Source of the DNA: Phaeosaccion multiseriatum
Lineage: Eukaryota; Protista; Ochrophyta, other classes
Length of the DNA: 64,000 bases
Direction: 5' to 3'
Assembly (NCBI GenBank): GCA_965112735.1
Contig: OZ218965.1
Span: 1,984,001 to 2,048,000 of the forward strand
Shown here: piece after piece, positions 1 through 64,000 of the stretch
Layout of the letters: each line of letters begins with the position of its first letter
How positions within the stretch are numbered: position 1 is the stretch's first letter
Program-made: the position numbers and the translations under genes
The notes under the pieces: generated by a model
The model's database searches: none
What the model saw: only the letters and a program-made list of their open reading frames with translations
Told to the model about the DNA's origin: nothing

Positions 1-2970
1 GAGTAAGCATCGATAAGCAAGCAAGTCGAGGGAAACAAACAAGTGGAGGAGGCCACGGGTTGCTTAGGACGGAGGAAAGGAACGAGCGAGGCATAACAGT
101 GCTGTTTATTGTGGTTGGAGGCCCGGGCACACAGCATTGGGTGGTTTGTGTCATAAAACGCGCCCGTGGATACTCCGAAAGAACCATGGCATGCGGATGG
201 TGACAGAAGCAACAGATAGATTTTGGCCAGGCGGTAGGAGCGAAGCAAGCAACTGGTGGTGCCTGATACTCACATTACAGGACTGAAGGCCTTCGCAGGT
301 GGCGGACGACGAGTCCACAAAAAAGCCATACTGTGTGGCGTAGAAGAGTAGTAGGAGAGGGGGGGTGGGAAGAGCAGAGAGCAGGACAGGAGTTCGGAGG
401 GCGTAAGAGGCTTCTTGCTGCCGTGCAGGGCAGGCACGAGCAAGGCACCGAAGGAGCGACTTGGAGACGAGCAGCGGCAGGACAGGGGGGAGGGAGACAC
501 GGACATCATGGCACTGACTGGGCACGCCGCGAGAGCGGAATTGCTTGTTTTGCTGCCACTCGTCCTCACCATACAGGAATAAGGGCCTTCGCAGGAAGCT
601 GTCGAGGCCTCATTAAGCATGATGTACTTGTATGGTGCAGAGAGTAGCAGAGGGGGGGTGGGAAGAGCGGAGAGCAGGGCGGCAGTGAGAGTGCGTAACT
701 AAGGCTCGGAAGGGAAGAAGGCACTGGAGTAGCGAGAAGGGGCGAGCAGGAGCAGGTAGCGAGCATTGCCACAGCAAGGCGAAATCAAGACAAGACGGCA
801 AAATAGAGGACCACGGCTTCGAGGTTAGGCCTGCACATGGGGCGGAGATGTGGTCGAGCACTGCGCCACCCCGGGCCACAGCATCGACCGAGAAGAGCAC
901 GGCATGAGCAGCCAGCACAGGCAGCAAGAGGGAGACACAGACTTGCTGGGCACGCTGCGATGGGACTTATTGTCGTGCCCTGTCTGCCCCATTCTCACCG
1001 GACAGGAAAAGGTGCCTTCGCAGGAAGCCGAGGCCGTTTCCCACAAACTGGTAGTCTGTGTGGTGTAGAGAGTAGGAGAGGGTCGGTGGGAAGAGCTGAG
1101 AGAGATTGACTTCAGAGGGGTGAAAGGCTTGCTTGCAGCCAGGCAACAAGGCACTAGAGGAGCGAGAGAGACGAGAAGGAGGTGCGTAGCGCATCGGCAT
1201 TGCCACAGCCAGCAGGGCGAAATCAAGACAAGACGGCAACACAAGAGGAGGGGATAGAGCGAGAGATACCATGGCTGGCTTCGAGGTTAGGCAAGCGCAT
1301 GGGGCGGAGCAGGCAGGAGGGGACAAGCAAGCAAGGACAGGAAGTGGGCGAGCAGCCACTGCGCCAGCCACCACGGGCCATAGCCTCGGCCGAGAAGAGC
1401 GCTGCATGGGCAGCACAGGCAGCACGAGGGAGACACAGACTTGCTTGCTGGGCACGCCGCGATGGGACTTGTTATTGTCGTGTCCTGTCTGTCCCATCCT
1501 CACCTCACACGCCAGCTTAGCAATACAGGAAGCAGAGGTAGTGCCCCGAAAAACGGCGCCCTGTGGAAGAGCGGAGAGCAGGACGCGGAGGTTCAGAGGG
1601 TGTAAGAGGCTTGCTTGCAGGGAACAAGGCGCTGGAGCGCTGACCGAGAAGACAACAGACGAAGGCTTGGAGGCATATGGGGGGCAAGGAAGAGGGGAGG
1701 GAGGCAGTCGAGGAGCGCTGCAACGCCATTACTTCCTCCAACTTGTTGACCTCACAGGCATCTCCCACACCCGACAATCAACCAGCCACCCAACGAGAGC
1801 AAGCCTAGAGCATTCGCATCCGCAGTTCCTTTGGGCGTCTGCCCACACAGTGACATGTAGGAGTACTCACCCTGCAAGACGACTCTTCCGTACATTGGAC
1901 GGCACAGTCCTTCACGAGTCGACGGAGACGCGGTGGGGAGGAGGGGGTCGGAGCGAAGCAGCAGTCCATATACGCGTACGCACAAACGCGACCAAAAGAG
2001 AGGCATGGAGAGGAGAGAGAAGGGACGTCAGTGAGCAGGGCTCTGAGGAAGACGCCAGGAGTTAAAGAGCCTCCCCACCGGTTGTAGGTAGCTCGGGTTT
2101 GATATGCAGACAGTCCGGCACCTGTCGTGCCCTCCCCGTCCTCTTCCTCCCTTCCCACCCCTTCTCCTCCTCCCATTCCTCCAAGGGCGGGTGACAGTGG
2201 CAACACTCACCACGAATGTGACGTACTGACAGGTGGCAAGCAAGTCACGGGCAATGAGCCACACAGCCAGTCCAGCCGGCAGGATGAGGCGGAGCAGGCC
2301 CAGTAAGGTGGCAGAAGATGCAGGCCATTACCGACGACAGCCCCAGGGGTGGAGGGAAGCAAGGAAGCACGGCAGGGCGGGGAAGAGCAGCGCAAGGCCA
2401 CCAGGAGGGAGTGCCAGAGAAGGCTGGGTAGGTAAGCACTTGACACAAGATATAGCCAGGAAACAACACAGCCCCTTCAAACAGGAGAGTGGGCCAGCCG
2501 TTAGCTACCGCCCCGGTTGGGGGCGGGGGGGAGCGACAAGGTCCCGACTCAAGGGGACGAGGTGAAAGAATGATGAGCGGGTACCCACCTTGCAGGTCAC
2601 TCCGGTGCAGATGATGGGATTGGCTTCATCAGGAGAAGCGCAGGTGCAGGTACCGGCAGTGCCGGAAGTCAAGTCGTACCCTCCCTCTCCGGTGCAGACA
2701 TCGTCCAACACTGGTCCACGGCAATCAAATGCCATAGGAAAAGGAAAGAAGTTGTTTCGGGACAGGAGGAGGAGGAGGACGAGGAGGAGGAGGTTGTGAT
2801 GGTGGTGGTGGATGAGGAGGAGGAGGAGTTGAGGCCGAAGGAGAAACGTGGGTCCGCTTAGACTGTACTCCTTCTCTACAACCTTCGCTGATGGGGGTGG
2901 ACTGCAACTCCTGCACCAACAAGCCCACCACGAGCAGCAGTGGGCGGAGACGCGAAGAAGAGGACTTCAT
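1..2970 (-). CDS. Paralogue (copy A) of the secreted Cys-rich micro-exon protein; 3' end lies beyond the left window edge; may be a pseudogene
   Basis: ATG at 2970 gives MKSSSSRLRPLLLVVGLL (signal-like). AG/GT-bounded exons: 2710-2589, 2225-2211 (YVTFV), 1909-1871, 1560-1504, 1055-999, 626-570, 330-274. 1-2550 is near-identical to 9430-11890. The original exon-1 donor is deleted; only a weak GTTGTA donor at 2882 would keep the frame. Confidence 0.65.
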
Positions 2971-4000
2971 CTCCTGGTGGCTGGGTGTGGCTGAGGAGGG
3001 CGAGTCAGGCAGGAGGGAGGAGGAGACCGGAGGAGGGAGGAGGCAGGGGCGGGGGTAGCATCGTTGATCAGCAGGCAGGAGCGAGCCTCTCAGCCCAGCC
3101 AAGCAAGCAAAGCAGTGCAAGTCAAACAAGCACACCAACACGTGGGCACCAGGCCAGGGAACAGCTAGTTATGGTCGCTCTCATCACCAGATAGACAGGC
3201 CCACTCAGGAAGCCGTCTCTTGCAGTGGCACGGGACTGAAAGAAGGGCCACGCACAAGCAACAGCCAAAAACAACAAACAAGCAACAAGGGCCAGCAGCA
3301 TTTCGGGACTGCCTGTTGTCACTGGCCCACCAGCAACAGCAGGCAGAGGATCCCCCCTTTCATCTCTCTTACCTTCTCTCTCCTTCTTGTGTCTCTGTCT
3401 TGTTGATCCCTCTCTTCCTCGCTTCCTTGAAGTAAGCAAGCAAGACCCTACGAATTCGGAGTTTCAAATGGCACGGACAAGGGGCGAGGAGCACTTGCGG
3501 GACCAGGAGCGAGGAGCAGCGGCAGCAGCAGCAGCGACAGCAGCGACAGCAGCAGCAGCAGCTGCAGCCCGAACTAAAAAGAAAGGTCGTAAATGCGAAA
3601 CAAAAAAAGTGTAATGGTAAAGCAGCGGGTTTGCCCCCTCCGACGGCGGCCTGGCTAATTAGATTATTAGAGGCGGCGAGGGTGCAGCATACCTTCAAGC
3701 GCATGAAGTACTTCCACACTCTGCCAAGGGTAGAGGGCTTAAGATAGAGGGCGGGGCGTGATAACACCATCGAAATTGTCTTACACTTTCCCTCGGTTCA
3801 GGGTTCAGGTGTCACAGACCGGCTCAGCCAGGGCTTCAGCAGCTGTAGGAGGGGGGGCAAAAGGCCGCGCAAAGGCACCAGAGGGACACTTTAGTTCGTA
3901 TTCTGCGCCCTACAAGCGGGGGAAGTACGTGTGGAGGAGGAAAAGCGGCAGACAACGGAGACAGTGGCACTAGAGAAGAGAGGAGGGGCAGAGAGAGAGA
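2660..4000. repeat. Segmental duplication of the 5' end and upstream region of the micro-exon gene (matches ~15545-16945)
   Basis: Long collinear matches, e.g. 3696-3790 vs 16667-16760 (gcgcatgaagtacttccacactctgccaagggtagagggcttaagatagagg) and 2930-3035 vs 15970-16080. Confidence 0.9.
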
Positions 4001-4015
4001 GAGCGAGCGAGGAGG

Positions 4016-6250
4016 ATGAAAGCAATAGGAGGGAAGAGGAGAGAGAGCAAGATATCTGTGCGGGTGGAAGCGGAGAGGAGGGGAGTACACATAATGCGGG
4101 CACAATCAGAGAGACGGCAGCTGGGAAAGGGGAGTAAGAGTGGAGTGACGAGGAGATGGAATGCAACAGCTTGTAAGGCATTAGATGAAGCTGAGGCAAG
4201 CCAAGCTCGTCAGCAGCAGCTAAAGGAGGCCATAGCTGTCGCTGACGCTGGCTTAAATGAGCTAAGAAAAAAGCACGTTGGGAAGCCAGGCCGGTAGCTA
4301 CACCGCAAAAGAACGAGCACAGAAGAACGCGCTGGCAGGATCAGTGACGGAACGCCAAGGAGAAGGTAAGATTCTGATTCTACCCTCCGTCCCTTCCTCC
4401 CCCCCCCCCTCCCGCCCCCCGCACCTCCCCTTACTTCAAGCGCCTTAATCTCCTCTCCACAATTCCCCCCCCCACCCACCCCCCACCCACCCTCTTGTCT
4501 CCGACGTGCATCACCTCCAAGCGTCTCCTCCCAGGGGAGGTGGAGAAGGTGCAGGAGCTGACTCCAAAGGTTCAGCAGGATCTGCTCAAGGCGGCTGGAG
4601 GGGCGCGCGCTAATCGCCACTCTGGTCCTGCTCACGTTCCGAAGGGAAGACTGCCTGCCGCAGGAGAGATGGACCGGCCGCCGCCAACGAACACCAGGAG
4701 GGAGAGGAAGAGGAGGAGGAAGGCCGTGAAGAAGGGCGAGAAGCGGCTGAGGTTGACGCTGTGGACCCCAAGTACCGCAGAATGACAGCGGCACAGGAGG
4801 AGTTCAACACGCAGACGAGGGACAAATGGAAGAAGGGAAAGGGCACATCATCGAAGGTGAGGATGCTATCAGCCGCGCGCCTTACACTGTGATGCTCTTC
4901 TCTCTTCTCTCCGTCGTACCTCTGCAGAATGCTTGCTCACTGCTGGCTCCACGCTCCCCTATCCTCATGGCTGACATTGTTTCAGGGCTCCCGATACTTT
5001 CATCCCTCGGATCCCCTCGCCTGCCGCGTATGGCACCCGCTCCGTCTACTTCGTCTACTTCTACTCTCCAGAGGTGGACAGCGATGTGCATGTCTGCAGA
5101 GGATGTGACAAAGGGGAAGAATACGTTGCCGTGTTCTACCTGCGGGTGGGAGGCAGCTGAGGTGGGGAAGGTTACGAGGCACGGCTACACCGAGTAGCAA
5201 GAAGGCCATCCGCATTGTGGGAGTGGAGGACCACACATACCTCATGAGCACTCGCCACTACTGCGCGTGGTGCAAAAAGGAGGCAAAGCGTGGCCCCTGA
5301 CATGCTTCTGAGACACGCCAGCCCAGAAGCAGGAAGCAGGCCGGCTGGCGCCGGCCAGAAGCAGGAAGCAGGGTCGCCTCAGAAGCATGTCAGGGGCCGA
5401 CTACGAGGAGGAGAAGAGGAGGATTTGGAAGGACAAGCAGTATACCTTCTCCGCCTACAACAGCCGCGTCACACGCCACCTCGTGGCACGATTCCCGTGG
5501 GTGGCAGCCAGTCGGGCTGCCGGCCGGCCTTCATTGTTGGGGAGGGGCTTGCACAGCAGTGAGCCAAGGGCTTGCACAGATGATCTTGCGGCATTGCTCC
5601 AGCGGCGGTAATGGCTGGCCACGGACTATCCAAGAATTTGGCGGAGCTCCGAGCAGAACAGTTTACTCGGGCGCAGATACAGTACTACGGGGCTGCGGTG
5701 TGCACAGGGAGTACGAAGTGGCCTGCCGCGGGAAGCAGCGGAGGCCAGCAGAAGGATATGAAGGACTTTTTCACAAGCGGTCGCACGGTCAATGAAGGAG
5801 GCGCGAGCAGCGGCGCGGATGGAGCTCAAAGAGACCCATAGTCGTTGAGCCCCTCACGACGCAGCTGTACGGGGCGTACACGCCCGGCCATGGGCTCGTG
5901 CGGCGGATCTTCAAGGAGCTCACGCAGATGAGGTACGCTGACATGTGCAACTGGCGAGCGTCCACGATAGGAGGCACCACGGTGGCCACTGATCACAGCA
6001 TGAAAATTGCCAAGGATGCTGAAGAAGAGGGCGCACGAGCAGGAACCAGTCAGCTCACGGCGTTTTCAAACGCAGTCAATGCCCCTCTGAGTTGTGGGAT
6101 TGTCCAGTCTTTCGGAGTAGTGCTTGGTGACGGACTGGTCGACGGCACGGGAGCTCATGGATCAGCATGGTGGCAGCATATAAGAGGGATCACCGATTTG
6201 TTGGAGAGTTTGTGCGCTATCGAGAATGTGGGCGATTATATGCATATTAT
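4016..6250 (+). pseudogene. Frameshifted remnant of a DUF6729-type putative DNA transposase gene
   Basis: Broken frames give LPCSTCG...AIRIVGVEDHTYLMSTRHYCAWC...FSAYNSRVTRHLVARFPW...LAELRAEQFTRAQIQYY...VATDHSMKIAK. From memory this resembles DUF6729 plus the DHxxK motif of transposon-associated proteins. Several stops and frameshifts. Confidence 0.4.
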
Positions 6251-6713
6251 TTAGGATTTGGGACCGGGAAAGTGCGTTTTCCTCAAATCGCAGACACCCT
6301 ATATATTATTTATTCTTTAAAATTGAAATTAATTGAAATTAAAGTATGCCGTAAAAAGGCTATTGCAGACCCCCCCCCCTTGAGGCAACTCCAAGGCCCC
6401 CCGTACCTACACTCTTTGGTATTGAATATGTGAATGGAAGCGTGCCTCGATTGGGATCCATCCATCATACAGAATGAAGGAAAGAAAAAGAAAAAAGACA
6501 TCGCCAGCACAACAGCCCGTACAAGCCAAGAGCTGTGGCCTCCCCCCAACGCCCAACTAAAAAAACCAAAAGCAAAGAAGAAAAAACCCAAACAGAAGGA
6601 AGCGGCCATCGTACAATAAGAAGCATGCCGGAGCGAGGCTATCAGCATGGAGAAAGACTGCAACCTAGCTACACGCACCAGAGAAGATGAATCGAGGAGT
6701 GCCGGTAGCACGC

Positions 6714-9700
6714 TCAGCGACCACCGGACTGCGCGGCCTCCACACTGCAGCTGCGGAGGGACGCGCCCGTGACCACGAAGCTTCCCTCCACTGCCGCGCC
6801 CTTAATGCCGAATGCGCTTGGGAGGAGAATATCGTCCACCACAGCGCTGACGCTGCACGTCGTAGGGCCCGTGCTATCGACGGCACACGCCTGCTTGGCC
6901 AGGAGTGGGTAGGCGCCTCCGTCTTGCTGTATGTACACCTCCACAACTCGCTCCTCGCCGGCCTCAATGGCGGCGACTGTATACGTGATCGTGTACACCT
7001 GGCCGGCGACGGGGATGTCCAAGGCCTGGTACAGCTGCATGTGCCAATCCCTTTCCGCCGCCGTCTGGACGCTGTACAGGGCTCCGCTACTCGTGGCGGT
7101 AATGCTGCCCTCGAGGGAGGTGTCGGCGGTCCTGACGTATGTGTTCCAAGATTCCAGGCCGGCGTCGAAGTCCGGGTTGGACAAAAGGTTGGCGGTGCTG
7201 GAGGGGCAGCTCAGGGGGGGCTCCGGCGGAGTCACACACAGCGCGGCCCCCGTCAGAGTGTACTTCCCCCCCTCCTCTCTGGCGGCTTCGTGCTCGAAGC
7301 CGAACTTGATCGGCACGTTCACGTCGTCAAGCACCGCGGAAGCCGTACACACCGTTGTCGAGCCGAACCCCCCGGGCTCACCAACGGAGCACTTTGTCCT
7401 GCCGAACACGTCATACAGGCCTCCGTTCTGCTGGATGTACGCCCGCCCGGCGCCTCCCTCGCCAGCCGCGGCCTCCATCACAAAGGTCAGAGTATACACT
7501 TGCCCGGAGACGCGCACGGCGACGGTCTGGAAGATTTGCATGTGCCAGTCGCTCTGGCCAGGCGTCTCGATGTCGAACAAGGCTCCGCTGCCCGCGTCCG
7601 TGATGCTCCCCGCGAGGGAGGTGTCGGTCTTCTTGACGAAGATTGACCAACGCTCCAGGCCGCCGGCGAAGCCCGGGTTACGCAAAAGGTTCACGCTGCC
7701 AGCGGGGCAGATCGGAACCGGCAGGACGGGCGGGACTGTGGGGTCTGTGGTTGGGACTGTGGACAGCGAAGATTGTCCATACATCCAGGGACATCGGGGG
7801 GGGGGGGCAAAAAAACAAAGAGGTATGAGGGCGGAAGGGGGGCATGTTAAGCGGCGAAGGTAGGGACCAGCGCAAGGGAATAAGGCGGAAGCAAGCAAGC
7901 TCCGCGATTACAACTGATCAAGCAGCAGCGCCGCCAGCGCTCACACACTCACCGACGAAAGTGTAATCGGGGGCTCGTGTGTCGAGCGCCTCGTCCAGCA
8001 CGACATCCGAGTGTCGGGTGAGGAGCACGGTGGTGCCCACGATGGCGGCCCGGTTGCCCCTGTTCTTAATGCGGATGCTGCTCATTTGGAGGCCAGGGTT
8101 CAGGTTGAACGTGAACGTCAGCGACCCTCCATTCCCGCTGACACCGCAGAAAGAGGAGTCGTCCCCGTCGTCGCACTGGTCAGGCGTCTGCGAGGCCGGC
8201 GGTGGGCCGCTGGCTATGATGGAGGCGGGAGGGATCTTGGCGCCGTCTTGGTCGAAGGCCGTGACTTCCCCCAGCTGCAGCGACTTGTCGCTCGGGGATG
8301 CGATGACCAGCACATACTGGGCTGTTGTTGCAAAGAAAAACACCCACAAGCGGAAACAAGAGGCAGAGATGAGGCGAGGGGGGCGGTGACGAAACACACG
8401 CAAAACGTAAGAAGAGGCCGTGCGCTGGACGCTGGTGCGTGTGGACAGATGGACGAAGCAAGCAAGGCCCAGGAAGTCCAACCAATCCTTGCTTCAGGTG
8501 CTTTCCGCGCCTTTATGCCAGGCAGCGGCCAGGCAGCAGAGGCAGCGTCTAGCTAAGCCCGTGGGGGACGTCCACAACCTCTACAACCTCCCTCAGTCAT
8601 GCACTGACAAGTTTGGGCGCTTGCGTGCTCTTACCTCCACACTTGATGGTGTCAGCGGGGCTATTGGTGTTGCAAGCAAGGCCGAAGGGGGCGCCGGGGG
8701 GTGCAGAGGCAGGGAAGGAGTGAACGGCAGGCAAGCGAGAATGAGGAGGCGACACACAAGGGGGCGGGCGGGATGACGAAAGAGAGCCAGTGCGAAGGAG
8801 TGGGCAATAGGTGCTCGTGCGGTGGGAGGCACAGGCAGGGCCGTGAGATAAAGGGCCATGATGGCCTGGTTACGACGTGCACACCCCGCATAGTCAGCTA
8901 GCTCTACCTGCGACAACGTACCAGTACGGACCGCCACAGCATGATGCTGGACTGATGTTCTGTTGGTCAAGGCCGAGGGAAGAGCGTGGCAGAGAGACGG
9001 ACGGTTACAATGGTATACTCACTTAGCCCCCACCCTGCCTCTCGTCTGCCATGACAGCCCCACCCACCTGGATAGAATCGCAGGCCTCGCTAGTCTCGCA
9101 CGTTACCGAGGCCTGCTGGTACAAGAAAGGACGCTGCAGGGTGCAAAGGTTGGGGGGGGGGGGGGGGGCACGGCGAGAGCAATGCAGCAGCCAGTGGAAA
9201 GCATTGCTTTTGAGGAGGGTGGCATCAAGTGCTGAAAGCGCTGCCTGCATCATGGACCAGTAGTGTAATCGACTTACAGTGCACGAACGTCGCCCGCTGC
9301 ATGTCACGTGAGCGGTGCACTCATCTGCTTCCCCGTAAGAGCTGCTGGAGGTGGCACTCAGCGTGGTAGGGCAATCCTCCACCATATCACAAACTTCCAC
9401 TCCCTGTGGAGCGAAAAGCAGTGAGTGACAGAGTAAGCAAGCAAGTCGAGGGAAACAAACAAGTGGAGCAGGCCACGGGTTGCTTAGGACGGAGGAAAGG
9501 AACGAGCGAGGCATAACAGTGCTGTTTATGGTGGTTGGAGGCCCGGGCACACAGCATTGGGTGGTTTGTGTCATAGAACGCGCCCGCGGATACCACTCCG
9601 AAAGAACTGAGAAAGGAGACACCATGGCCAGCGGATGGTGACAGAAGCAACAGACAGATTTTGGCCAGGCGGTGAGAGCGAAGCAACTGGTGGTGCCTGA

Positions 9701-12700
9701 TACTCACATCACAGGACTGAAGGCCTTCGCAGGTGGCGGACGACGAGTCCACAAAAAAGCCAGCCTGTGTGGTGTAGAAGAGTAGGAGGGGGGGGTGGGA
9801 AGAGCAGAGAGCAGGACAGGAGGTCGGAGGGCGTAAGAGGCTTGCTGCCGTGCAGGGCAGGCACGAGCAAGGCACCGGAGGAGCGACTTGGAGACGAGCA
9901 GCGGCAGGACAGGGGGGAGGGAGACACGGACATCATGGGCACGCCACAAACTTGTTTTGCTGCCGCTCGTCCTCACCGAACAGGAAAGAGTGCCTTTGCA
10001 GGAAGCTGTCGAGGCGTTATTAAGTATGATGTACTTGTGTGCGTGGTGCAGAGAGTAGCAGAGGGGGGGTGGGAAGAGCGGAGAGCAGGACACCAGCAGT
10101 GAGAGTGCGTAACTAAGGCTCGGAAGGGAAGAAGGCACTGGAGTAGCGAGAAGGGGCGAGCAGGAGCAGGTAGCGAGCATTGCCACAGCAAGGCGAAATC
10201 AAGACAAGACGGCAACATAGAGGACCACGGCTTCGAGGTTAGGCCTGCACATGGCTGGGGCGGACATGTGGTCGGGCACTGCGCCGCCACGGGCCATAGC
10301 ATCGGCCGAGAAGAGCACGGCATGAGCAGCACAGGCAGCAAGAGGGAGACACAGACTTGCTTGCTGGGCACGCCGCGATGGGACTTGTTGTCGTGTCCTG
10401 TCTGCCCCATACTCACCGAACAGGAATCAGGGCCTTCGCAGGACGCCGAGGCCGTTTCCGCCAAACTGGTATCCTGTGTGGTGTAGAGAGTAGGAGAGGG
10501 TCGGTGGGAAGAGCTGAGAGAGATTGACTTCAGAGGGCGTAAAAGGCACTCTTGCCACAGCCAGCCAGCAGGGCGAAATCAAGACAAGACGGCAACACAA
10601 GAGGAGGGGATAGAGCTAGAGCATATACCACGGCTTCGAGGTTAGGCAAGCACATGGGGCGGAGCAGGAGGGGACAAGCAAGGACAGGAAGTGGGCGAGC
10701 AGCCACTGCGCCACCACGGGCCATAGCCTCGGCCGAGAAGAGCGCTGCATGGGCAGCACAGGCAGCACGAGGGAGACACAGACTTGCTTGCTGGGCACGC
10801 CGCGATGGGACTTGTTTTTGTCGTGTCCTGTCTGTCCCATCCTCACCTCACACGCCAGGAAAGCAATACAGGAAGCAGAGGTAGTGCCCCGAAAAACGGC
10901 GCCCTGTGGAAGAGCGGAGAGCAGGACGCGGAGGTTCAGAGGGCGTAAGAGGCTTGCTTGCAGGGAACAAGGCGCTGGAGCGCTGACCGAGAAGACAACA
11001 GACGAAGGCTTGGAGGCATATGGGGGGCAAGGAAGAGGGGAGGGAGGCAGTCGAGGAGCGCTGCAACGCCATTGCTTCCTCCAACTTGTTGACCTCACAA
11101 GCATCTCCCACACCCGACAATCAACCAGCCACCCAACGAGAGCAAGCCTAGAGCATTCGCATCCGCAGTTCCTTGGGGCGTCTGCCCACACGGTGACATG
11201 TAGGAGTGCTCACCGCGCAAGACGACTCTTCCGTACATTGGACGGCACAGTCCTTCACGAGTCGATGGAGATGCGGTGGGGAGGAGGGGGTCGGAGCGAA
11301 GCAGCAGTCCATGTGCGCATACGCACAAACGCGACCAAAAGAGAGGCATGGAGAGGAGAGAGAAGGGACGTCAGTGAGCAGGGCTCTGAGGAAGACGCCA
11401 GGAGTTAAAGAGCCTCCCCACCGGTTGTAGGTAGCTCGGGTCTGAAAGGAGACAGTCCGGCACCTGTTCGTGCGCTCCCCGTCCTCTTCCTCCCCCCCAC
11501 CCCCCTCCTACTCCCATTCCACCAAGGGCGAGTGACAGTGGCAACACTCACCACGAATGTGACGCTCTGACAGGCGGCAAGTCACGGGCAATGAGCCGCA
11601 CAGCCAGTCCCGCCGGCAGGGTGAGGCGGAGCAGGCCCAGTAAGATGGCAGCAGATGCAGGCCATTACCGACGACAGCCCCAGGGGTGGAGGGAAGCAAG
11701 GAAGCACGGCAGGGCAGGGAAGAGCAGCGCAAGGCCACCAGGAGGGAGTGCCAGAGAAGTCTGGGTAGGTAAGCACTTGACACAACATAGGCAGGAAACA
11801 ATACAGCCCCCTTCAAACAGGAGAGTGGACCAGCCGTTAGCTACCGCCCCGGTTGGGGGCGGGGGGGAGCGACAAGGTCCCGACTCAAGGGGACGAGGTG
11901 AAAGAATGATGAGCGAGTACCCACCTGGCAGGTCACTCCGGTGCAGATGATGGGATTGGCTTCATCAGGAGAAGCGCAGGTGCAGGTACCGGCAGTGGTG
12001 GGAGGCGAGTCGTACCCTCCCTCGCCCGTGCAGAGATCGGCCCACACAGGGTCAGGACCGGGAGTTGAGGGGGACGTGGGGGAGGGGGTCACGGGGGAGG
12101 CTGGTGGTAGTGGTGGTGGTGGGGGAAGAGGTGGTGGTGGTGGTGGTGGTGGTGGTGGTGGTGGTGGTGGTGGTGGTGGAGGTGGTGGTGGAGGAGGCGG
12201 AGGAGGAGGAGGAGGAGGAGGAGGAGGAGGAGGAGGAGGAGGCGGAGGCGGAGGAGGAGGAGGAGGAGGAGGAGGAGGAGGAGGAGGAGGAGGAGGAGGA
12301 GGAGGAGGAGGAGGAGGAGGAGGAGGAGGAGGAGGAGGAGGAGGAGGAGGAGGAGGAGGAGGAGGAGGAGGAGGAGGAGGAGGAGGAGGAGGAGGAGGAG
12401 GAGGAGGAGGAGGAGGAGGAGGAGGAGGAGGAGGAGGAGGAGGAGGAGGAGGAGGAGGAGGAGGAGGAGGAGGAGGAGGAGGAGGAGGAGGAGGAGGAGG
12501 AGGAGGAGGAGGAGGAGGAGGAGGAGGAGGAGGAGGAGGAGGAGGAGGAGGAGGAGGAGGAGGAGGAGGAGGAGGAGGAGGAGGAGGAGGAGGAGGAGGA
12601 GGAGGAGGAGGAGGAGGAGGAGGAGGAGGAGGAGGAGGAGGAGGAGGAGGAGGAGGAGGAGGAGGAGGAGGAGGAGGAGGAGGAGGAGGAGGAGGAGGAG

Positions 12701-15700
12701 GAGGAGGAGGAGGAGGAGGAGGAGGAGGAGGAGGAGGAGGAGGAGGAGGAGGAGGAGGAGGAGGAGGAGGAGGAGGAGGAGGAGGAGGAGGAGGAGGAGG
12801 AGGAGGAGGAGGAGGAGGAGGAGGAGGAGGAGGAGGAGGAGGAGGAGGAGGAGGAGGAGCGAGCAGCGCACACACAGACGCTCTTACCTTCACACAGATT
12901 GAACGGAAACTCCGATGGAACCAAGACGCCTCTGCTATAGAAGTCGTTGCTATTGGTGTTGCACAGTTGCACGGGGGGAGGGGGCACGCGTGACGATGAA
13001 GTACGAAGGGAGGGGGGTTCACTATCACTGTCGGCGGGTCACTGTCACTAACGCGTTTGTAGAGTGCAGTAGCGGCCTGGCACGGCCTAGCTACGCGGGG
13101 CAGGTCGAATCAAAAGTCTACGGTCTGAACTGCCTGGGACAAAAACTTACCATAACTGCCCTTCGCAGCATGATGTTGCACTAGCCGTCTGTTGGTCAAG
13201 GTCAAAGTGGAGTGGCAGAGCGAGTGGCAGAGAGCGTAGGAGACAGGTTGGCTGGTTAAGGGTATTGGAAACACTTGTTGCCCCACGACAGCCCTGTCCC
13301 ACCCACCTCGAGAAGCTTGCACGGATTGTCGTATATCGGACTGTCGAAGCCCCTCTCGCACGTCGCGGAGGACCTTCCGTACAAATCGACCTCCTGTATA
13401 GGGTGGGCCAGGCCAGCCAGGGCCGAAGACGGGGCGAGTCGAGGCATAAGCGACACGACACGCAGAGCGCCAACCAATAACAGTGTCAATAACAGCAGCC
13501 AACTACACGGTCGGGAAGGGCATTCTTCTGGTGCTGCTAGCAAAGGGGTGCGTCACCCCCGCTGTCCCCTCTCTCTTGCTCGGTGCAGCGAACCGACTTA
13601 CATTGCACGAAAATGGGTCCCTGCATGTCAAGTGAGCGGTGCACTCCGGGTCCTCCCCTCCGGTCGCAGTTATACAAGCTTGAGCGTTCTGTGGAGCGAC
13701 GCACAGGGAGGGACAAAGTAAGCAAGCAAGCAAGGGTGTTCAAGCCCCACCAAGAGGCTACAAACGAAAAGGGAGGAGACCACGGGTTGCTCAGGGCCGA
13801 TCAAAGAAACGAGCGAGGCATAGAGGTGATGCAGTAGTTCGAAACGAGGCCGGGGATGAGTAGTAGCTAAGGCCAGGCAAAGGGAGGAACAAGGAAATAA
13901 CACCATAGGGCCAGAGGAGGTATGGCCAGCCAGCGGATTGTGTTAGAAGCAAGAGGCAGATTTTGGCCAGGCGGTGAGAGCGAAACAACTGGCTGGTGCT
14001 GACTGATACTCACGGTACAGCCTGCAAACCCACTGCAGGTCACGGTCGACGAGCCCCCAAAAAAGGCACGCTGTGTGATGAAGAGAGGACGAAGGCGTTG
14101 GGGAGAGCAGAGGCAGGGCACGACAGGAGGTCGGTCGGGGGACGTAAGAGGCTAGCTGCCGTGCAGGGCGGGCACGAGCAAGGCACAGGAGGAGCGACTT
14201 GGAGACGAGTAGCGGCAGGACAGGGGGGAGGGAGACACGGACATCATGGCTGGGCACGCCGCGAGCGCGAGAGCGAATATGCTTGTTGTGCTCTCTCTTG
14301 TCCTCACCTGACAGGAGGCAAGGTCTTCGCAGGAAACTGTCGAGTCCTCAAATGTGGCATCCTGTGTGGTGTAGAGAGTAGCAAAGGGCGGGTCAGGAGG
14401 AGGTAGCGCATCGGCCTCGCGCCCTCCCCTAGAGGAGCTGACCAAGAACACAAACGAAGGCTTGGAGGCGTATGGGGGGCAAGGAAGAGCAGGGGAGGGA
14501 GGCAGTCGAGGAGCGCTGCAACGCCATTGCTTTCTCCAACTTGCCCCCACCACAGATCATCTCCCACACCCGACAACCAACCAGCCAACCACCGAGAGTG
14601 AGCCCTGTAAGAGGCGGTACAAGAGACTGGGAGAATACCAGAGGCACAGGCATCCGCAGTTCGTTCGTGCGCCTCCTGCCCACACGATGTGTTGTAGACT
14701 AGGTAGGGCTCACCGAACAAGACTGCGCATCTGTACATTGGACGGCGCAGTTCTTCACGACGGGTGGGCACACGCGGTGGTGCGGTGGCGAGGAGGGTCC
14801 GAGCGAGGCAGCAGTCCACGTGCGAGCACGCACAAACGCGACCAAAGAGAGGAGGGATGGAGAGGAGAGAGAAGGGCGATAGTGAGCAGGACTTTGTGGA
14901 CTACCGCCAGTAAGCAAAGAGCCCCCCCACTGGCCGCTCTCGTTCCCGCTAGCACAAGTAGGGGTGTCAAAGTAGCGGCAAGGGGTGACGCTGGGGGTGG
15001 CGACCCGGCAGGGCTTGCCTGTTGGACTTACAGCCGCGCAGGGCGAGACAGACACACCCCTTAATGCGCCCTTCCTCCCCTCCTCCTCCCTTTCCTCCGA
15101 GGGCAACACTCACCACGAAAGTGACGTCCTGACAGGCGGTAAGTCACGGGCAATGAGCCGCACAGCCAGTCCAGCCGGCAGGATGAGGCGGAGCAGGCCC
15201 AGTAAGATGGCAGCACATGCAGGCCATTACCGACGACAGCCCCAGGGGTGGAGGGAAGCAAGGAAGCACGGCAGGGCGGGAAGAGCAGCGCAAGGCCACC
15301 ATGGGGGAGGGTAGGTAAGCGCTTGACACAGATTGGCAGGAAACAACACAATCCCCTTCAAACAGGAGAGTGGACCAGCCGTTAGCTACAGCCCCGGTTG
15401 GGGGCGGGGGGGGCGACAAGAAGGTCCCCCCGACTCAAGGGGACGAGGTGAAAGAATGATGAGCGAGTACCCACCTCGCAGGTCACTCCGGTGCAGATGA
15501 TGGGATTGGCTTCATCAGGAGAAGCGCAGGTGCAGGTACCAGCAGTGCCGGAAGTCGAGTCATACCCTCCCTCTCCGGTGCAGACGACATCGTCCAACAC
15601 TGGTGGTCCACGGCAATCAAATGCCATAGAAAAAGGAAAGAACAAGTTGTTTCGGGACAGGAAGAGGAGGAGGACGAGGAGGAGGAGGTTGTGATGGTGG

Positions 15701-16013
15701 TGGTGAACGAGGAGGAGGAGTGGAGGCCGAAGGAGAAACGTGGGTCCGCTTAGGCTGTCCTCCTTCACTACGGGCAGCTTGGTGCTTCCTTCGCTGATGG
15801 GGGTGGACTGGCTGGGGGTACGGGAGAGGGCCAGGCTGGCAGCCATGCTGCACTATACGGAAGAAGAACAGCCCAGCAGGAGCCCGCAAATTAGCTGCTC
15901 GCTCGCTCGCTCTCACCTTGGCCATGCACGCTTGGGATGAGCTCCTGTCCGATCAACTGCACCAAGCCCACCACGAGCAGCAGTGGGCGGAGACGCGCAG
16001 AAGAGGACTTCAT
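6714..16013 (-). CDS. Secreted multidomain protein, ~928 aa, 23 exons: signal peptide, two Cys-rich micro-exon repeat modules (CxxxxxC, 18-19 aa), discoidin/galactose-binding-like domain, 2x CBM4/9-like domains
   Basis: All junctions GT-AG and phase-consistent: 16013-15917, 15599-15475, 15128-15114, 14752-14714, 14361-14308, 14070-14014, 13688-13602, 13393-13307, 13188-13151, 12949-12888, 12100-11925, 11566-11552, 11252-11214, 10903-10847, 10473-10417, 10033-9977, 9764-9708, 9403-9278, 9133-9068, 8959-8922, 8660-8635, 8321-7953, 7756-6714 (sum 2787 nt, divisible by 3). The last exon has NLLRNPGF..W and NLLSNPDF..W CBM starts. Confidence 0.75.
12103..12858. repeat. (GGT)n-(GGA)n microsatellite, ~750 bp, inside intron 12887-12101 of the micro-exon gene
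   Basis: Near-pure GGA run ~12190-12858. On the minus strand there is a GTAAGA donor at 12887 and no AG until 12102. Confidence 0.95.
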
Positions 16014-16428
16014 CTCCTGGTGGCTGGGTGTGGCTGAGGAGGGCGAGGCAGGCAGGAGGGAGGAGGAGACCGGAGGAGGGGCGGAGGAGGCAGGGCGGGG
16101 CGGGTGGCATCTTTGATCAGCGGGCAGCCTCAGGCCCAGCCCAAGCAAAGCAGCAGCATTTCGGGACTGCCTGTTGTCGCTGCCTGGCCCACCAGCAACA
16201 GCAGGCAGAGGATTTCCCCCTTTCGATCTCTCTTACCTTCTCTCTCCTTCTTCTTTTGTCTTGATCCCCCTCTTCCTCGGCCGCTTCCTTGAAGTAGCTA
16301 AGGCCAGGCCCTACGAATTCGGGGTTGCTTGCTTGCTTTGCTTCAAATGGCACCACGGCGGCGGACAAGCAAGGAGCGAGGAGGTTGTGGAGGGAGCAGC
16401 GGCAGCAGCAACAGCGACAGCAGCGACA

Positions 16429-16476
<48 letters not shown>

Positions 16477-16939
16477 CGGAGACGGCGCAAAATATCGCAA
16501 AACGACCTGCGAAAACAAAAAAAAATGTGTAAATTCAGTGGATTCAGTGGTAAAGCAGCCCAGGGGGGTTTATCGGGGTTTGCCCCCCCTCCGCGCCATA
16601 CCTCCTCGCCTGGGCTAATCATAATTATAATTAGAGAGGCGATAGCGAGAGTGCAGCATACCGTTGGAAGCGCATGAAGTACTTCCACACTCTGCCAAGG
16701 GTAGAGGGCTTAAGATAGAGGACGGGGCGTGATAACACCGTCGAAATTGTCTTACTTTCCCTCGGTTCAGGTGTCACAGACATAACGAAGTTAGGGAGGG
16801 GGGACAAAAGGCCGTGCAAAGGCACCAGAGGGACACTTTAGTTCGTATTCTGCGCCCTACAAGCGGGGGAAGTACGTATGGAGGAGGAAAAGCGGCAGAG
16901 AACGGAGACAGCACAGTGGCACTAGAGAAGAGAGGGGCG

Positions 16940-16942
<3 letters not shown>

Positions 16943-16999
<57 letters not shown>

Positions 17000-17017
17000 G
17001 AGAGGGAGAGAGAGAGG
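16943..17017. repeat. (GA)n microsatellite at the edge of the duplicated block
   Basis: Visible dinucleotide run. Confidence 0.9.
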
Positions 17018-17022
17018 ATGAT

Positions 17023-17172
17023 CCGTCGACCACTCCGTCACCAAGCACTGCCGGCTCCGAAAGACTGGACGAGTCGACGAAGACCGTCGTCAGAGGGGCA
17101 TTGACTGCGTTTGAAAACGCCGTGAGCTGACTGGTTCCTGCTCGTGCGCCCTCTTCTTCAGCATCCTTGGCA
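17023..17172 (-). mobile_element. Inverted copy of part of the 4-6 kb transposon remnant (6007-6144)
   Basis: 17081-17172 is the reverse complement of ~6007-6090 (gccaaggatgctgaagaagagggcgcacgagcaggaaccagtcagctcacggcgttttcaaacgcagtcaatgcccctctga). Confidence 0.8.
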
Positions 17173-17815
17173 GTTTGTGGACCAGCTTCAAAGCCCCTCT
17201 TGTCGAGTGCGTGGGCTGGGGGGATCTGTGTGGCCTAAGGGGGACAGGAGGAAGTGAACGAGTGGCCGCAAAAGGGGGATGTACGAGCACTTGAAGACAT
17301 CAACGTGTGCTTGGAGACACCTCCCTGGACTTATGAGGCGCCTCGGTGGAGAGACAAGGAGCTAGGAGGCAGGACGCTGTAGCTCAAAGGCGGGAGCGAC
17401 TGGTGGTTCGGAGAGGGCGTGGCGGTGCTCCACAGCAGGAGCAGGAGGAGTCAGCTGTTGGTGGTCACGGCACACCTCTTCCACATACACTGCCTCGAGT
17501 TTGTTCCGCTAGACTTCCAGGAGGGGTTGTGACCCCGTATACGATGGAGAGCAGCTGCGGACCTAGCTTAACTCGTGATTTCAAATTACATAACATTGTG
17601 CACCTTCTGAAAGGGACCCCTGTAACCTTTTCCTTCGGTTTGCGATGCGCCACCCCCCCCCCCCGACTCAACCACGGGCCCAGACGCTGCCGTTGCTGGT
17701 GCTGGTGCTGCTACTGCTACTGCTGCTCTGCTGCTACGCTTCCCCCGTGAAGGTCTAGCTCTATTAGCTAAGCCTTATAAAAAAAAAAAAAAAAAACACC
17801 TTATCGTACAATGTT

Positions 17816-18986
17816 TTAATCTCCGGTGGTGAAAAGAGGGGAGTGAATGTAAATCTCCTGCGGGGGACGGACGGGGAGGGGGTCAGGCAAGAGTGAGGAG
17901 GGGGGCTGACGAGACATCGAAGGTGTGTATGTGCGTGTGCTCCAGAGGGAAGGGAAGGGAAGGAAGGAAGGAAGGAAGGAAGGAAGGACAAAGCAACTCT
18001 CACTCTTCGCCCCCCTTCTCTTTCTTATCCCTGTCCATACACACACACAGACACCACCACCACGACATCGCTACCTCCCTCCGTCCGGATTGAGCAGACT
18101 GCCCCACCCGCAGGCACACGAAAGCACACGTATGTAAGCATACGTACCCATCCGACGAGGCTGAGAATGGCGAACCACGTCCCCGTCTTGATACCCTGTG
18201 AGGCAAGCATAGTAGAGCAGAGCAGTTGGTGATACAGAGCAGAGAGAGAGCAGAGTAGAGCAAATCGGGGGGTAAGGAAGTAAGTCGAGGTGAGTCAAGT
18301 CCACTCACTGCACTCCCCACGCCACCATCGGAACGCCTGACTAGAGCGGGGTGCAAAACGAACAGCACCGGGAGCGGTGAAGTGCCCTCCCTCGTCAACT
18401 CGGCCCACATACCTTCAGAATGGACCCTTCTTCAAACTTCTCTGCGGCGCTCCGTGTGTCCTCTAACTTAGCGGCCGCGGCGCTGCCTGAGATGGGCGTG
18501 AGAGAGCTCTCATACCTAGTGTCATCTGGCGACACTTCCTCCCCTCCCCCCCTTTCACCCAAGCTACCGGGGAGCTTGATTCTGGCTTGCTGCTCAGTGG
18601 GGGGGATGCGGCGGTCAGGAATGCAAAGGAGTAAGGAGAGGAGGGGAGGGGGACTTGAGCTTCCACAGATGACAATGGCGAAGGGAAGGATGACAACGAT
18701 GAAGGGAAAAGGTGGAAAAAAAAGGGGCAGTACAACGTACACTACACACATGACCTCCTTCTCCCTGAAAGTTGCCACCCACCTGTGGCAGTGTTTTCGG
18801 TTTGGGCATGCCCTGGGGAGCTTGCATGCCTCCCCAGTCTTCGTCAAAGAGCTCTGTCACAGTGGGGTCAAAGCTGAGAGAGCTGATGCTCCCTTTGATG
18901 TTCTCGATTTGCTCGCCAGATACCTGCAGAGAGCGGGAGGGTGGGGCAGATGGAAAGTGGGGCAGATGGAGAGTAAGGGAGAGGTA

Positions 18987-19064
<78 letters not shown>

Positions 19065-19534
19065 AGGGAGGGAGGGAGGGCCCGAAGGAGAGAGAAGCAG
19101 AGGGGGAGTCAACGCGAAGGACCTCACTCCCAAAAAAAAAATGGGCATTTACAGCCCCAGCCGTCGCATTAAATTCTCCACGTACTGGCCCTTCCCCGCT
19201 CCTTGCCTTGCTCCTTGCCTCACTCCTCACTCACCACCACGCGCTTCTCCTGCGCCTTGCCTCCCTCATCCACCCTCCGTCGCCGCCTCTTCTTCCCCGA
19301 CTTGCCCGACCTCGATCCCTTCTCCGCCCACAGACCCACTGCAGATCTCCTCTGCTGCTGCCCCGTCCACAACCCCTGCCCAAGCTGCTGAGTCCTGGCG
19401 CTGGAGCAGCGATGGGTATGAACGCCCCCGGCCACCCCCTGCCCACCCAACGGGGTCACAGCTGTGAAGGAGAAGCCAGCCACAGCCGTGACGCACAGTA
19501 AGAGCAGCGTGAGCCCTCCTGTCATCTCCCTCAT
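17816..19534 (-). CDS. Plastid-targeted hypothetical protein with a C-terminal transmembrane helix
   Basis: Signal peptide MTGGLTLLLLCVTAVAG|FSF (ASAFAP-like) plus transit peptide. Spliced exons VSGEQIEN..., QARIKLPG...SILK, GIKTGTWFAILSLVGW, EIYIHSPLFTTGD*. Introns contain (CT)n runs. Confidence 0.65.
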
Positions 19535-19648
19535 CCTTCTTTTTTCTCTTTGTTTGTCTTCATGATCCAGCGGGGCCCGTACGCTTCTAATTTTCCTTTT
19601 AGTCTTTTTTCTTTTTCGGTCAACAAAACCCATGAAATTAATTTTATT

Positions 19649-19985
19649 TTTAACACTCGATTTGCGTAAGAATCGCCCAAATCGCCCGATTTCTGGCCCA
19701 ATTTTTTTTTTGCACATATGCAGCAAAAGGACGCTATGAGAAGCGCTATAGCTCTTCGTGTAGCTCTTTGAGATCCCCACCGATCTATGGTCTTTCGGCT
19801 TTCATCGCCTCTTCCCTTCCGTAGTTGTCAGCTTTTCCGCAGCAGCACCCCCTTCCTCGACCCCTGACGTGCTATTATGCTATCTGCTATCGCCGGCGCC
19901 AGCCGGCGTGCTATCTGCTATTGCCGGCGCCAGCCGGCGTGCTATGTGCTATCGCCGGCGCCAGCCGGCGTTTTGTGCTATTCGC
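19649..19985 (+). repeat. Left TIR plus subterminal tandem repeats (gctatcgccggcgccagccggcgt x3)
   Basis: Inverted match to 28176-28586; ~31-nt units at 19886-19985, with related units at 28050-28125. Confidence 0.85.
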
Positions 19986-20235
19986 CCCCCCGGGGTCGGG
20001 GGTGGGAGGGTGCGCGTGCGGGGGGCTAGGAGCGGAGGAAGCAACTCACACGTGTTTCATTGCCATTAATTCGCGTCAGTTCTTGTATAGTATGCCTAAG
20101 GGAGTATATCAAGGTCCACCCTCTGCCTGGCCTGGCTGACCTGCTGCCCGTGCACCCCTACCTCTCCGCCCTGTGATTGACTGGCTCTCCGCTAGCTCAG
20201 CCGGCGGACGGCCCGATCGACATTGTGCTCGCCAA

Positions 20236-23200
20236 TCAGTCACTTTTACCACTAGGGCAGGCAGCATTCACTCCGTCACAATACCAGTCCCCTTCAGGAA
20301 GCGTAGAGAGGGGAGGGGTCAGGCAGTACGTGTGAAACTCCTCATCGCAGCCGTCACATAGCAACATTTTGTCGTGGTCAACATCTTTCTGACAGACTAG
20401 ACATGCAGTGGCTTCGCTGGAGCTAGAGTCTGCTGCTTTTGCCGTGCCACGAGACAAAGCCCCATAACTCTCGGGCTTGTTTACCGTGCGCCCACGTGAG
20501 GACATCGCCCCCACCACCTTTCCGATGATGTTCTTGCGCAGTGTTCTCAGGTTCAGCGCCTCCTGCTCGCCATCACTGCTATCGTCCTCAGACATGTCCT
20601 CTCCCATGTGCACGCTTGGGTCGGGGGGGGCGTATCCCATCGCCTTGGCCACCTCTTGGCCCTCCGCCTCTCTGTTGACAATCTGCTTGCACTCCTCGTG
20701 CTGCTCCTCCGTGATGGCAAACCTCCGAAGCCTTCTCTGCGCGCACACCCCTCCTGAAGCTGCATGTGAGCCTTCGATGTACATTGCTTCGTGGTAGCGG
20801 GGCAATGCGCCATAAATGGCAGCACAAGACACAGAAGCCTCTTTCCCGCCGTCGACTTCGTAGACGACTGCTGCAGCCCCATCCCCGTCCTGGGACTCGT
20901 CGGTAGAGTCCTGTTCAGCGACGTGAAAGTATGAAACACCAGGCTTTGCCGGAACCACCTTCTGCTTGGAGCCTCGTCCCTTCTTCGAGACGATCACCTC
21001 CTTCCGAAGATCGACGCGAAGCTGTGCAAGAAAAAAGCTCTCCTCCGACCCCTTGTCTGCCCTGACTATCACAACGTCATTTGCCCTGTAGAGAATGCGA
21101 GTTCGGACGGATTCACCGGTCTTCCGTCCTTTCTGTCCGCGCTTCCTCGCTCCCGAGCTCTCATGCAAGCGCGACAGGTATCCACTCGGGTCGTTGCTTT
21201 GCGCAGAGTTGGGAGCAAACGCCACCGAACGCGGGGCCGCTCCAACATTGTACTTCCTCTTGTTGGTTACACGCTGCTGCGGAACCTTCCTAAGACGAGC
21301 CGCCGCATTGCGAAGCGTCTGCGTGTCCTTCTTGCGCTGCTTCCGTTGCCCTTCGTCAAGCTTCTCCGCTACCCTTGGTCGCTTCAACACGGGTGAAGCC
21401 ACCAATCTGCTCTCGTTTTGCTCCAGCTGGTATCCCGCCCTGAGCTTTCGACCGCTGCTGTTGACGCTGCTTGTGCAGTAGGCAAAGCCCATGCTGGGGT
21501 TGGCCTTCTTCGCAGCCTCAAGCATCACAAGGCCCCTTCTTCGGGCATACTCAAGAGCGTCTGGAACATCCTGGCGGCCTTCCCTTTGCTTCGTGAAGAA
21601 AGTCTCAACATTGAGGGTCAAAACGCTCCTCATCTGCATCTTCTCCACGATGCCGCGAGGCACTCCCTGCTGACGGAAATGAGCGAGGAAGCATCAAGCA
21701 AGGAGCGAACAGCGAAGCCGTGAGACGAAAGGGCAAGGCTGATTTCCAAACGCACGCGCCCACGGACACGGACATTTTTACTCACGCACTCACGCACACA
21801 CACGCACACAGCCATGGGGAGCACCCCCCTTCTCACCTCTGCAAGCATCCGATGTAGCATCCGAGGTAGTGCCTGCAGGCTCGCCTTGATAGCACCTCGA
21901 ACTTCGCGTGATGGCATTCCTTCAGGGCCCTGGAGAGAGACCAGGGATTTGCCTGTGGCAGCTGATATCGCTTTCCCCATGTGACTGAGAGCCAAGTCGA
22001 CCACATGAAGCTTGGCAATGCTCTCCTCCATCGTGCGTGCGTTGTTTTGCATGTCTTTGCCATTCTCATCCAAGTCTTCGCCCTGGAGCTGATACGCCTC
22101 ACTCAACATCCGTTGTAGTGGGATGAGGTGCTGGGCGTAGACGTAGCAGTCCGAGATCATTCGAATGCACTGGTTTCCAGTGTCGGACAAGAAGAAAGCG
22201 TTGTACACGAAGCAGCCGAACGTAGGTCTGAACAAAGGTACTTTCGATGCCGTACCGCTGGCAGTGCTCTCTCCGGGTTCTGTGTTTCCCTGTCCGCCCA
22301 TCAGCACGGATGATCCCTTCCAGCTTAGCACCCCACTGTCACGACGAAGGAGAACCTTGACAAGCGCATGCAAACCTTCATCTAGCATGAGGATGACGAT
22401 CATATCTTCATCATCGTATGCACCGGGTGGGGCCAACGTGAGTCCACAAGGCTGAGTCCCCACGTGAGACTTCACGCACGTGAGGTGTGCGCGCCTTGGC
22501 TTCTCAACAGTACCATCTTCCTCGTCATCAGTCAGAGCCATGAGTGTATCTCCGTCATTGCCACTGCCACCCTCTGGTCCTCCGGCACGTTCCACATTGC
22601 CCTCCCAGACAAAAAGCGAGCTGTCGGCGATGCAGGCAACGCAGTCATGCGAGAGTGCTGTGAGGCCCGCAGGTCCCTTGGGTAGGTCACACAGCTTCTC
22701 GCTCACAGGTGCAAAAGGGTTGCCAGCATCAAATGAGAGCCGGTGTAGTGCTCCCCCCCCGCCAGGTTCCTCTTGGGTGACAAAGAGGTCGAACGCGCGC
22801 TCAGAGGACACGGCAAGCGCAATGGCAACGGGGCAACGGATGCCCTCCTCTTCTCTCTCCTCGAGGACATTCTCCTCAGAAGTGCAACGCTCCTGGATCC
22901 GACGGACCAAGGGCACTGCCTTCAAATTCAAATGCCGTTGCTGAGTCTGTCTCCCCCGACCACGCGCTGCTACATGCCCGTCCGGTTGCTGGTCGTCGTC
23001 ATCATCATCGTCGCCCTCCTCCGCCGCCGCGCGGGGTCCCCTGTTTCCTGGAAGAGCGGCCAGCACATGCACCACCCAAATCTGATTCGCTCCACTGTCA
23101 CACATGTACACGTAGTCGCCAACCACGACGAGAGACCCAAGACTCTGGAAGCAGTCGTCTCGCAGAACAACCTCTGTGGTACAAGGCACATGATGGGCCT

Positions 23201-25057
23201 TGAGCATGCGCAGATGCCTGCCTGAACGATCGGCGTTGAAGATCATGCCAGAGCCATGATGGTAGCCCATACCAGTCGGCTTCTGAGTCTGCGAGGCCAT
23301 GTTCTGATGCCAGAAACCCCACGGCTCCGGGCACACGGTCACCCCCACGAGAGCACGGCGCTTCTCCCGCTCCTCCTCTGAGAGTAGAGCCAACTGCAGA
23401 GACGCCGTCGTAACAGCGATTGCGCTCTCCACTGAGAAAGGATCCTTGTTTTCAATGGCGTCAAGGCCAACATTGGCTTGTACTGCTTCACTTCGAGCCG
23501 GGTCCAGATCGTGGAATCTGGCGCGAAGAGTTCGCAGTCCGACTAGCCAGCCCTGGCAGACGACCCACCAATTGAATGTCGTAGCACGAACACACTTTAC
23601 AAGGTGAGCCCCGTCAGGCAGTGCCTCATACCACCCCAGGGGGTCGTCCTCTCCGAGGGTTCTTGCCGCCATTTTCCGAATGAAGGCAAGCTGTGCGCCA
23701 TTACAGTCTGTTGAGATGCACAATGGTCGGAGACTCTTGCACACGAGCCCTTTCCTCTTGCACCTCGAGCAGACTCTGCTGGAGAACTGAGTCGCGCAAA
23801 CGCACTCACTTTCACCGCAAGGACCCTCCCCTCCGGTGGGACAAGCTTGGTGGCAATCACACGCCTCGCCCATCTCCACCCACGAGGGGTTCTCCCCCGT
23901 CAGAATCCGCTGCCAGAAAAGCTCGAGACAAGGGATGCAAACACGCAGCGCCTTCATGATTTCGGTCACGCTCGCGGCAACACTTTTGTAGTCACCCCCT
24001 GCGGTGTGAAGCTGAAAACCGATGGAGCCCGTGTATGCCCCTTTCAGATCCATCATCATAACTTCCATCATCTCGGAACCCAGCTTAGGTGCGTCCTCGT
24101 CTCGCAGCTGGAACAGAACGAGTAGCGATAAGGGAGGGTTGACAGGAGGCGAAGCAAAGGCGGGGCTGCAGCGTGAGCGAGCGAGCGAGGAGGCGTGATT
24201 AAGATTGACGATGGATCAACAGTGATTCTGCCCCGAAAGATCAGTGGGAAGGAGGGGACGCCACGCACCTGAGCATCAGACTTTTCCAGTATTGCCTTCG
24301 CCTGCTCCAGTGTTGTATTTCCAAACTGATGTGCATTGCCCCAATTGGTTTGGCTGGTTGTATCAGTATGATGGCCCTTGGCAATGACGAAGCCATCCAT
24401 TTGGACAGTCACGGGAACCACAATCTTCTCGTTGCCTTTGTCGCCAAGAGTGTAGGCTTGGTCGGCACAGAAGCGGGCGAAGACATTGACGACGTTGATA
24501 ATGTCTTCGACTTGCAGACCGTACCTCTTGATTAGGCCAGGCCTGCGCCTAATGAGTGCTCTCGGATGAAAGCCGCCTGTGTTCGCCCTGCGGAAGTAGT
24601 CCTTCATGGCCTGGTCCCTGGAGACGTTGGGGCCACGAACCTTCTTTCTGCGGGGTGCCCCATAGGAGAGCATGGAGCATGCTGAACCAAATACGTTCTG
24701 CTGGGTCTCATTAAACTGTCGCAGCGTCTCGTAGCCATTGAGCTGCTTGCTCGCGGCCACAGTCTGACGCCTGGACCAAAGGCCGCTGTTCATGACCCAA
24801 CGATGCACCGTTTGATACATGAAGTGACTCCGAGTAAAGTGCCCTCGATCAAGATGGAATTGGATCGCAAAGGGAACAATGTCGACATCGTTTACGTCCC
24901 GGGTAAGCTCTACACGCCCGCTGTCCGCGTCTTCCGTCACAGCCACCCGCCCATGGTCTTCTTCTGTCGCGGACGAGCCCGCGGCGCCCATCGCCTTTGT
25001 TTGTGGCCAAATGTGAAACGGCAGAATCTTTATTGGCTTATAGCTGGCTGGGCCCAT
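20236..25057 (-). CDS. Putative P-element-like DDE transposase (~1480-1500 aa) with Cys-rich insert, NHL-like beta-propeller, BAH-like domain and PHD finger
   Basis: Three ORFs joined in frame by introns 24268-24108 and 21836-21667. Motifs VQMDG (D ~24396), ISTDCNG (D ~23707), LPDGAHLVKCVRA (like P-type DxPHLxKxxRN) and SVLTLNVETFF (E ~21605, like QDxLExFF). Propeller blades (KPTGMGY..IFNADRS, VYMCDSGANQI, FFLSDTGNQCIR). C-terminal CLVC..LLCDGCDEEFHTYCLTPPL..PEGDWYC. Start is 25057 or 24991. Confidence 0.75.
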
Positions 25058-25087
25058 GGCTGGGCCCCACTGGTTCAAAAGTCCTTC

Positions 25088-27876
25088 ATGTCTGGCCGCG
25101 ATGGAGGGAGGAGTTGGGGGGGGGGGGGCGACTACTACAACAGCAGGAGAGGCACGCCAAGTCCAGTTGGCAGCAGGAGTCGGAGCCGGGAGAAGGCCCC
25201 TGAGAGGGCGAGGAGAGGGAGGAGTGCCAGCAGGAGTTGGAGCAGGGAGAAGCACAGTGAGAGGAGGAAGCGAGGGAGAAATGCCAGCAGGAGTCGGAGT
25301 AGGGGGAAGGACACCGAGAGGAGGAGGGCAGGGAGAAGTACCAGCAGGAGTCGGAGCCGACCCAGATCCGGAGGAGGAGGAGGGAGGAGGGAAGGAGAAA
25401 AGGGTCGAAGCAAAGGGAGACGGGGCCGCAGTCCCAGCGAAAGAGGATTCCCAGCAGGCGCGAGGAAAATGCGTCGGAACCAAAGTCCCAGCGACAGGGG
25501 AGTACGCCGAAGCAGCCATTCACAACACGCTTCTCACGAGCTGGGGTGGGAGGAGGGGGGGCGGCTTGAGGACACCTATCTCCAGAGTACGGCAACCTTG
25601 GCATCGTCTTCTGAGGCACAAGACTTCGATTATGCCTTGCCCCTGAGTGCAGGGATGGGACAGGCAAAACCTACCCCTCTCATGTTCGCGCATGTGGGGA
25701 CATTTCCAAGAGGATGCCTCAACCCCGTCGAGGCTGATTTCAGTCTCGGCACATCGATGTCCTGCAACACGACCGAGCTCTTCGAGACCTTGCCCTACAC
25801 GTTCCAGCTGGCTAATGAAGACAAGCGATTCTCCAGCTTCAAGGCCTTCCGTGGACATTTGACCAGCGAATTGCTCTTTCAGACGGAACAAAAGAAGAAC
25901 GACATCACGATCCGAGCCTCCACGGCATTCAGACGTGGCAGAGGGTTGGATACAATCCGCGACGACGTCTCCCTGCGCCGCGTGGTACGTGTCGGGTACA
26001 ACTGCCTCTCGATGTTTGTGCATTGTCTGCTACGGCAGCAACCCTTTCTTAAACCCGCCCCCCCCCGCCCCTCTCTGTCTCTTTCTCCAACACACACCCA
26101 ATACAGGTGCGCTCGTTCTACACTTTCCCTCCGGGCCGTATCGATCCCGACAAACGGTGGAGACTGGATCTGTACTGCGAGCTACGCCCGAAATCAGGGG
26201 CGAGACAGCAGGAGAACGTGCAAATTTGCCTGTCTTTCCCTACCCAATCTCTGGACAGCGCCACAGATTTTTCGACCCATACCCCACCCAAGAAGGCAGG
26301 TCATCGAGGTGGTGCTGCCCGTGTCAGTGAGACCACCAGTGATAGTGAGGGAGAGAGTGCCGGCGGGACGAAAGGCGGGAAGGCGGGGCAAGAGGGGGCA
26401 CTGACGAAGAAGGCGAAGAGCTGGCTCCACGCGCAAGGAACCAAGTTCTTTTATCTTTTGCGGGAAATGCCTGATGTGGAGATGCAAACTCTCAGCGGAA
26501 GCAAGGTCGGTGATGCAGCAAGCTTCGTGAAGATCCATACGCCAGCTTTGATTCAGCTTGAGGCCAAAGCGAACTTCTCCATCAGACACGCCAGAACATC
26601 ATTGGATATGCTGGTATCTGTTGTGTGCACCAGGCCTGCTTGTCAGAGCGCCGGGAAGGGCAAGTACAAGCCTCAGTGGACTCATTTGTCTGGCGTTAAG
26701 CGCCACAGAGACTCCCACTCATCGAGCGGTCAGAAAAGCATGCAAGCTGCACTCTCTCACTTCCTACTGAAGACGGCGTTGGGGAAGCAGGAGGAGGAGG
26801 AGCAGGAGGAGGAGGAGGAGGAGGATGATGGTGGTGGTGATGATGATGATGATGAGGAGGAGGAGGAGGAGGAGGAGCAGGAGGGGGGGGAGGAGGAGGA
26901 GCAGGAGGAGGAGGAGGAGGAGGAGCAGGAGGGGGGCAGCAGCCCTTCTTCCCACCAGAAGAAAAGCAGGGCCATGCCTGCGGCACAATCAGTGGCCGAA
27001 GCTGAGCAGCTGACAGGGGACATGAAGGCGAGGCTGCTTGTCCTCGGCGCTGAGCAGGACATGCACAAGGAAAAGGGGGAGTACACCTCCTTCTTTTTGG
27101 ACGCGATGATGACCACTGTATCCGTGAACGGAAACAGGGCACTACTCCCGTGCGCGTCTCTTGGTCACATTTTCAACCCAGCTAACTCCCCCATGCCCAA
27201 CGTGTTGGCGACGGCTCCGAAAGGGTTCCTGCCGAAAGGTTACAGGGAGTCTGGTCTTACAATGACGAAGTGTGAGCTCCTCGTCCTCCCTGCGAGTTTC
27301 AGCGGCCATTTCTCGACTGTCGCTGTCCTTCTACCTACCTCTGCAGCTAGTGACGACGGGGAGGGTGCTATGGCGTACATTCTGCACTTTGATACGGTCC
27401 GAAATGGGCGCCTCGGTCACCACCCTTCGAAGCGAGTGCTCCAAGCGACGCAGGTGTATGTGGAGAAGGTCATGGAGGACGAAAGAGCCCCTGGGACGGC
27501 AGCCCTCCGATTCCGGCAGGTCTTTGTTGGTGTGCCACACCAGAAGGCCGGCTCGAATTCTTGCGGTCCGGCAACAGCTCTATTCATGTCGAAATTGGCT
27601 GTGGCAGACACCAGCCCCATGCGCAAAGTGCTCTATGGTGTTGAGCAAGACAACAGCTGGGAAAGGGACGACGGTGTAGCGATTTTGTCTAGTGCGGCGG
27701 GGGCAAAGGAGACCGTGGACCGCTTCTTGGCCGCGTGTGGGCTGCCGTGTCTGACCTGCGAAGAGTATGAGGCAGAGAGAACTCGCCTCTTTCGGGCGTA
27801 CCTGAGCTCCGGGATGCGCAACGGTTCCTTGCCCGACGTTTACAACTCGGCCTTGCATAAGTGCGTCCTGGGTTAG
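25088..27876 (+). CDS. Transposon-borne Ulp1/SENP-family (peptidase C48) protease with RS-rich N-terminus, Zn finger and acidic tract (~888 aa)
   Basis: ATG 25088; intron 25985-26106 (GTACGT..CAG, phase 0). SGHFSTVAV, LHFDT and PHQKAGSNSCG give the H-D-Q-C set. CxxxxC...HxxxH finger. 57-nt RS repeats at 25171-25360. Confidence 0.8.
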
Positions 27877-28049
27877 TGAAGGAGAGATGGCTGCCTCGCG
27901 AGAGAGGGAGATGGGGGGAGAGGGGAACGCCAAGGTTCGCCCAGCCACCATTGTATTGGTAATATAAGACTGAAGGCTCGCATACTCTCTGCGCTCGACG
28001 TACGCTGATTAGGCAGGCAGCTAGGAGTGGAAAGGCTGTCGCAGGGCGT

Positions 28050-28586
28050 CTGCTATCGCCGGCGCGACGGGGCGTGCTATCTGCTATTCGCCGGCGCCAG
28101 CCGGCGTGCTATCTGCTATTCGCCGAGTGCAAATAGCATGCTATTGGGCGCCGGGGCGCCCAATAGCATGCTATCGCAGATAGCATAATAGCACGTCAGG
28201 GGTCGACCTTCCCGGGGGGGGGGACGGGGGATGTGCACGCCACGGAAATCGCTCATGGGCAGCTTGCCCGCCCTTCTGCAAGAGAACAGGCGCAGCGCTA
28301 CGGCGGCTAGCCACAGTGGAGCAGCAGCAGGACCCTTGGCAAGCCTGGTGCGATTTCCGTGGCGTGCACATCCCCCCCCCCCCCCCGCGGGAAGGGGGTG
28401 CTGCTGCGGAAATGCTGACAACTAGGGAAGGAAAGAAGTGTGGAAAGACGAGAGACTATGTATAGGTAGGCATCTCAAAGAGCTACACGAAGAGCTATAG
28501 CGCTCCTCCCAGCGTCATTTCCCTGCAAATGCGCAAAAACCGTGTTGGTCGAAATTTGGGCGATTTTTACGCAAACGGAGTGTTAA
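28050..28586 (-). repeat. Right TIR with subterminal repeats and two hairpins
   Basis: Perfect 20-bp inverted repeat 28133-28174. Foldback 28207-28395 with 27-bp arms 28226-28252/28350-28376. Confidence 0.85.
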
Positions 28587-28903
28587 TTAATTTTATTCTC
28601 CCCTTTTTTGCCTTTCATCTACTTGAGGCCTCATGTTTGTTTGTTTTTTCCTGTGTGCATCATACTTATATATTGAATTACGATTAAAATCTTCACCGAG
28701 AACGCCCACGTGAGCATTAACAGCGGCCTCGTAATCTTTGTCCTCGACACCCTTCATTTTCCCACTATAATCTTTTTATCTCCTCAACCCCCTTCAGGTG
28801 TGTGTGTGACACCCCCTACTCGAGGCCCTCGTAGCGCGACGACCTTCCTGCTCTCTCCTTTCTACCACGATCTATAACCCCCCCCCGGCACCTCTTGAAA
28901 GGG

Positions 28904-30582
28904 TCATGAAGTGGCTGCGTCTTCCAGCTGGCTGCACAGAAAGTCAACGAGTGAGTCCTCCGCCGTGTCCGCCTCGTCGAGCAGCTGTCCCCCCTGCTCC
29001 ATCTGTGACTGCTGCCCTACCACCGACTCCGGCGGCGGCTGCAGGCCCTGCACGCTCTGCAGGCCGGCCTCTGCCCCCGGATGCGGAGGGGGCGGAGGCA
29101 TATCATTAATGCCAGAGTTAATATACTCCGAGCTCATACCCCTCAGCAGATCCCCATGGAAGCCCCGGGGCGGCGGCGCGGAGGCCCCCCTGGGCGAGGA
29201 AGAGTCCCCCCTGGAGGGGGCCCGCTGATGCCCCTGCCCTTGCCTCCCGTCCTGGAGACGTGGGGCAGGCGACGAGAAGGCCGACCGGCTGATCTGCTTT
29301 TTCATGCTCGCCGGACTATGGGCATACGGTCATAACGGGCCCGGAGGGGAGAGAAGAGATGGAAGCAATTGGTGCGGTGAGGTGTGTGAAGGGCGGGTGC
29401 GAGCGCTGCGAGTCAGCGCTGTAGCAGGCAGGCCTCTAACTCTCTCTCTCCCTCCCTCCCTCCCTCCCTCCCTCCCTTCCACCGTCCGTCCGTCCGTCCC
29501 TAGTGACTCACCTCGCACCCTTGACCAGCCCTACCATAACCTTCTCCATGACCGCCATTCGCTTGCGGAGCGTGGTAATCTCTTCGTCCTTCTGCGCCAT
29601 TATCCGCTTAAGCTGTGGTTGCCCCTCCAGGCTGCTGACAATACCCTCAGCTGCCCCGCCCCCGCTCCCTCCTTCTCCACCCGCGGCTCCGGCTGCAGCT
29701 GCATCACCGAGCAGCAATGTATCAAGATCAATGTCGTCTTCCTCGTCCCGTCCGCGCTTCGTTCCTACGGGCACGGAGCACGGAGAGGAGGGTTTCACAC
29801 ACCACAAACGGGGTGGGTGGGGGGGGGGGGGGGATAGAGTGGGGTCAGAGAGGGGGCTTGCTCGAGATCGGAGCAGCTTCCCCGGGCTACACACACAACA
29901 CACAACACACAAGCGGTACCCCTCTGTTCGCGGCCTCCACAGCTGCCTCGGTAGGACATACAAAACACTCGAAAGGCGGCCTGTGCCTCATCCCACTCAC
30001 CCCCAGCACCCCCGGCAGCTGCGCCAGAAGCAGGAGGGAGGGTGAGCCCGGCCAGCAGGGGGCTGTTGATCTCGTCGAGCAGGGACGCGAGGTCGCTGCT
30101 ACCGGAGAGCTCCTTCTTCAGCCCGTCCACTTCTCCTCGCAGAAAGCGAACCTTGAAACGATGGCAGCCCACGGCAAGAAGTGTGGAGAGAGTAGACAGC
30201 AGCAGCAGCAGCAGCAGCAGAGAGGGGGCAGGAAGAGCGCATGGGGGTGGGGGTAAGAGGAGGAGGAGGAGAAGAACAACAGCACTCCCCGCCTTCTTTA
30301 ACCATACACTGCCATCCATACCCCACCGCACTGCCTTACCTCCGAGTACAGATCATTCTCCGGGTTATCGGGGTCGGGGCAGTGAATCTCCAGCTCCGAG
30401 CGCATGCCGGACAGATCGACACCTTCCTGCCCCTCCAACACTCCCCCGAGCCCATCGCCGAACTCTCCCCCACTGAGCCCCTGGTCCAAAAGCTCTGTGA
30501 GCTGCTGGTCCAAGAATCCCTCGTCGAGCAGCGTTGTGATGGCCTCCTGGAGTACATGAGTGTCGCACGACATGTGTGAGTG

Positions 30583-30649
<67 letters not shown>

Positions 30650-32293
30650 ATGTACGTGTGTGTGTGTGTGTGTGCATGTACGTGTGTGTGTGTGTGTGTG
30701 CATGTACGTGTGTGTGTGTGTGTGTGCATGTACGTGTGTGTGTGAGTGCATGTGTGTGTGTGTGCATGTACGTGTGTGTGTGTGTGTGTGTGTGTGTGAG
30801 TACATGTGTGTGTGTGTGTGTGAGTGCATGTGTGTGTGTGTGCGTGTGCATGCACGTGTGTGTGTGTGTGCTTAGTGCGTGCGTGCGTGCGTGCTGCGTA
30901 CCTTGGTCGCTTCGTCCACGTCAAACATGCCCTGCTTGGCGACATTGACCGGTGTCCTACCCTGAAGGTCTCGAGCCCCTCTGTCCGCGCCTAAGAGGAG
31001 AGGAGAGGAGAGGAGAGGAGAGGAGAGGAGAGGAAAAGAGGTAAGTTGGCAGCTCTCATCGGCGGTCTAAGATCGGCGTCGTGTAGGGTTACGATCCCGC
31101 CAGGAAGGCGGAGGAGAGGTATCGCTTGGCTTGCGCAGGGGTGGAATCATGTAGTCTCACTCAGCGCCATACCGTCTACCCCATGCCCCATACACAGCAC
31201 CAGCATAGCACCAGCATAGCACCAACACTCGCTCACCATTTTGTAGGAGCATCCGCACGACCTCCATGTTGCCGTGGAAGGAGCTGCAGTGCAGAGGTGT
31301 CCATTCGTTGTCGCCCTGTGCCATTGGGTAGGCAGGTATTTCAGGGTAAGACTCAAAGACTCACGCTGGGAGCAAGGGCATGTGTGTGGCAGATGGCAGA
31401 TGTAAAACGCGCCGATAACCCCCTAGTCACAGACCCCAAGTCACAGACGAAGCAAGGCCTCAAGCGCCCGTTGGACAGAGGGTTGGGTCGTGAGGGCTCT
31501 AACCCTCCCTTCTCTCAACATACCCGCCCTCTTCTCTCCCCCCTCCCAGTCAGTGCCCCACCTTGGCATTGACCTCGGCTCCGGCAGCGATGAGTAAAGC
31601 CACGATCTGTGTTGTGCGATCCGATCATTTATGGTGTACGACACCAGAACAGCAGAGAGAGAGAGAGCAGAGCATAATATCAGCCAGACACAGGGGTCGG
31701 AGGGGTTGAGGGGGTGACAGTACACATGCACCCCCCAGCACACAAAGCTCGGAACAAACAGAAGCTCTCTTCGCGCCCTCCTCCTTCTGAAGACTTCTGA
31801 AGAGGGGATGCCCACTTCGCGCCAAAGAACAGGTTGATGAACTCGCCAAAGACCACGGACCTCGTGATGACCTTCTTTGGCCGCGCGGTGGAGCGGGGTT
31901 CGAAACCACCGATCCAGCACGTTCACAGAAGCGCCTGATCACAGAAGGAAAGCAAAGAGAATTAGCGGTAGTTCAGAGATTCTTTACTCTCAAGTTTTGC
32001 CTGACTGGCCGTCTGTGTGTGTCTCTCTCTCCTTCACCTCTTCTCGTCAAGAACTCCACGATCTCTGCCTGACCCCTTTGTGCTGCCCAATGAAGGGGGG
32101 TGTAGTCGTACTCGTCTCGGCTGGATAAGTAGCAGGGAGAAAGAGGGGGGGGCGAGGGCTGAGATCCTTAGGGTTCGAGGGGGATTTATCTGTAACTACC
32201 TCACCTGTGCATGTCCACATGCTCTACATCCAGCAGGTGCTTCAGGCGGTCCATATCCCCAGCCTTACAGCTTGCCCATATGTCCTTCGCCAT
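28904..32293 (-). CDS. Ankyrin-repeat protein with coiled-coil C-terminus (multi-exon)
   Basis: Spliced exons MAKDIWASCKAGD.., DEYDYTPLHWAAQRGQAEIV, DRWFRTPLHRAAKEGHHE, IVALLIAAGAEVNAK, GDNEWTPLHCSSFHGNMEVV, then acidic/coiled-coil exons to the stop at 28904. The 3' exons are less certain. Confidence 0.8.
30575..30895. repeat. Intronic compound (TG)n microsatellite punctuated by CATGTAC
   Basis: Visible repeat between ankyrin-gene exons. Confidence 0.95.
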
Positions 32294-32823
32294 GGGGCCT
32301 TTTTCATCTAACTCCTTGACGACCGACGACCAAACTCGACGGCCTCCCTATAACAACCCAATCTTGAGCAGTTCCAGTTTCCCGTTTCAGTTTGTGATGC
32401 AGTTTCATGTTGATTTTCTGTTTTCGTTTTCGTTCATTTGGCATGTGAGACTGCCCACAATACTCACTGCTCAGCTCCTCTCCGCCTTCTCCTAGACCTT
32501 TGCAAACAACAAGAGCGATACCCCCTTTGAGAGGAGGAGGAGGAGAAGGAGGAGGAGGAGGAGGAGGAGGAGGAGGAGGAGGAGGAGGAGGAGGAGGAGG
32601 AAGAGGAGCACCTGGCGAGGAAGGGAGGGGCCTCCAAGAACGCGCAGTACCAGTAGTCGGGTCCCATGAGGGCGGATGGTAACGCCATCCCAAGACCCTG
32701 ATACCAGCACAGCAAGAGCAGGAGGGAGGGCATCATAGGATAGAGATGGGAAGGGGGGTGGCTCGATCGTAGAAGGAGCTTGAGCTTCTGGGAGCGGCGG
32801 AAGAGAGGCGCAATAGGGTCGAC

Positions 32824-35800
32824 ATGTTTCGAGGACCTGCTGGGCTGAGCTCCCCCATTCGAGTGGGTAGACCTTTCGAGGGCTTTGCACCCGGCTCTGC
32901 CCCAGCAGCGGGGGCGAGCTCATCACGATCATCGTCAGTTAGAGGACGGAGGAGAGACACGTCGCCAGAGAGGCTTATAGCACAGAACAACTCTTTGCCT
33001 CTGCTCTTTCGGAAGCATGACTTCCGGCCCCTCTTCGACGCGAGCGCAAGCACCAGAACCAAGGCCTACCGGGCGGCCTTGCGCTCTGCAGCACCCTCCT
33101 CTGCGTCGTCGCCGTCGCTCTTCCAGGCCTCTTTCCCCTTGGACATGTACGAAGCCGCAGGAGCCTCGCAGTCACGGCCATCCACAGGGTACGGGGGCCG
33201 TGCGAAGGGCCAAGGGAACAGAGGAGGAGGCGTAGGGCCGACCATGGGCGTAAATGCCATGTTTCCGGATGCACACAGCCGGGCAGCGTCTGGAATCAGA
33301 AGGGACGCCAGAGGAGGACGGGGAAAGGATGGGGCAGGGCCGAACGAAGGGGGTGACTTTCAAGTGAATGGCAGCAAGTACCCGGAGACGGGTCAGCGGC
33401 CCATGACAAGCGTGGGGAGGGCCAGATACGAACCTGGACAGCAACGGGAGCAGGAGCAGGAGCAACAGCAGCAGGAGGAGGAGGAGGAAGAGGAGGAGGG
33501 CAGGGGGGAGGAAGAGGATGATGATGATGAGAAGTGGGGCTATGCCATCTCGCAGGAAGAAAACAGGGAGGAGTACAGGGAAAAGGAGCAGGAAGAGGGG
33601 GAGGAGGGTCAAGCATCCTACAACGACGATGACCTCGCCTCTACTCTCTCCGTAGGCTATGGGGAGCGCCCGCACACGAGCCCGACGCAGGAGCTACACA
33701 TGATGAGCAGCGACTACCGCCGCGGCCACAGCACCAGCACCAACAGTCTGTACGCTCCTCCTGCGGCTCCGAAGCCAAAGCCCTGGGAGCCGCAGGACAG
33801 CGCGAGGGGGGGCATGGGAACCGTACTGCGCTTCCTCGCCTACACGGTCGAGAACAACGAGTACAGCTTCGATGGCTCGGATAGGACGCGAGTGAGGGAG
33901 CTCATGATAATGTACTACCTCAAGGACGGAGAGATAAGCATCGTTGAGCCAAGGAAGGACAGCACGGGGCTTCTGTGGGCGAGCACGATGAAAGGGTGAG
34001 TCACATGGGGTCGTGGGGTCTTGTCACTCAGGCAAGGCAAGAAACAAAGGCAGAGAGGGAGGCCGCCGTGGGCACCGGAAGGCCAAACAAGAAACTCGGA
34101 AGGCTGCTGCTGCTTGCTTTCAAAGAGCGAGTGGGTGGGTGGGATACAGTCATGCCACAACACACAGCCTTACAAAGCGCACTAGCGCTGCTGCTCCAGT
34201 GCTGCCGAGCGACCAAGCCCCCCCCTGGCATCCTCAATTGCTTCCCTTCCTCTTCTTCTTCTTCTTTCTCTACTCTCCCTCTCTCTCCCCTGCTGCTTGC
34301 TTCCTCTTCCTTCCCTACCCCACCCGGGCCTGTCTCCTCTGCCTATCACCCCCCCACCCCACCACAGCGGGCTGGGCTCTCTCCGACGCGGAAAGGTGCC
34401 CAGAGCGGACGGCAGCGGTACCTTCTACGAGCTGAAGGACCTCACAGTCGGCTCGCGCCTGCTTATCTACGGTAGAGATATTACCGTGGTGGATGCGGAC
34501 GAGTACACAAGGACCAAGTGCGCAAGAATGGGTATCCATCTCGAGGAGGGGATACCCATTCCGCAGGTGAGTGGATAGCTATGTGTATTGAGTATTCGTG
34601 AGGGGGTTGAGTTGGGTCTACGCGCCGCACCTGGGGCTAGCTACAGTGCCGCTTGAGCAAAGAATGCACGCACACACGCGCATGCACTCACTCACTTACG
34701 CACACACGCACACACACACGCACGCACGGACACACACACAGGATGAGTTCAGTGCTGCGAGAGGAGATGCCTCCACCCATGGGGCGGTGCTGGGAGGGGG
34801 GTGGGGTGGAGGGGGAGGCGGAGGAGGACAAGTCCAACGACCCGACACCCGGTACTTCCGTAAGACCAATTTTATGACTCAGTACGCGGAGTCCCTGGGG
34901 GGCAAGCCGCCGCCGGACAACGGCAAGGCACGGCAGTTCCTGGCCCACCCCAGCAACTCCCCGGGGGGCGTCCTGCGCTTCTACGCCGTGTGGGACGACA
35001 GACAGCGTTTGTTTGGGGACGTGCATCGCCTTGTGCTGCTCTATTTCCTCTCGGACGACTCCATGGAGCTGCTAGAGAGGCATGAGAGGAACTCCGGTTA
35101 CGACAGGTGCGTGCGTGTGTGCGTGTGGGTATGTGCGGGCATGTGTGTGTGTGCGTGCGTGTGTGTGGGTGGGTGGGTGCGTGCGTGGGTGCGTTTGTGT
35201 GTGCGTGGGGGCATGTGCGAGCGTGTGTGCGTGATGGGTGTATGGGGGCGTGGGGACGTGGGGACGTGGGTGCAGGCGTGCGTCGGTGCTTGATCCGCTG
35301 AGCGGCGTACAAGTTGGAAATGGAGGACAATGGCGGTAGAAGGGCCGTTTTTTCAGGGGTGGCAGGGCCGTCTTTCAGAGACTGTCCTCTGTTCTCGTAG
35401 ACCGGAATATGAATATGCTGCCTTCCCCTCTCTTCTCTCCGACTTCACACAAAAGGAAAGGCCAAACATCTCATCTCGTGAGTCTATCTTTCAATCTCTA
35501 CCTCTCTATCTCTCCACCTACCCCGTGACGTCATCATGGCCCTACGCACAGATGGCCGAAGCTGTTGAGGCGTATGAAGGTCCCTCGCGACGCCTACTCT
35601 ACAGATGACGACGCCGCCACCGTCCAGACGAGCCTCTTTCCTGAGGACGACGGAGCGGAGCCCTCTCCCTTCAACCCTCACTCCATCAAGTCGGCTTACA
35701 GGGGCCATGGGCAGCCGCACTGGGCCGAGCAGCGTCAGGAGGCCGAGGAGGAGGGAGGCACGGTGGTGAGTGGCTTTGGAGTCTATGGAGGATTTGCCGG

Positions 35801-37205
35801 GAGCAGCAGCGGGGGAGGAGGGGACTTTGGCAGTCCCTTCAACCCCCCTGGGAGCGCCAACAGCCCCCCCGGGAGGGTGTGGGGCCAGGCTCAGAGTCAC
35901 TCCTTCTCCGCTTCCCGTAGCCCGCCTCGCACCCGCAGCCCCAGATACGCTTCTCCTCCTCCTCCCAATCATCATCATCATCATCATCATCATCACCATC
36001 ACGGGGCCGGCAGCAACAAGTTCATGACATGGAGGGACGTGGTGGTGGGGGAGAAGCTCAGCTTGAACCAGTTCGAGCTGCTCGTGGTGGACGCCGACCC
36101 TTACACCAGAGACTTCATCCGACGGCAGACGGGGAGAGAGTGCGTGCCACCCCTTGTGGAGGACGAGTATCCTGATGCTTGCCACGCGCCGCCCCTGTCC
36201 GCAGAGGCAAGTGTCAGGATGACGCCGCCCAGCCCCGGTAAGATGGGTAGTAGTGGTGGTAGAGGCGGTGTTTGTAACGGGCAGATGTCGTCGTCGTCGT
36301 CCCAACAAGGGAGCCAAGGCCAGCAGCAAGGGGCGGGGGAGGCGCCCTTGGTCTCGACGATGAAGCAACGCGGGAAGAAGGCAAGGAAGGAGGACTGGTA
36401 CAAACCCACCGTAGGCAACTCCGGAAACACGCGCCTGCGGTTCCAGCTCAAGCTCAGTCGGGCCAGCAGCAGAGTGCAGGCGAGTAGGCTCTTTGTGCTT
36501 GACTTCTTCCTGGAGGACGGATCGCTCCTCTGCACGGAGATTGAGCGCAAGAACAACGGCTTCCCGGGGGGCAAGTTCCTCCGCCGAAACAAGTACATCA
36601 ACCCGGAAACCGGCCGAGCCTTTACAGCTGGCGACCTCGAGGTGGGCAGGGAGCTCACTCTGAATCACCACTCGTTCATGGTGGTGGCCGAGGACCAGTT
36701 CACCTCCAACCACAAGAGAGACGGAGGGGGGGGTCAGCAGCTCTATTTGGGGCTGGGCCAACAAGGGAGGAGCCTCGAGGAGGAGGAGGAGGAGGAGGAG
36801 CAAGAGAGGGTGAAGACCATAATGACGACGGCATCGCCAGCTGCGAATCAGACGCAGACCCAAGCCTCGTCACCATTGTCATCGCCAGACCATACGGCGG
36901 ATTGGACTCTGTCGGAGTCCCCGCCCGCCCTCCTCGCAAAGTTCAGAGAGATTCTCAGTGCGAGAGAGGGCAACCTGACACAGATGTTCCTCAAGCTGGA
37001 CGACAACGGCAACGGCAAAGTGGAGCTGAATGAACTCAAGCACTACGTTCGGCTCTACTACCCCGCCATCTCAGAGAGGAGCATCGAGGAGCTGTGGGAT
37101 CTGATGGACCCCGAGGGCAAGGGGGGTCTGCTCATGTATGACCTCGTGGAAACCCTCTGCGGCCCAAGAAGGGCACGAAAAGTCATGGAAAGCATTCTGA
37201 ATTGA
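32824..37205 (+). CDS. EFHC1/EFHC2 (RIB72)-like protein: three DM10 domains plus C-terminal EF-hands
   Basis: DM10 motifs VLRFLAY..YYLKDGEISIVEP, VLRFYAVWDD..YFLSDDSMELLE..RNSGYD, RLRFQLKL..FFLEDGSL..NNGFPGGKFL; EF-hand DDNGNGKVELNE. Exons ~32824-33995, 34368-34566, 34742-35106, 35551-37205. Confidence 0.85.
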
Positions 37206-38042
37206 GGCCAGGATGGCAGTGGATGGCTGGCTGGCTGGCTGGTTGGTTCAGGGTCAGTTTCAGTTTCAGCGATAGAGAACACAACGGGGACGAGCAGCGA
37301 GGACAGACTGGGTGGGATGGATTCGGATCCGTTGGGTTTAGGAATGAAAGAGTAGGGTAGGCCAAGAGAGCGATGAGTGACGGCGCGGCCAGGGGCGGCG
37401 AGAGGATTGCAGCCACGGCCAGTCCAGTCAGTCAGTAGAGGAATAGACTAGAGCGTCGTCAGGAGTAAATGGTAGGTGGCAGGTAGGTAGGTAGAGAGGT
37501 AGGTAGGTGGGTAGCTGGCTAGGTAGGTATGTAGGTACGTAGGTACGAACGTAGGTAGCGTAGGTAGGAAAGGAGGAAGGAGGATGGAAGGGGGCAGCAA
37601 CTGTGTGTGGGCTTGTTCCCCTCACGTAGTCGGACAAGGTCGAGGAGAGTATGGGGGAGGAGCAGAGCGGGCGGGGCTGGCAAAGGAGATATGTCGCACG
37701 ACGAGAGACGCGTTCGATAGTCGAACAGTCAGCCAACCAGCCAACCAGCCAACTGGGTGTGGGGCGGAAGTGCCACCAACCGCAGACAGAGTGGGCGTGC
37801 GCGTGTGCGTGTGCGTGTGCCGCACGATTGGAAGGAGGGGAATAGTAGAAGGAAGTACAGGCCTAGAGTAGTAGCTGTTAACTCCAAGCAAGTAGGCCCA
37901 GATTCGGTTTCGTAGGGAGCTTTTTTTTCTAAAGTAAAATTCGTTCAACGGAGGAGACAGCTCCTCCGTTAAAGACTTAGCAGTGGGAAGGACTTGGTTA
38001 TCCTCTCCCTTCCTCTTACAACGTAACTAGTAGTACGTAACA

Positions 38043-40524
38043 CTACGGAACAAGCTTTACGCGATGCATCTGATCCACCAGCTTCGCCAACTCGTGTGCC
38101 CGGGCCTTGGTGCTCCTGGCACTGTTGCTACCCTCTGCACCGCTGTTCCCCCTCCGCCTCTCCCCTCCGAGCGCCCCGGAAGACGATGCCACAAGCGCCT
38201 GCTCCACCGCCGCCTCCAGAGAGCCGACCACCTTCCGTCGCTTCACACAGGCAAACACAGTCGTGTTGACGTCCTCGCTGCTCGCCTTTAGAGTCAGCAC
38301 CTCGCCCCCTCCTCCTCCTCCTCCTCCTCCTCCTCCTCCTCCGCAGAAAACCTTCGCTACCCTACCGAGGACCTCCTCGTACAGCGCTGTTGATCTGGCG
38401 GCGACGTTGATGATGAGCATGCCCACTTCGGGGTGCAGCAGCTCCTTCACAGAGCCCAGGAAGACCTCTGTCACGAAGCTCTCGGGCGGGCAGCTCATGC
38501 CTACCGTCGTATCCTTGCTGTCCACGTCCAGTATCACCGCGGAGAAGGGTGGCCCTGGCTGCTGCTGCTGCTGCTGCTGTATCACCAACTGCTGCTCATG
38601 CGGCGGCTGCTGCTGCTGTTGCTGCTGCTGCTCCACAAGCTGCTGCACTAGCGCCAGCCCATCCCGCACCACGACCTTCATCTGCCCCACTTTCTCCTCA
38701 GCAACCCCTCCCTCTTGCCCACCACCACCATCATCACCACCAGTTGGTGATGCAGCCGATCCGCCCTTCGCGTCCTCACCACAACTCTCGTCGTCGTCAT
38801 CGGTGAATCCGAACCACTCCTTCGCCAGCCCCACAATCTCCCTGTCGAGCTCGCACACCAGGACGCGCGCCTGCGGGAAGTAGTGCCTCAAGGCCATCGG
38901 CAGCGCGCCCCCTCCCAGCCCGATGACCAAGCAGGTCGGGGCAGGGGGGGGCGATGGAGAATACGACGAGGGCGGTGTCGCTGCTGCCTTCTTCTTCTTC
39001 TGCTGCTGCTGCTGCTGCTGCTGTATCACCAACTGCTGCTGTTTGTAGTACTTTATGTAAGGGTGTCGATCGGAGGCCAAGCTCAGTGCTGCCCCAGCTA
39101 CCATACACTTGTGGTAGTCGAAGCAGAGGTGGCTCGTCAACACGGCGTGCTCGTCCTCTGGGGGTGGCTTGTCCTGCTGTTCCTCCTGCGGCTGCGGCTG
39201 CGGCTGCTGCCGTTGCATGGCCTTCTTCTTCCCCTTGCTCTTCTTTCCTTTCCCACCCTTCTTCCCTCTACCGCCCTTCCTGCCCCTCCCCCCCCCGCCC
39301 CCTGCCCCGCCCTCCAACTCATGGCCAACCCTCCCTCTGAGCATCACCTGCGTCTGTACAACGCCTTGGCTTCTCAGAAACACCAACTGCCGCAGTGTTC
39401 CACCCCCACCGCCTCCAACCTTCCCACCACAACAACCCTTGGTGCTACAGCCGTCGCCGCTGCCCTCTTCCTCGCCCTCCTCGTCCTCCTCGTCCTCCTC
39501 CTCCACCTCCTCCACAACGAACGGCCCGCTGCACTCAAGAACGCCCTCTGCCACAACGCGAGGACCCACTCCCAGCTCGGAGGAAACCGCCATGATGGGA
39601 ATGCCTGAGCCCCCTGTATCACCAACTGCCTTACCGGAGGACGCGTCTGACGAGGCTCGGGGGGCGAAGTAGCCCAACGACTCTGCCAGCTCCTTCTTGA
39701 CGGCCTCGAGATTGGTGTAGTGGTGGCCGCGATTCAAACGCACAGCAATGAGGCGGAGACAGTTGGCGCTGGCTGCGAGGTGGCTCAGGCCCTCTTGACT
39801 CGCAAATGTGTATTCCGCCTCCCTGCCCCGCGGAATGAGCACAACGGCACAGTCAATTGCGGTGCCTGACGGGCTGGAGGGCACGTCCACGATAAACAGC
39901 GTGAAGCGCGGGACCTCTTCTGTCGCTGCCGCAGTCACCATTGCGTCGTCAGCAGAGGTGGCGGAGGCAGCGGTGGTGGCAGCTTCTGAGGTGGCGGCCG
40001 GTGCCCACAGGGACTCTTCCTCGAAGCGGCCGGGGCGAAGGGTGCGTAGGTCAAAGGCACGTTTGTGCGTCTTCTGCGCAAGGTGCTCCAGCTCAAACAG
40101 CGCCTCCCACCCCACCAAGGGGGCGGAGAGGCTCGGTACCGCAGCCCCAAGACTGTCGAAGCAGGCCAGCACCTGCTTGGGCATGGGCCTGTTGTCCCCC
40201 TCTGCTGCATCTGCTGCCGGCGCTGCCTCTGCTGTCTTCCTCCTCCCCACCACCACGAAGGGCAGGTAGGGCGAGGGCGTGTCTGCCTGCACGGCGTGCA
40301 TGTCAACCCCCTCCCAGCCCTTGGCCTCCGACATGCCCTCCAGTAGCGACCGCAGAATGAAGTCCTGCCCCAGGGTCACACACAAATATCTTCCCCCCGG
40401 TCGCAGCACCCTCGCCACCTCGCGTATCATCTTCGCCGCGGCGGATAACACCTCCGCCGAGTCGTCGGAAATCAACGCGTCCATCGCTCCCTATGTGTGC
40501 GTGTGTGTGTGTGTGCGCGCGCGC

Positions 40525-40607
<83 letters not shown>

Positions 40608-41309
40608 CGGGTATGTAAGTTGAGTGTGTGGACGTGTTTGTGAGTTTGTGTGTTAATGTTTAGTCGCGTGTGGGGGGGGGGGGGGTGGCAAGGGTGGATA
40701 GGTAGGGGAAAGAAGCGCAACAGCAACGCGGGCAGGCGAGCGGCCTCTAAGCACCCACGCACCCGCACGCACACCCCCACGCCCACCCCCACCCTATTCC
40801 TTCCGCCGACCCGTACCTTGTCGACAACGACGTCGAAGGATGCGTCCTCGTACCCGTTCATGTCGGTCATGTCCATCACATCCCAGCGCAGGGAGGGCCT
40901 GAGCAGCTTGTGCCTGAGACGCATGTCCTTGATAACCTGCTCCTCGTAGTCCATGCTGCTGACTAAGGGGAAGCCCGAGTCGAACATGTCTGCGGACAGG
41001 CTGGAGTTGCCGCACCCCACCACCAAGATGGCTGCACGGGGAGGAGGAATGGGGTTGTCAGGTTGAGGGCAGGAAAGGGAGGATGGGCGGAGCTGGAAGA
41101 TAAGGGTCTAGGGTGGATGGGTAGGAGGGTCCTGGAATGTCTTATGACTGATTGATTCTCACCTTCCTGGGGTGTGACGAGGGTCTTGAAAAGAAGCTGA
41201 ATGTCCTGCCAGGACCCATACCACTCGAAGGCGTCTTGCCGCTCCTCGAAGAACTGCAGCGGCGAACAAACAGCATACGATACAACATGGTCCAGGTGAG
41301 AGAGAGAGA

Positions 41310-41378
<69 letters not shown>

Positions 41379-41610
41379 AGGGAGAGAGAGAGAGAGAGAG
41401 AGAGAGGCAGGGGGTAGGTCAGGAAGCGGGAGAGGATAGCAGGAGAGATGGCCCTAGGAGTCTGATCAGTAACTCTTGAGGCTGAGGGTGGCAATCACCT
41501 CCTACCGCGGGAAACCTTCCCACGTGCGTTGCACTCACCTCTTTCCAGTACTCCTTGGCCGCAAAGCTCTTGTGATGTTGAGGGAGCAACGAGCTCTGGA
41601 AACTAGACAT
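38043..41610 (-). CDS. METTL13: eEF1A lysine and N-terminal methyltransferase (dual methyltransferase)
   Basis: MSSFQSSLLPQHHKSFAAKEYW, FEWYG, VVGCGNSSLS, FDVVVDK, RVLRPGGRY; second domain LVIGLGGGALP..ELD..ILDVDSKDTTVGMSCPP. Four exons. Confidence 0.9.
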
Positions 41611-42054
41611 GAGAGAGAGGAGACAGAGAGAGGGAGAGAGTGTCCAGCGGCTATACGGAAAGTTGCTGCCACGCTATCGGAGAGGCCGATTCCACCATTG
41701 AAACACTCAAATAGGGGAGGGCGGATCCTCTAAAAACAAGAGGGGAGAGCGGGGCGCCAAAAACACGGCAAACCGAAACTGAAATGACATCCCCCCCTGG
41801 TCCCCTCCTTCCCTCCCCTTTCCTCCCTTCTTTATTCCATGCCCTTGGTTGTGTTGCCATCTCTTTCAAGGGCAAGGCTGCAGCGCGCACCCTTTTCTCG
41901 AGGAGCTCTTCAGCAAAAAGCAGAGCAGAGAGAAGACGCCGCTCCAATCAGACTTATTTAGATTGAGCTCGGGGTGGGGGTTCGGTGGGGCGAGAGGAGA
42001 GAGATAGGAGAGAGATAACAAGAGAAAGCAGAGTGTGAGGATACGAGCGAGAGG

Positions 42055-44826
42055 ATGGACTTTAAAGATTTTTTTGCTAACCTTGGTAAAGCTGCCGATG
42101 CTGCCGCCGCGGCGGACGACGCGGCAGCCGCGGAGAGCGCAGAGAAGACCAGCGGCAGCCAAAAGGGGATTGCTGCTGGGGGCGGCAAGGCGGGGGAAGC
42201 CTCCTCCGTCGCGGGGGAAGAAGCAGAAGGAGAGGGGGCAAGGGTGTTGGAGGGGGCGATGAAACCATCCGCAGTAGTAGCAGCGGTGGCAGGAATGAAG
42301 AGAGCGGCATCACCGGCGTCCTCGTCGTCGTCCGTAGTGGTCGCCATGGGAGGCACAACAGAGGACGGCGGCAGCGGTGGCGTGCGCCTGCAAGGCTTTG
42401 AAGTGCAGTACAACCTACGTAGAGACAGCTCTCGGGTGTTCCGCCAACCGCAATGCGACGCCGTGGCGACCTTGCCAGAGACACCACGGAGAGGCGGGCC
42501 CTGCGGACAGGGCCGACTGATTGCTGCCAACGACAACTTCATTTGCTACGTGATCAAGTCCAACATTCGGTTGATCCACAAGGACGAGGGGGCGCGCGCT
42601 CTGCTGAAGTTTGACGTGGCGGTGGACGGGGTGCCCTTGGACATGGTGCTGTTCACGCCCCCGGAAAATGGCAGTGGAGGGGCGGGGCAGGGACAGCTTT
42701 TGGGAGCAGTAGGGTCGGCAGGTGAGGCATCAGAGAGAGAGAGGGAGAGAGGCAGAGAGAGAGGCGGAATAACAGGCAGGCGGCAGACGGGCAGAGAGAT
42801 TGGGACAGCAGCGGGAGGCGAAGAGAGGAAGGGGCTGCTGCTCGTATCCGTTGGCCGTGCCCCCTTCGTGTCCATCCATGTGCTGCTGCTTGTCAGCAAG
42901 GTGGCTTCTTGCCGCTTGCTCAAGACATGCAACATGCATCAGTGTTGCTCACCAGTATCGCTTCTCCTCCGTGTTTCCCTCTGCCTCGCCTCGCTTTGGA
43001 TTTGATTGAACGACCTGCCTGTGTCCTCGTCCGTCTCGCTCCTCCACACAGGCGAGGTCCTGGTATGGCGGCTGTTTGAGCGCCCCTCAGATGCCGTCAG
43101 TCAGGGCGCCGATCTCATCGGGCACTCTCGCCTGCTGCGCACCACGGGAGCAAGCGCACAGAGGCTGTTGTGGCACCCCCGCTGCAGCCACTGGGCGGCC
43201 ATTATCTCTGGTAGCGAAGTGGTCATTTGCAAGCTTGGCTCGGCCGAGCAGGCAGGGGAGGACGGCGGGGAGGGGGGAGGTAGCGTCAGGGAGCAGGAAG
43301 TGACGGGCCCGAGGTGCAGCGGGCATACCGCGCAAGTCAACGATGCGAGCTTCCACCCCTGCGGCGACTTGTTGTTCACGGCCGGAGAGGACGGCTTTGT
43401 GCGGGTGTGGGACGTTGCCTTCGTTGCAGGGAGTGGCGGCAGCAGCAACAACAGCCCGTCAGTCGCTTGCCTGCTAAAGTTCCAGCCCTCGGAGGGGTCT
43501 GCGGTGCACCGAGTCCTCGTGCCCCTTCCTGCCTGCCCGGACGGCAAGTCGACTACCTCGACGGGCACCGTCCCGCTCATCAGCGGTAGTGCCATGAACG
43601 GAGTGCTCAAGGTGTGGCATGTGGAGGAGCGAACGCAGGCTGTGCTCCAGCAGACGCTGAGTCTTCGAGGCAGCAGCAGCAGCAGCGGCTCGCCCAACCT
43701 CATCTCCCTCGAGCTGGACCCCTCGGGGATGTTCTGCTTCGCCGCTTGCTCGCAAGACAACCTCCTCTATGTTCTGCACCTGCGGGAGAGCATCGGCAGA
43801 AGGCGCAGTACCAGTGGTGCTACACAAGGTGGTGGTAAGGACGACGCCAGCGGCGGTCTGGTCCCGCGGACGCGCTTTGACTACCTTCAGCCCTTCAATA
43901 TTATGTGCCCCATCCTTAGCTGCGTTGTGCTGGCGGCGCGTCCCGACACCCCGTACGGGTACATGGACGAAGAGGAGGTGAGCGAGGAGCTCCACGCCCT
44001 GTGCGTGCAGACCAAGCCGGTGCAGATATACAAGTTCCCCAAGAGCGACCTCTACCCGGGGGCCGATGGCAGTGGAAGGACTCGCAGCGTCAGCCCCCCT
44101 CCTCCTCTCTCTGTCTCTACTGTTACTGCTCCTGCTGCTGTGGAGGCAGGAAGTGGAGGAGAGGTAGGTGAGGAGAAGGAGGCAGGCGGCGATGCAGCAG
44201 CAGTAGCAGCTCCACCAGCCCCTGAAGAAGCATCCAACGGGCCCCTTGCCCTGCTCCAGAGACCTCCTTCCGTGCTGCTCACTCCGGGTCTGCTCGCGGG
44301 TGGGGGCACAAGAGAAGGAGCAGAGCAAGGAGGGGCGGGGAGGGGGGCTGGTAACCAGGCCTCCGCCGCCGGAGAGGGGGCAGAGGAGAGCACACAGCAG
44401 CAGAACCAACAGCCGCAGGAGCATCAGCAGCAGCAGTTGGTGATACAGCAGCAAGACCGGCAGCAGCAGGTGGCCTCCGTGTCAGTGTCTGAAGAGCAGC
44501 AGACGGTGGGGGTCAACACCACGGAGCAGGCGGCGCAGAAGCGAACCGAGTCCAAGGAGGGGGCTGCTGGGGAGCCCTCCTCCAGCGGTGCTGCCTCGCT
44601 TATGGCCATGCTCAACATAGGAGGAGGAGGTGGTGGGGATGGAGGTGGCGGGAGTGGGGATGTGAGTAGGAGTAGCAACACCGATCAGGAGGAGCTGCAC
44701 AGCGGTGCATCGAGCGGTGCCGCTACCGTCAACGGCCTTCCCAGTAGCAGCAGCAGCAGCGGCGGCGGCGGGCGGGGGGTGAGCTCGAGTGGGGACAATG
44801 CCACAGGGCAGGGTAGCAGAGACGAA

Positions 44827-44858
<32 letters not shown>

Positions 44859-44863
44859 GCAAG

Positions 44864-44942
<79 letters not shown>

Positions 44943-45806
44943 GCATCAACAGCAACAGCAACAGCAACAGCAGGTAATGGGACAGCACAGACCGACTAGG
45001 TCCAATAGCGGCAGCAGCACCACTGTCGGTGCCGCGATGGTCCCTCCTGGGGTGACTGTCAACCACAGCGCGACAATGGCCTTGTCGGTGCTCATGGGGC
45101 TCGGCGGAGACGCTCCAGTCGCATCATCGCCTTTGCCTACGCTACCGCCGCCACCACCGCCACCGTCACCAGCACTAGCAGCGGCAGCGACAGCAGGAGG
45201 AGGAGCATCAGTGGCAGGCGTGGTAGCAGCACCAGTAGCGGCAGCAGGGGGGGGAGGAGGAGGAGCAGCGGGATCTCTAGCTTCATCAACACCGCCAGGC
45301 TTACAAGCAGACGTGCAGCAGCAGCAGCAGAAACGGGCGACTGGGACTGGTTCTTCGTCTCGCTCCTCCGCTCCCCAGCAGAAGCAAAGGGACGCTTCAA
45401 GCTCCACTGCCGCAGCGGTGGCAGCAGCAGTTCTGCCAGCAGTGCCGGCACTTGTGCCAGCGAAAAAGGCAAGTGAAAGAAGAAAGTCGAAAACAGCCGC
45501 GGCAGCAGTAGTAGCATCGGCCACAGGTGCTGGAAAGGCGGATGCCTCTCCATCCTCAGCGACCGCCGCCACTGCTGCCCCTGGCGGGGTGGCGAAGGCG
45601 CTGGCAGATGCGATTTCATCACGGATAGAAGACTTGCTGCCCCAGATGGAGAGCAGCATCGCCGCAAGGTTTGCGGAGATGCAGGCTCTGCAGGCTCAAC
45701 AGTTCGACGGCCAGCAGCGCCTCATCAAGCGCATCCAGCAGCAGCAGCAGCAGTCACAGCAGCAGCTCCAGCAGCAGCTCCAGCACCAGCACCAGCACCA
45801 GCAGCA

Positions 45807-45840
<34 letters not shown>

Positions 45841-46575
45841 GCAGCAGTCGCCCCGCAGGAGCAGGCCCAAAGGAGCCCGACACAGGAGGCCCAAATCCGA
45901 CCCGAAGCTCTCCAGGCGATGGTCTCGGCCGCATTCCAGGAGCAGCAGGCAGGCTTGGTGCAGGACATTGCCAACGCCACCCCTGGAGCCGTGGAGCAGG
46001 CGGTGCAGCAGCCCGTCCATGCAGCCGTAGCCGAGTGTTTCCGAGAGCAGGTGGTGCCGGCGACGCAGGCTGCCGTCAACGTGATGCTGCAGCAGGTGGG
46101 AGGGCACATTCAAGAGGGGCTGCAGCGTTCCCAGGAGATGGTCATGAAGCAGAACGAAAGCGTGGCAACGGACGTCGCTCAACTCAAGCGCCAGATGGAC
46201 GCTCTCCACGCCTCCTTGACACTCCTGGTGGGTGATGTTTCTCAGCTCAAGACAGCGTTGGACAACCTTGCCACTCAGGCGGCGACCGGTCCGGCTGGAA
46301 GCGAGATGGCTCGGCAACACCCTGCTGTGGCGGCAGCGGCGGCGGTGGGGACATCCGGGGTGGCACGAGCCCTCTCTGGCAGCCCTACCGTTGGGAGCAG
46401 CGGAAGCCTCAGCGGGTTGCTGCCGATGGGAGGCGTGGGAGTGACGAGCAGCAGCGGTGCCTCAGCCGCGGCACCCATCGCGACCATGTCTAACGGGCTG
46501 TCTAACATGTCTAACATGTCTAACGGGCTCTATGGGGGCGGGGACGACGAGCGCGCTTCCCAGGCTCTGCAACAC

Positions 46576-46618
<43 letters not shown>

Positions 46619-46728
46619 TCCGTCGGCAGCGCCAACAGGACCTCATGCGGCAGGAACACATGCTGCAGCAGCAGCAGTTGGCGGCACAGCAGGAGGCCGC
46701 CCTCGCCAAGCAACGACAGCAGGAACAA

Positions 46729-46789
<61 letters not shown>

Positions 46790-47235
46790 TGCAGCAACAG
46801 CCCACGCTGCTGGTGCGAGAGTTGCAGAGCTACTTGAAACGCGGAGAGTATAACCAAGCCATGAGCAGGGCTCTGTCCGAGTCCAGCCTGCCCGACGTGC
46901 TGTGGGTATGCCGGCAGGCAGATGTGGGGAGAGTGAGCAACTTCAGCCAAGGTGTGCTGCTCTGTTTAATACAGCAGCTCGGAGCCGAACTGACGGTGGA
47001 GCTGGATATCAAGTTGTCCTGGCTGCATCACTGCCTGGTCTATCTCAAGCCGGACGACGCTCAAATCGCCTCGCACACTCGCGGCGTGCTGCTGCAGCTG
47101 CTCAGCAACCTCAATGCCAAGCGCACAGTCATGATAAGGAGCGGGGGGGCGGAGCTGCAGCAGGGGGCGCGTCTCGCCAGTCTGGAGATGCTTCTCAGCA
47201 CTACACAACGCATCGTCTCCTCTGTGCAGGGGTAG
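42055..47235 (+). CDS. EDC4: Enhancer of mRNA decapping 4 / VARICOSE-like (WD40 N-terminus, low-complexity/polyQ middle, conserved C-terminal helical domain)
   Basis: GRLIAANDNFICYVIK..IRLI..RALLK; WHP; WD repeats; C-terminal GEYNQAMSRALS...SQGVLLCLIQQLGAEL..KLSWL. Intron 42722-43051. Confidence 0.8.
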
Positions 47236-47412
47236 GGAGGCGTGGGCGTGTTTGATGCTCGGTTGGAGCAAGGGTATTACAGTTACAAGTTGGGTGAGTC
47301 CGTGATTATTTAATTTTTAAATTTTTAAATTTCCTGCATCAGCTTTGGGTTTGCCAAAGGGTGTGGGCAGACGGCTTTTTTTTTTGGTGCCCATAATGCT
47401 AGTATATTATTA

Positions 47413-49060
47413 TTAGGGGACTGCTTGGCACGAACTGTTCCAGGCCAGCACCAATTCTTCCACACGCACTCGCCCCACCCGCCATCCCCCTCCACATGAC
47501 GGGGTACCGTGTCTCTCCTCCTCCTCCTCCTCCTCCTCCTCCCTCTGCAGAGTGACTGTGCAGTAGCGCCCGGTTCCTCGCAAGCTCGGTACGTTCACAA
47601 TGCGGGTCCTCCCCACCACACCCTCACCCCTCACCCCGTCTTCCGCCGCAACCCATCCCCCGCCGTCCCCGTCCCCGTCCCTATGCTTACTACTACTGCT
47701 GGTGCTGATGCTCCCACTGCTGCGTTTGCTAGGAGGAGGAGGAGGAGGAGGAGGAGGCGGCGCCACCCCTGCTCCGAGCGCCGTTCCGGTGGTAAAGTGC
47801 AGAATGGCAGCCCGCTGGCAGACGGCAGACTCCCAGAAGCCCTGCAGCCAAGAGTTCACCTGGTCCTCCTCGCCAGTCAATGGTGGTCTCGACCACGCCC
47901 GTACGGAGGAGCATAGAATGCCTGACACCATGCCGCCCGCTGCCCCTCCCCCTGTCCAAACCTGTACGGCAGCCTTGCACACGCTGTCAAGACTGTCCAC
48001 CACATGCGCGTTGGCCTCTTCCCCTTTGTAATTGGCCTGTCTGTAGTCAATGGGCGAGTCCTCAGCATAGCCCAGCACCTGCAGGCCCTCGCACAGCCGC
48101 AGGGCTCTCCGGTGCATGTTCTTGCTGTTCGCAGTCAGCCGAGGGGGCTCGAAGTATAAGGCTGCTTCAGCGTCCTTTGAAGCGGCGCTGGTTTGTCCGG
48201 CGCTGGCGCTGCTGCTTCCACTGCCGCAGCCAATGTTACTTGGAATGAAGAGACGGCCCGTCTGGGCCTTGCTGCTACACCTTCCTGTGTTTGACTTTGT
48301 CACTTGTCTCTCCCACGCGGTTGGCATGATCACGTCGTCAGGGTCTGGAACGTAGACAACTGAGGGAACAGAGAGAGACAGCGGGGGGGGGGTGCTGAGC
48401 GAACAGAGAGGGAGAGCGGGGGGGAGGTGCCGCCAATCAGCCGGGGGATGGGGGCGGCTTCTCGGCATGAGCACCACTTCCTCTTCCCCTCCATGCGCGC
48501 CCCCGCGAACGGAACGCACCTCTGCAGACAATGTTCTCCAGCAGAGCAAGAACTGAAGTCATCTCTCCCTCTCGCGCGGCCCTCTCCTCCATGGATAGGG
48601 GGGAGACAGGACGGGAAGCTTCCCGCTCCGCAGCCTCCCGCTCCTCCTCCCTCCACCTCCACAGTTCTGCCTTCATCGAAGCTTCATACTCGCTGGGCTC
48701 TTCTTTCACCTCCTCCTCCGCCTCTGACATGGGCATCACATCTTGGGCATCGCTTTCACCCCGGCGCCAAGGCCAGAAGTGCGAAGGCGGAGGCTTACAT
48801 TCTCCAATCCTACCCACCACTACGCAGATATCGAAGGCCCGACTGTCTCTCAGGCACCGTTCCACCAAGTGTGTCGCAGCCTAAATGGCGTGGAAGACAA
48901 GTCCCCGCCGAGCAAGGGAGGAAGGGGGGTTGAGGAAGGGGAGCAGTGCCGAGACAGAGGGAAGGAGAGAAAGGCTAACGCAGCGTACCTGCATGTTTAC
49001 ATCGCTTAGAGCGAGAATATCCAGCTTGCGTAGCGCCAATCCACCTGCTTCCCGCGCCAT
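47413..49060 (-). CDS. Calcineurin-like metallophosphoesterase-fold protein, probably degenerate
   Basis: Spliced ILALSDVNMQ|AATHL..FDICVVVGR..LLENIVCR|VVYVPDPDD..PRLTANSKNMH. Motif spacing fits the fold but the metal ligands are altered. Confidence 0.5.
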
Positions 49061-49208
49061 GTCTTCCCTAACGGAGCCGCAATACCTTTTGCTCAAATCG
49101 ATATCCAAGTGTCGCACAAAATATGTCAACGAATTTCGATTTTCAGATTTTTGATGCTGTGCTGGTGTGGGCTTATCAAACGGCGGCCGTGATACAAGAG
49201 CAGCGAGC

Positions 49209-51858
49209 ATGAAGGTGAGTTGATCGAGTTTACAATGCGTGGTCTGGCAGACAGAATGGCAGCCGGTACTGAGGGAGGCACGCAGCGGAAGGGGCGAAGT
49301 AGCAACATCGTCAAACGTCAGAAAACAGGAGGCACAGAGCCAAGAAGAAAAATGGAGAGGATGAGCACGAACAGGAGTAGACCACGTCATGAAAGGCTAG
49401 GGAGGTGAAGCGCTGCACGTGAGGAGAGGGCAGGGTGGGGACCCCGAGTGGCCCCACTCTGAGCGGATAAGAAGGGCTCTACTAAAAGGCCGCGGGAACC
49501 CTTGCATACGGCTGTCCTGTGACCAGACGCCGTCTGCTGCTACTGCCCCCTACCACTGTGCGCTCCGTATCCCCTCAGGCCTGTGCGTTTCTAGCGGCGG
49601 CCGTGCTGAGCTCGGCCGCGCTGGTTTCCGAGGCGTTCGCCCCTTCCTTTAGCTTCGTCCCCACACCCTCCACACACGCATCAGCAGCAGCGCGGCAGCA
49701 GCATGCGCCGCTGCAGCACTTGTCCTCACAGGCAAGCGGCCGGTCCTCCCCGTTGGCCTTGTCCACGCTCTCTACTGCCCCCCCTCCTCGCTCTGGTGCT
49801 GTGACTCGGGCCCCCACCATGGCCATCTTTGGTGGGGCGAGGAACCGGCTGGCAGCGGCGGCTCTGGCCGTTCCCAGCATTGTCATCAGCCCCACCGTGA
49901 AAAAGGTGGCCGTGGCAGTCGCCGCAGTCGCCGCAGTCGCCGTCGTGGGCTCCAAGGTGGTGAAGCTGCTGGACACGCCGTCTCGACCCTACGACCGAGA
50001 GGCCAACAGCGTGGGCAAGGAATACGACGCGTGGACGGAGGAGGGCGTGCTGGAGGAGTACTGGGGGGAACATGTACACCTGGGCTACTACACCGAGGCC
50101 GAGAGGAAGAAGGGCTACGTGTGGAAGGACTTCATCGGAGCCAAGTACGACTTCATCGTGGAGATGATGAAGTGGGGACAGGTGGATGAGAACGCCGCGG
50201 GGGAGAAGCGCAACCCTGCCACGGTGCTCGACGTGGGGTGTGGCGTGGGCGGGACCTCGCGCTACCTCGCCAAGGCCTTCGGGAAGGGCACCAAAGTGAC
50301 GGGGATCACTCTCTCCCCCAAACAAAAGGCGAGAGCGGAGGAGCTTGCCAAGGAGCAAGGGGTGCCCAACGCCGAGTTTCGAGTGCTGGATGCCCTTGCA
50401 ATGGACTACCCGGATAACTCGTTCGACCTTGTGTGGGCGTGCGAGAGCGGAGAGCACATGCCCGACAAGAAGAAGTACGTGGAGGAGATGGCACGCGTGC
50501 TCAAGCCGGGCGGGCGCATGGTCATTGCTACCTGGTGTCAGAGAGACGAGGCCACCCAGCCCCTGTCCGACGACGACAAGAAGAAGCTCGACTTTCTGTA
50601 CAGCGAGTGGACGCACCCGCACTTCATTAGCATCGAGGACTACGGCCGCCTCATGGAGGGCACCGGCGTGCTGGACAAGGTGGAGCTGGACGACTGGGCC
50701 AAGGAGACCATTCCCTCGTGGAGGCACTCCATTGTCGTGGGCATTCAGCGCCCGGTGGGCTGGCTCAAGCACGGACCTCGTATCTGGTGGAAGTGCTGCA
50801 AGGACGCGTGGTGTCTGGAGCGGATGCACCAGGCCTTTGTCGCCGACCCGCCACTCATGCAGTACGGAATGATGAAGGCCACGAAAAAGGCGGGCGCTAT
50901 TCGGGGAGGGCAGGCGGCGGTGCAGCAGCTCGTGGACAAGGGAAAGGCGGGTAGTGACGCTGCTGCTGCTAACGCCGCGGGCAGTGCATGGGCCCGCGAT
51001 GTGCTCAAGAAGGGGGAGGACGCAAGCAAGGGGAAGGCGGCCACCCTCGACGCTGTGAAGGAGAAGGACGTGTCCACGCCCAAGGCACCCTCCCTCGATG
51101 ACGTCAAGGAGGGCGTCTCCAGCCCCAAGGCCCCATCCCTCGACGGGCTGAAGAAGGGTGTCGATGGGTTGAAGAAGGACATTCCTACCGCGAAGGCGCC
51201 TTCCGCCGACGGGCTGAAGGGTGTCGATGGGTTGAAGAAGGACATTCCTACCGCGAAGGCGCCTTCCGCCGACGGGCTGAAGAAGGGTGTCGATGGGTTG
51301 AAGAAGGATATTCCTACCGCCAAGGCCCCTTCCGCCGACGGCCTGAAGAAGGAGGTTCCTCTCGCTGATATCAAGGAGGTCATGACCACCCCCAAGGTCA
51401 AGGTTCGATCCCCCGACAGCCTCAAGAAGGAAGGCAAGGACATGATGGCCAAAGCGGATCAGGCGGCAAAGGAGGCGCTGGAGGATGCGAAGAAGCTAGC
51501 AGAGGCTCAGGTGGAGAAACTGGCTCAGGCCAAGGCAGCCGAGAAGAAGAAGGGAAAGGTGGCCATGGGGCCTGAGGAGAAGGCCGAGATGCTGCAGAAG
51601 AAGCTGGATGAAGCAGCAAGGCAGCAGCTGCAGAAGAGGGTGGATGAAGCCAGCAAGGTCGCTGCAGAGAAGAAGGCTAAGGTGGAGGCTTTGGCCAAGG
51701 ACAAGGCGGATAAAGCGGCCGCATCAGCTCAGAAGACAGTTTCATCATTTTCATCGGCGGGCAAGAAGGCAAGCAAGAAGGCAAGCAAGACAGGTAAAGA
51801 GGCTGCCGCTGCTCTGCAGAAAAAGAAGGATGGTCTGCAGAGCAAGAAGAAGCCTTGA
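49209..51858 (+). CDS. Plastid-targeted cyanobacterial-type MPBQ/MSBQ (tocopherol/plastoquinone pathway) SAM methyltransferase with Lys/Ala-rich repeat tail
   Basis: 6-nt first exon ATGAAG|GTGAGT (49209-49214), acceptor 49578, giving MKACAFLAAAVLSSAALVSEA|FAP. Motifs EYDAWTEEGVLEEYWGEHVHLGYY, VLDVGCGVGG, FDLVWACESGEHMPDK, RVLKPGG. Confidence 0.85.
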
Positions 51859-52390
51859 GAAGGGACAACCTCTAAAGCTTAAGTGTTAGAAGGTCGTTCG
51901 TTCAGGGCAGGAATCAACTCCCCTCGTACAACTAATAGTAGCGTCAAGCAGTAACTGATCGACTTTATATAAGTAACAACAAGCACATTAACATTCAAGT
52001 GAGTTTGAAGAGAAAGGGCCAGGCATATATGGAAAAATGTACGTATTTGGCCGAGAGGCCGGACCTATCTATAGCTCCATCCGAGTTGTTGGGTCGAGTG
52101 GAGAGGGGTGGGGTGGGGTGGAGCGGAGCTTCTCCAGCCCGACACGCCACCGTGCTAGGGCTATGCAAGCTCCACTCCAATGTGTCAAGCTCCACTCCAA
52201 CGAGCGGTTGTGTCGAGCTTCTACTCCAACGAGCGGTTGGGTCGAGCTTCTCCAGCCGGAATGCCACCATGCCGCGGCTATAGAAGCTCCGCTGCCCCTC
52301 GTCCCCTTCTCCACTCCACTCCACTCCACTCCACTCCACTCCACTCCACTCGACTCGACTCCTCAATTCGATGCAAGTCACACAAAACTG

Positions 52391-52781
52391 TCACACAAAA
52401 GTATGGTCTGCCCAGTGCCCTTCGGTCTCTTGTGCGTCGCCCGCCCCCGTGAGTAGCGGCTTGCGCTCCCCCGCCAGCGCCTCCATGCGCTCCTCCTCTG
52501 CTTGGGCCCTCTCTCTCGAGTGACCCACCCACAGCAAGATGAGACCCACGCCCACAACGATGCTACCCACCATCTCCGGCCAAGAAATCTTGTCTCCTGT
52601 CTGGGATGGCAGTGGATGGCAGGGGGGAGGAGGGGGGGGTGCTTGGTAATCACGTGCGGGACTTTCTCTCGAAACGAATGAGAGAAGGGGGTGGTGGGAG
52701 GGGAAGTCGGCGACACTTCTCCCCTGGACCTTCCACAAGCAGCGTCCAGACAAGCGTCCGAGAGACAGGGAGAGAATCGAA

Positions 52782-52864
<83 letters not shown>

Positions 52865-55135
52865 GACTTCCGGGAAGGCACGCACCAGCAGCAGCGCAAG
52901 GACCAGTGTGGCTGTGGGCTGTATCGTGACGGAGGACATAACTATGGAAGGAGAGACCATGCTCACGGCCCAGCTGATGGCGTTCCAATTGAAGCTCGAA
53001 ACCACAATGGCACCATATAGCAGCGCCAGCATGGCCTTGAGCTTCGTCACCACCAGCCCGAGGTCCTGGGGGTCATAGTAGAGGCGTACGAGGAGGACGA
53101 GAGGTAGGAGTGCAGTGTAGGGGCGTATGGGGGAGAAGGGGGGGCAGCAGCACCGCAGGGCACGAGTAGTGGGTGGAGAAGGTCGGTCAATTGATTGATT
53201 TGCATGTCGGCCGGAGCAGAGTAATCACTGTGGGTACGCACTCCTGCCTTTCCTCCCTTCCTCCCCATCCACTGCCATCCCTCCCTCCCTCCCTCCCTCC
53301 CTCACATACCTCAACTCACTCACTCACTCACTCACCATGAAGGACGTCTGCGTGGCCGCGCACGCCGCAGTGGTGAACATCGCAGATATAACATAGTACC
53401 ACGCCGTGACAGCCCAGGGTGAGTACACCACCACCAGTTCCTCCAGCCCCACCGCCAGGCCCGCTGCTGCAGTCACCTGCAGGGCCAGCAGCAGCGCCCC
53501 CACCCACCACAAAGAGGAGGAGCTGCGCCCTTCGATCATAGCGAAGCCCCCGTCCTGATCCGAGCCGCAGGGAATGGGATGGCAGCGGATGGGAGGGGAG
53601 GATGGGTGGGGAGGATCTCTCCATCAGAGCAGGGACGCGTAGGATGGCAGTGCAGTGCCAATGAGCATGACTATGAGCCTTCCATTTGTCCCAGTCTCAC
53701 CCTCCTTCCCTCCCTCCGTCCGTCCCTCCGTCCCTCCCTCCCTCCCTCACCTTGCTGTAAAAGAACTGAACGAGCAAAGCGCCGCTCACCGCCGCGCCAA
53801 TGCCCACCACTGGGCGGTTCGAGAAGGAGCCGAGAGGAGGAGGGCAGCGGATGGCAGCAGATGGGGTGGCAGGACGGGGGTGAGTGAGAGGACATCCGCG
53901 GACCCACCCAAGCTGCGCAGAGGGAGACGGTGAACGCCACGAAGAGCTGTGGCAGTGGTTGGCTCACTTGGCGATTTCAACTGCCTCTTCTCTTCCTCTC
54001 CCTGCCCCTTTTCACTCTTCCTTCGCCCCCGCCCCCCCCCCCCACACACGCGCACGTCTAGATCCATCGGATGGGCACTGACTACTCACCCTTTAGACGA
54101 CTGACCCTCTCCAGCCCAAACAGCCACGCGAAGGCCGTGGTGAGCACCGGCACGACCAGCGTCACCATGCCGGCGGTCCCCGCAGATACGTAGTTCAGCG
54201 CCTCAATAGCGGCCACCGTACTGCACGCACTCAGCAGCCCCACCAGCACCAACAGGGGCAGATGGCCCCTTCGGATCAACACCACCTCTCCGTCCCGCCA
54301 AAACGCGTACCAGAACATTACGGGTATAGCGACGAGCTCACGCTCCAGGCTCAGGGCGAGAGGGTTGATGCCTGGGGGGCGGGTGGGGGAGGGGCGGGGT
54401 CAGAGGCAGAGGCGGGGGCGGAGGGAGAGTCAGTCAGGTGGGCGAAGGAAATGAGTGCGTTTATGCCTCTCATTTGTCTGCTGCTGACGCGAGGAAACGC
54501 ATGCCACCGCACCGGTCAGAGGGAGAGAGAGAGAGAGAGAGAGGAGTAGTCCGGGGGTAGGAGAGCAGCGGAAAGGTGCCGTTCCAGGCTCCCTCGTCAT
54601 ACCTACCTGTGTCCAGCGCCATCTCAGCCACGAAGGTCCACCCCGAGAAGGCCACCCACACCGCCAGCAGCACCAGCGGCGGGGTCACCACGCCGAGGAA
54701 GCGCTCAAAGTACTGTCGGCAGGGACTCTTGTCCACGTGGTGGTAGTACAGGTCCCGACGCCTCCTCTTCCTTCCGCCGCTGCTCGTCGGGCTAATGCTG
54801 TCCCCATCTTCGTACATTCGCAAGTCGCTGGTCGTGCTGCTCCCCGACCCCCCTCCGCCCCTCCCAGATCTCCTCTGGTGGGGAAAGGACGGGGTGGGAT
54901 ACTCATCGAGCCGCTTCTGCTGGTTGTTTTGATGGTGTTGCTGCCCCCCCTCCGCTCCTGGCATCACCATCCACTCGCCACCTTCATCCTCGTCCTCGTC
55001 CTCCTCGTGCGCCAAAAGGCTGTGTACGTGATCGGCATTCACCCACCAGGGCTTGTTGCTGTCTGCCGTAGCCCCTTCCGCTGTGCCCCCTTCTACTATG
55101 CTTCCTTCTCCCCGATCTTCATCATCGATCTCCAT
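52391..55135 (-). CDS. EamA/DMT-family (WAT1-like) membrane transporter, multi-exon
   Basis: Hydrophobic exons ALNYVSAGTAGMVTLVVPVLTTAFAWLFGLERVS, AMLALLYGAIVVSSFNWNAISWAV..VSPSIV..IQP, EMVGSIVVGVGLILL; (GACA)n intron. Confidence 0.75.
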
Positions 55136-56081
55136 GGTCCTCTTGTGGCATAGACTCGGTGTTCCGTTCAGCGAGGAAAGCCCAAGCAAGTGAGAAGAAG
55201 TACGTGACGAAAAGGCGGGAAAAGAGAGCAAGAGCTGAGCGTGGTAAGGAGCAGAGGGAGCGAACAAGGCAAGAGAGAGAGATAGAGAGAGAAAAAAAGC
55301 CTCGTAAAAGAAAAGAGACGGGAGAGAAGAGAAGAGAAGGGATGGGGATGAAGTTGTCGATAGGATGACAACTGCTGCACGTGGTGTCAGGACAGAAACG
55401 TCCCCACTGGGGGGATCTCCATGTGGGGGGCCGCAGACGTCTTAATAAACCATTTCCGCCCAGCGATATCGCAGTGCTACAGGGGAAGGAGGTGTGCACT
55501 GTTTTGCTCCTTCCCTCGGGGAGAAGTTTCATCCGTCCGAAGGGAGCTTCTCTTTGTGGGGTGGGCGACGCACCGCAGGGAATGCCCACACCTTTTGTTT
55601 TCAGAGAATGATGATGGTTGAATAAGCGCCGGGCAGCTCTGCCTGCGGGCTGGGCTTGTGGGGAGCCATACTCTTGGCTGCATGACCTCGAGCCACGGAG
55701 CCCAAGGAGCGCGGGCACTGATGGGAGAGACGGCGCTGGGAGCTCCGACACGAGAATAGACGGGCGGGAACCAGAGCAACGCAGCACGTGGAGGCAAGCA
55801 GCCGAATAGAGAGGTGTTGGAATACAACGCACCAACAGTTTTTACCTTCGCATCGAGAGACGGCAGAGCATCGGAGCAGACGGACTTGACAAATAGTGGC
55901 TCAATCAGTCGCAGTGCAAGAGGGGAAATCGAAACGCAGAATTAATTGACACAGTGGTACTTGACGCAACAAGGAGGACTATGGCGTGCTAGGTGTCCAC
56001 GGCAGGGTCTGTGAGGCTGACAGCTGCTGCCGTGATTCTAAATTCGCCTCACGCCATACGCTAGGGAAGGGAAGGGAGTAA

Positions 56082-58892
56082 ATGATGGAAGACTCCAATG
56101 CGGCGGGCTTGGACAAGAACAGCAAAGACGCCAGCACGGTGGATGAAGGGAAGGCATTAGTGACGGTGCTGGCCTGCGTATTAGAAAAGCTCATTGATGC
56201 CAACTCAAACAACGAGAACCTGGCCAACAATGGCGCCAGGAATGAAAGAAGCAACAGCGGCAGCAGCGGAGGCGGCAAGAGCAGTGGCGGCGTCGGCAGC
56301 GCAACGTGGGTGGGGAGCGCTGCGAGCCCCGTCACCAAGTTCCACGCCCTGCGGCCTCCGGGTATTGCGGTTGCGGACTACCTGGAGCGGATTCTCAAGT
56401 ACTCAATGTGCAGCAACGAGTGCTTCGTGCTTGCCCTCATCTACATCGATCGCCTCATTCAGCTCAATAACCTCGCCCTCACCTCCCTTAGCGTGCATCG
56501 CATCGTCATCACGAGGTGAGGAGCGGCCTGTCTGTCTGTCTGTCTTTCTGTCTGTCTGTCTGTCTGTCTGTCTGCTCCAAGTCAAGCCAGGACAAGGCGG
56601 GACGATTGGGTTGAGGCTGGCTGGACCACTGGCCAGTACAGCGACATGTTTCCTTCGCCCTTGCTCGGCCTGTGTCCTCTCCTCCAAATACAAAGGCCAG
56701 CTGCGCTCACCCCTCCCGCCGTTCCGTTTGTTCGGCAGCCCAACCTGGCCCACTCCCTCCTTGTTACAGCCTTCGCTTCATTCAGCCACCCTTACGTGCC
56801 CCTTTCCCCCCTCCCTCCCCCCCTCTCTCACCTTCATCTTTCTCGCTCTGTGTGCCCCAGCGTGATGGTAGCCGTGAAGTTCCTGGACGACCAATACTAC
56901 AATAACGCTTACTTCGCCAAGGTAGGCGGCATCCCTTGCCACGAGATGAACGCCCTGGAGATCGAGTTCCTCTTCCGCGTCAACTTCACCCTGCACGTCA
57001 CGGCGGACGAGTTCCACAAGTACCGGGTGCAACTTGCGCACCACACCACGCAGACCGCCTGTAGCTGCCACAGATGTGAGTGAGTGTGTGTGTGCGCGTG
57101 TGCTGTGCTTGTGCTGGTGTTTGTGTGCGCGTGTGTGTTGAAAACCGCGGGATGAAGGCTGACGGGGGCTTGCCTCCTCCCCTCGCTCGGGAAGCGTTTT
57201 ATCGCAGCGTCACAGTAAGCTCATTCCTCACCCCTCGTCTGTGCTGCCTGGTCCACACTCTCTTCTCTCACACGCACACACACACACACATATGGTGGCG
57301 GTCGTCGCGCAGTCGCTCTGCCTTTCCCCCAATCGCCGGTGTCTTCCTCCCTGCTGGACCTTTTTGAAGAGTCGGAGCGAAGTGCCAACATGCGCATGAG
57401 CCGCCAGATCAGCTCCAGCAGCAACGCCAGCAACCACAGCAGCAGTAGGAAAGAGAGAAGCAAGGAGGGCGGAGTGGTACACCATCGGCAGCAGCAGCAG
57501 CAGCGGCAGCATCAAGACCACTCCCGGCGGAGGCGACGGAGTGACGGCCACTCAAGCTCGGACGGGTTTCAGGAACAGCTTGGATACGCGCGTGGCAGTG
57601 GCAGCAACAGCAGTGGCAGCATCAGCAACGGTAGCACCCACAGCAGTGGTAGCAGCAGCGCCCACAGCAGCGGCGGCAGCAGCAGCAACGGCGGCAGTAG
57701 CAGCAGCAACGGCGGCAGCGGCGAGAGTGGCGACGGAAGGAGTCAGGCTGCCTACCCCCCTGGGTATCAGCAGCATAGCCGCCCCTATCACCAGCCTCAA
57801 GCGCGGGAGCAGCAGCAAGGCCGTACCTACCAGCAACAGTACCATCATCGGCAGCAGCAGCAGCAGCAGCTGCAGCAGCATTTGGTGATACAGCAGGAGC
57901 AGGGGTACCCCGACGACGGGCTGCAGCAGCAGTTGCAGCAGCTGGGGATGCAGCAACCCTACGCATCCCACCCTCAGCAGCTTCAGTATCACGACCAGCA
58001 GCAGCAGGAGCAGCAGCAACAGTTGGACAACGGGACCGCATCCACGACCAGCAGCCACATGTACCATACGCAGCAGACCTTCGTGCCTCGTCAGCACAAG
58101 TATCACCACGCTCCTCCTCCTCCGCCGCCGCCGCCGCCGCCGCCGCAGCAGCAGCAGCAGCAGCAGCGTCAGCAGCAGCGTCAGCCCTCCGACTTGCACC
58201 ACACTTTGCATGCTCCCCAGCAGCAGCAGCAGCAGCAGCATGCATACGAGCACCAGGTGACATACGAGCAAGGGAATGGCGGAGTCTTAGGAGGAGGCGG
58301 CGACGGCTCAATATACGGCCTCCAAGGCTACAGCACGGGCCCCGACTCTCGCCAGTCTCCAGCAGCAGTAGTGGGCAGTGGGGGCAGCGGAGGCAGCGGG
58401 GGAAGCATTGGCGTGTACGGGGAGTTCGGAGTGGCTCAGCACCTGCGGCACCTCCAACACCTGCACCAACTGAGTGAGCAGCAGCAGCAGGAGCAGCAGC
58501 AGCTTCACCCAGGCCAGGTCCACGCCCTCCAGCAGCAGCAAATACAGCATCAGCAGCAGCAGCAGCAGCAGCAGGAGCAGATGCAGCAGATGCATGCGCC
58601 TTACCTTGGATCAGAGGAGACGCCCGTTCTGTCGACGCTGCTGCAGCCCCTTCCCATCCGCCATGGAGAGACGTGGGATTCAGCGGACTTTAACCGTGCG
58701 GGGTTGGGTATCGCCCCAGGAGGAGTAGGAGGCGGCGGCGGTTTCAGCGGTCAGGATGGGTCGCGTCGGGTCATAGGAGGGAGTGGTATGGATAGCAGCA
58801 TCCGGAGCAGCCACCACCACTACAATGTTACCTATGGTACATACCCTGTGGCGAGCGGCCCTACCGCGGTGCCTGGGGGGCCTTTGGGGTGA
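56082..58892 (+). CDS. Cyclin P/U (PHO80-like) with long Ser/Gln-rich tail
   Basis: [44 protein letters not shown]; [35 protein letters not shown]. Introns 56516-56860 and ~57077-57312. Confidence 0.9.
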
Positions 58893-59652
58893 CCAAACAG
58901 ATGCGAGAGCAGATGGATGGAGGCCGTGTTTTGCTACCCAAGTACATTCATTCCTTCTCTCTGGAGGACGGTGGGGTTGCGTGGGGTCTAGCGGGACTCT
59001 CTTGCCGCTCACGATTGTTCTTTGGTGAGCTATCATCGGAGACGGGCACTCATTCCGCGGCTGAGCTGCGGTGAGGGAGGGGAGAGTGATTTCCCGGGCC
59101 GAGCGGGGGTGTTTACTTTTCGGCAGCCACAGAGCATGGGAGACGCGCGCCCATGGAGGCAGCGGCAGTTATTTTGTGCCCCACCCCGGCGAGGAGGGCA
59201 TGTTGGAGGCGTGAGGGCCCGCTTGCGGACACGGGCTCGTGGAGGCTTGAGTCGAAGCTTCCCCCGGATGGCGGGATGAGCAGCAGCAGTAGAGCAGCAG
59301 CAGCAGCAGTAGAGCAGCAGCAGCAGTAGCCTCATGCCCCCAACATCTTACACGCTTTCTTAGTATTTTCTAATGTTGAATGTGATTCATTGAACACTGC
59401 ATCTGCTCTCGTCGTCTAATTTCTATTACAGTAGCAGCAAGAGTGAGAGAGTGAGTGACGAGTGGAGCCATCACATTACATTGCACTTGTCGAGCATACA
59501 AGTGCGAGAGAGAGAATGAGTGAGAAGCGATGACTCGAGCAAGACGCCTGGGTAAGTGTCAGTCAGTCCAACACTTCCTTCCCATCTTCTTCTCACATCA
59601 CGTAGTCAGCATTAGCTGAAGGTGAAAGTGCGTGACGAATGGAGCGATGACG

Positions 59653-60845
59653 TCACTTGAGCATTTCGTTGAAGAAGTCGCTCCTGCTCATGGTGCATCG
59701 CCCCGTGCGGTCCGTCTCTCTGATCATGTCCTGGCAGTCGGTGGTAGTCACGTGCGAGTGGCCCAGGCGGTGCATGAGGTGGAAGAGCACATCGACAGTA
59801 ATCACCTCCTTCTGGGCCTCGTCCTGCAGGATCTCGTCAAAGGCGGTGCTCAGCTGGTCCTCCGTCCATTGCGGCTTCAGCATGGTTGACACCACCCTTT
59901 GGGTCATAGGCAGAGGAGAGGGGAAGAAAAAGTCGAAGAGAGGGAGAGAATAGGGAGAGGGAGGGACAGAGAGGGGGGGGGAGAGGAGATATATATATAT
60001 ATTAAATTATATATATATATAATATATATATATTATATATATATAGATAGATAGATAGGGAGAGATGGGGAGAGAGAGAGAGAGAGGGAGAGCGAGAGAG
60101 AGAGAAGGAGAGCGAGAGAGAGAAGGTGTGAGAACAACCCATCAGGCAGGCAAGAGGAGAGCAAAAGGGGGCAAGGTAAGACGGGCGAAGGCTAGCTCCC
60201 TCGCTCACCTCATGAAGGAGGGAAACTCGACCCTCAGACTTTTGTCCGTGTCCATTTGCTTCGTGGCCTCTGCCAGCTCGGCGCCGGTGACGACAAGCGT
60301 CAAGGCTTGGAGGGCCTTGGGGATGTCCTCCACATGCAGAGACTCTATTTACAACCGGTGTACATAGTGTGGTACGAGCAACGCCGACCACAGCAGCAGC
60401 AAAGCAGCAGCAGAAACAGCAGGCAGCGACAGGACGAGTTGTTGTGAGGCGAAAAGACGCGGCACTCGCGCGTGTGGGAATGAAGGGAGGGCAAGGGCGG
60501 GGGGGAAGAAGGATAGAGCGCTCGAGTTGCTCGCCATCCCGGCTTACTCCCCTCACCATCGGACTGCCTCGCAAACATGTTGAACGCGATTCTGATACGA
60601 TCCACCTCCACCTCCGTGAGTGTATTCTCGCCCCCGGCAGCGAAGCCCTTCTTCTTGTTGGCCTTGGGCTTCCTTTTCTTCCTCAGCACTCTCCTCTTCC
60701 CCCCTTCCTTCTCCTCTCCCCTCTCCTTCGGTCCCTCTCTTCCCGGTATCCTCAAGGCGTGCATCACGCTCTTGCCGTCTCTAGTGTGGGACCGAGGACT
60801 GACGGACTCCGTTCCCCGATGTGGGAGGCGCCGTGGTGATGCCAT
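59653..60845 (-). CDS. Centrin/calmodulin-like EF-hand protein (3 exons)
   Basis: LTEVEVDRIRIAFNMF, MDTDKSLRVEFPSF, EDQLSTAFDEI, DMIRETDRTGRCTMSRSDF; basic N-terminal extension as in centrins. Confidence 0.7.
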
Positions 60846-61173
60846 CCCTCTCCGTCAAGCCTCCCATCCCCTCATTGGTTTTAATCCACTTTTGGTCTGA
60901 CAGTTTCGCTCTCCTCACGTGTTGTTCCACTCTCGCCAGCCTGTGACCCTTCGATCGCCGCCAGCCGGCCCCGCTGCCGTAAAGCCTCCCATGCCCTCGG
61001 GCCAGTGCAGCCAATTCGGTCTTTACGGGCCTCCAGGAGCTTGCTGGGCCTCTCCCTTGTGGGCGTGGAGCGATACTTACCCATAGGTCCGGTTTTTCAA
61101 AGGTCGCCTCTCTAACGGATCCACTACTATAAATGAAAGGAGAAGGAGGAGAATGTGAGGAATCAGGGTGGAG

Positions 61174-63984
61174 ATGACGGCCCCGGTGTACGACATGCTG
61201 TCTGACGATGAGGATGACGACGACGACGAGTACGAAGACGCTCTGGGGGATGACGACGGGGAGGGCGAAGACTCACTCGACGGGGGGGAGGAGGACGGGG
61301 AGGAGGAGCAGCTCGCGCTACTGCAGCGCCGAGCGGTCGTCCTGGCTCAGCTGGAATCTCTGCGGATGGGTATCGGCCAGGCAGAAAAGGCCCTTTATCA
61401 GTCCTTCCATGACATACCGGCTATGCGGGCAGAGTGCAAGAAGAAGAGCATCAGGATCAAGGTGCGCCAGCCTGTACGCAGAGGGGGGAGGGGAGGGACC
61501 AAGCGTCTAATGGGGACGGAGAGGAGAGTAAAGTGTAGAGGCAATGGAAGGAGGGGAGGGGGGGAGGGGGGCGAATGTTCAGGGAGTGCTACCTGCCTGA
61601 CCGGCTTGGTCCGATGTGAGCACACTTCTCTCCTTACCCATTCTCCTTGCTGCGCTCCCTCTCTCTCTGTCTCTGTCGTTGGCCGGTTCTCGCCTCGCTG
61701 ATTAGCGTCGCTCCTCGGTGGACATCGCCTTAGACACCACCAACAGCAGCAGCAGCAGCAGCCAGGACAGTGCCCCGGCCAAACCCCTGTTGGATGTTGA
61801 GGATACACAGTACGAGTCCTACTTGGCTCCAACCGTCAACGGAAGGAGGATTCCCTACGTCATACCCTACGGCACTGCGCCCAAGTCTGGCTCAGGCTCA
61901 GAGCCAGGGTCAGGGTCAGGGTCAGGGTCAGGGTCAGGGTCAGGGCAAGAGCAAGGGTCAGGGTCAGGACCAGGGACAGGGCTGGAGCCTGGCTCAGGAT
62001 CAGGGGGCGGACGAGGCTTCGTGTCCAGGAGTGAACTCGGGAAAATGAGCGACAGAGCACTGGACAGAGTGAAGGCGATGCTGGACATGTTCGATGAGGA
62101 CAAGGACGGAAGGCTCAGCTTCTCAGAGTTCAGAGGTGCGTGCGCATCGACTCGGCTCGGCTCAACAACTCAACTCAGCAGCAGGCCGCAAAAGCTTCTA
62201 TGACCCATTCCTCCCCACCCCACCCCACCCCACCAACCGACCCTGCTTGCGTACTCGTCCCGGAGGGTGTCGATGAACAGCGTGCGTGCCCGCTCCCTCC
62301 TCTCTCACGCCGCGCCCCTCACATCCCGCTTCTCCACCCTCCCTTCCTCCTTGTGCATGCCCCCCCCACCTCTTTCCAACTCCACTCGAGAGAGCAGCCT
62401 ATCTCGTTGCTCTTGACAGACACACCGCCCCTCCGCTCCACCAGCAGCTCACGCAGGACAGGTGAGGTGGGGTGGGGCGGGGCGGAACGTGCCTTCCTTC
62501 CTTCCTTCCTTCCTTCCTTCCTTCCTTCCTTCCTTCCGTCCGTCCGTCCGTCCGTCCGTCCTTCCTTCCATCCTTCCTTCCTTCCTTCTGACAACGCTGA
62601 CATCTGTGACCCCAACCCAACAGAGAGTTCTGGCTTGCCTATATGACCGACTTCTGTGGCGCCCACCCCGGGGGCTTTCTCGAGCTTCACCATTTTCAGG
62701 AATACCGCCGTCTCACAGAGGCCGAGTACCCCCTGGAGAAGGACCTTCTGTGCTTGGGTGTCGACCTGCTGCCTAAGTACCTACGGAAGTGGATCGACTG
62801 CGGGAACTGCTTCGACCGCCTTGATTACGAAACCGTCATGGCGGACGAGCATCTGCCCAGCGAGAAGAGAGGTGGGGAGACGGAAAGACGTGTGGAGGAT
62901 GGGAATTTGTTGTTGGGGGTGTAGTGCCGTTAGACGGGAAGACTTGTGGAGGATGGGAATTTGTTGTTGGGGGTGTAGTGCCGGTAGACGGGAAGACGTG
63001 TGGAGGATGGGGAACTTGTTGTTGGGGGTGTAGTGCCGGTAGACGGGGAAGAGATGAATGAGTGAGAGAAGGACGGAGGGAAGGAGGGCACCCAGGAGGG
63101 TGTGGCGTATGGGCTATGCACACCACATACAGAAGCGTATGGGCTATGCACACCACATACAGAAGCGTATGGGCTATGCACACCACATACAGAAGCACAC
63201 CACATACAGAAGCGTATGGGCTATGCACACCACATACAGAAGCGTATGGGCTATGCACACCACATACAGAAGCGTATGGGCTATGCACCCCACATACAGA
63301 AGCGTATGGGCTATGCACCCCACATACAGAAGCGTATGGGCTATGCACCCCACATACAGAAGCGTATGGGCTATGCACACCACATACAGAAGCGTATGGG
63401 CTATGCACACCACATACAGAAGCGTATGGGCTATGCACACCACATACAGAAGCTGGCCCAGTGGAGTGGTGGGTGTGCTGCTCTGTTGCCGCCGCCTGAT
63501 GTTGTAACTGTAACATTGACGCCGTGCATTGAGTTGTTGCTCAGTTCCTCCCCAAGACCCCCCATCGAAAGAGATAAGAGCGTGAGAGTCTGGGCATCTA
63601 GCCCTAACCACCAAGCAAGGTGACACACACTGCCCTGCCCTTCCCCTCATCCCATCCGCTGCCATCCCCTCATCCCATCCGCTGCCATCCCCTCCACAGG
63701 AAAAATCTTCCGGGCAGATCTGCAGCAGCTCTTCGCGGACTGTGGAGAGCTCTACACTGTCTATGAGGTATGTGTGTGCGTGCGTGCGTGTGTGTGTGCG
63801 TGCGTGCGTGTGTGTGTGCGTGTATCTCAGATGCCTTCTCCTCTCCTCTCTCCCCACTCCCTCACCCTCACCCAGGTTGAGGTTGCCTCTTGTCGTATGA
63901 TCCAGCACGATGCCGTCGCCAGCAGCGTAAGGGCGGCGTACAGAGAGAGGAACCGCTTCGGCTTCCACCAGCAGACACTTGTGG
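61174..63984 (+). CDS. EF-hand-containing protein of unknown function; continues past the window end
   Basis: Acidic start, GS repeat, MFDEDKDGRLSFSEF EF-hand; further AG/GT-bounded exons ~62623-62870, 63700-63767, 63876-63983. Confidence 0.55.
62879..63048. repeat. Intronic ~53-bp tandem repeat x3
   Basis: agacgg(g)aagacgtgtggaggatgggaatttgttgttgggggtgtagtgccg repeated. Confidence 0.9.
63105..63452. repeat. Intronic 30-bp minisatellite, ~11 copies
   Basis: Unit gcgtatgggctatgcacaccacatacagaa head-to-tail with no spacers. Confidence 0.95.
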
Positions 63985-64000
63985 TGAGCGAGGACAGCAA

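Follow-up and report, generated by a model that had tools for sequence, protein, structure and literature searches.

Gene A and its paralogous copies

At the start of the window (the whole stretch of DNA analyzed, 64,000 nt) lies gene A, on the minus strand. Assembly from canonical GT-AG sites, which are conserved in copies A and B, gave an intact open reading frame of 13 exons, 1764 nt, and 587 amino acids. The protein begins with a signal-peptide-like N terminus, followed by Cys-rich 19-residue repeats containing two Cys each and then by two CBM_4_9-like modules. The coding part of exon 1 (2883..2970, ATG at 2970) specifies the hydrophobic signal-peptide-like N terminus and ends in phase 1. 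Exon 2 (2589..2710, 122 nt) is Cys rich. The 2710|2883 splice, which reads CT..AC on the plus strand and hence GT..AG on the gene strand, removes intron 1; its joint was present with 0 mismatches in a contig of the RNA-like run X5 and backs the exon 2 acceptor. A 15-nt exon (2211..2225) encoding YVTFV has a CAG acceptor on one side and a GTGAGT donor on the other, and a 39-nt exon encoding a short two-Cys unit (1871..1909) corresponds to 11214-11252 in copy B. Four 57-nt exons, each encoding one repeat unit or "rung," follow: E5 (1504..1560, phase 0-0), E6 (999..1055), E7 (570..626), and E8 (274..330). The next intron (1..273) carries the gene out of the window. DNA upstream of the window adds four more small exons and a last exon with the two CBM_4_9-like modules. 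Eleven of the 13 exons measure 15 to 122 nt and six (E3 to E8) are phase 0-0, while the last exon holds 1043 of the 1764 coding bases (~60%).

The sequencing runs found, from a single sample and an additional low-coverage run, include none recorded as RNA. In contigs of X5, the sole RNA-like run, no joint across a 57-nt exon was seen, and only the intron 1 splice was confirmed. The modelled splicing of the 57-nt exons therefore rests on sequence logic and homology, by which they are probably spliced as modelled.

Gene A stands in tandem with a paralogous module, copy B, which is part of the next gene and lies on the same strand. The counterparts of E5 to E8 are at 10847-10903, 10417-10473, 9977-10033, and 9708-9764 (9708..10903 with their introns), the 39-nt exon is at 11214-11252, and the 15-nt exon (SVTFV) is at 11552-11566 (span 11214..11566 with the intron between them). 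Three-way alignment and phase tracking located small downstream exons at 9278-9403 (126 nt), 9068-9112, 8922-8959, and 8635-8660. A 369-nt phase 1-1 exon at 7953..8321 is found only in copy B. The last exon (6714..7756) encodes a Pro/Thr linker and two CBM_4_9-like modules and served as an internal control. Its second module matched CBM_4_9 (PF02018) at 40.9 bits (cut-off, 25.9) and its first module DUF4627 at 30.2 bits (cut-off, 24.9), while Pfam searches with single exons and with 7953..8321 gave no match. The CBM-module exons of A and B are 98% identical in protein. A search for homologous proteins with this exon returned nothing, its own protein included; the collection seems to be without this genome's proteins. 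Copy C, also on the minus strand, is an older module with two rungs against four in A and B (14308-14361, 54 nt; 14014-14070, 57 nt) and has its 15-nt exon, DVTFV, at 15114-15128. A sequence-only reading had noted that the 15-nt exon starts with Y, S, or D in the three modules, and YVTFV, SVTFV, and DVTFV in A, B, and C bear this out.

Copies A and B in read-derived contigs

The same reading had named assembly error as an outcome that would undo its comparison. Copies A and B are 95% alike and short-read contigs break at A/B differences, as might be expected if the assembly were wrong or two haplotypes had been set in tandem. Contigs specific to copy A, however, were obtained from three DNA runs and equal copy A with 0 mismatches over all four exons: X1 contigs 1444-1730 (E5) and 126-306 and 277-511 (E8), X4 contig 918-1085 (E6), and X3 contig 483-662 (E7). 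Their depth is that of single-copy DNA (X1, about 95-123 versus 87 in the single-copy flank; X3, about 510-580 versus 482; X4, about 92 versus 90), whereas stretches common to A and B are covered about twice as deeply. At the variant E5 codon, the letters of copy B were recovered separately, in X3 and X4 contigs. The copies are thus real, and an artifact of either kind is extremely improbable.

The repeat unit and its predicted fold

The product of every 57-nt phase-0 exon is a single 19-residue unit, x-A-x-F-x-[DG]-x-S-x-A-x-C-x-G-x-x-S-C-x, in which C12 and C18 are invariant across the nine window exons aligned (alignment A2). A spliced 89-residue segment of gene A matched DUF7640 (PF24646) at 16.1 bits (E = 0.014), below the gathering cut-off of 28.1. 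With phmmer against 1.84 billion representatives, the same segment matched the public proteins P0001 (E = 2.2e-14) and P0003 (1.8e-9), and the 19-residue period was kept across exon junctions in these matches. P0001, P0003, and P0007 score 36.6, 144, and 99 bits on DUF7640, and P0006 is also above the Pfam cut-off. A diatom transcriptome is the source of the closest match and a foraminiferan transcriptome that of another; in public relatives the C12/C18 spacing continues over 3 to 6 consecutive units.

A very confident AlphaFold2 model of a close sequence relative (P0012:145-239; pLDDT, 97.8) is a beta-helix with 19 residues per rung and strands at rung positions 3-4 and 9-12. The window exons (A2) align in register with the alignment behind this model (A1) at an hhalign E value of 3e-5. 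When the window's own segment was folded without an alignment, the model (pLDDT, 39) was unusable and showed weak strands at intervals of 19 residues. These results suggest that the rung exons of gene A encode beta-helix turns, one per exon, in which the two Cys presumably form a disulfide staple. The best solved match to the P0012 model, found with an exhaustive aligner, was TibA (4q1q_B; Z, 11.8; rmsd, 2.1 Å; 93 of 95 residues). Foldseek against the PDB gave no match at E < 0.001, solved structures yielded no sequence match to the spliced segment, and an Atlas feature search returned sub-threshold, unnamed clusters only.

Divergence of exons and introns

The sequence-only reading had held that the 57-nt exons diverge much faster than their introns. 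Its counts were reproduced: the four exons differ between A and B at 25 of 228 bases, in 15 codons, with 14 amino acid changes and one silent-only codon (GCT/GCG). The differences number 3 in E5, 10 in E6, 9 in E7, and 3 in E8, each of 57 bases. All three in E5 fall in one codon (AAG/TTC, repeat position 15), those in E6 make five amino acid changes and one silent change, those in E7 make six amino acid changes, and those in E8 are confined to the first and last codons. The multi-base swaps AAG/TTC and TTT/GAT are as described, and both Cys and the S-A-x-C core are unchanged in all four exons, as claimed.

The intron chosen for contrast (1561-1870 versus 10904-11213) does carry 6 differences in a gap-free comparison of 310 bases. 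Over all ten introns, divergence is 125/2727 (4.6%; range, 1.9 to 10.3%), and this intron is the most conserved of the ten. Exons E3 to E8 remain more diverged (29/282) than six introns (78/1816; Fisher's P = 1e-4) and than all ten, by about 2.1- to 2.4-fold. With adjacent mismatches merged into events, the ratio is 1.8-fold (16/282 versus 86/2727; P = 0.036). The excess is therefore real, and its size had been overstated because the lowest of the ten introns had been used. It is carried mainly by three or four exons, among them 999-1055 and 570-626, which fall in the top 2 to 5% of 57-nt intron windows, and one off-window exon; 1504-1560 and 274-330 are no more diverged than a typical intron window.

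Both of the differences in the 39-nt exon (2/39) lie in its last codon. Exon 2 shows six differences in one 12-nt patch (LTSG versus SPPT) and is otherwise nearly identical to copy B. The 126-nt exon of copy B differs from its 120-nt counterpart at 17 aligned bases and by in-frame indels of 9 and 3 nt. The last (CBM) exon differs at 12 of 1041 bases (dS, 0.0195; dN, 0.009), against about 4 to 5% at introns and silent sites.

Codon-level tests

The dN/dS ratio is above 1 in the four exons: 4.06 by Nei-Gojobori counting (23 nonsynonymous differences over 172 sites and 2 synonymous differences over 56 sites) and 5.3 under a maximum likelihood codon model (likelihood ratio P = 0.007), which lacks a term for multiple hits and so counts multi-base codons as several hits, overstating omega. 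For all repeat exons, the maximum likelihood omega is 2.4 (P = 0.027). Nonsynonymous sites in the four exons are more diverged than introns (P = 7e-6). Fisher tests of nonsynonymous against synonymous sites, which set only two sequences against each other over 76 to 169 codons, gave borderline values (P = 0.048 in the four exons, 0.11 across all repeat exons). Silent sites match introns (2/56; 1/32 at clean 4-fold sites). Purifying selection acts on the CBM exon in this pair of genes (omega, 0.37 to 0.46).

Amino-acid-changing differences in the rung exons are in 3- to 7-fold excess and occur at repeat positions 1, 3, 5, 13, 15, 16, and 19, where many codons are replaced at two or all three bases; 9 of the 15 changed codons are multi-base, versus 2.5 expected. 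The structural positions A2, F4, S8, A10, C12, G14, S17, and C18, like silent sites, introns, and the CBM exon, are at or below the background rate. The A/B changes follow the family-wide positional entropy of 61 independent exon peptides (Spearman's rho, 0.84; P = 8e-6).

A recent tandem duplicate might change in this way if constraint on a redundant copy were relaxed or one copy were decaying, and each copy has lost or lacks something: A is without the exon at 7953-8321, and the exon 2 acceptor is lost in B. Both frames are nevertheless intact across all shared exons, exon indels are multiples of three, every Cys and core residue is kept, and an RNA-like contig joins exons 1 and 2 of gene A. 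The replacement rate of the variable codons, several times that of introns, goes beyond what relaxation alone would give. Decay or relaxed constraint is accordingly very unlikely.

A 15-nt exact stretch spanning a variant codon is common to A-E7 and B-E6, and the last 15 nt of B-E6 and B-E7 are identical. An exact k-mer search for donors of the variant patches returned only 15- to 18-nt matches inside the A/B/C cluster, which are suggestive but of insufficient length to establish conversion. Positions 15 and 16 seem to have been swapped reciprocally between E6 and E7 of the two copies (3 versus 5 differences in 15 nt), but this was not significant and is a hint only.

Other arrays in the genome

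Motif hits in the 67-Mb genome number 211, versus 26 in the control, and the pattern recurs in many of its arrays. In five arrays other than A/B, over 23 disjoint unit pairs, divergence is 0.043 in introns, 0.093 at synonymous sites (pS), and 0.145 at nonsynonymous sites (pN; P = 6e-27 against introns). It peaks at positions 15 (0.33 per base) and 16 (0.52) and is zero at both Cys; 24 of 55 changed codons are multi-base. Four-fold sites differ at 0.14 versus 0.05 for introns. Since silent sites exceed introns here, intron homogenization or exon exchange contributes at the family level. Introner-type mobile introns were ruled out as a source of the intron similarity, which is array specific, with insertion always at the same codon boundary.

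In a second account, the exons would not be fast but their surroundings slow: introns and silent sites would be kept alike by gene conversion or unequal crossing-over while older differences in surface codons survive, selection or mismatch barriers preventing their erasure. Within arrays, units whose introns are 1 to 5% apart have 4-fold sites 7 to 14%, exons about 20%, and amino acids about 36% apart, which shows that the histories of introns and exons are decoupled. Where introns follow different rungs in A and B, they are 84 to 92% alike over about 140 nt, and the exons are unrelated outside the core. A/B divergence is also patchy, from 1.2% in the CBM exon to 1.9 to 10% in introns, and spider silk genes are a known case of homogenized introns that delimit repeat units (PMC9779670). 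Against such concerted evolution, silent sites within the rung exons of A and B are as alike as introns, and contiguous tracts could hardly homogenize codons 8 to 14 and 17 to 18 while sparing 15 and 16 in several exons. This account, which we consider quite unlikely, still requires selection for difference and therefore differs from the selective reading mainly in the age of the changes.

Diversifying selection and mutational input as possible explanations

Taken with the periodicity of the repeat, the P0012 model suggests that the variable positions point outwards from the helix; the rung surface would therefore be under diversifying selection. We favor diversifying (positive) selection acting on the rung surfaces, with some of its raw material supplied by short exchanges from rung to rung, at a probability of roughly 55%. 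Part of the raw variation may come from short templated exchanges between neighboring rungs that share a 15-nt identical core, and near-identical introns together with symmetric exons would let rungs duplicate, be lost, or swap with the frame kept. The signature of surface diversification is real, although weaker than first claimed.

The sequence-only reading had offered diversifying selection or exon-targeted conversion. Its analogy with immune, toxin, or mating-recognition genes would be speculative for a protein predicted to combine a beta-helix with carbohydrate-binding modules. The ratio above 1, the purifying CBM control, and the coincidence with family-variable sites agree with the first, and the two are inseparable on present data. 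Exon-targeted input without adaptive value would consist of templated conversions ("segment switches") or multinucleotide events beside the conserved core, the replaced patches persisting because their positions are unconstrained. The excess of multi-base codons, both in A/B and in the other arrays, is what such input would leave, as are the 15-nt identities between noncorresponding rungs and the family-wide excess of silent divergence over introns. A comparable process, ASSET in snake toxins, is mechanistically unexplained and acts in genes with introns >85% alike (PMC2711939). Imported patches should, however, also bring silent differences, and A/B silent sites are not raised. Moreover, in several exons the differences end at both exon boundaries, the intron flanks differing at 3 to 7%, and no outside donor of these exons turned up in the whole-genome DNA search. 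Fixation at 3 to 7 times background without selection would also demand a very high conversion rate. We therefore regard mutational input by itself as unlikely.

A broader proposal, speculative and quite doubtful as it stands, is that the family is a system for diversifying rung cassettes, with near-identical introns as substrates for recombination or conversion, giving the alga combinatorial secreted surfaces for recognition or adhesion. One-rung exons would be duplicated, swapped, or skipped in frame, the two-codon patch between the Cys would be replaced wholesale, and the introns might also act as elements of splice choice. If true, this cassette logic would be comparable to the variable surface and receptor systems of parasites and animals.

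Comparison with known systems

That exons can evolve faster than their introns is a textbook observation for venom toxins and for certain genes of parasites and of immunity but, to our knowledge, not for algae that live freely. In this family the unit of change stands out with unusual clarity: a single micro-exon would correspond to one Cys-stapled beta-helix turn, with the same two-codon hot spot in each. The genes may be a tractable system for two questions left open by venom work: how surface patches come to be replaced so rapidly, and whether homogenized introns are bystanders in the evolution of repeat genes or instruments of it. For green algae, a literature search on micro-exon Cys-repeat genes turned up no relevant work.

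Like the snake venom toxins subject to ASSET (PMC2711939; PMC6062510), the algal family is secreted, disulfide rich, and multigenic, its exons differ more than its introns, and its changes are probably surface directed and often take the form of short, radically replaced patches. Unlike the toxins, it belongs to an algal host rather than a venom gland, shows no sign of toxicity, and is built on a predicted repeat beta-helix scaffold with one rung per exon, in which the hot patch is a fixed codon pair between two Cys, repeated every rung.

Micro-exon genes (MEGs) of schistosomes have exon skipping as a hallmark. Their products are reported to be secreted and to evolve at an accelerated rate, and the genes to contain series of very short symmetric exons (PMC4350168), all likenesses to gene A. 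There is no sequence relation, however, and the exons of MEGs do not form structural repeats. A MEG would be expected to have the bulk of its coding sequence in short symmetric exons, whereas about 60% of that of gene A is in one last exon. Standard gene finders probably miss genes of the algal kind.

In flagelliform and Argiope MaSp spidroin genes, introns between repeat exons are unexpectedly alike, which is thought to promote duplication and unequal crossing-over (PMC9779670). The algal arrays likewise have introns more alike than exons; in silk genes the exons are homogenized too, whereas the algal exons stay or become different.

The P0012 model shares rung length and handedness class with TibA, one of the self-associating autotransporter adhesins (TibA, Ag43, and AIDA-I type), whose 19-residue rungs form a right-handed beta-helix. 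At 10% identity there is no sequence similarity, and the algal protein is eukaryotic, secreted by a signal peptide, and has two Cys per rung; on the model, the match is one of shared fold, not of ancestry or function. With DUF7640 proteins of protists and algae, gene A shares the 19-residue period, two Cys six residues apart, and small or hydrophobic residues at alternate positions before them. It differs in scoring below the cut-off, in its fusion to CBM_4_9, and in having every rung as its own exon. A predicted fold and an evolutionary behavior are now attached to this Pfam domain of unknown function.

The 57-nt exons of two paralogous modules each encode a 19-residue unit

The assembly around the window comprises 67 Mb in 22 contigs at ~59% G+C. 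Self-comparison of the window revealed three related minus-strand modules: A (1 to ~4050), B (9434 to ~12050), and C (13930 to ~17000). In copy A, four stretches of 57 nt each (E5, 1504-1560; E6, 999-1055; E7, 570-626; E8, 274-330) are open in frame 0 on the minus strand, preceded by a CAG or AAG acceptor and followed by a GTGAG donor. Each of the four translates to a 19-residue unit whose residues 12 and 18 are Cys. Tracking of phases and splice sites through the window plus 10 kb upstream of it gave a complete, stop-free prediction for gene A, whose 13 exons total 1764 coding bases (587 aa). Translation would start at the ATG at 2970 with a hydrophobic, signal-peptide-like segment; next come a Cys-rich region and a Pro/Thr linker, and the last exon carries two CBM_4_9-like modules. 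In the last exon of copy B, CBM_4_9 scored 40.9 bits against a Pfam cut-off of 25.9. Module B forms the 3′ half of the neighbouring gene; all exons from the 15-nt exon on are common to A and B, and B has one extra exon of 369 nt, phase 1-1. That exon lies at 7953-8321, where the A/B alignment skips from 7903 to 8628; by eye it has a lectin or discoidin-type look, with no Pfam match.

In a contig of the low-coverage RNA-like run X5, 2710 is joined directly to 2883, precisely the junction that the gene A model gives for intron 1. RNA-like splice support for gene A is limited to this intron; splicing of the 57-nt exons was modelled from sequence and homology, and the model is supported by 19-residue repeat matches that cross four exon junctions. 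Read data spoke against assembly error as the source of the A/B differences. DNA contigs from three runs matched copy A without mismatch across all four exons, the depth of copy-A contigs equalled that of the single-copy flank while A/B-shared stretches had ~2x depth, and B-type letters were retrieved separately in read-derived contigs. These results indicate that A and B are real paralogues rather than two haplotypes or a product of misassembly.

Exon divergence exceeds intron divergence at amino-acid-changing sites

Compared with their B counterparts (10847-10903, 10417-10473, 9977-10033, and 9708-9764), the 57-nt exons showed 3, 10, 9, and 3 differences, or 25/228. Fifteen codons were changed, 14 of them altering the amino acid and one silent only. 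These counts reproduce those of the sequence-only reading, as do the AAG/TTC and TTT/GAT codon swaps and a 15-nt exon beginning with Y, S, or D in the three modules. That reading had also claimed that the exons diverge much faster than introns, citing intron 1561-1870 versus 10904-11213. The 6/310 differences there were borne out, but this intron is the most conserved among the ten A/B introns, so the excess, though real over all ten, had been overstated in size. Pooled, the ten introns differ at 125/2727 aligned bases (4.6%; range, 1.9 to 10.3%), and the small exons E3 to E8 at 29/282 (10.3%; Fisher p = 1e-4 versus six flanking introns). With adjacent mismatches merged into events, the ratio was 1.8-fold (16/282 versus 86/2727; p = 0.036). 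The exons with three differences each (1504-1560 and 274-330) resembled ordinary 57-nt intron windows, and 999-1055 and 570-626 were among the top 2 to 5% of such windows. Two further stretches diverged like this fast pair: a 120-nt exon outside the window, with 17 aligned differences and two in-frame indels, and a patch of 12 nt within exon 2.

For the four 57-nt exons, the Nei-Gojobori method gave Sd 2/S 56.3 and Nd 23/N 171.7 (omega 4.06). By Fisher tests, nonsynonymous divergence exceeded synonymous (p = 0.048) and intron divergence (p = 7e-6), and synonymous divergence matched that of introns (p = 1.0). As had been proposed, dN/dS was above 1 in pairwise ML codon models, with omega 5.3 for the four exons (F3x4; LRT p = 0.007) and 2.4 for all 169 repeat codons (p = 0.027), the main caveat being that codon models lacking a multi-hit term, such as these, over-read multi-base codon events. 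The CBM exon gave omega 0.37 in the pairwise ML model and, by Nei-Gojobori, 12/1041 differences with dS 0.0195. Among clean four-fold sites whose codon family was unchanged, 1/32 differed between A and B. Silent sites are therefore not raised, and the excess is specific to amino-acid-changing sites.

Two or three differences fell in 9/15 changed codons, compared with 2.5 expected under random placement. Such multi-base codons could reflect a non-adaptive process targeted to exons, as could the identical 15-nt stretches shared by rungs that do not correspond (A-E7/B-E6 and B-E6/B-E7), and the pattern parallels the unexplained “segment switch” in exons of snake toxins (PMC2711939). A process of this kind should have raised A/B silent divergence as well, and we consider it unlikely.

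Replacements fall on predicted outward-facing positions of a beta-helix

The spliced 89-aa segment had no Pfam match above cut-off (DUF7640, PF24646, 16 bits versus 28). An exhaustive phmmer search matched it to 12 public proteins (best E = 2e-14), whose sources are the transcriptomes of a diatom and a foraminiferan as well as meta-assemblies. Several of the 12 are genuine members of DUF7640, and these relatives keep the 19-residue, two-Cys period over 3 to 6 units. An AlphaFold model built on a 13-row alignment of the relatives' five-rung segments, rather than on the window's own protein, reached pLDDT 97.8, with strands spanning positions 3-4 and 9-12 of the rung. Foldseek returned nothing significant for this model; the best match of an exhaustive structural aligner was the TibA autotransporter adhesin (4q1q_B; Z 11.8, rmsd 2.1 Å, 93/95 residues), followed by Ag43, Hap, and RTX beta-helices. 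Since TibA pairs 95 residues with five rungs, its turns are likewise 19 residues long. The window exons are in register with the modelled alignment (hhalign E = 3e-5; by phmmer, segment residues 4-88 on 154-238 of P0012, a public relative carrying the repeats), and the segment's own single-sequence model had pLDDT 39. From this register and the relatives' model, one 57-nt exon very probably corresponds to one rung.

A family profile was built from other loci of the same genome, which supplied 61 distinct peptides of 57-nt exons. Its consensus is x-A-x-F-x-[DG]-x-S-x-A-x-C-x-G-x-x-S-C-x, with high entropy at positions 1, 3, 5, 13, 15, 16, and 19. Judged from the periodicity and the relatives' model, A2/F4 and S8/A10/C12, which are conserved and alternate, would face inward, with the seven variable positions facing outward. 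A/B replacements fall on high-entropy positions (Spearman 0.84, p = 8e-6). At the seven positions, 22/84 bases differ over four exon pairs (hand count from the codon list), ~6x the intron rate, so relaxed constraint alone is insufficient; decay and artefact are both unlikely and, even taken jointly, very improbable.

We favor, at a probability of roughly 0.55, diversifying selection acting on the rung positions that would face outward, with short rung-to-rung exchanges supplying part of the variation. This best fits A versus B because silent sites equal introns, replacements lie several-fold above both, differences end at exon edges, and the CBM control is constrained. The earlier suggestion of diversifying selection or exon-targeted conversion is partly supported, albeit for a smaller excess than claimed.

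Related arrays elsewhere in the genome share a two-codon hot spot

The motif C-x-G-x-x-S-C-x followed by GTRAG occurred 211 times in the genome, versus 26 for a reversed control, and matches formed arrays with 240- to 430-bp spacing on several contigs. Across five arrays (23 disjoint unit pairs with flanking introns <12% apart), divergence was 0.043 for introns, 0.093 for pS, and 0.145 for pN (nonsynonymous versus introns, p = 6e-27; synonymous versus introns, p = 9e-4; nonsynonymous versus synonymous, p = 0.03). Per-position divergence peaked at 16 (0.52 per base), then 15 (0.33), and was zero at both Cys. Over all unit pairs, four-fold sites were 7 to 14% apart where introns were 1 to 5% apart. 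The introns and exons of an array thus have separate histories, through either homogenisation of the introns or exchange of the exons. A reading in which introns and silent sites evolved in concert while old differences were kept accounts for these within-array data and has a precedent for introns in silk genes (PMC9779670). It fits A versus B poorly, because contiguous tracts cannot leave out two codons within a 57-nt exon, and as the explanation of that pair it is quite improbable. Intron similarity was confined to each array, which speaks against mobile introns and against a functional element common to the introns.

The clearest case of the two-codon hot patch is L057 (G000:C2:3292106-3301676), whose 302-bp units are almost identical save for six inter-Cys bases (GAGACA, GGCTAT, GATCAC, GGGGCA) and the last codon. 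Large one-rung-exon arrays lie at G000:C3:5089923-5102026 (L055) and G000:C2:5885387-5891793 (L056), and N-x-S/T sequons are abundant in their rungs. L055 is a higher-order repeat of ~1.15 to 1.2 kb (4 to 5 rungs) in at least 8 copies with identical exons.

In the window, introns following different rungs (E5 and E6) are 84 to 92% alike over their first ~140 nt (1367-1503 versus 10283-10416; 859-999 versus 10704-10847), despite exons that show no relation beyond the core. There are two rungs in module C and four each in A and B. Both observations fit growth by duplication of exon-plus-intron units.

Exons outrunning introns are already known in secreted, disulfide-rich multigene families with dN/dS > 1, namely, venom toxins and schistosome micro-exon genes (PMC4350168). 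Unlike in those systems, the host here is an alga, the scaffold is a predicted Cys-stapled beta-helix of a DUF family with one rung per symmetric micro-exon and a CBM fusion, and the hot spot occupies the same two codons of every rung. Host, scaffold, and fixed hot spot are new; the kind of behavior is not.

Other features of the window

A ~790-bp CCT-type tandem repeat (12076-12863) lies between modules C and B. Read on the gene strand, it gives poly-Pro if the frame of the exon-2-like stretch of copy B is followed and poly-Ser/Thr, with a stop at ~12052, if that of the preceding 62-nt exon is. The exon-2 acceptor CAG of gene A is CTG in copy B (~12047). C and B could thus form one gene only via a long intron ending at an AG near 12017 or by read-through.

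Just upstream of gene A lies a separate expressed gene, seen as a plus-strand spliced transcript (3869-4857; GT..AG intron 4363-4518) in a 1182-nt X5 contig. A dispersed simple or low-complexity repeat lies at 3508-3674, where contig depth was ~20x that of the flanks in 4/4 runs and many CAG/CAA-rich loose ends occurred. An uninterrupted 1409-aa ORF with EDC4/Ge1 WD40 and C-terminal domains and two ORFs with DM10 domains (flagellar Rib72/EFHC-like) lie, jointly, at 43006-47235 and 32824-37205, and the DM10 ORFs suggest that the organism is flagellate.

Follow-up and report, generated by a model that had tools for sequence, protein, structure and literature searches.

A 23-exon gene model for a predicted secreted protein of cysteine repeats and carbohydrate-binding modules in Phaeosaccion multiseriatum

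The minus strand of the window, a 64-kb stretch of P. multiseriatum DNA, contains a gene of 23 exons between positions 16013 and 6714. In our judgment the locus is probably a functional, transcribed gene for a secreted, modular protein of 928 amino acids, with an inferred role in extracellular recognition or adhesion. The predicted product begins with a signal peptide, followed by a first unit of cysteine-rich repeats (unit 1, exons 2–10), a Pro/Ser/Thr linker, a second unit (unit 2, exons 11–21), the domain encoded by exon 22, and two CBM4/9-type modules. The C-terminal modules would hold the protein on a polysaccharide, the nearest precedent being ligands of the beta-glucan type. The disulfide-braced repeat arrays would offer a second, variable partner a binding surface that evolves rapidly. 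Such a protein would be an extracellular recognition or adhesion molecule.

Gene model and exon layout

A hidden, stop-free gene of 23 exons and about 928 amino acids had been proposed in a preliminary description of this DNA. The model was rebuilt independently from the sequence, which again gave 23 exons, separated by 22 GT..AG introns. The spliced coding sequence of 2787 nt encodes 928 amino acids without an internal stop, from an ATG at 16013 to a TGA that ends at 6714. Donors were GTGAG (12/22), GTAAG (5/22), GTGGG (4/22) and GTACG (1/22), while acceptors were CAG (17/22), AAG (3/22) and TAG (2/22). The open reading frame listing had been described as yielding fragments only. Genes of this kind escape ORF-based or default gene finders because their exons measure just 15–57 nt. 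An ORF with DM10 and EF-hand domains neighbors the gene, and a search of the 64-kb window against Rfam produced no match. The features of the locus are as follows.

Exon 1, 15917..16013, minus strand: 97 nt, ends in phase 1; carries the start codon and a segment resembling a signal peptide
Exon 2, 15475..15599, minus strand: 125 nt; head of unit 1 with six Cys, 90% identical in nucleotides to exon 11
Exon 3, 15114..15128, minus strand: 15-nt micro-exon (DVTFV) for the opening third of a split repeat; modeled, without RNA coverage
Exon 4, 14714..14752, minus strand: 39 nt; remainder of the split repeat
Exon 5, 14308..14361, minus strand: 54 nt; single two-Cys repeat
Exon 6, 14014..14070, minus strand: 57 nt; single two-Cys repeat
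Exon 7, 13602..13688, minus strand: 87 nt; segment with four Cys in C-x5-C spacing
Exon 8, 13307..13393, minus strand: 87 nt; repeat whose two Cys are separated by a long loop
Exon 9, 13151..13188, minus strand: 38 nt; tail of unit 1, contains CC
Exon 10, 12888..12949, minus strand: 62 nt, ends in phase 1; closes unit 1
Intron 10, 12101..12887, minus strand: 787 nt, between units 1 and 2; splicing modeled only
Exon 11, 11925..12100, minus strand: 176 nt; Pro/Ser/Thr linker and six-Cys head of unit 2
Exon 12, 11552..11566, minus strand: 15-nt micro-exon (SVTFV); modeled
Exon 13, 11214..11252, minus strand: 39 nt
Exon 14, 10847..10903, minus strand: 57 nt; single two-Cys repeat
Exon 15, 10417..10473, minus strand: 57 nt; single two-Cys repeat; 10/57 nt differ from the paralog, giving 5 amino-acid changes
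Exon 16, 9977..10033, minus strand: 57 nt; single two-Cys repeat; 9/57 nt differ from the paralog, giving 6 amino-acid changes
Exon 17, 9708..9764, minus strand: 57 nt; single two-Cys repeat
Exon 18, 9278..9403, minus strand: 126 nt; Cys-rich segment; 3' border matches RNA joint 9133>9278
Exon 19, 9068..9133, minus strand: 66 nt; final repeat of unit 2; 5' border matches the same RNA joint
Exon 20, 8922..8959, minus strand: 38 nt
Exon 21, 8635..8660, minus strand: 26 nt, ends in phase 1; closes unit 2; modeled, without RNA coverage
Exon 22, 7953..8321, minus strand: 369 nt; orphan beta-rich domain; 3' border matches an RNA joint
Exon 23, 6714..7756, minus strand: 1043 nt; Pro/Thr linker, two CBM4/9-type modules and stop codon; 5' border matches an RNA joint
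Tandem paralog, 1..2970, minus strand: exon 1, a single head exon and a repeat array resembling that of unit 2; runs off the start of the window

Fourteen of the 23 exons (3–8 and 12–19) start in phase 0 and have a length that is a multiple of three, yet these symmetric exons hold just 813/2787 nt of the coding sequence. The 3' ends of exons 1, 10 and 21 are in phase 1, as are the 5' ends of exons 2, 11 and 22. The repeats are thus 0-0 exons and the units 1-1 modules, so that gain, loss or skipping of a cassette would keep the reading frame. As read from the exon phases the design is frame-neutral, and splicing may make use of it. One repeat per symmetric exon had been claimed, and this was recovered in exons 5, 6 and 14–17, which are all phase 0-0 and 54–57 nt long; the six repeat peptides quoted in the preliminary description were traced to these same exons. 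A repeat split into 15-nt and 39-nt exons, also noted earlier, is present twice (exons 3 plus 4 and 12 plus 13) and again in the paralog. Unit 2 and the paralog preserve the borders of exon 3 (tcag upstream, gtgagtgt downstream), and the acceptor context of exon 10, tgcaacaccaatag, is identical in exon 21.

Predicted domains and divergence of the repeat exons

Hydrophobicity analysis of the 928-residue protein identified a single strongly hydrophobic window at residues 8–30, with the top 19-residue window starting at residue 11. This N-terminal signal-like segment, the sole hydrophobic stretch, agrees with the earlier proposal that the protein is secreted. Cys makes up 11–12% of the units vs. 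2% of the C-terminal half, and Ser plus Thr account for 22–26% of the units. The repeat is 18–19 residues long with the consensus xxxFxxxSSASCEGxxSCx, and each copy, with its two Cys six residues apart, has its own phase-0 exon. A profile of the repeat was run against all six frames of the 64-kb window. It generated 10 matches with E below 1e-6, all of which fall on modeled repeat exons of the gene or its paralog; the next-best match had an E of 0.3. No spare, silent repeat exons were found by this search in introns or on the opposite strand.

The Cys repeat had been put forward as belonging to no recognized family, and the database searches were in agreement. Three spliced pieces of the Cys array gave nothing above threshold in a Pfam scan. 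DUF7640 (PF24646) scored 15.3 bits against exons 12–17, under its cutoff of 28.1 (E 0.024), with nothing from the two remaining pieces, and TIL (E 0.85) was the only other family listed. The 19-column repeat profile had no match to PDB sequences up to E 10, and the best Atlas score of the exon 11 head module (0.65) was meaningless. Roc-COR, NB-ARC, LRR and TPR domains had no Pfam match in the protein. A literature search returned nothing on DUF7640 and no paper on this two-Cys repeat family.

The C-terminal domains were more readily classified. Carbohydrate-binding modules had been predicted here, and comparison of the whole protein with Pfam gave CBM_4_9 (PF02018), of the galactose-binding-domain-like clan, at 41.5 bits (cutoff 25.9) over two stretches. 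The two modules lie at about 7697–7230 and 7199–6744 (minus strand, exon 23). The first module also matches DUF4627 (31 bits, cutoff 24.9). The structure model of exon 23 (pLDDT 80.7) consists of two all-beta modules and resembles the CBM4 structure 1gui (TM 0.81 by target, rmsd 2.2) and the CBM22 tandem 4xup (E 1e-10). The family profile matched the CBM4 of laminarinase 16A with an E of 3.5e-28, and further matches were to CBM-cenC, licheninase and laminarinase modules. Among 1.84 billion representatives, 195 distant, bacterial-type relatives of exon 23 were identified (best E 4e-24), none above 39% identity; it follows that the genome's own protein and any close ortholog are absent from this library. 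By sequence match and structure model, the C-terminal pair is a pair of CBM4/9-type beta-sandwich modules, predicted to bind glycans. The nearest precedents have glucan (beta-1,3 or mixed-linkage), xylan or cellulose as their ligands.

The domain encoded by exon 22 had no Pfam match at E up to 1, no PDB sequence match and no homolog, and its single-sequence model (pLDDT 61) had no fold match in the PDB. Language-model features (Atlas) score 0.95–0.96 to F5_F8_type_C clusters. Exon 22 encodes an orphan beta-rich domain that possibly resembles F5/8 type C (discoidin, PF00754).

The tandem paralog, which extends downward from 2970, is a one-unit gene in which eight exons (492 nt) remain open. Its exon 1 carries a deletion and requires another donor (gttgta), and it may be damaged at this first donor. 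Between the gene and the paralog the repeat exons are 89.7% identical while the introns are 95.7% identical. Across exons 12–17, 29/282 positions changed compared with 82/1917 in the introns. Nearly all of the exon changes are nonsynonymous (Nd 27, Sd 2), giving a dN of 0.138 and a dS of 0.030 alongside an intron divergence of 0.043. The dN/dS ratio of about 4.6 comes from one paralog pair and 29 substitutions. Nonsynonymous sites differed from introns with a Fisher p of 4e-6, and every Cys was kept between the copies. The proposal that the protein is variable gains from these numbers, as the repeat exons outpace the introns almost solely via amino-acid changes. By these sequence estimates, residues around the conserved Cys/Ser scaffold were shown to be replaced above the neutral rate in this one paralog pair, and the faster rate of the repeat exons marks a putative surface under diversifying selection. 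The substitution hot spots fall at repeat positions 1, 5–6, 13, 15–16 and 19. Differences that look like point substitutions could also stem from patchy gene conversion, with other family members as donors.

The strongest rival to a recognition protein is a structural glycoprotein of the extracellular matrix or cell wall, in which the Cys repeats are a rigid spacer, the CBMs cross-link wall polysaccharide, there is no specific second ligand, and turnover reflects weak constraint. The Pro/Ser/Thr linkers, the Ser and Thr content of the units, the several predicted glycan-binding modules and the absence of a receptor or signaling domain would all suit such a protein. Weak constraint, however, can raise dN/dS no higher than 1 and exon divergence no higher than that of introns, while the observed dN is approximately three times the intron divergence, dN/dS is 4.6, and the scaffold residues are kept. 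We felt that a structural role was unlikely, though worth serious consideration, and favor recognition or adhesion.

The array itself grew by tandem duplication, both of exon-plus-intron cassettes and of one whole unit, because the pairing of introns shows such copies. The pairs are I2-I11, I3-I12, I4-I13, I5-I16, I6-I17 and I14-I15, and introns 2 and 11 share 96% identity. When the two units are compared, identity is 70.7% for the exons and 82.2% for the introns.

Transcript evidence and alternative products

Spliced reads across the listed exons had been suggested as a check of the model. Joints from contigs of RNA run X6 fit 2/22 introns to the base, 7756>7953 (intron 22) and 9133>9278 (intron 18). 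Both read CT..AC on the plus strand and lie exactly at the modeled borders; the remaining 20 introns had no usable RNA depth. Depth in X6 was 78–393 over exon 23 plus the 3' end (78–268 on exon 23) and approximately 0 across most introns. X6 is inferred from this coverage to be a 3'-biased RNA run, its type not being on record. Runs X1, X4 and X5 have even intron coverage and lack both joints. One X6 contig, with a depth as low as that of the spliced contigs, sits within intron 14, so some unspliced RNA or DNA carry-over is present. The exons of 15 and 26 nt come from the model alone, as does the joint over the 787-nt (TCC)n intron.

This last intron, intron 10, consists almost entirely of (GGA)n on the plus strand, which is (TCC)n on the coding strand, and the tract contains no AG. 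Read-through from exon 10 generates poly-Ser for approximately 270 codons and reaches a stop at about 12055. The tract was considered as a coding linker and rejected in both forms. As poly-Ser, the frame from exon 10 meets the stop, and as poly-Pro, the frame is unreachable because the tract has no AG.

The locus might instead make two, or mostly shorter, products, with the 928-residue form rare or absent. Unit 1 would then end as a poly-Ser tail within (TCC)n, or a unit would be skipped, with exon 1 spliced to exon 11 or exon 10 to exon 22. Read-through past donor 10 is open, all unit borders are phase 1 so that unit skipping stays in frame, the paralog has one unit, and this part of the locus lacks RNA coverage. 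Against this, no second signal-peptide exon or promoter copy lies ahead of exon 11, the donor of exon 10 (GTAAGAG) is strong, and the first AG past the tract is in the right phase. TCC-rich tracts also occur in the corresponding introns, those upstream of exon 2 and the paralog head exon. Shorter products are improbable, more so than a structural role, and the full-length protein is preferred. If the locus were a duplicate in decay, or one that is not translated, and its transcript mere noise, this would account for the low RNA depth upstream of exon 23 and the intronic X6 contig, but this is highly improbable given 23 open exons, 22 intact splice-site pairs, conservation of every Cys between the copies, and a synonymous divergence that does not exceed that of introns.

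Comparison with known systems

The design is one with published precedent in brown-algal LRR/TPR genes (PMC3341825). In Ectocarpus each repeat of these genes has a symmetric phase-0 exon to itself, the genes occur as tandem copies, their repeat domain is under diversifying selection, and a part in recognition has been proposed (PMC3341825). Their products are intracellular, either LRR proteins (from 72-nt exons) or TPR proteins, and contain GTPase or NB-ARC domains; spare, non-coding repeat exons lie inside the introns of these genes on both strands (PMC3341825). The resemblance to these genes, with a different repeat and a lectin-like C-terminus, had been pointed out earlier and extends to the layout, while LRR and TPR repeats are absent. 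Like the ROCO genes and those of the NB-ARC-TPR type, the present gene has one repeat per phase-0 exon, a tandem duplicate, and a dN/dS of 4.6 on the repeats in one pair. Unlike them, it encodes a protein that is predicted to be secreted, with a two-Cys repeat of 54–57 nt fused to carbohydrate-binding modules, and no spare repeat exons are seen in the six frames of the 64-kb window.

Schistosome micro-exon genes (MEGs) have exons of 3–81 bp, small secreted products, accelerated evolution and documented variation by alternative splicing (bioRxiv 10.1101/2023.06.21.545858; PMC4350168). A predicted secreted product, many short symmetric exons and accelerated evolution are shared with the present gene. 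MEG exons, in contrast, encode no regular structural repeat, and the sequences are unrelated.

The C-terminal modules were compared with bacterial CBM4, CBM9 and CBM22 domains (laminarinase 16A CBM4, 1gui; Xyn10C CBM22 tandem, 4xup). They have in common the CBM_4_9 match, an N-terminal NLLxNPxF..W motif, the tandem order and, in the model, the beta-sandwich fold. They differ in an identity of about 20–39%, the lack of a catalytic domain, and their place in an intron-bearing eukaryotic gene, fused to Cys-repeat arrays. The antifreeze protein of Tenebrio molitor is a disulfide-braced beta-solenoid with 12-residue repeats, two Cys six residues apart and strands rich in Ser, Thr and Ala. Its short two-Cys repeats are similar to those described here, known from their sequence, which are 18–19 rather than 12 residues long and have no sequence match to it. 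A beta-solenoid, which the preliminary description expected, would be a candidate fold for the array.

A broader proposal is that the gene belongs to a repertoire of secreted Cys-solenoid proteins spread across the genome of a stramenopile-like alga. Evolution, together with regulated or combinatorial splicing, would mix phase-0 cassettes and phase-1 units. The result would be diversified extracellular recognition, with interchangeable constant domains (CBM, VWD, lectin) as its tethers to glycans. This is speculative, and we regard it as doubtful. If true, the repertoire would match, outside the cell, the LRR-exon system that has been put forward for brown algae. So far, candidate genes for immunity or recognition with one repeat per exon have been described in brown algae solely for intracellular LRR and TPR proteins. 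The present gene would extend the cassette design to the cell surface, with a predicted secreted, disulfide-braced repeat and predicted lectin-type anchors, and its set of exons and junctions offers a concrete test of exon-cassette diversification of algal extracellular binding proteins.

Gene model and evidence of transcription

The exon borders of the minus-strand gene were set by the flanking AG and GT on the reverse complement, and the exons, numbered 5' to 3' on the coding strand, were joined by script. The spliced model runs from an ATG at 16013 to a TGA ending at 6714 and contains 23 exons. Its coding sequence of 2787 nt encodes 928 aa without an internal stop, the same figure as in the preliminary description; the peptides quoted there, six in number, correspond to exons 5, 6, 14, 15, 16 and 17 of this independently spliced model. 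All introns (22/22) are GT..AG, with sizes of 108-787 nt. The donors are GTGAG (12), GTAAG (5), GTGGG (4) and GTACG (1), and the acceptors are CAG (17), AAG (3) and TAG (2). Exons 3-8 and 12-19, 14/23 in all, are phase 0-0. The repeat reported to be cut into a 15-nt and a 39-nt exon was found twice in the main gene (exons 3+4 and 12+13), and again in a paralogue, the tandem neighbour that starts at 2970 on the minus strand and runs off the window start.

As a control for chance, a profile built from nine repeat exons was run against the six frames of the 64-kb window. Ten matches had E below 1e-6, and 10/10 fell on modelled repeat exons of the gene or its paralogue. The next-best match had an E of 0.3.

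The sequencing runs matching this DNA derive from one sample throughout, and the kind of run was judged from the coverage pattern. Four runs, X1, X4, X5 and X6, were compared over 6100-12090. X1, X4 and X5 covered introns and exons alike and therefore behave as DNA. X6 reached a depth of 78-393 over exon 23 and the 3' end, dropped to about 4 farther upstream and was zero across most introns; it therefore behaves as a 3'-biased RNA run. Joints at 7756>7953 (skipping 196, CT..AC) and 9133>9278 (skipping 144, CT..AC) in X6 contigs are exactly modelled introns 22 and 18, and among the four runs they occur in X6 only. Among the introns, usable X6 depth, and with it the evidence from RNA joints, is confined to these two. 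The main gene is thus transcribed, and spliced where RNA coverage permits a view. One X6 contig (10683-10829, depth 4) lies wholly within intron 14, so the run contains some unspliced RNA or genomic DNA carry-over; a GCCA insertion at 10709 in this contig is common to two DNA-like runs. The micro-exons and the junction over intron 10 are predicted from sequence logic and conservation among three copies.

Long loose ends mark contig breaks in DNA-like and RNA-like runs alike, at 6235, 6250, 6302 and 6593, and RNA depth at 6235-6600 exceeds that over exon 23. This segment is probably a dispersed repeat within or adjoining the 3' UTR, which leaves the 3' end of the transcript uncertain.

Predicted protein

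The only strongly hydrophobic window of the protein is residues 8-30, and the hydrophobicity scan of all 928 aa found no membrane-like stretch after it. Two Cys-rich arrays follow, unit 1 (exons 2-10, residues 33-218) and unit 2 (exons 11-21, residues 239-458), with Cys at 11-12% and Ser+Thr at 22-26%. Both are built from a head exon with six Cys, one split repeat, standard repeats (2 or 4 of them), two Cys-rich exons of greater length and a small tail that contains CC. In the profile of nine repeat exons the consensus is xxxFxxxSSASCEGxxSCx with both Cys invariant, and Cys spacing along the arrays alternates between 6 and 13. A Pfam scan of the Cys array found no family reaching its threshold, and the repeat profile had zero matches among PDB sequences. 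From the sequence pattern we infer that the array could fold as a triangular solenoid, in which every 18-19 residues would form three short strands and each coil would have its own C-x5-C bridge. Out-of-frame 'TSASCS' echoes of the repeat core occur at 10918-10935, just upstream of exon 14, and at 1575-1592, just upstream of its counterpart in the paralogue. They may be remnants of cassette duplication.

The C-terminal carbohydrate-binding modules proposed earlier were recovered, with binding as a prediction. In Pfam, exon 23 hits CBM_4_9 (41.5 bits, over two stretches) as well as DUF4627. Its 195 relatives among 1.84 billion representatives are distant (best E 4e-24, 32% identity), and the 40 of the 195 inspected are bacterial-type proteins low in Cys. 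A structure model built on an alignment of 25 relatives (pLDDT 80.7) has two beta-sandwiches, and fits the CBM22 tandem of Xyn10C as well as single CBM4 modules (1gui, TM 0.81). Its AlphaFold DB matches are CBM-cenC, licheninase and laminarinase modules, and the exon 23 family profile matches the laminarinase 16A CBM4 (E 3.5e-28). Exon 22 encodes a beta-rich 122-aa domain. Language-model features put it beside F5/8 type C clusters, an identity without support from profile, homologue or fold searches.

Duplication and divergence

Introns paired by likeness as 2-11 (96%), 3-12, 4-13, 5-16 (89%) and 6-17, so that units 1 and 2 are a tandem duplication. Introns 14 and 15 pair together and have 3' ends in common with introns 13 and 16, so exons 14-15 were gained through cassette duplication. 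Exons 1, 10 and 21 each finish in phase 1, which is also the phase accepted by exons 2, 11 and 22. The units as a whole are thus 1-1 modules and the repeats 0-0 exons, and gain, loss or skipping of any repeat or unit could stay in frame. The two units meet precisely at intron 10.

Microsatellite at the junction of the units
12101-12887, intron 10 (787 nt), almost wholly (GGA)n on the plus strand, (TCC)n on the coding strand

As assembled, the tract runs to about 250 triplets, one end of which carries short GGT and GGC variants. It is treated as a microsatellite that has expanded within the intron, because its coding strand lacks AG, read-through past exon 10 yields poly-Ser followed by a stop, the first AG beyond it has the phase that exon 11 needs, and shorter TCC-rich tracts occupy the corresponding introns ahead of exon 2 and of the paralogue's head exon.

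The paralogue has the promoter and exon 1 of the main gene (94%) followed by a unit-2-like body (88.8-94.3%), and so is a one-unit version of it. Relative to the main gene, its exon 1 (2883-2970) has lost the usual GTGAG donor by a deletion that joins the exon to former intron sequence. With a weaker in-phase donor (gttgta), eight exons stay in one open frame. Either impairment of the paralogue or a new first junction may be the outcome.

Divergence was calculated for one pair, the main gene and the paralogue, over exons 12-17 (89.7% identity) and introns 11-16 (95.7%). Of the exon changes, 27/29 are nonsynonymous. dN was 0.138, dS 0.030 and intron divergence 0.043; nonsynonymous sites differ from introns (Fisher p = 4e-6), and dN exceeds dS at a one-sided p of about 0.02 by hand calculation. 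The older duplication shows a similar trend (unit 1 versus unit 2, exons 70.7% and introns 82.2% identical). Between the main gene and the paralogue, the changes lie at repeat positions 1, 5-6, 13, 15-16 and 19 and leave intact the Cys, the position-4 Phe/Leu and the run of Ser/Thr. Such clustered changes could alternatively have come from other family members by patchy gene conversion. The pattern read from exon and intron divergence is that of a scaffold that is conserved and a surface that is under diversifying selection.

Neighbourhood and comparison with known systems

Neighbouring genes, each a very long single exon
43006-47232, plus strand, EDC4/Ge-1-like decapping enhancer (1409-aa open frame)
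35565-37202, plus strand, DM10 + EF-hand (Rib72/EFHC-like flagellar) protein
49519-51855, plus strand, class I methyltransferase

This genome therefore combines micro-exon genes with very long exons. Two minus-strand open frames of equal length (813 aa), 16 kb apart, probably each represent a copy of the transposon seen in the preliminary description. Pfam gave zero matches for 21633-24071 and, for 38046-40484, only a marginal methyltransferase stretch at the start.

The preliminary description was reproduced in its observation and gene model, and stands in part in its interpretation. With the schistosome micro-exon genes the only common features are exon symmetry and secretion. The nearest published design is that of the Ectocarpus LRR-ROCO genes and NB-ARC-TPR genes, which have one phase-0 exon per repeat and repeats under diversifying selection (PMC3341825; PMC11378527). 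In contrast to these, the introns of the present gene are without spare silent cassettes, none being found by the six-frame repeat-profile search of the 64-kb window, and its product has another repeat, is predicted to be secreted and is fused to lectin-type modules.

Follow-up and report, generated by a model that had tools for sequence, protein, structure and literature searches.

The window, a 64,000-nucleotide stretch of Phaeosaccion multiseriatum DNA (GCA_965112735.1 OZ218965.1:1984001-2048000), carries two divergently oriented spliced genes, one for a large predicted transposase and one for a putative Ulp1-like protease, together with direct, inverted and subterminal repeats (Table 1).

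Table 1. Features of the locus by position in the window, named according to the nested arrangement that we consider likely; catalytic residues are predicted
Feature	Position	Strand	Remarks
Left direct repeat flanking the outer element	19637-19648	.	ATTAATTTTATT, read directly; right copy 28586-28597
Outer palindromic element, left arm	19649-19856	.	inverted repeat with 28350-28586; ends in the target hexamer
Left TSD copy	19851-19856	.	CCTTCC; same hexamer at 28207-28212
Inner P-like transposon proper	19857-28206 (8,350 bp)	.	37-nt TIRs and 6-bp TSD
Left TIR of the inner transposon	19857-19893	+	TCGACCCCTGACGTGCTATTATGCTATC...; 35/37 complementary to 28170-28206, first 31 nt identical
Three ~31-nt subterminal tandem repeats, left end	19883-19984	.	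GCCGGCGCCAGCCGGCG palindrome in each
Transposase exon 3	20236-21669	-	477 codons and TGA stop; acceptor CAG 21670-21672
C-terminal PHD finger	20275-20403	-	residues 1421-1463; Pfam PF00628
Transposase exon 2	21837-24107	-	757 codons, single uninterrupted ORF
Six-bladed NHL beta-propeller region	22149-23351	-	about residues 494-894; acidic low-complexity loops
Cys-rich module	23718-23939	-	residues 298-371 with 12 Cys; lies between Asp199 and Asp375
Transposase exon 1	24269-24991	-	likely ATG 24991 (alternative 25057); donor GTGCGT at 24268
Second gene, divergent	25088-27876	+	888 aa; exon 1 25088-25984, exon 2 26107-27876
Two ~31-nt subterminal repeats, right end	28049-28120	.	same repeat family as at the left end
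Right TIR of the inner transposon	28170-28206	-	pairs with 19857-19893
Right TSD copy	28207-28212	.	perfect 6-bp duplicate of the left copy
Rest of the outer element	28213-28586		left-arm continuation to 28252, ~97-nt loop, right arm 28350-28586

The three minus-strand exons of the transposase gene can be joined in frame via GT..AG introns and encode 1,475 aa. Exon 1 encodes a helical N-terminal domain and the first predicted catalytic residue, Asp199 (24397-24395), and the N-termini of related proteins begin near the methionine encoded at 24991. Exon 2 contributes a cysteine cluster, Asp375 (23708-23706), the Asp406xxHis409 motif (23615-23604) and an NHL propeller, and exon 3 the predicted catalytic Glu1020 (codon 21606-21604) and the C-terminal region. 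The relatives P0006 and P0014 align through the exon 1/2 junction, and P0002 and P0006 through the exon 2/3 junction; the homologues that span these junctions unbroken are intronless or longer proteins. The in-frame joins and the alignments over both junctions thus confirmed the uninterrupted spliced gene proposed in the preliminary description. There was no RNA support for splicing or expression, the sole transcriptome-like run (X5) having zero depth inside the element.

It had also been proposed that TIRs, a flanking direct repeat and two spliced genes define one complete element. The genes and their splices stood, but the boundaries did not: the inverted repeats and the direct repeat at 19649/28586 are real repeats of a separate high-copy element, and the ends of the transposon have to be placed at 19857 and 28206. 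Just inside the outer repeats lies a sharper, 37-nt TIR pair, opening with TCGACCCCTG and flanked by its own perfect 6-bp TSD, and the exact match of contigs from other loci begins at 19857. When 19857-28212 (the inner element and one hexamer) was removed in silico, the outer inverted repeat was rejoined and became continuous over the junction, running 40 nt further past it with 38/40 positions matching. The outer unit then comprises 19649-19856 and 28213-28586, about 570 bp in all, is palindromic and MITE-like, and has its own flanking repeat of about 12 bp; its inverted repeat begins at 19650/28586 and is about 205-250 nt long with 85-88% identity. Summed contig depth over the outer left arm was about 16,000, compared with about 70 in the unique flank (a roughly 200-fold excess) and 579 in the transposon interior (X1; roughly 25-fold), and many contigs from other loci break at 19647-19650, where their flanks are unrelated. 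The outer element is high-copy and separate from the transposon.

These observations speak against a single complete element at 19649-28586, whose own TIRs would be the inverted repeats of about 200 nt and whose TSD would be the ~12-bp direct repeat. Although the outer inverted and direct repeats are genuine and far above chance, we regard that reading as very improbable, and the related element L001, with perfect 23-nt TIRs beginning TCGGCCCCGGAC, has the inner-type and not the outer-type start. It is much more probable that two mobile elements are nested here, an outer palindromic MITE-like one and an inner autonomous P-like transposon with a propeller-bearing DDE transposase. The inner transposon would have landed in the outer element, leaving the 6-bp duplication CCTTCC. 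No further copy of the inner or outer TIR type was found within the 64-kb window. Repeat libraries made from this genome would have to take the corrected boundaries into account.

The subterminal repeats of about 31 nt, which are also found in the related elements L001 and L006, are candidate transposase-binding sites. Contig depth over the left-end repeats was about 21,000, which suggests many non-autonomous relatives. In the interior of the transposon, contig depth, which is a rough proxy for copy number only, was 579 against about 70 in the flank (X1), about 700-750 against about 85 (X2) and 20.5 against about 3 (X3), i.e. about 6-9 times the flank, and no more than 1-2 bases differed over 3.5 kb. 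These values suggest that several near-identical copies of the transposon are present in the genome. The 6-bp TSD of the window lineage comes from one insertion only (CCTTCC); a relative from the animal clade had three copies, 99.7-99.9% identical, with TSDs of 6, 6 and 7 bp. No clean TSD was seen at the flanks of L001, possibly because this multi-copy element was assembled as a chimera, and metagenome scans with the protein alignment and with the L001 TIR gave no match. The inner element has the hallmarks of an autonomous cut-and-paste DNA transposon, namely TIRs, a TSD, intact transposase ORFs and multiple near-identical copies. Judging from its sequence it looks intact and was probably active recently; it would thus lend itself to a transposition assay and might yield a new genetic tool.

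Relatives of the transposase were collected by an exhaustive HMMER search, which gave 104 cluster representatives at E<=1e-3; a word-indexed protein search with exon 2 returned no relatives. More than 100 proteins, none of them named, make up the family; their sources are protist-like contigs, cnidarians, molluscs and a priapulid. The family is characterised by the motifs DG[MT]xxKPG, SxDCxxxQ, PDxxHxxKS and TLxVExxFS with the spacing D-176-D-645-E. The four P-superfamily-like motifs named in the preliminary description (MDG, STDCNG, DGAHLVKCVR and LNVETFF) do occur in this order and fall in near-invariant columns of the family. At the catalytic columns of the alignment the expected residue was present in 34/34 (D, Asp199), 40/41 (D), 42/42 (H), 42/42 (K) and 30/33 (E, Glu1020) sequences. 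The transposase is predicted to be a DDE enzyme with the residues D199, D375 and E1020 and the motif D406xxH409.

All structural results were obtained with the homologue P0006, which is about 30% identical to the window protein, and were transferred by alignment. The AF2 model of P0006:1-1200 had a pLDDT of 84 and a pTM of 0.80. Because the propellers swamped the fold searches with the whole model, the core was folded separately (pLDDT 85). Foldseek placed the P transposase (6p5a) first with an E of 2.8e-6, the next match being at 0.08; in VIA the same structure reached Z 9.6 over 256 residues (next, 5.5), and against AFDB Swiss-Prot the P transposase (1.1e-5) and THAP9 (1.3e-3) came out on top. 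TM-scores to the P transposase were modest (0.37). PF21787, PF21788 and PF21789 are the Pfam domains of the closest Atlas clusters that have a name. The fold check that had been asked of this protein, when run on the homologue with a model and Foldseek, thus gave an RNase H core closest to that of the P transposase.

At the sequence level the link was weaker. P0127 passes PF21787, the P-type RNase H N-terminal domain (26.7 bits, cutoff 24.6); this model was matched weakly by only three of the scanned family members, one of them above the cutoff. The window protein itself was unmatched by all Pfam P-family models, family profiles run against PDB sequences hit NHL domains only and missed the P transposase, phmmer with exon 2 as the query had no match in the PDB, and a profile of the propeller-free core returned only family members without Pfam labels. 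Together, the nearest solved and predicted folds and the PF21787 match of P0127 agree with the earlier view of a P-like transposase, and since they put the family beside P and THAP9, the word unclassifiable, also used earlier, was too strong. We take the element to be a novel variant that belongs to the P superfamily or stands next to it.

The distance from His409 to Glu1020 is 611 aa (about 600 had been estimated between DxxH and Glu), and most of it is taken up by the NHL propeller. The propeller was placed on the window protein by alignment from P0006 residues 520-850 and not by a Pfam match of its own, the Pfam NHL model having no match on the window sequence. The family profile matched PDB NHL domains with an E of 3e-23, and PF01436 matched 6/48 family members (best E 9.6e-10). 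In the P0006 model the region forms 24 strands in six blades, with a Z of 30.8 to the TRIM71 NHL domain and a TM of 0.83 to Pizza6. The NHL-like blades described earlier are thus well supported by profile and model, and in the homologue model the propeller follows DxxH and precedes the predicted catalytic Glu, the place taken in P by the GTP-binding insertion domain.

We also considered that the propeller is foreign to the transposase, a captured or neighbouring host exon that was mis-merged into the gene model. The acidic low-complexity loops that break up the region and the missing Pfam NHL match on the window sequence would fit such an origin. Against it, the second Asp, DxxH and the entire propeller lie in one stop-free ORF of 757 codons, the intronless P0006 has the identical order in a single 1,319-aa ORF, dozens of relatives keep the same arrangement, and in the model the Glu helix follows the propeller. 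A separate propeller gene is therefore scarcely conceivable and was rejected. Insertion domains of DDE transposases lie at the DNA cleavage site; those that have been solved are helical, and that of P binds GTP. A beta-propeller nested within the transposase at this site would be a new solution for the role of the insertion domain and a natural experiment on what such domains do. In the model, helices flank the propeller; those directly after DxxH align with the beginning of the insertion domain of P, as far as chain residue 428, so a remnant of that domain may be present. PF21788, the GTP-binding domain, was not matched in any of 48 family members.

Ahead of the second Asp, a Cys-rich segment had been noticed; it was confirmed, with 12 cysteines, and at least nine Cys columns are near-invariant in the family alignments. 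The module of about 75 residues probably binds zinc. The C-terminal PHD finger (Cys4-His-Cys3) passes Pfam (PF00628, E 1e-11, 45.1 bits; cutoff 24), and is also present in the relatives P0002 and P0003 and in L001. Searches of the individual exons with Pfam and NCBIfam gave nothing except this finger. As the preliminary description had it, no THAP domain was found, either in the window exons or in the 48 family members.

The element resembles the P element and THAP9 in several respects: a helical domain precedes the catalytic part, which is a split RNase H-like DDE core, D/CxxH comes after the second Asp, the Glu lies in a helix of the ...VE(N)FFS..R type, a large inserted domain separates this helix from beta5, short TIRs are combined with subterminal repeats, and the structural match is the best by a clear margin. 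Unlike them, it lacks THAP and is matched neither by the GTP-binding-domain nor by the C-terminal Pfam models, its insertion domain encloses a six-bladed NHL propeller, a Cys cluster of about 75 residues lies between the Asps (D-D 176 aa, 73 in P), and it carries a C-terminal PHD finger and a second, putatively Ulp1-like gene. Its TSDs, with the animal relative included, are 6-7 bp. The P element has an 8-bp TSD and the GTP-binding domain as its insertion domain (PMC7776569).

Is this then an ordinary P-superfamily family, already catalogued (for example in Repbase), with the propeller and the 6-bp TSD as known traits of its lineage? The fold and the threshold-passing PF21787 match do link it to P, and genomes that have been mined thoroughly, among them those of Nematostella and Mytilus, contain relatives. 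On the other hand, relatives that bear a name are all 'uncharacterized' or 'hypothetical', no Pfam model covers the family (48 members scanned), no paper was found that joins NHL or a propeller with a DDE transposon, and the review of P gives other values for insertion domain and TSD (PMC7776569). A catalogued family is accordingly rather unlikely, and the claim that no described family has this architecture held among protein names and Pfam models. For so widespread and unnamed a family, annotation pipelines miss members or label them as host genes.

Dada elements share the TSD length of 6-7 bp, the DDE triad with DxxH and part of the host range, which for Dada takes in protists, cnidarians, molluscs and fish (Kojima and Jurka 2013, PMC3706591); like the present element, they have a large multi-exon transposase with extra domains inserted in the core. 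Their motifs (K[IM]DSTKK, VDRDCC, LDVWHFMRR and STSLESFH) and spacing (D-68-D-176-E, compared with D-176-D-645-E here) are different, and Dada lacks TIRs and inserts strictly into small-RNA genes, such as those for tRNA and snRNA (PMC3706591), whereas our element lies inside a MITE and is bounded by 37-nt TIRs. At the level of motifs, to which this comparison is confined, 0/12 signature strings of the family coincided with a catalytic motif in the Dada alignment (Dataset S1): ten were absent, SDCE occurred twice off-motif and DGTA once, in an exonuclease figure. Dada also has no propeller, and the nearest fold of our core is that of P/THAP9. Membership in the Dada superfamily is thus quite improbable and was rejected on motifs, spacing, TIRs, target and fold.

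RAG2, the partner of a DDE recombinase, has a six-bladed beta-propeller and a PHD finger (PMC4411706). As in RAG1/RAG2 and Transib-RAG2L, a DDE enzyme is here associated with a propeller and a PHD finger, but both are in the transposase chain, and RING domains, as in RAG1, are annotated in some animal relatives. The RAG propeller is of the Kelch type and on a separate protein, the RAG TSD is 5 bp, and the RAG core is of the Transib type, to which our core model gave a Z of 4.6-5.3 compared with 9.6 for P. The resemblance to RAG appears to be one of architecture only. A propeller and PHD finger in one chain parallel RAG2 and bear on how RAG-like systems recruit accessory modules.

A more far-reaching picture is possible, and we offer it tentatively, as something that we doubt more than we believe. 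The family may be an undescribed superfamily-level lineage, sister to P/THAP9, with TSDs of 6-7 bp, spread through protists and marine invertebrates and currently active. The propeller and, in this clade, the PHD finger would make it a one-protein analogue of RAG1-RAG2. At the DNA junction the propeller would take the part that the GTP-binding insertion domain plays in P, and insertion would be guided to marked chromatin by the PHD finger.

A possible course of transposition can be outlined. The N-terminal helices and the Cys module may recognise the TIR and subterminal repeats, and the DDE site would cut and join with a 6-bp stagger. The propeller could serve as a platform for DNA or protein contacts beside the active site, the PHD finger may read histone tails, and the divergently transcribed Ulp1-like protease may be an accessory factor.

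The second gene was likewise confirmed as an uninterrupted spliced gene, its two plus-strand exons joining in frame over a 122-nt GTACGT..ACAG intron. Exon 1 is RS-rich, and exon 2 encodes an acidic tract and a putative C-terminal protease domain of the Ulp1/C48 type, with the motifs GHFST, HFDT and HQKAGSNSCGP and the predicted protease residues His698, Asp725, Gln778 and Cys785. Some DNA transposons carry Ulp1/C48 protease genes, for example the KI-MULEs of plants. As in these, where the protease is either fused or has a gene of its own, a putative Ulp1-like cysteine protease is encoded inside a DNA transposon; here, however, it is paired with a P-like and not a Mutator-like transposase, is too diverged for Pfam PF02902 and is preceded by RS-rich and acidic tracts. 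Pfam gave no match on the second gene, and the large opposite-strand ORFs of L001 and L002 are dissimilar to it; L006 is cut off before the protease region. In the comparison of the C-terminal region (26980-27873) with the Atlas, the features score was 0.95 with 189 shared, and 72/100 of the nearest clusters were Peptidase_C48. The protease exon is homologous to a 243-aa exon of L001 (E 4e-10), and the His, Asp, Gln and Cys motifs of the two align.

The inverted repeat that the preliminary description took for the ends of a single element is real: it extends inward for ~205 nt from 19650 and from 28586, its terminal 31-mer occurs in the window only at these two ends, and a direct repeat, ATTAATTTTATT, lies on either side. 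They are not the ends of the transposon, however. Sharper terminal inverted repeats (TIRs) lie further in, and CCTTCC adjoins them on both sides. When 19857–28212 (the inner unit with one CCTTCC) was removed in silico, a new alignment of the outer arms showed the repeat crossing the junction and gaining 40 nt, 38 of them matching. As the outer repeat is continuous after the deletion, the outer sequence is a ~570-bp palindromic element that predates the insertion; CCTTCC is the 6-bp target-site duplication (TSD) of the inner element. Contigs from three DNA runs of this organism are consistent with the nesting. At 19647–19650, the outer element's own end, many contigs break off, their flanks being unrelated; in contigs from other loci (records 5, 26 and 27) the match begins exactly at 19857. 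A related element on the metagenome contig L001 matches the inner element in gene layout; it has perfect 23-nt TIRs starting TCGGCCCCGGAC and subterminal repeats of ~31 nt, which are also found in L006. The deletion test, the contig breaks and the ends of L001 therefore place the transposon at 19857–28206, and the boundaries 19649–28586 proposed earlier were wrong. The composition of the window (~58–60% G+C, GT..AG introns, microsatellites) is of eukaryotic style.

Features of the nested elements and the neighbouring gene (window positions)
Feature	Position	Strand	Details
Inner element	19857–28206		termini TCGACCCCTG...CAGGGGTCGA
Inner TIRs	19857–19893 and 28170–28206		35/37 complementary; first 31 nt identical; start TCGACCCCTGACG
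Transposase exon 1	24991 (ATG) down to 24269	minus	followed by GTGCGT...CAG intron
Transposase exon 2	24107–21837	minus	followed by GTGAGA...CAG intron
Transposase exon 3	21669–20239	minus	followed by TGA
Second gene	25088–25984 and 26107–27876	plus	122-nt GTACGT..ACAG intron; 888 aa
Introns of host gene skipped in X5	17857–18147, 18195–18411, 18590–18782, 18922–19232	minus	all CT..AC on plus strand

The three transposase reading frames join in phase 0 and give 1,475 aa without a stop from the likely ATG at 24991; an alternative start lies at 25057. Independent support for this gene model came from three relatives, P0006 (1,319 aa in one ORF), P0014 and P0002, whose alignment runs unbroken over both splice junctions. 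The N-termini of the family start near the Met at 24991. A long Pro-rich minus-strand ORF (25519–24992) lies opposite the RS-rich exon 1 of the second gene (25088–25520); it is probably a low-complexity artefact and not an N-terminal extension of the transposase.

When the transposase was searched against Pfam and NCBIfam, only a PHD finger was found, and a word-indexed protein search with exon 2 gave no match. Exhaustive HMMER with the same exon returned 104 cluster representatives, nine of them at E ≤ 1e-30 and all unnamed. A search via the member P0050 reached Priapulus, Mytilus, Paramuricea, Porites, Oculina and Exaiptasia, where every entry is 'uncharacterized', and AFDB clusters contributed entries from Nematostella and Mytilus. 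Judged from these sequence matches, the inner element represents a widespread family that is unnamed among the protein matches, in Pfam and in NCBIfam. In a 48-sequence alignment the first Asp was conserved in 34/34 members and the second in 40/41; in the DxxH motif, the Asp was found in 39/42 and both the His and the following Lys in 42/42. The Glu, within T[LT]xVExxFSxxR, was present in 30/33, the exceptions being ORF calls that run into introns. All the motifs picked out in the preliminary description fall in near-invariant columns, and the Cys-rich module it had noticed before the second Asp is borne out by at least nine Cys columns conserved at ≥90%. Accessory domains vary among the members (P0035, A7SZH2 and others): PB1 (in P0035), SAP (2/48), PHD (3/48) and the RING-type annotations of some Nematostella and Mytilus entries. 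The family's N- and C-termini seem particularly prone to acquiring domains.

Structures were predicted for the homologue P0006, folded with the family alignment, and the window protein was assigned by alignment. The model of residues 1–1200 (pLDDT 84.1, pTM 0.80) contains 24 strands at residues ~520–850, arranged in six four-stranded blades. This propeller resembles the NHL domain of TRIM71 (Z 30.8) and Pizza6 (TM 0.83); by sequence, the family profile matches NHL domains at E 3e-23, and PF01436 was detected in 6/48 members. The predicted catalytic residues of P0006 are D226, D411, D431xxH434 and E963, so that the propeller falls between DxxH and the Glu; in the window it corresponds to 23351–22149. 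The candidate catalytic acids of the window protein are D199, D375 and E1020. The spacing of about 600 aa between DxxH and the Glu, noted earlier, is 611 aa from His to Glu in the window protein.

The propeller-free core (P0006 residues 100–544) was folded separately (pLDDT 85.3). In Foldseek, its best match was the P element transposase, 6p5a (E 2.8e-6), followed by ISCth4 (0.08), with Transib and Hermes above 0.3. With VIA, the P transposase gave Z 9.6 over 256 residues (chain 144–428), and the next matches were the HIV integrase core (5.5), Transib (5.3), RAG1 (4.6) and Hermes (4.2). Against AFDB Swiss-Prot, the core matched P transposase (1.1e-5) and THAP9 (1.3e-3), and the nearest named Atlas clusters carry PF21787, PF21788, PF21789 and PF12017. 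The Mytilus relative P0127 matched PF21787 at 26.7 bits, above the Pfam cutoff of 24.6, and P0050 and P0113 matched it weakly. The integrase and RNase H matches span core-model residues ~119–335 and so confirm, in the predicted structure, that the stretch with both Asp has an RNase H fold. The expectation of an RNase H-like fold was upheld for this stretch of a homologue, with P transposase as the best match of the core.

The P transposase carries THAP and HTH domains, and its RNase H domain is split by a GTP-binding domain, nearly all of it helical, that is inserted between beta5 and alpha4 (PMC7776569). In the window family the RNase H core is likewise split, with the insertion at the same position, and HTH-like helices are present. 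In Pfam searches of the 48 members no match to a THAP or GTP-binding domain was found, in keeping with the earlier remark that no THAP domain is evident. The P element has 31-bp TIRs and 8-bp TSDs (PMC7776569), whereas the TSD of the inner element is 6 bp. We also looked at TSDs in a relative from the animal clade, using four genomic copies of the 6.3-kb element of P0112 that are 99.7–99.9% identical. The TSDs, read in three copies, were TTTGTA, TTACAA and TTAGGAA, i.e. 6, 6 and 7 bp, with termini GAGGGTCTC...GAGACCCTC, which are supported by a differing flank base in copy L010. This relative (L007–L011; ENA assembly ERZ25067546 and one other) has a 17-nt TIR, GAGGGTCTCAATGGGGT, and a single gene direction. 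With at least four copies so nearly identical, this relative is probably active in its genome too. The central idea of the preliminary description was a DDE transposase of P-like type in which an NHL propeller occupies the insertion position, with a Cys-rich module before the second Asp and no THAP domain; homologue folds and family alignments uphold it. For the inner element, the best description is a new variant that falls inside the P superfamily or next to it.

Dada shares the 6–7-bp TSD and a DxxH motif with the window family, but its catalytic motifs and their spacing differ; it also has no TIRs and targets small-RNA genes (PMC3706591). In a motif-string comparison, ten of 12 family signature strings were absent from the Dada supplementary files; of the other two, SDCE was found at two places in the Dada alignment, neither of them in a catalytic motif, and DGTA at one, in the exonuclease figure. 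In the literature searched, no NHL or propeller domain was tied to a DDE transposase besides RAG2, a six-bladed propeller with a PHD finger (PMC4411706). The likeness of RAG2 to the single-chain window enzyme is a parallel in architecture, not in demonstrated function.

The protein of the second gene was not recognised by Pfam. In the Atlas, its C-terminal 298 aa matched clusters of Peptidase_C48 with a score of 0.95 and 189 shared features, and His, Asp, Gln and Cys motifs are present. L001 has a homologous exon at the corresponding place (E 4e-10), with these four motifs aligned, and the Ulp1-like gene is thus conserved among the elements of this clade. The animal clade, represented by the element of P0112, is without it.

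The inner element has nearly perfect TIRs, a perfect TSD and two open genes. In the DNA run X1, contig depth was ~70 in the unique flank, 579 in the interior of the inner element, ~16,000 on the outer arm and ~21,000 on the subterminal repeats. The interior contig had ~6–9x the unique-flank depth in the DNA runs and differed from the window at 1–2 positions in 3.5 kb; this fits several very recent copies, depth being a rough measure. The depth excess of the subterminal region 19864–20060 (~21,000 versus 579) suggests that hundreds of short non-autonomous derivatives share the ends of the inner element. The outer element has ~250-nt arms, a ~97-nt loop and very high copy number, its summed contig depth being ~200x that of the unique flank; its ~11–12-bp flanking repeat would be in keeping with a family of Mutator-like or foldback type.

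Run X5, which had been guessed as 'DNA?', is evidently a transcriptome, because the CT..AC introns of the minus-strand gene next to the nested elements are skipped in its contigs. No RNA support for the inner-element genes was found, X5 depth being zero inside the element; high X5 depth was seen on the arm of the outer, MITE-like element and on the subterminal repeats. The neighbouring host gene (17500–19498) has at least four introns and is transcribed in X5. Only ~150 bp separate the nested transposons from the 5' end of this gene as assembled, which puts the insertions in its promoter region. Long (GA)n/(GGGA)n microsatellites lie on either side of the region, at 18976–19089 and 29431–29486, and in searches for repeats they produced false long-range 'inverted repeats'.
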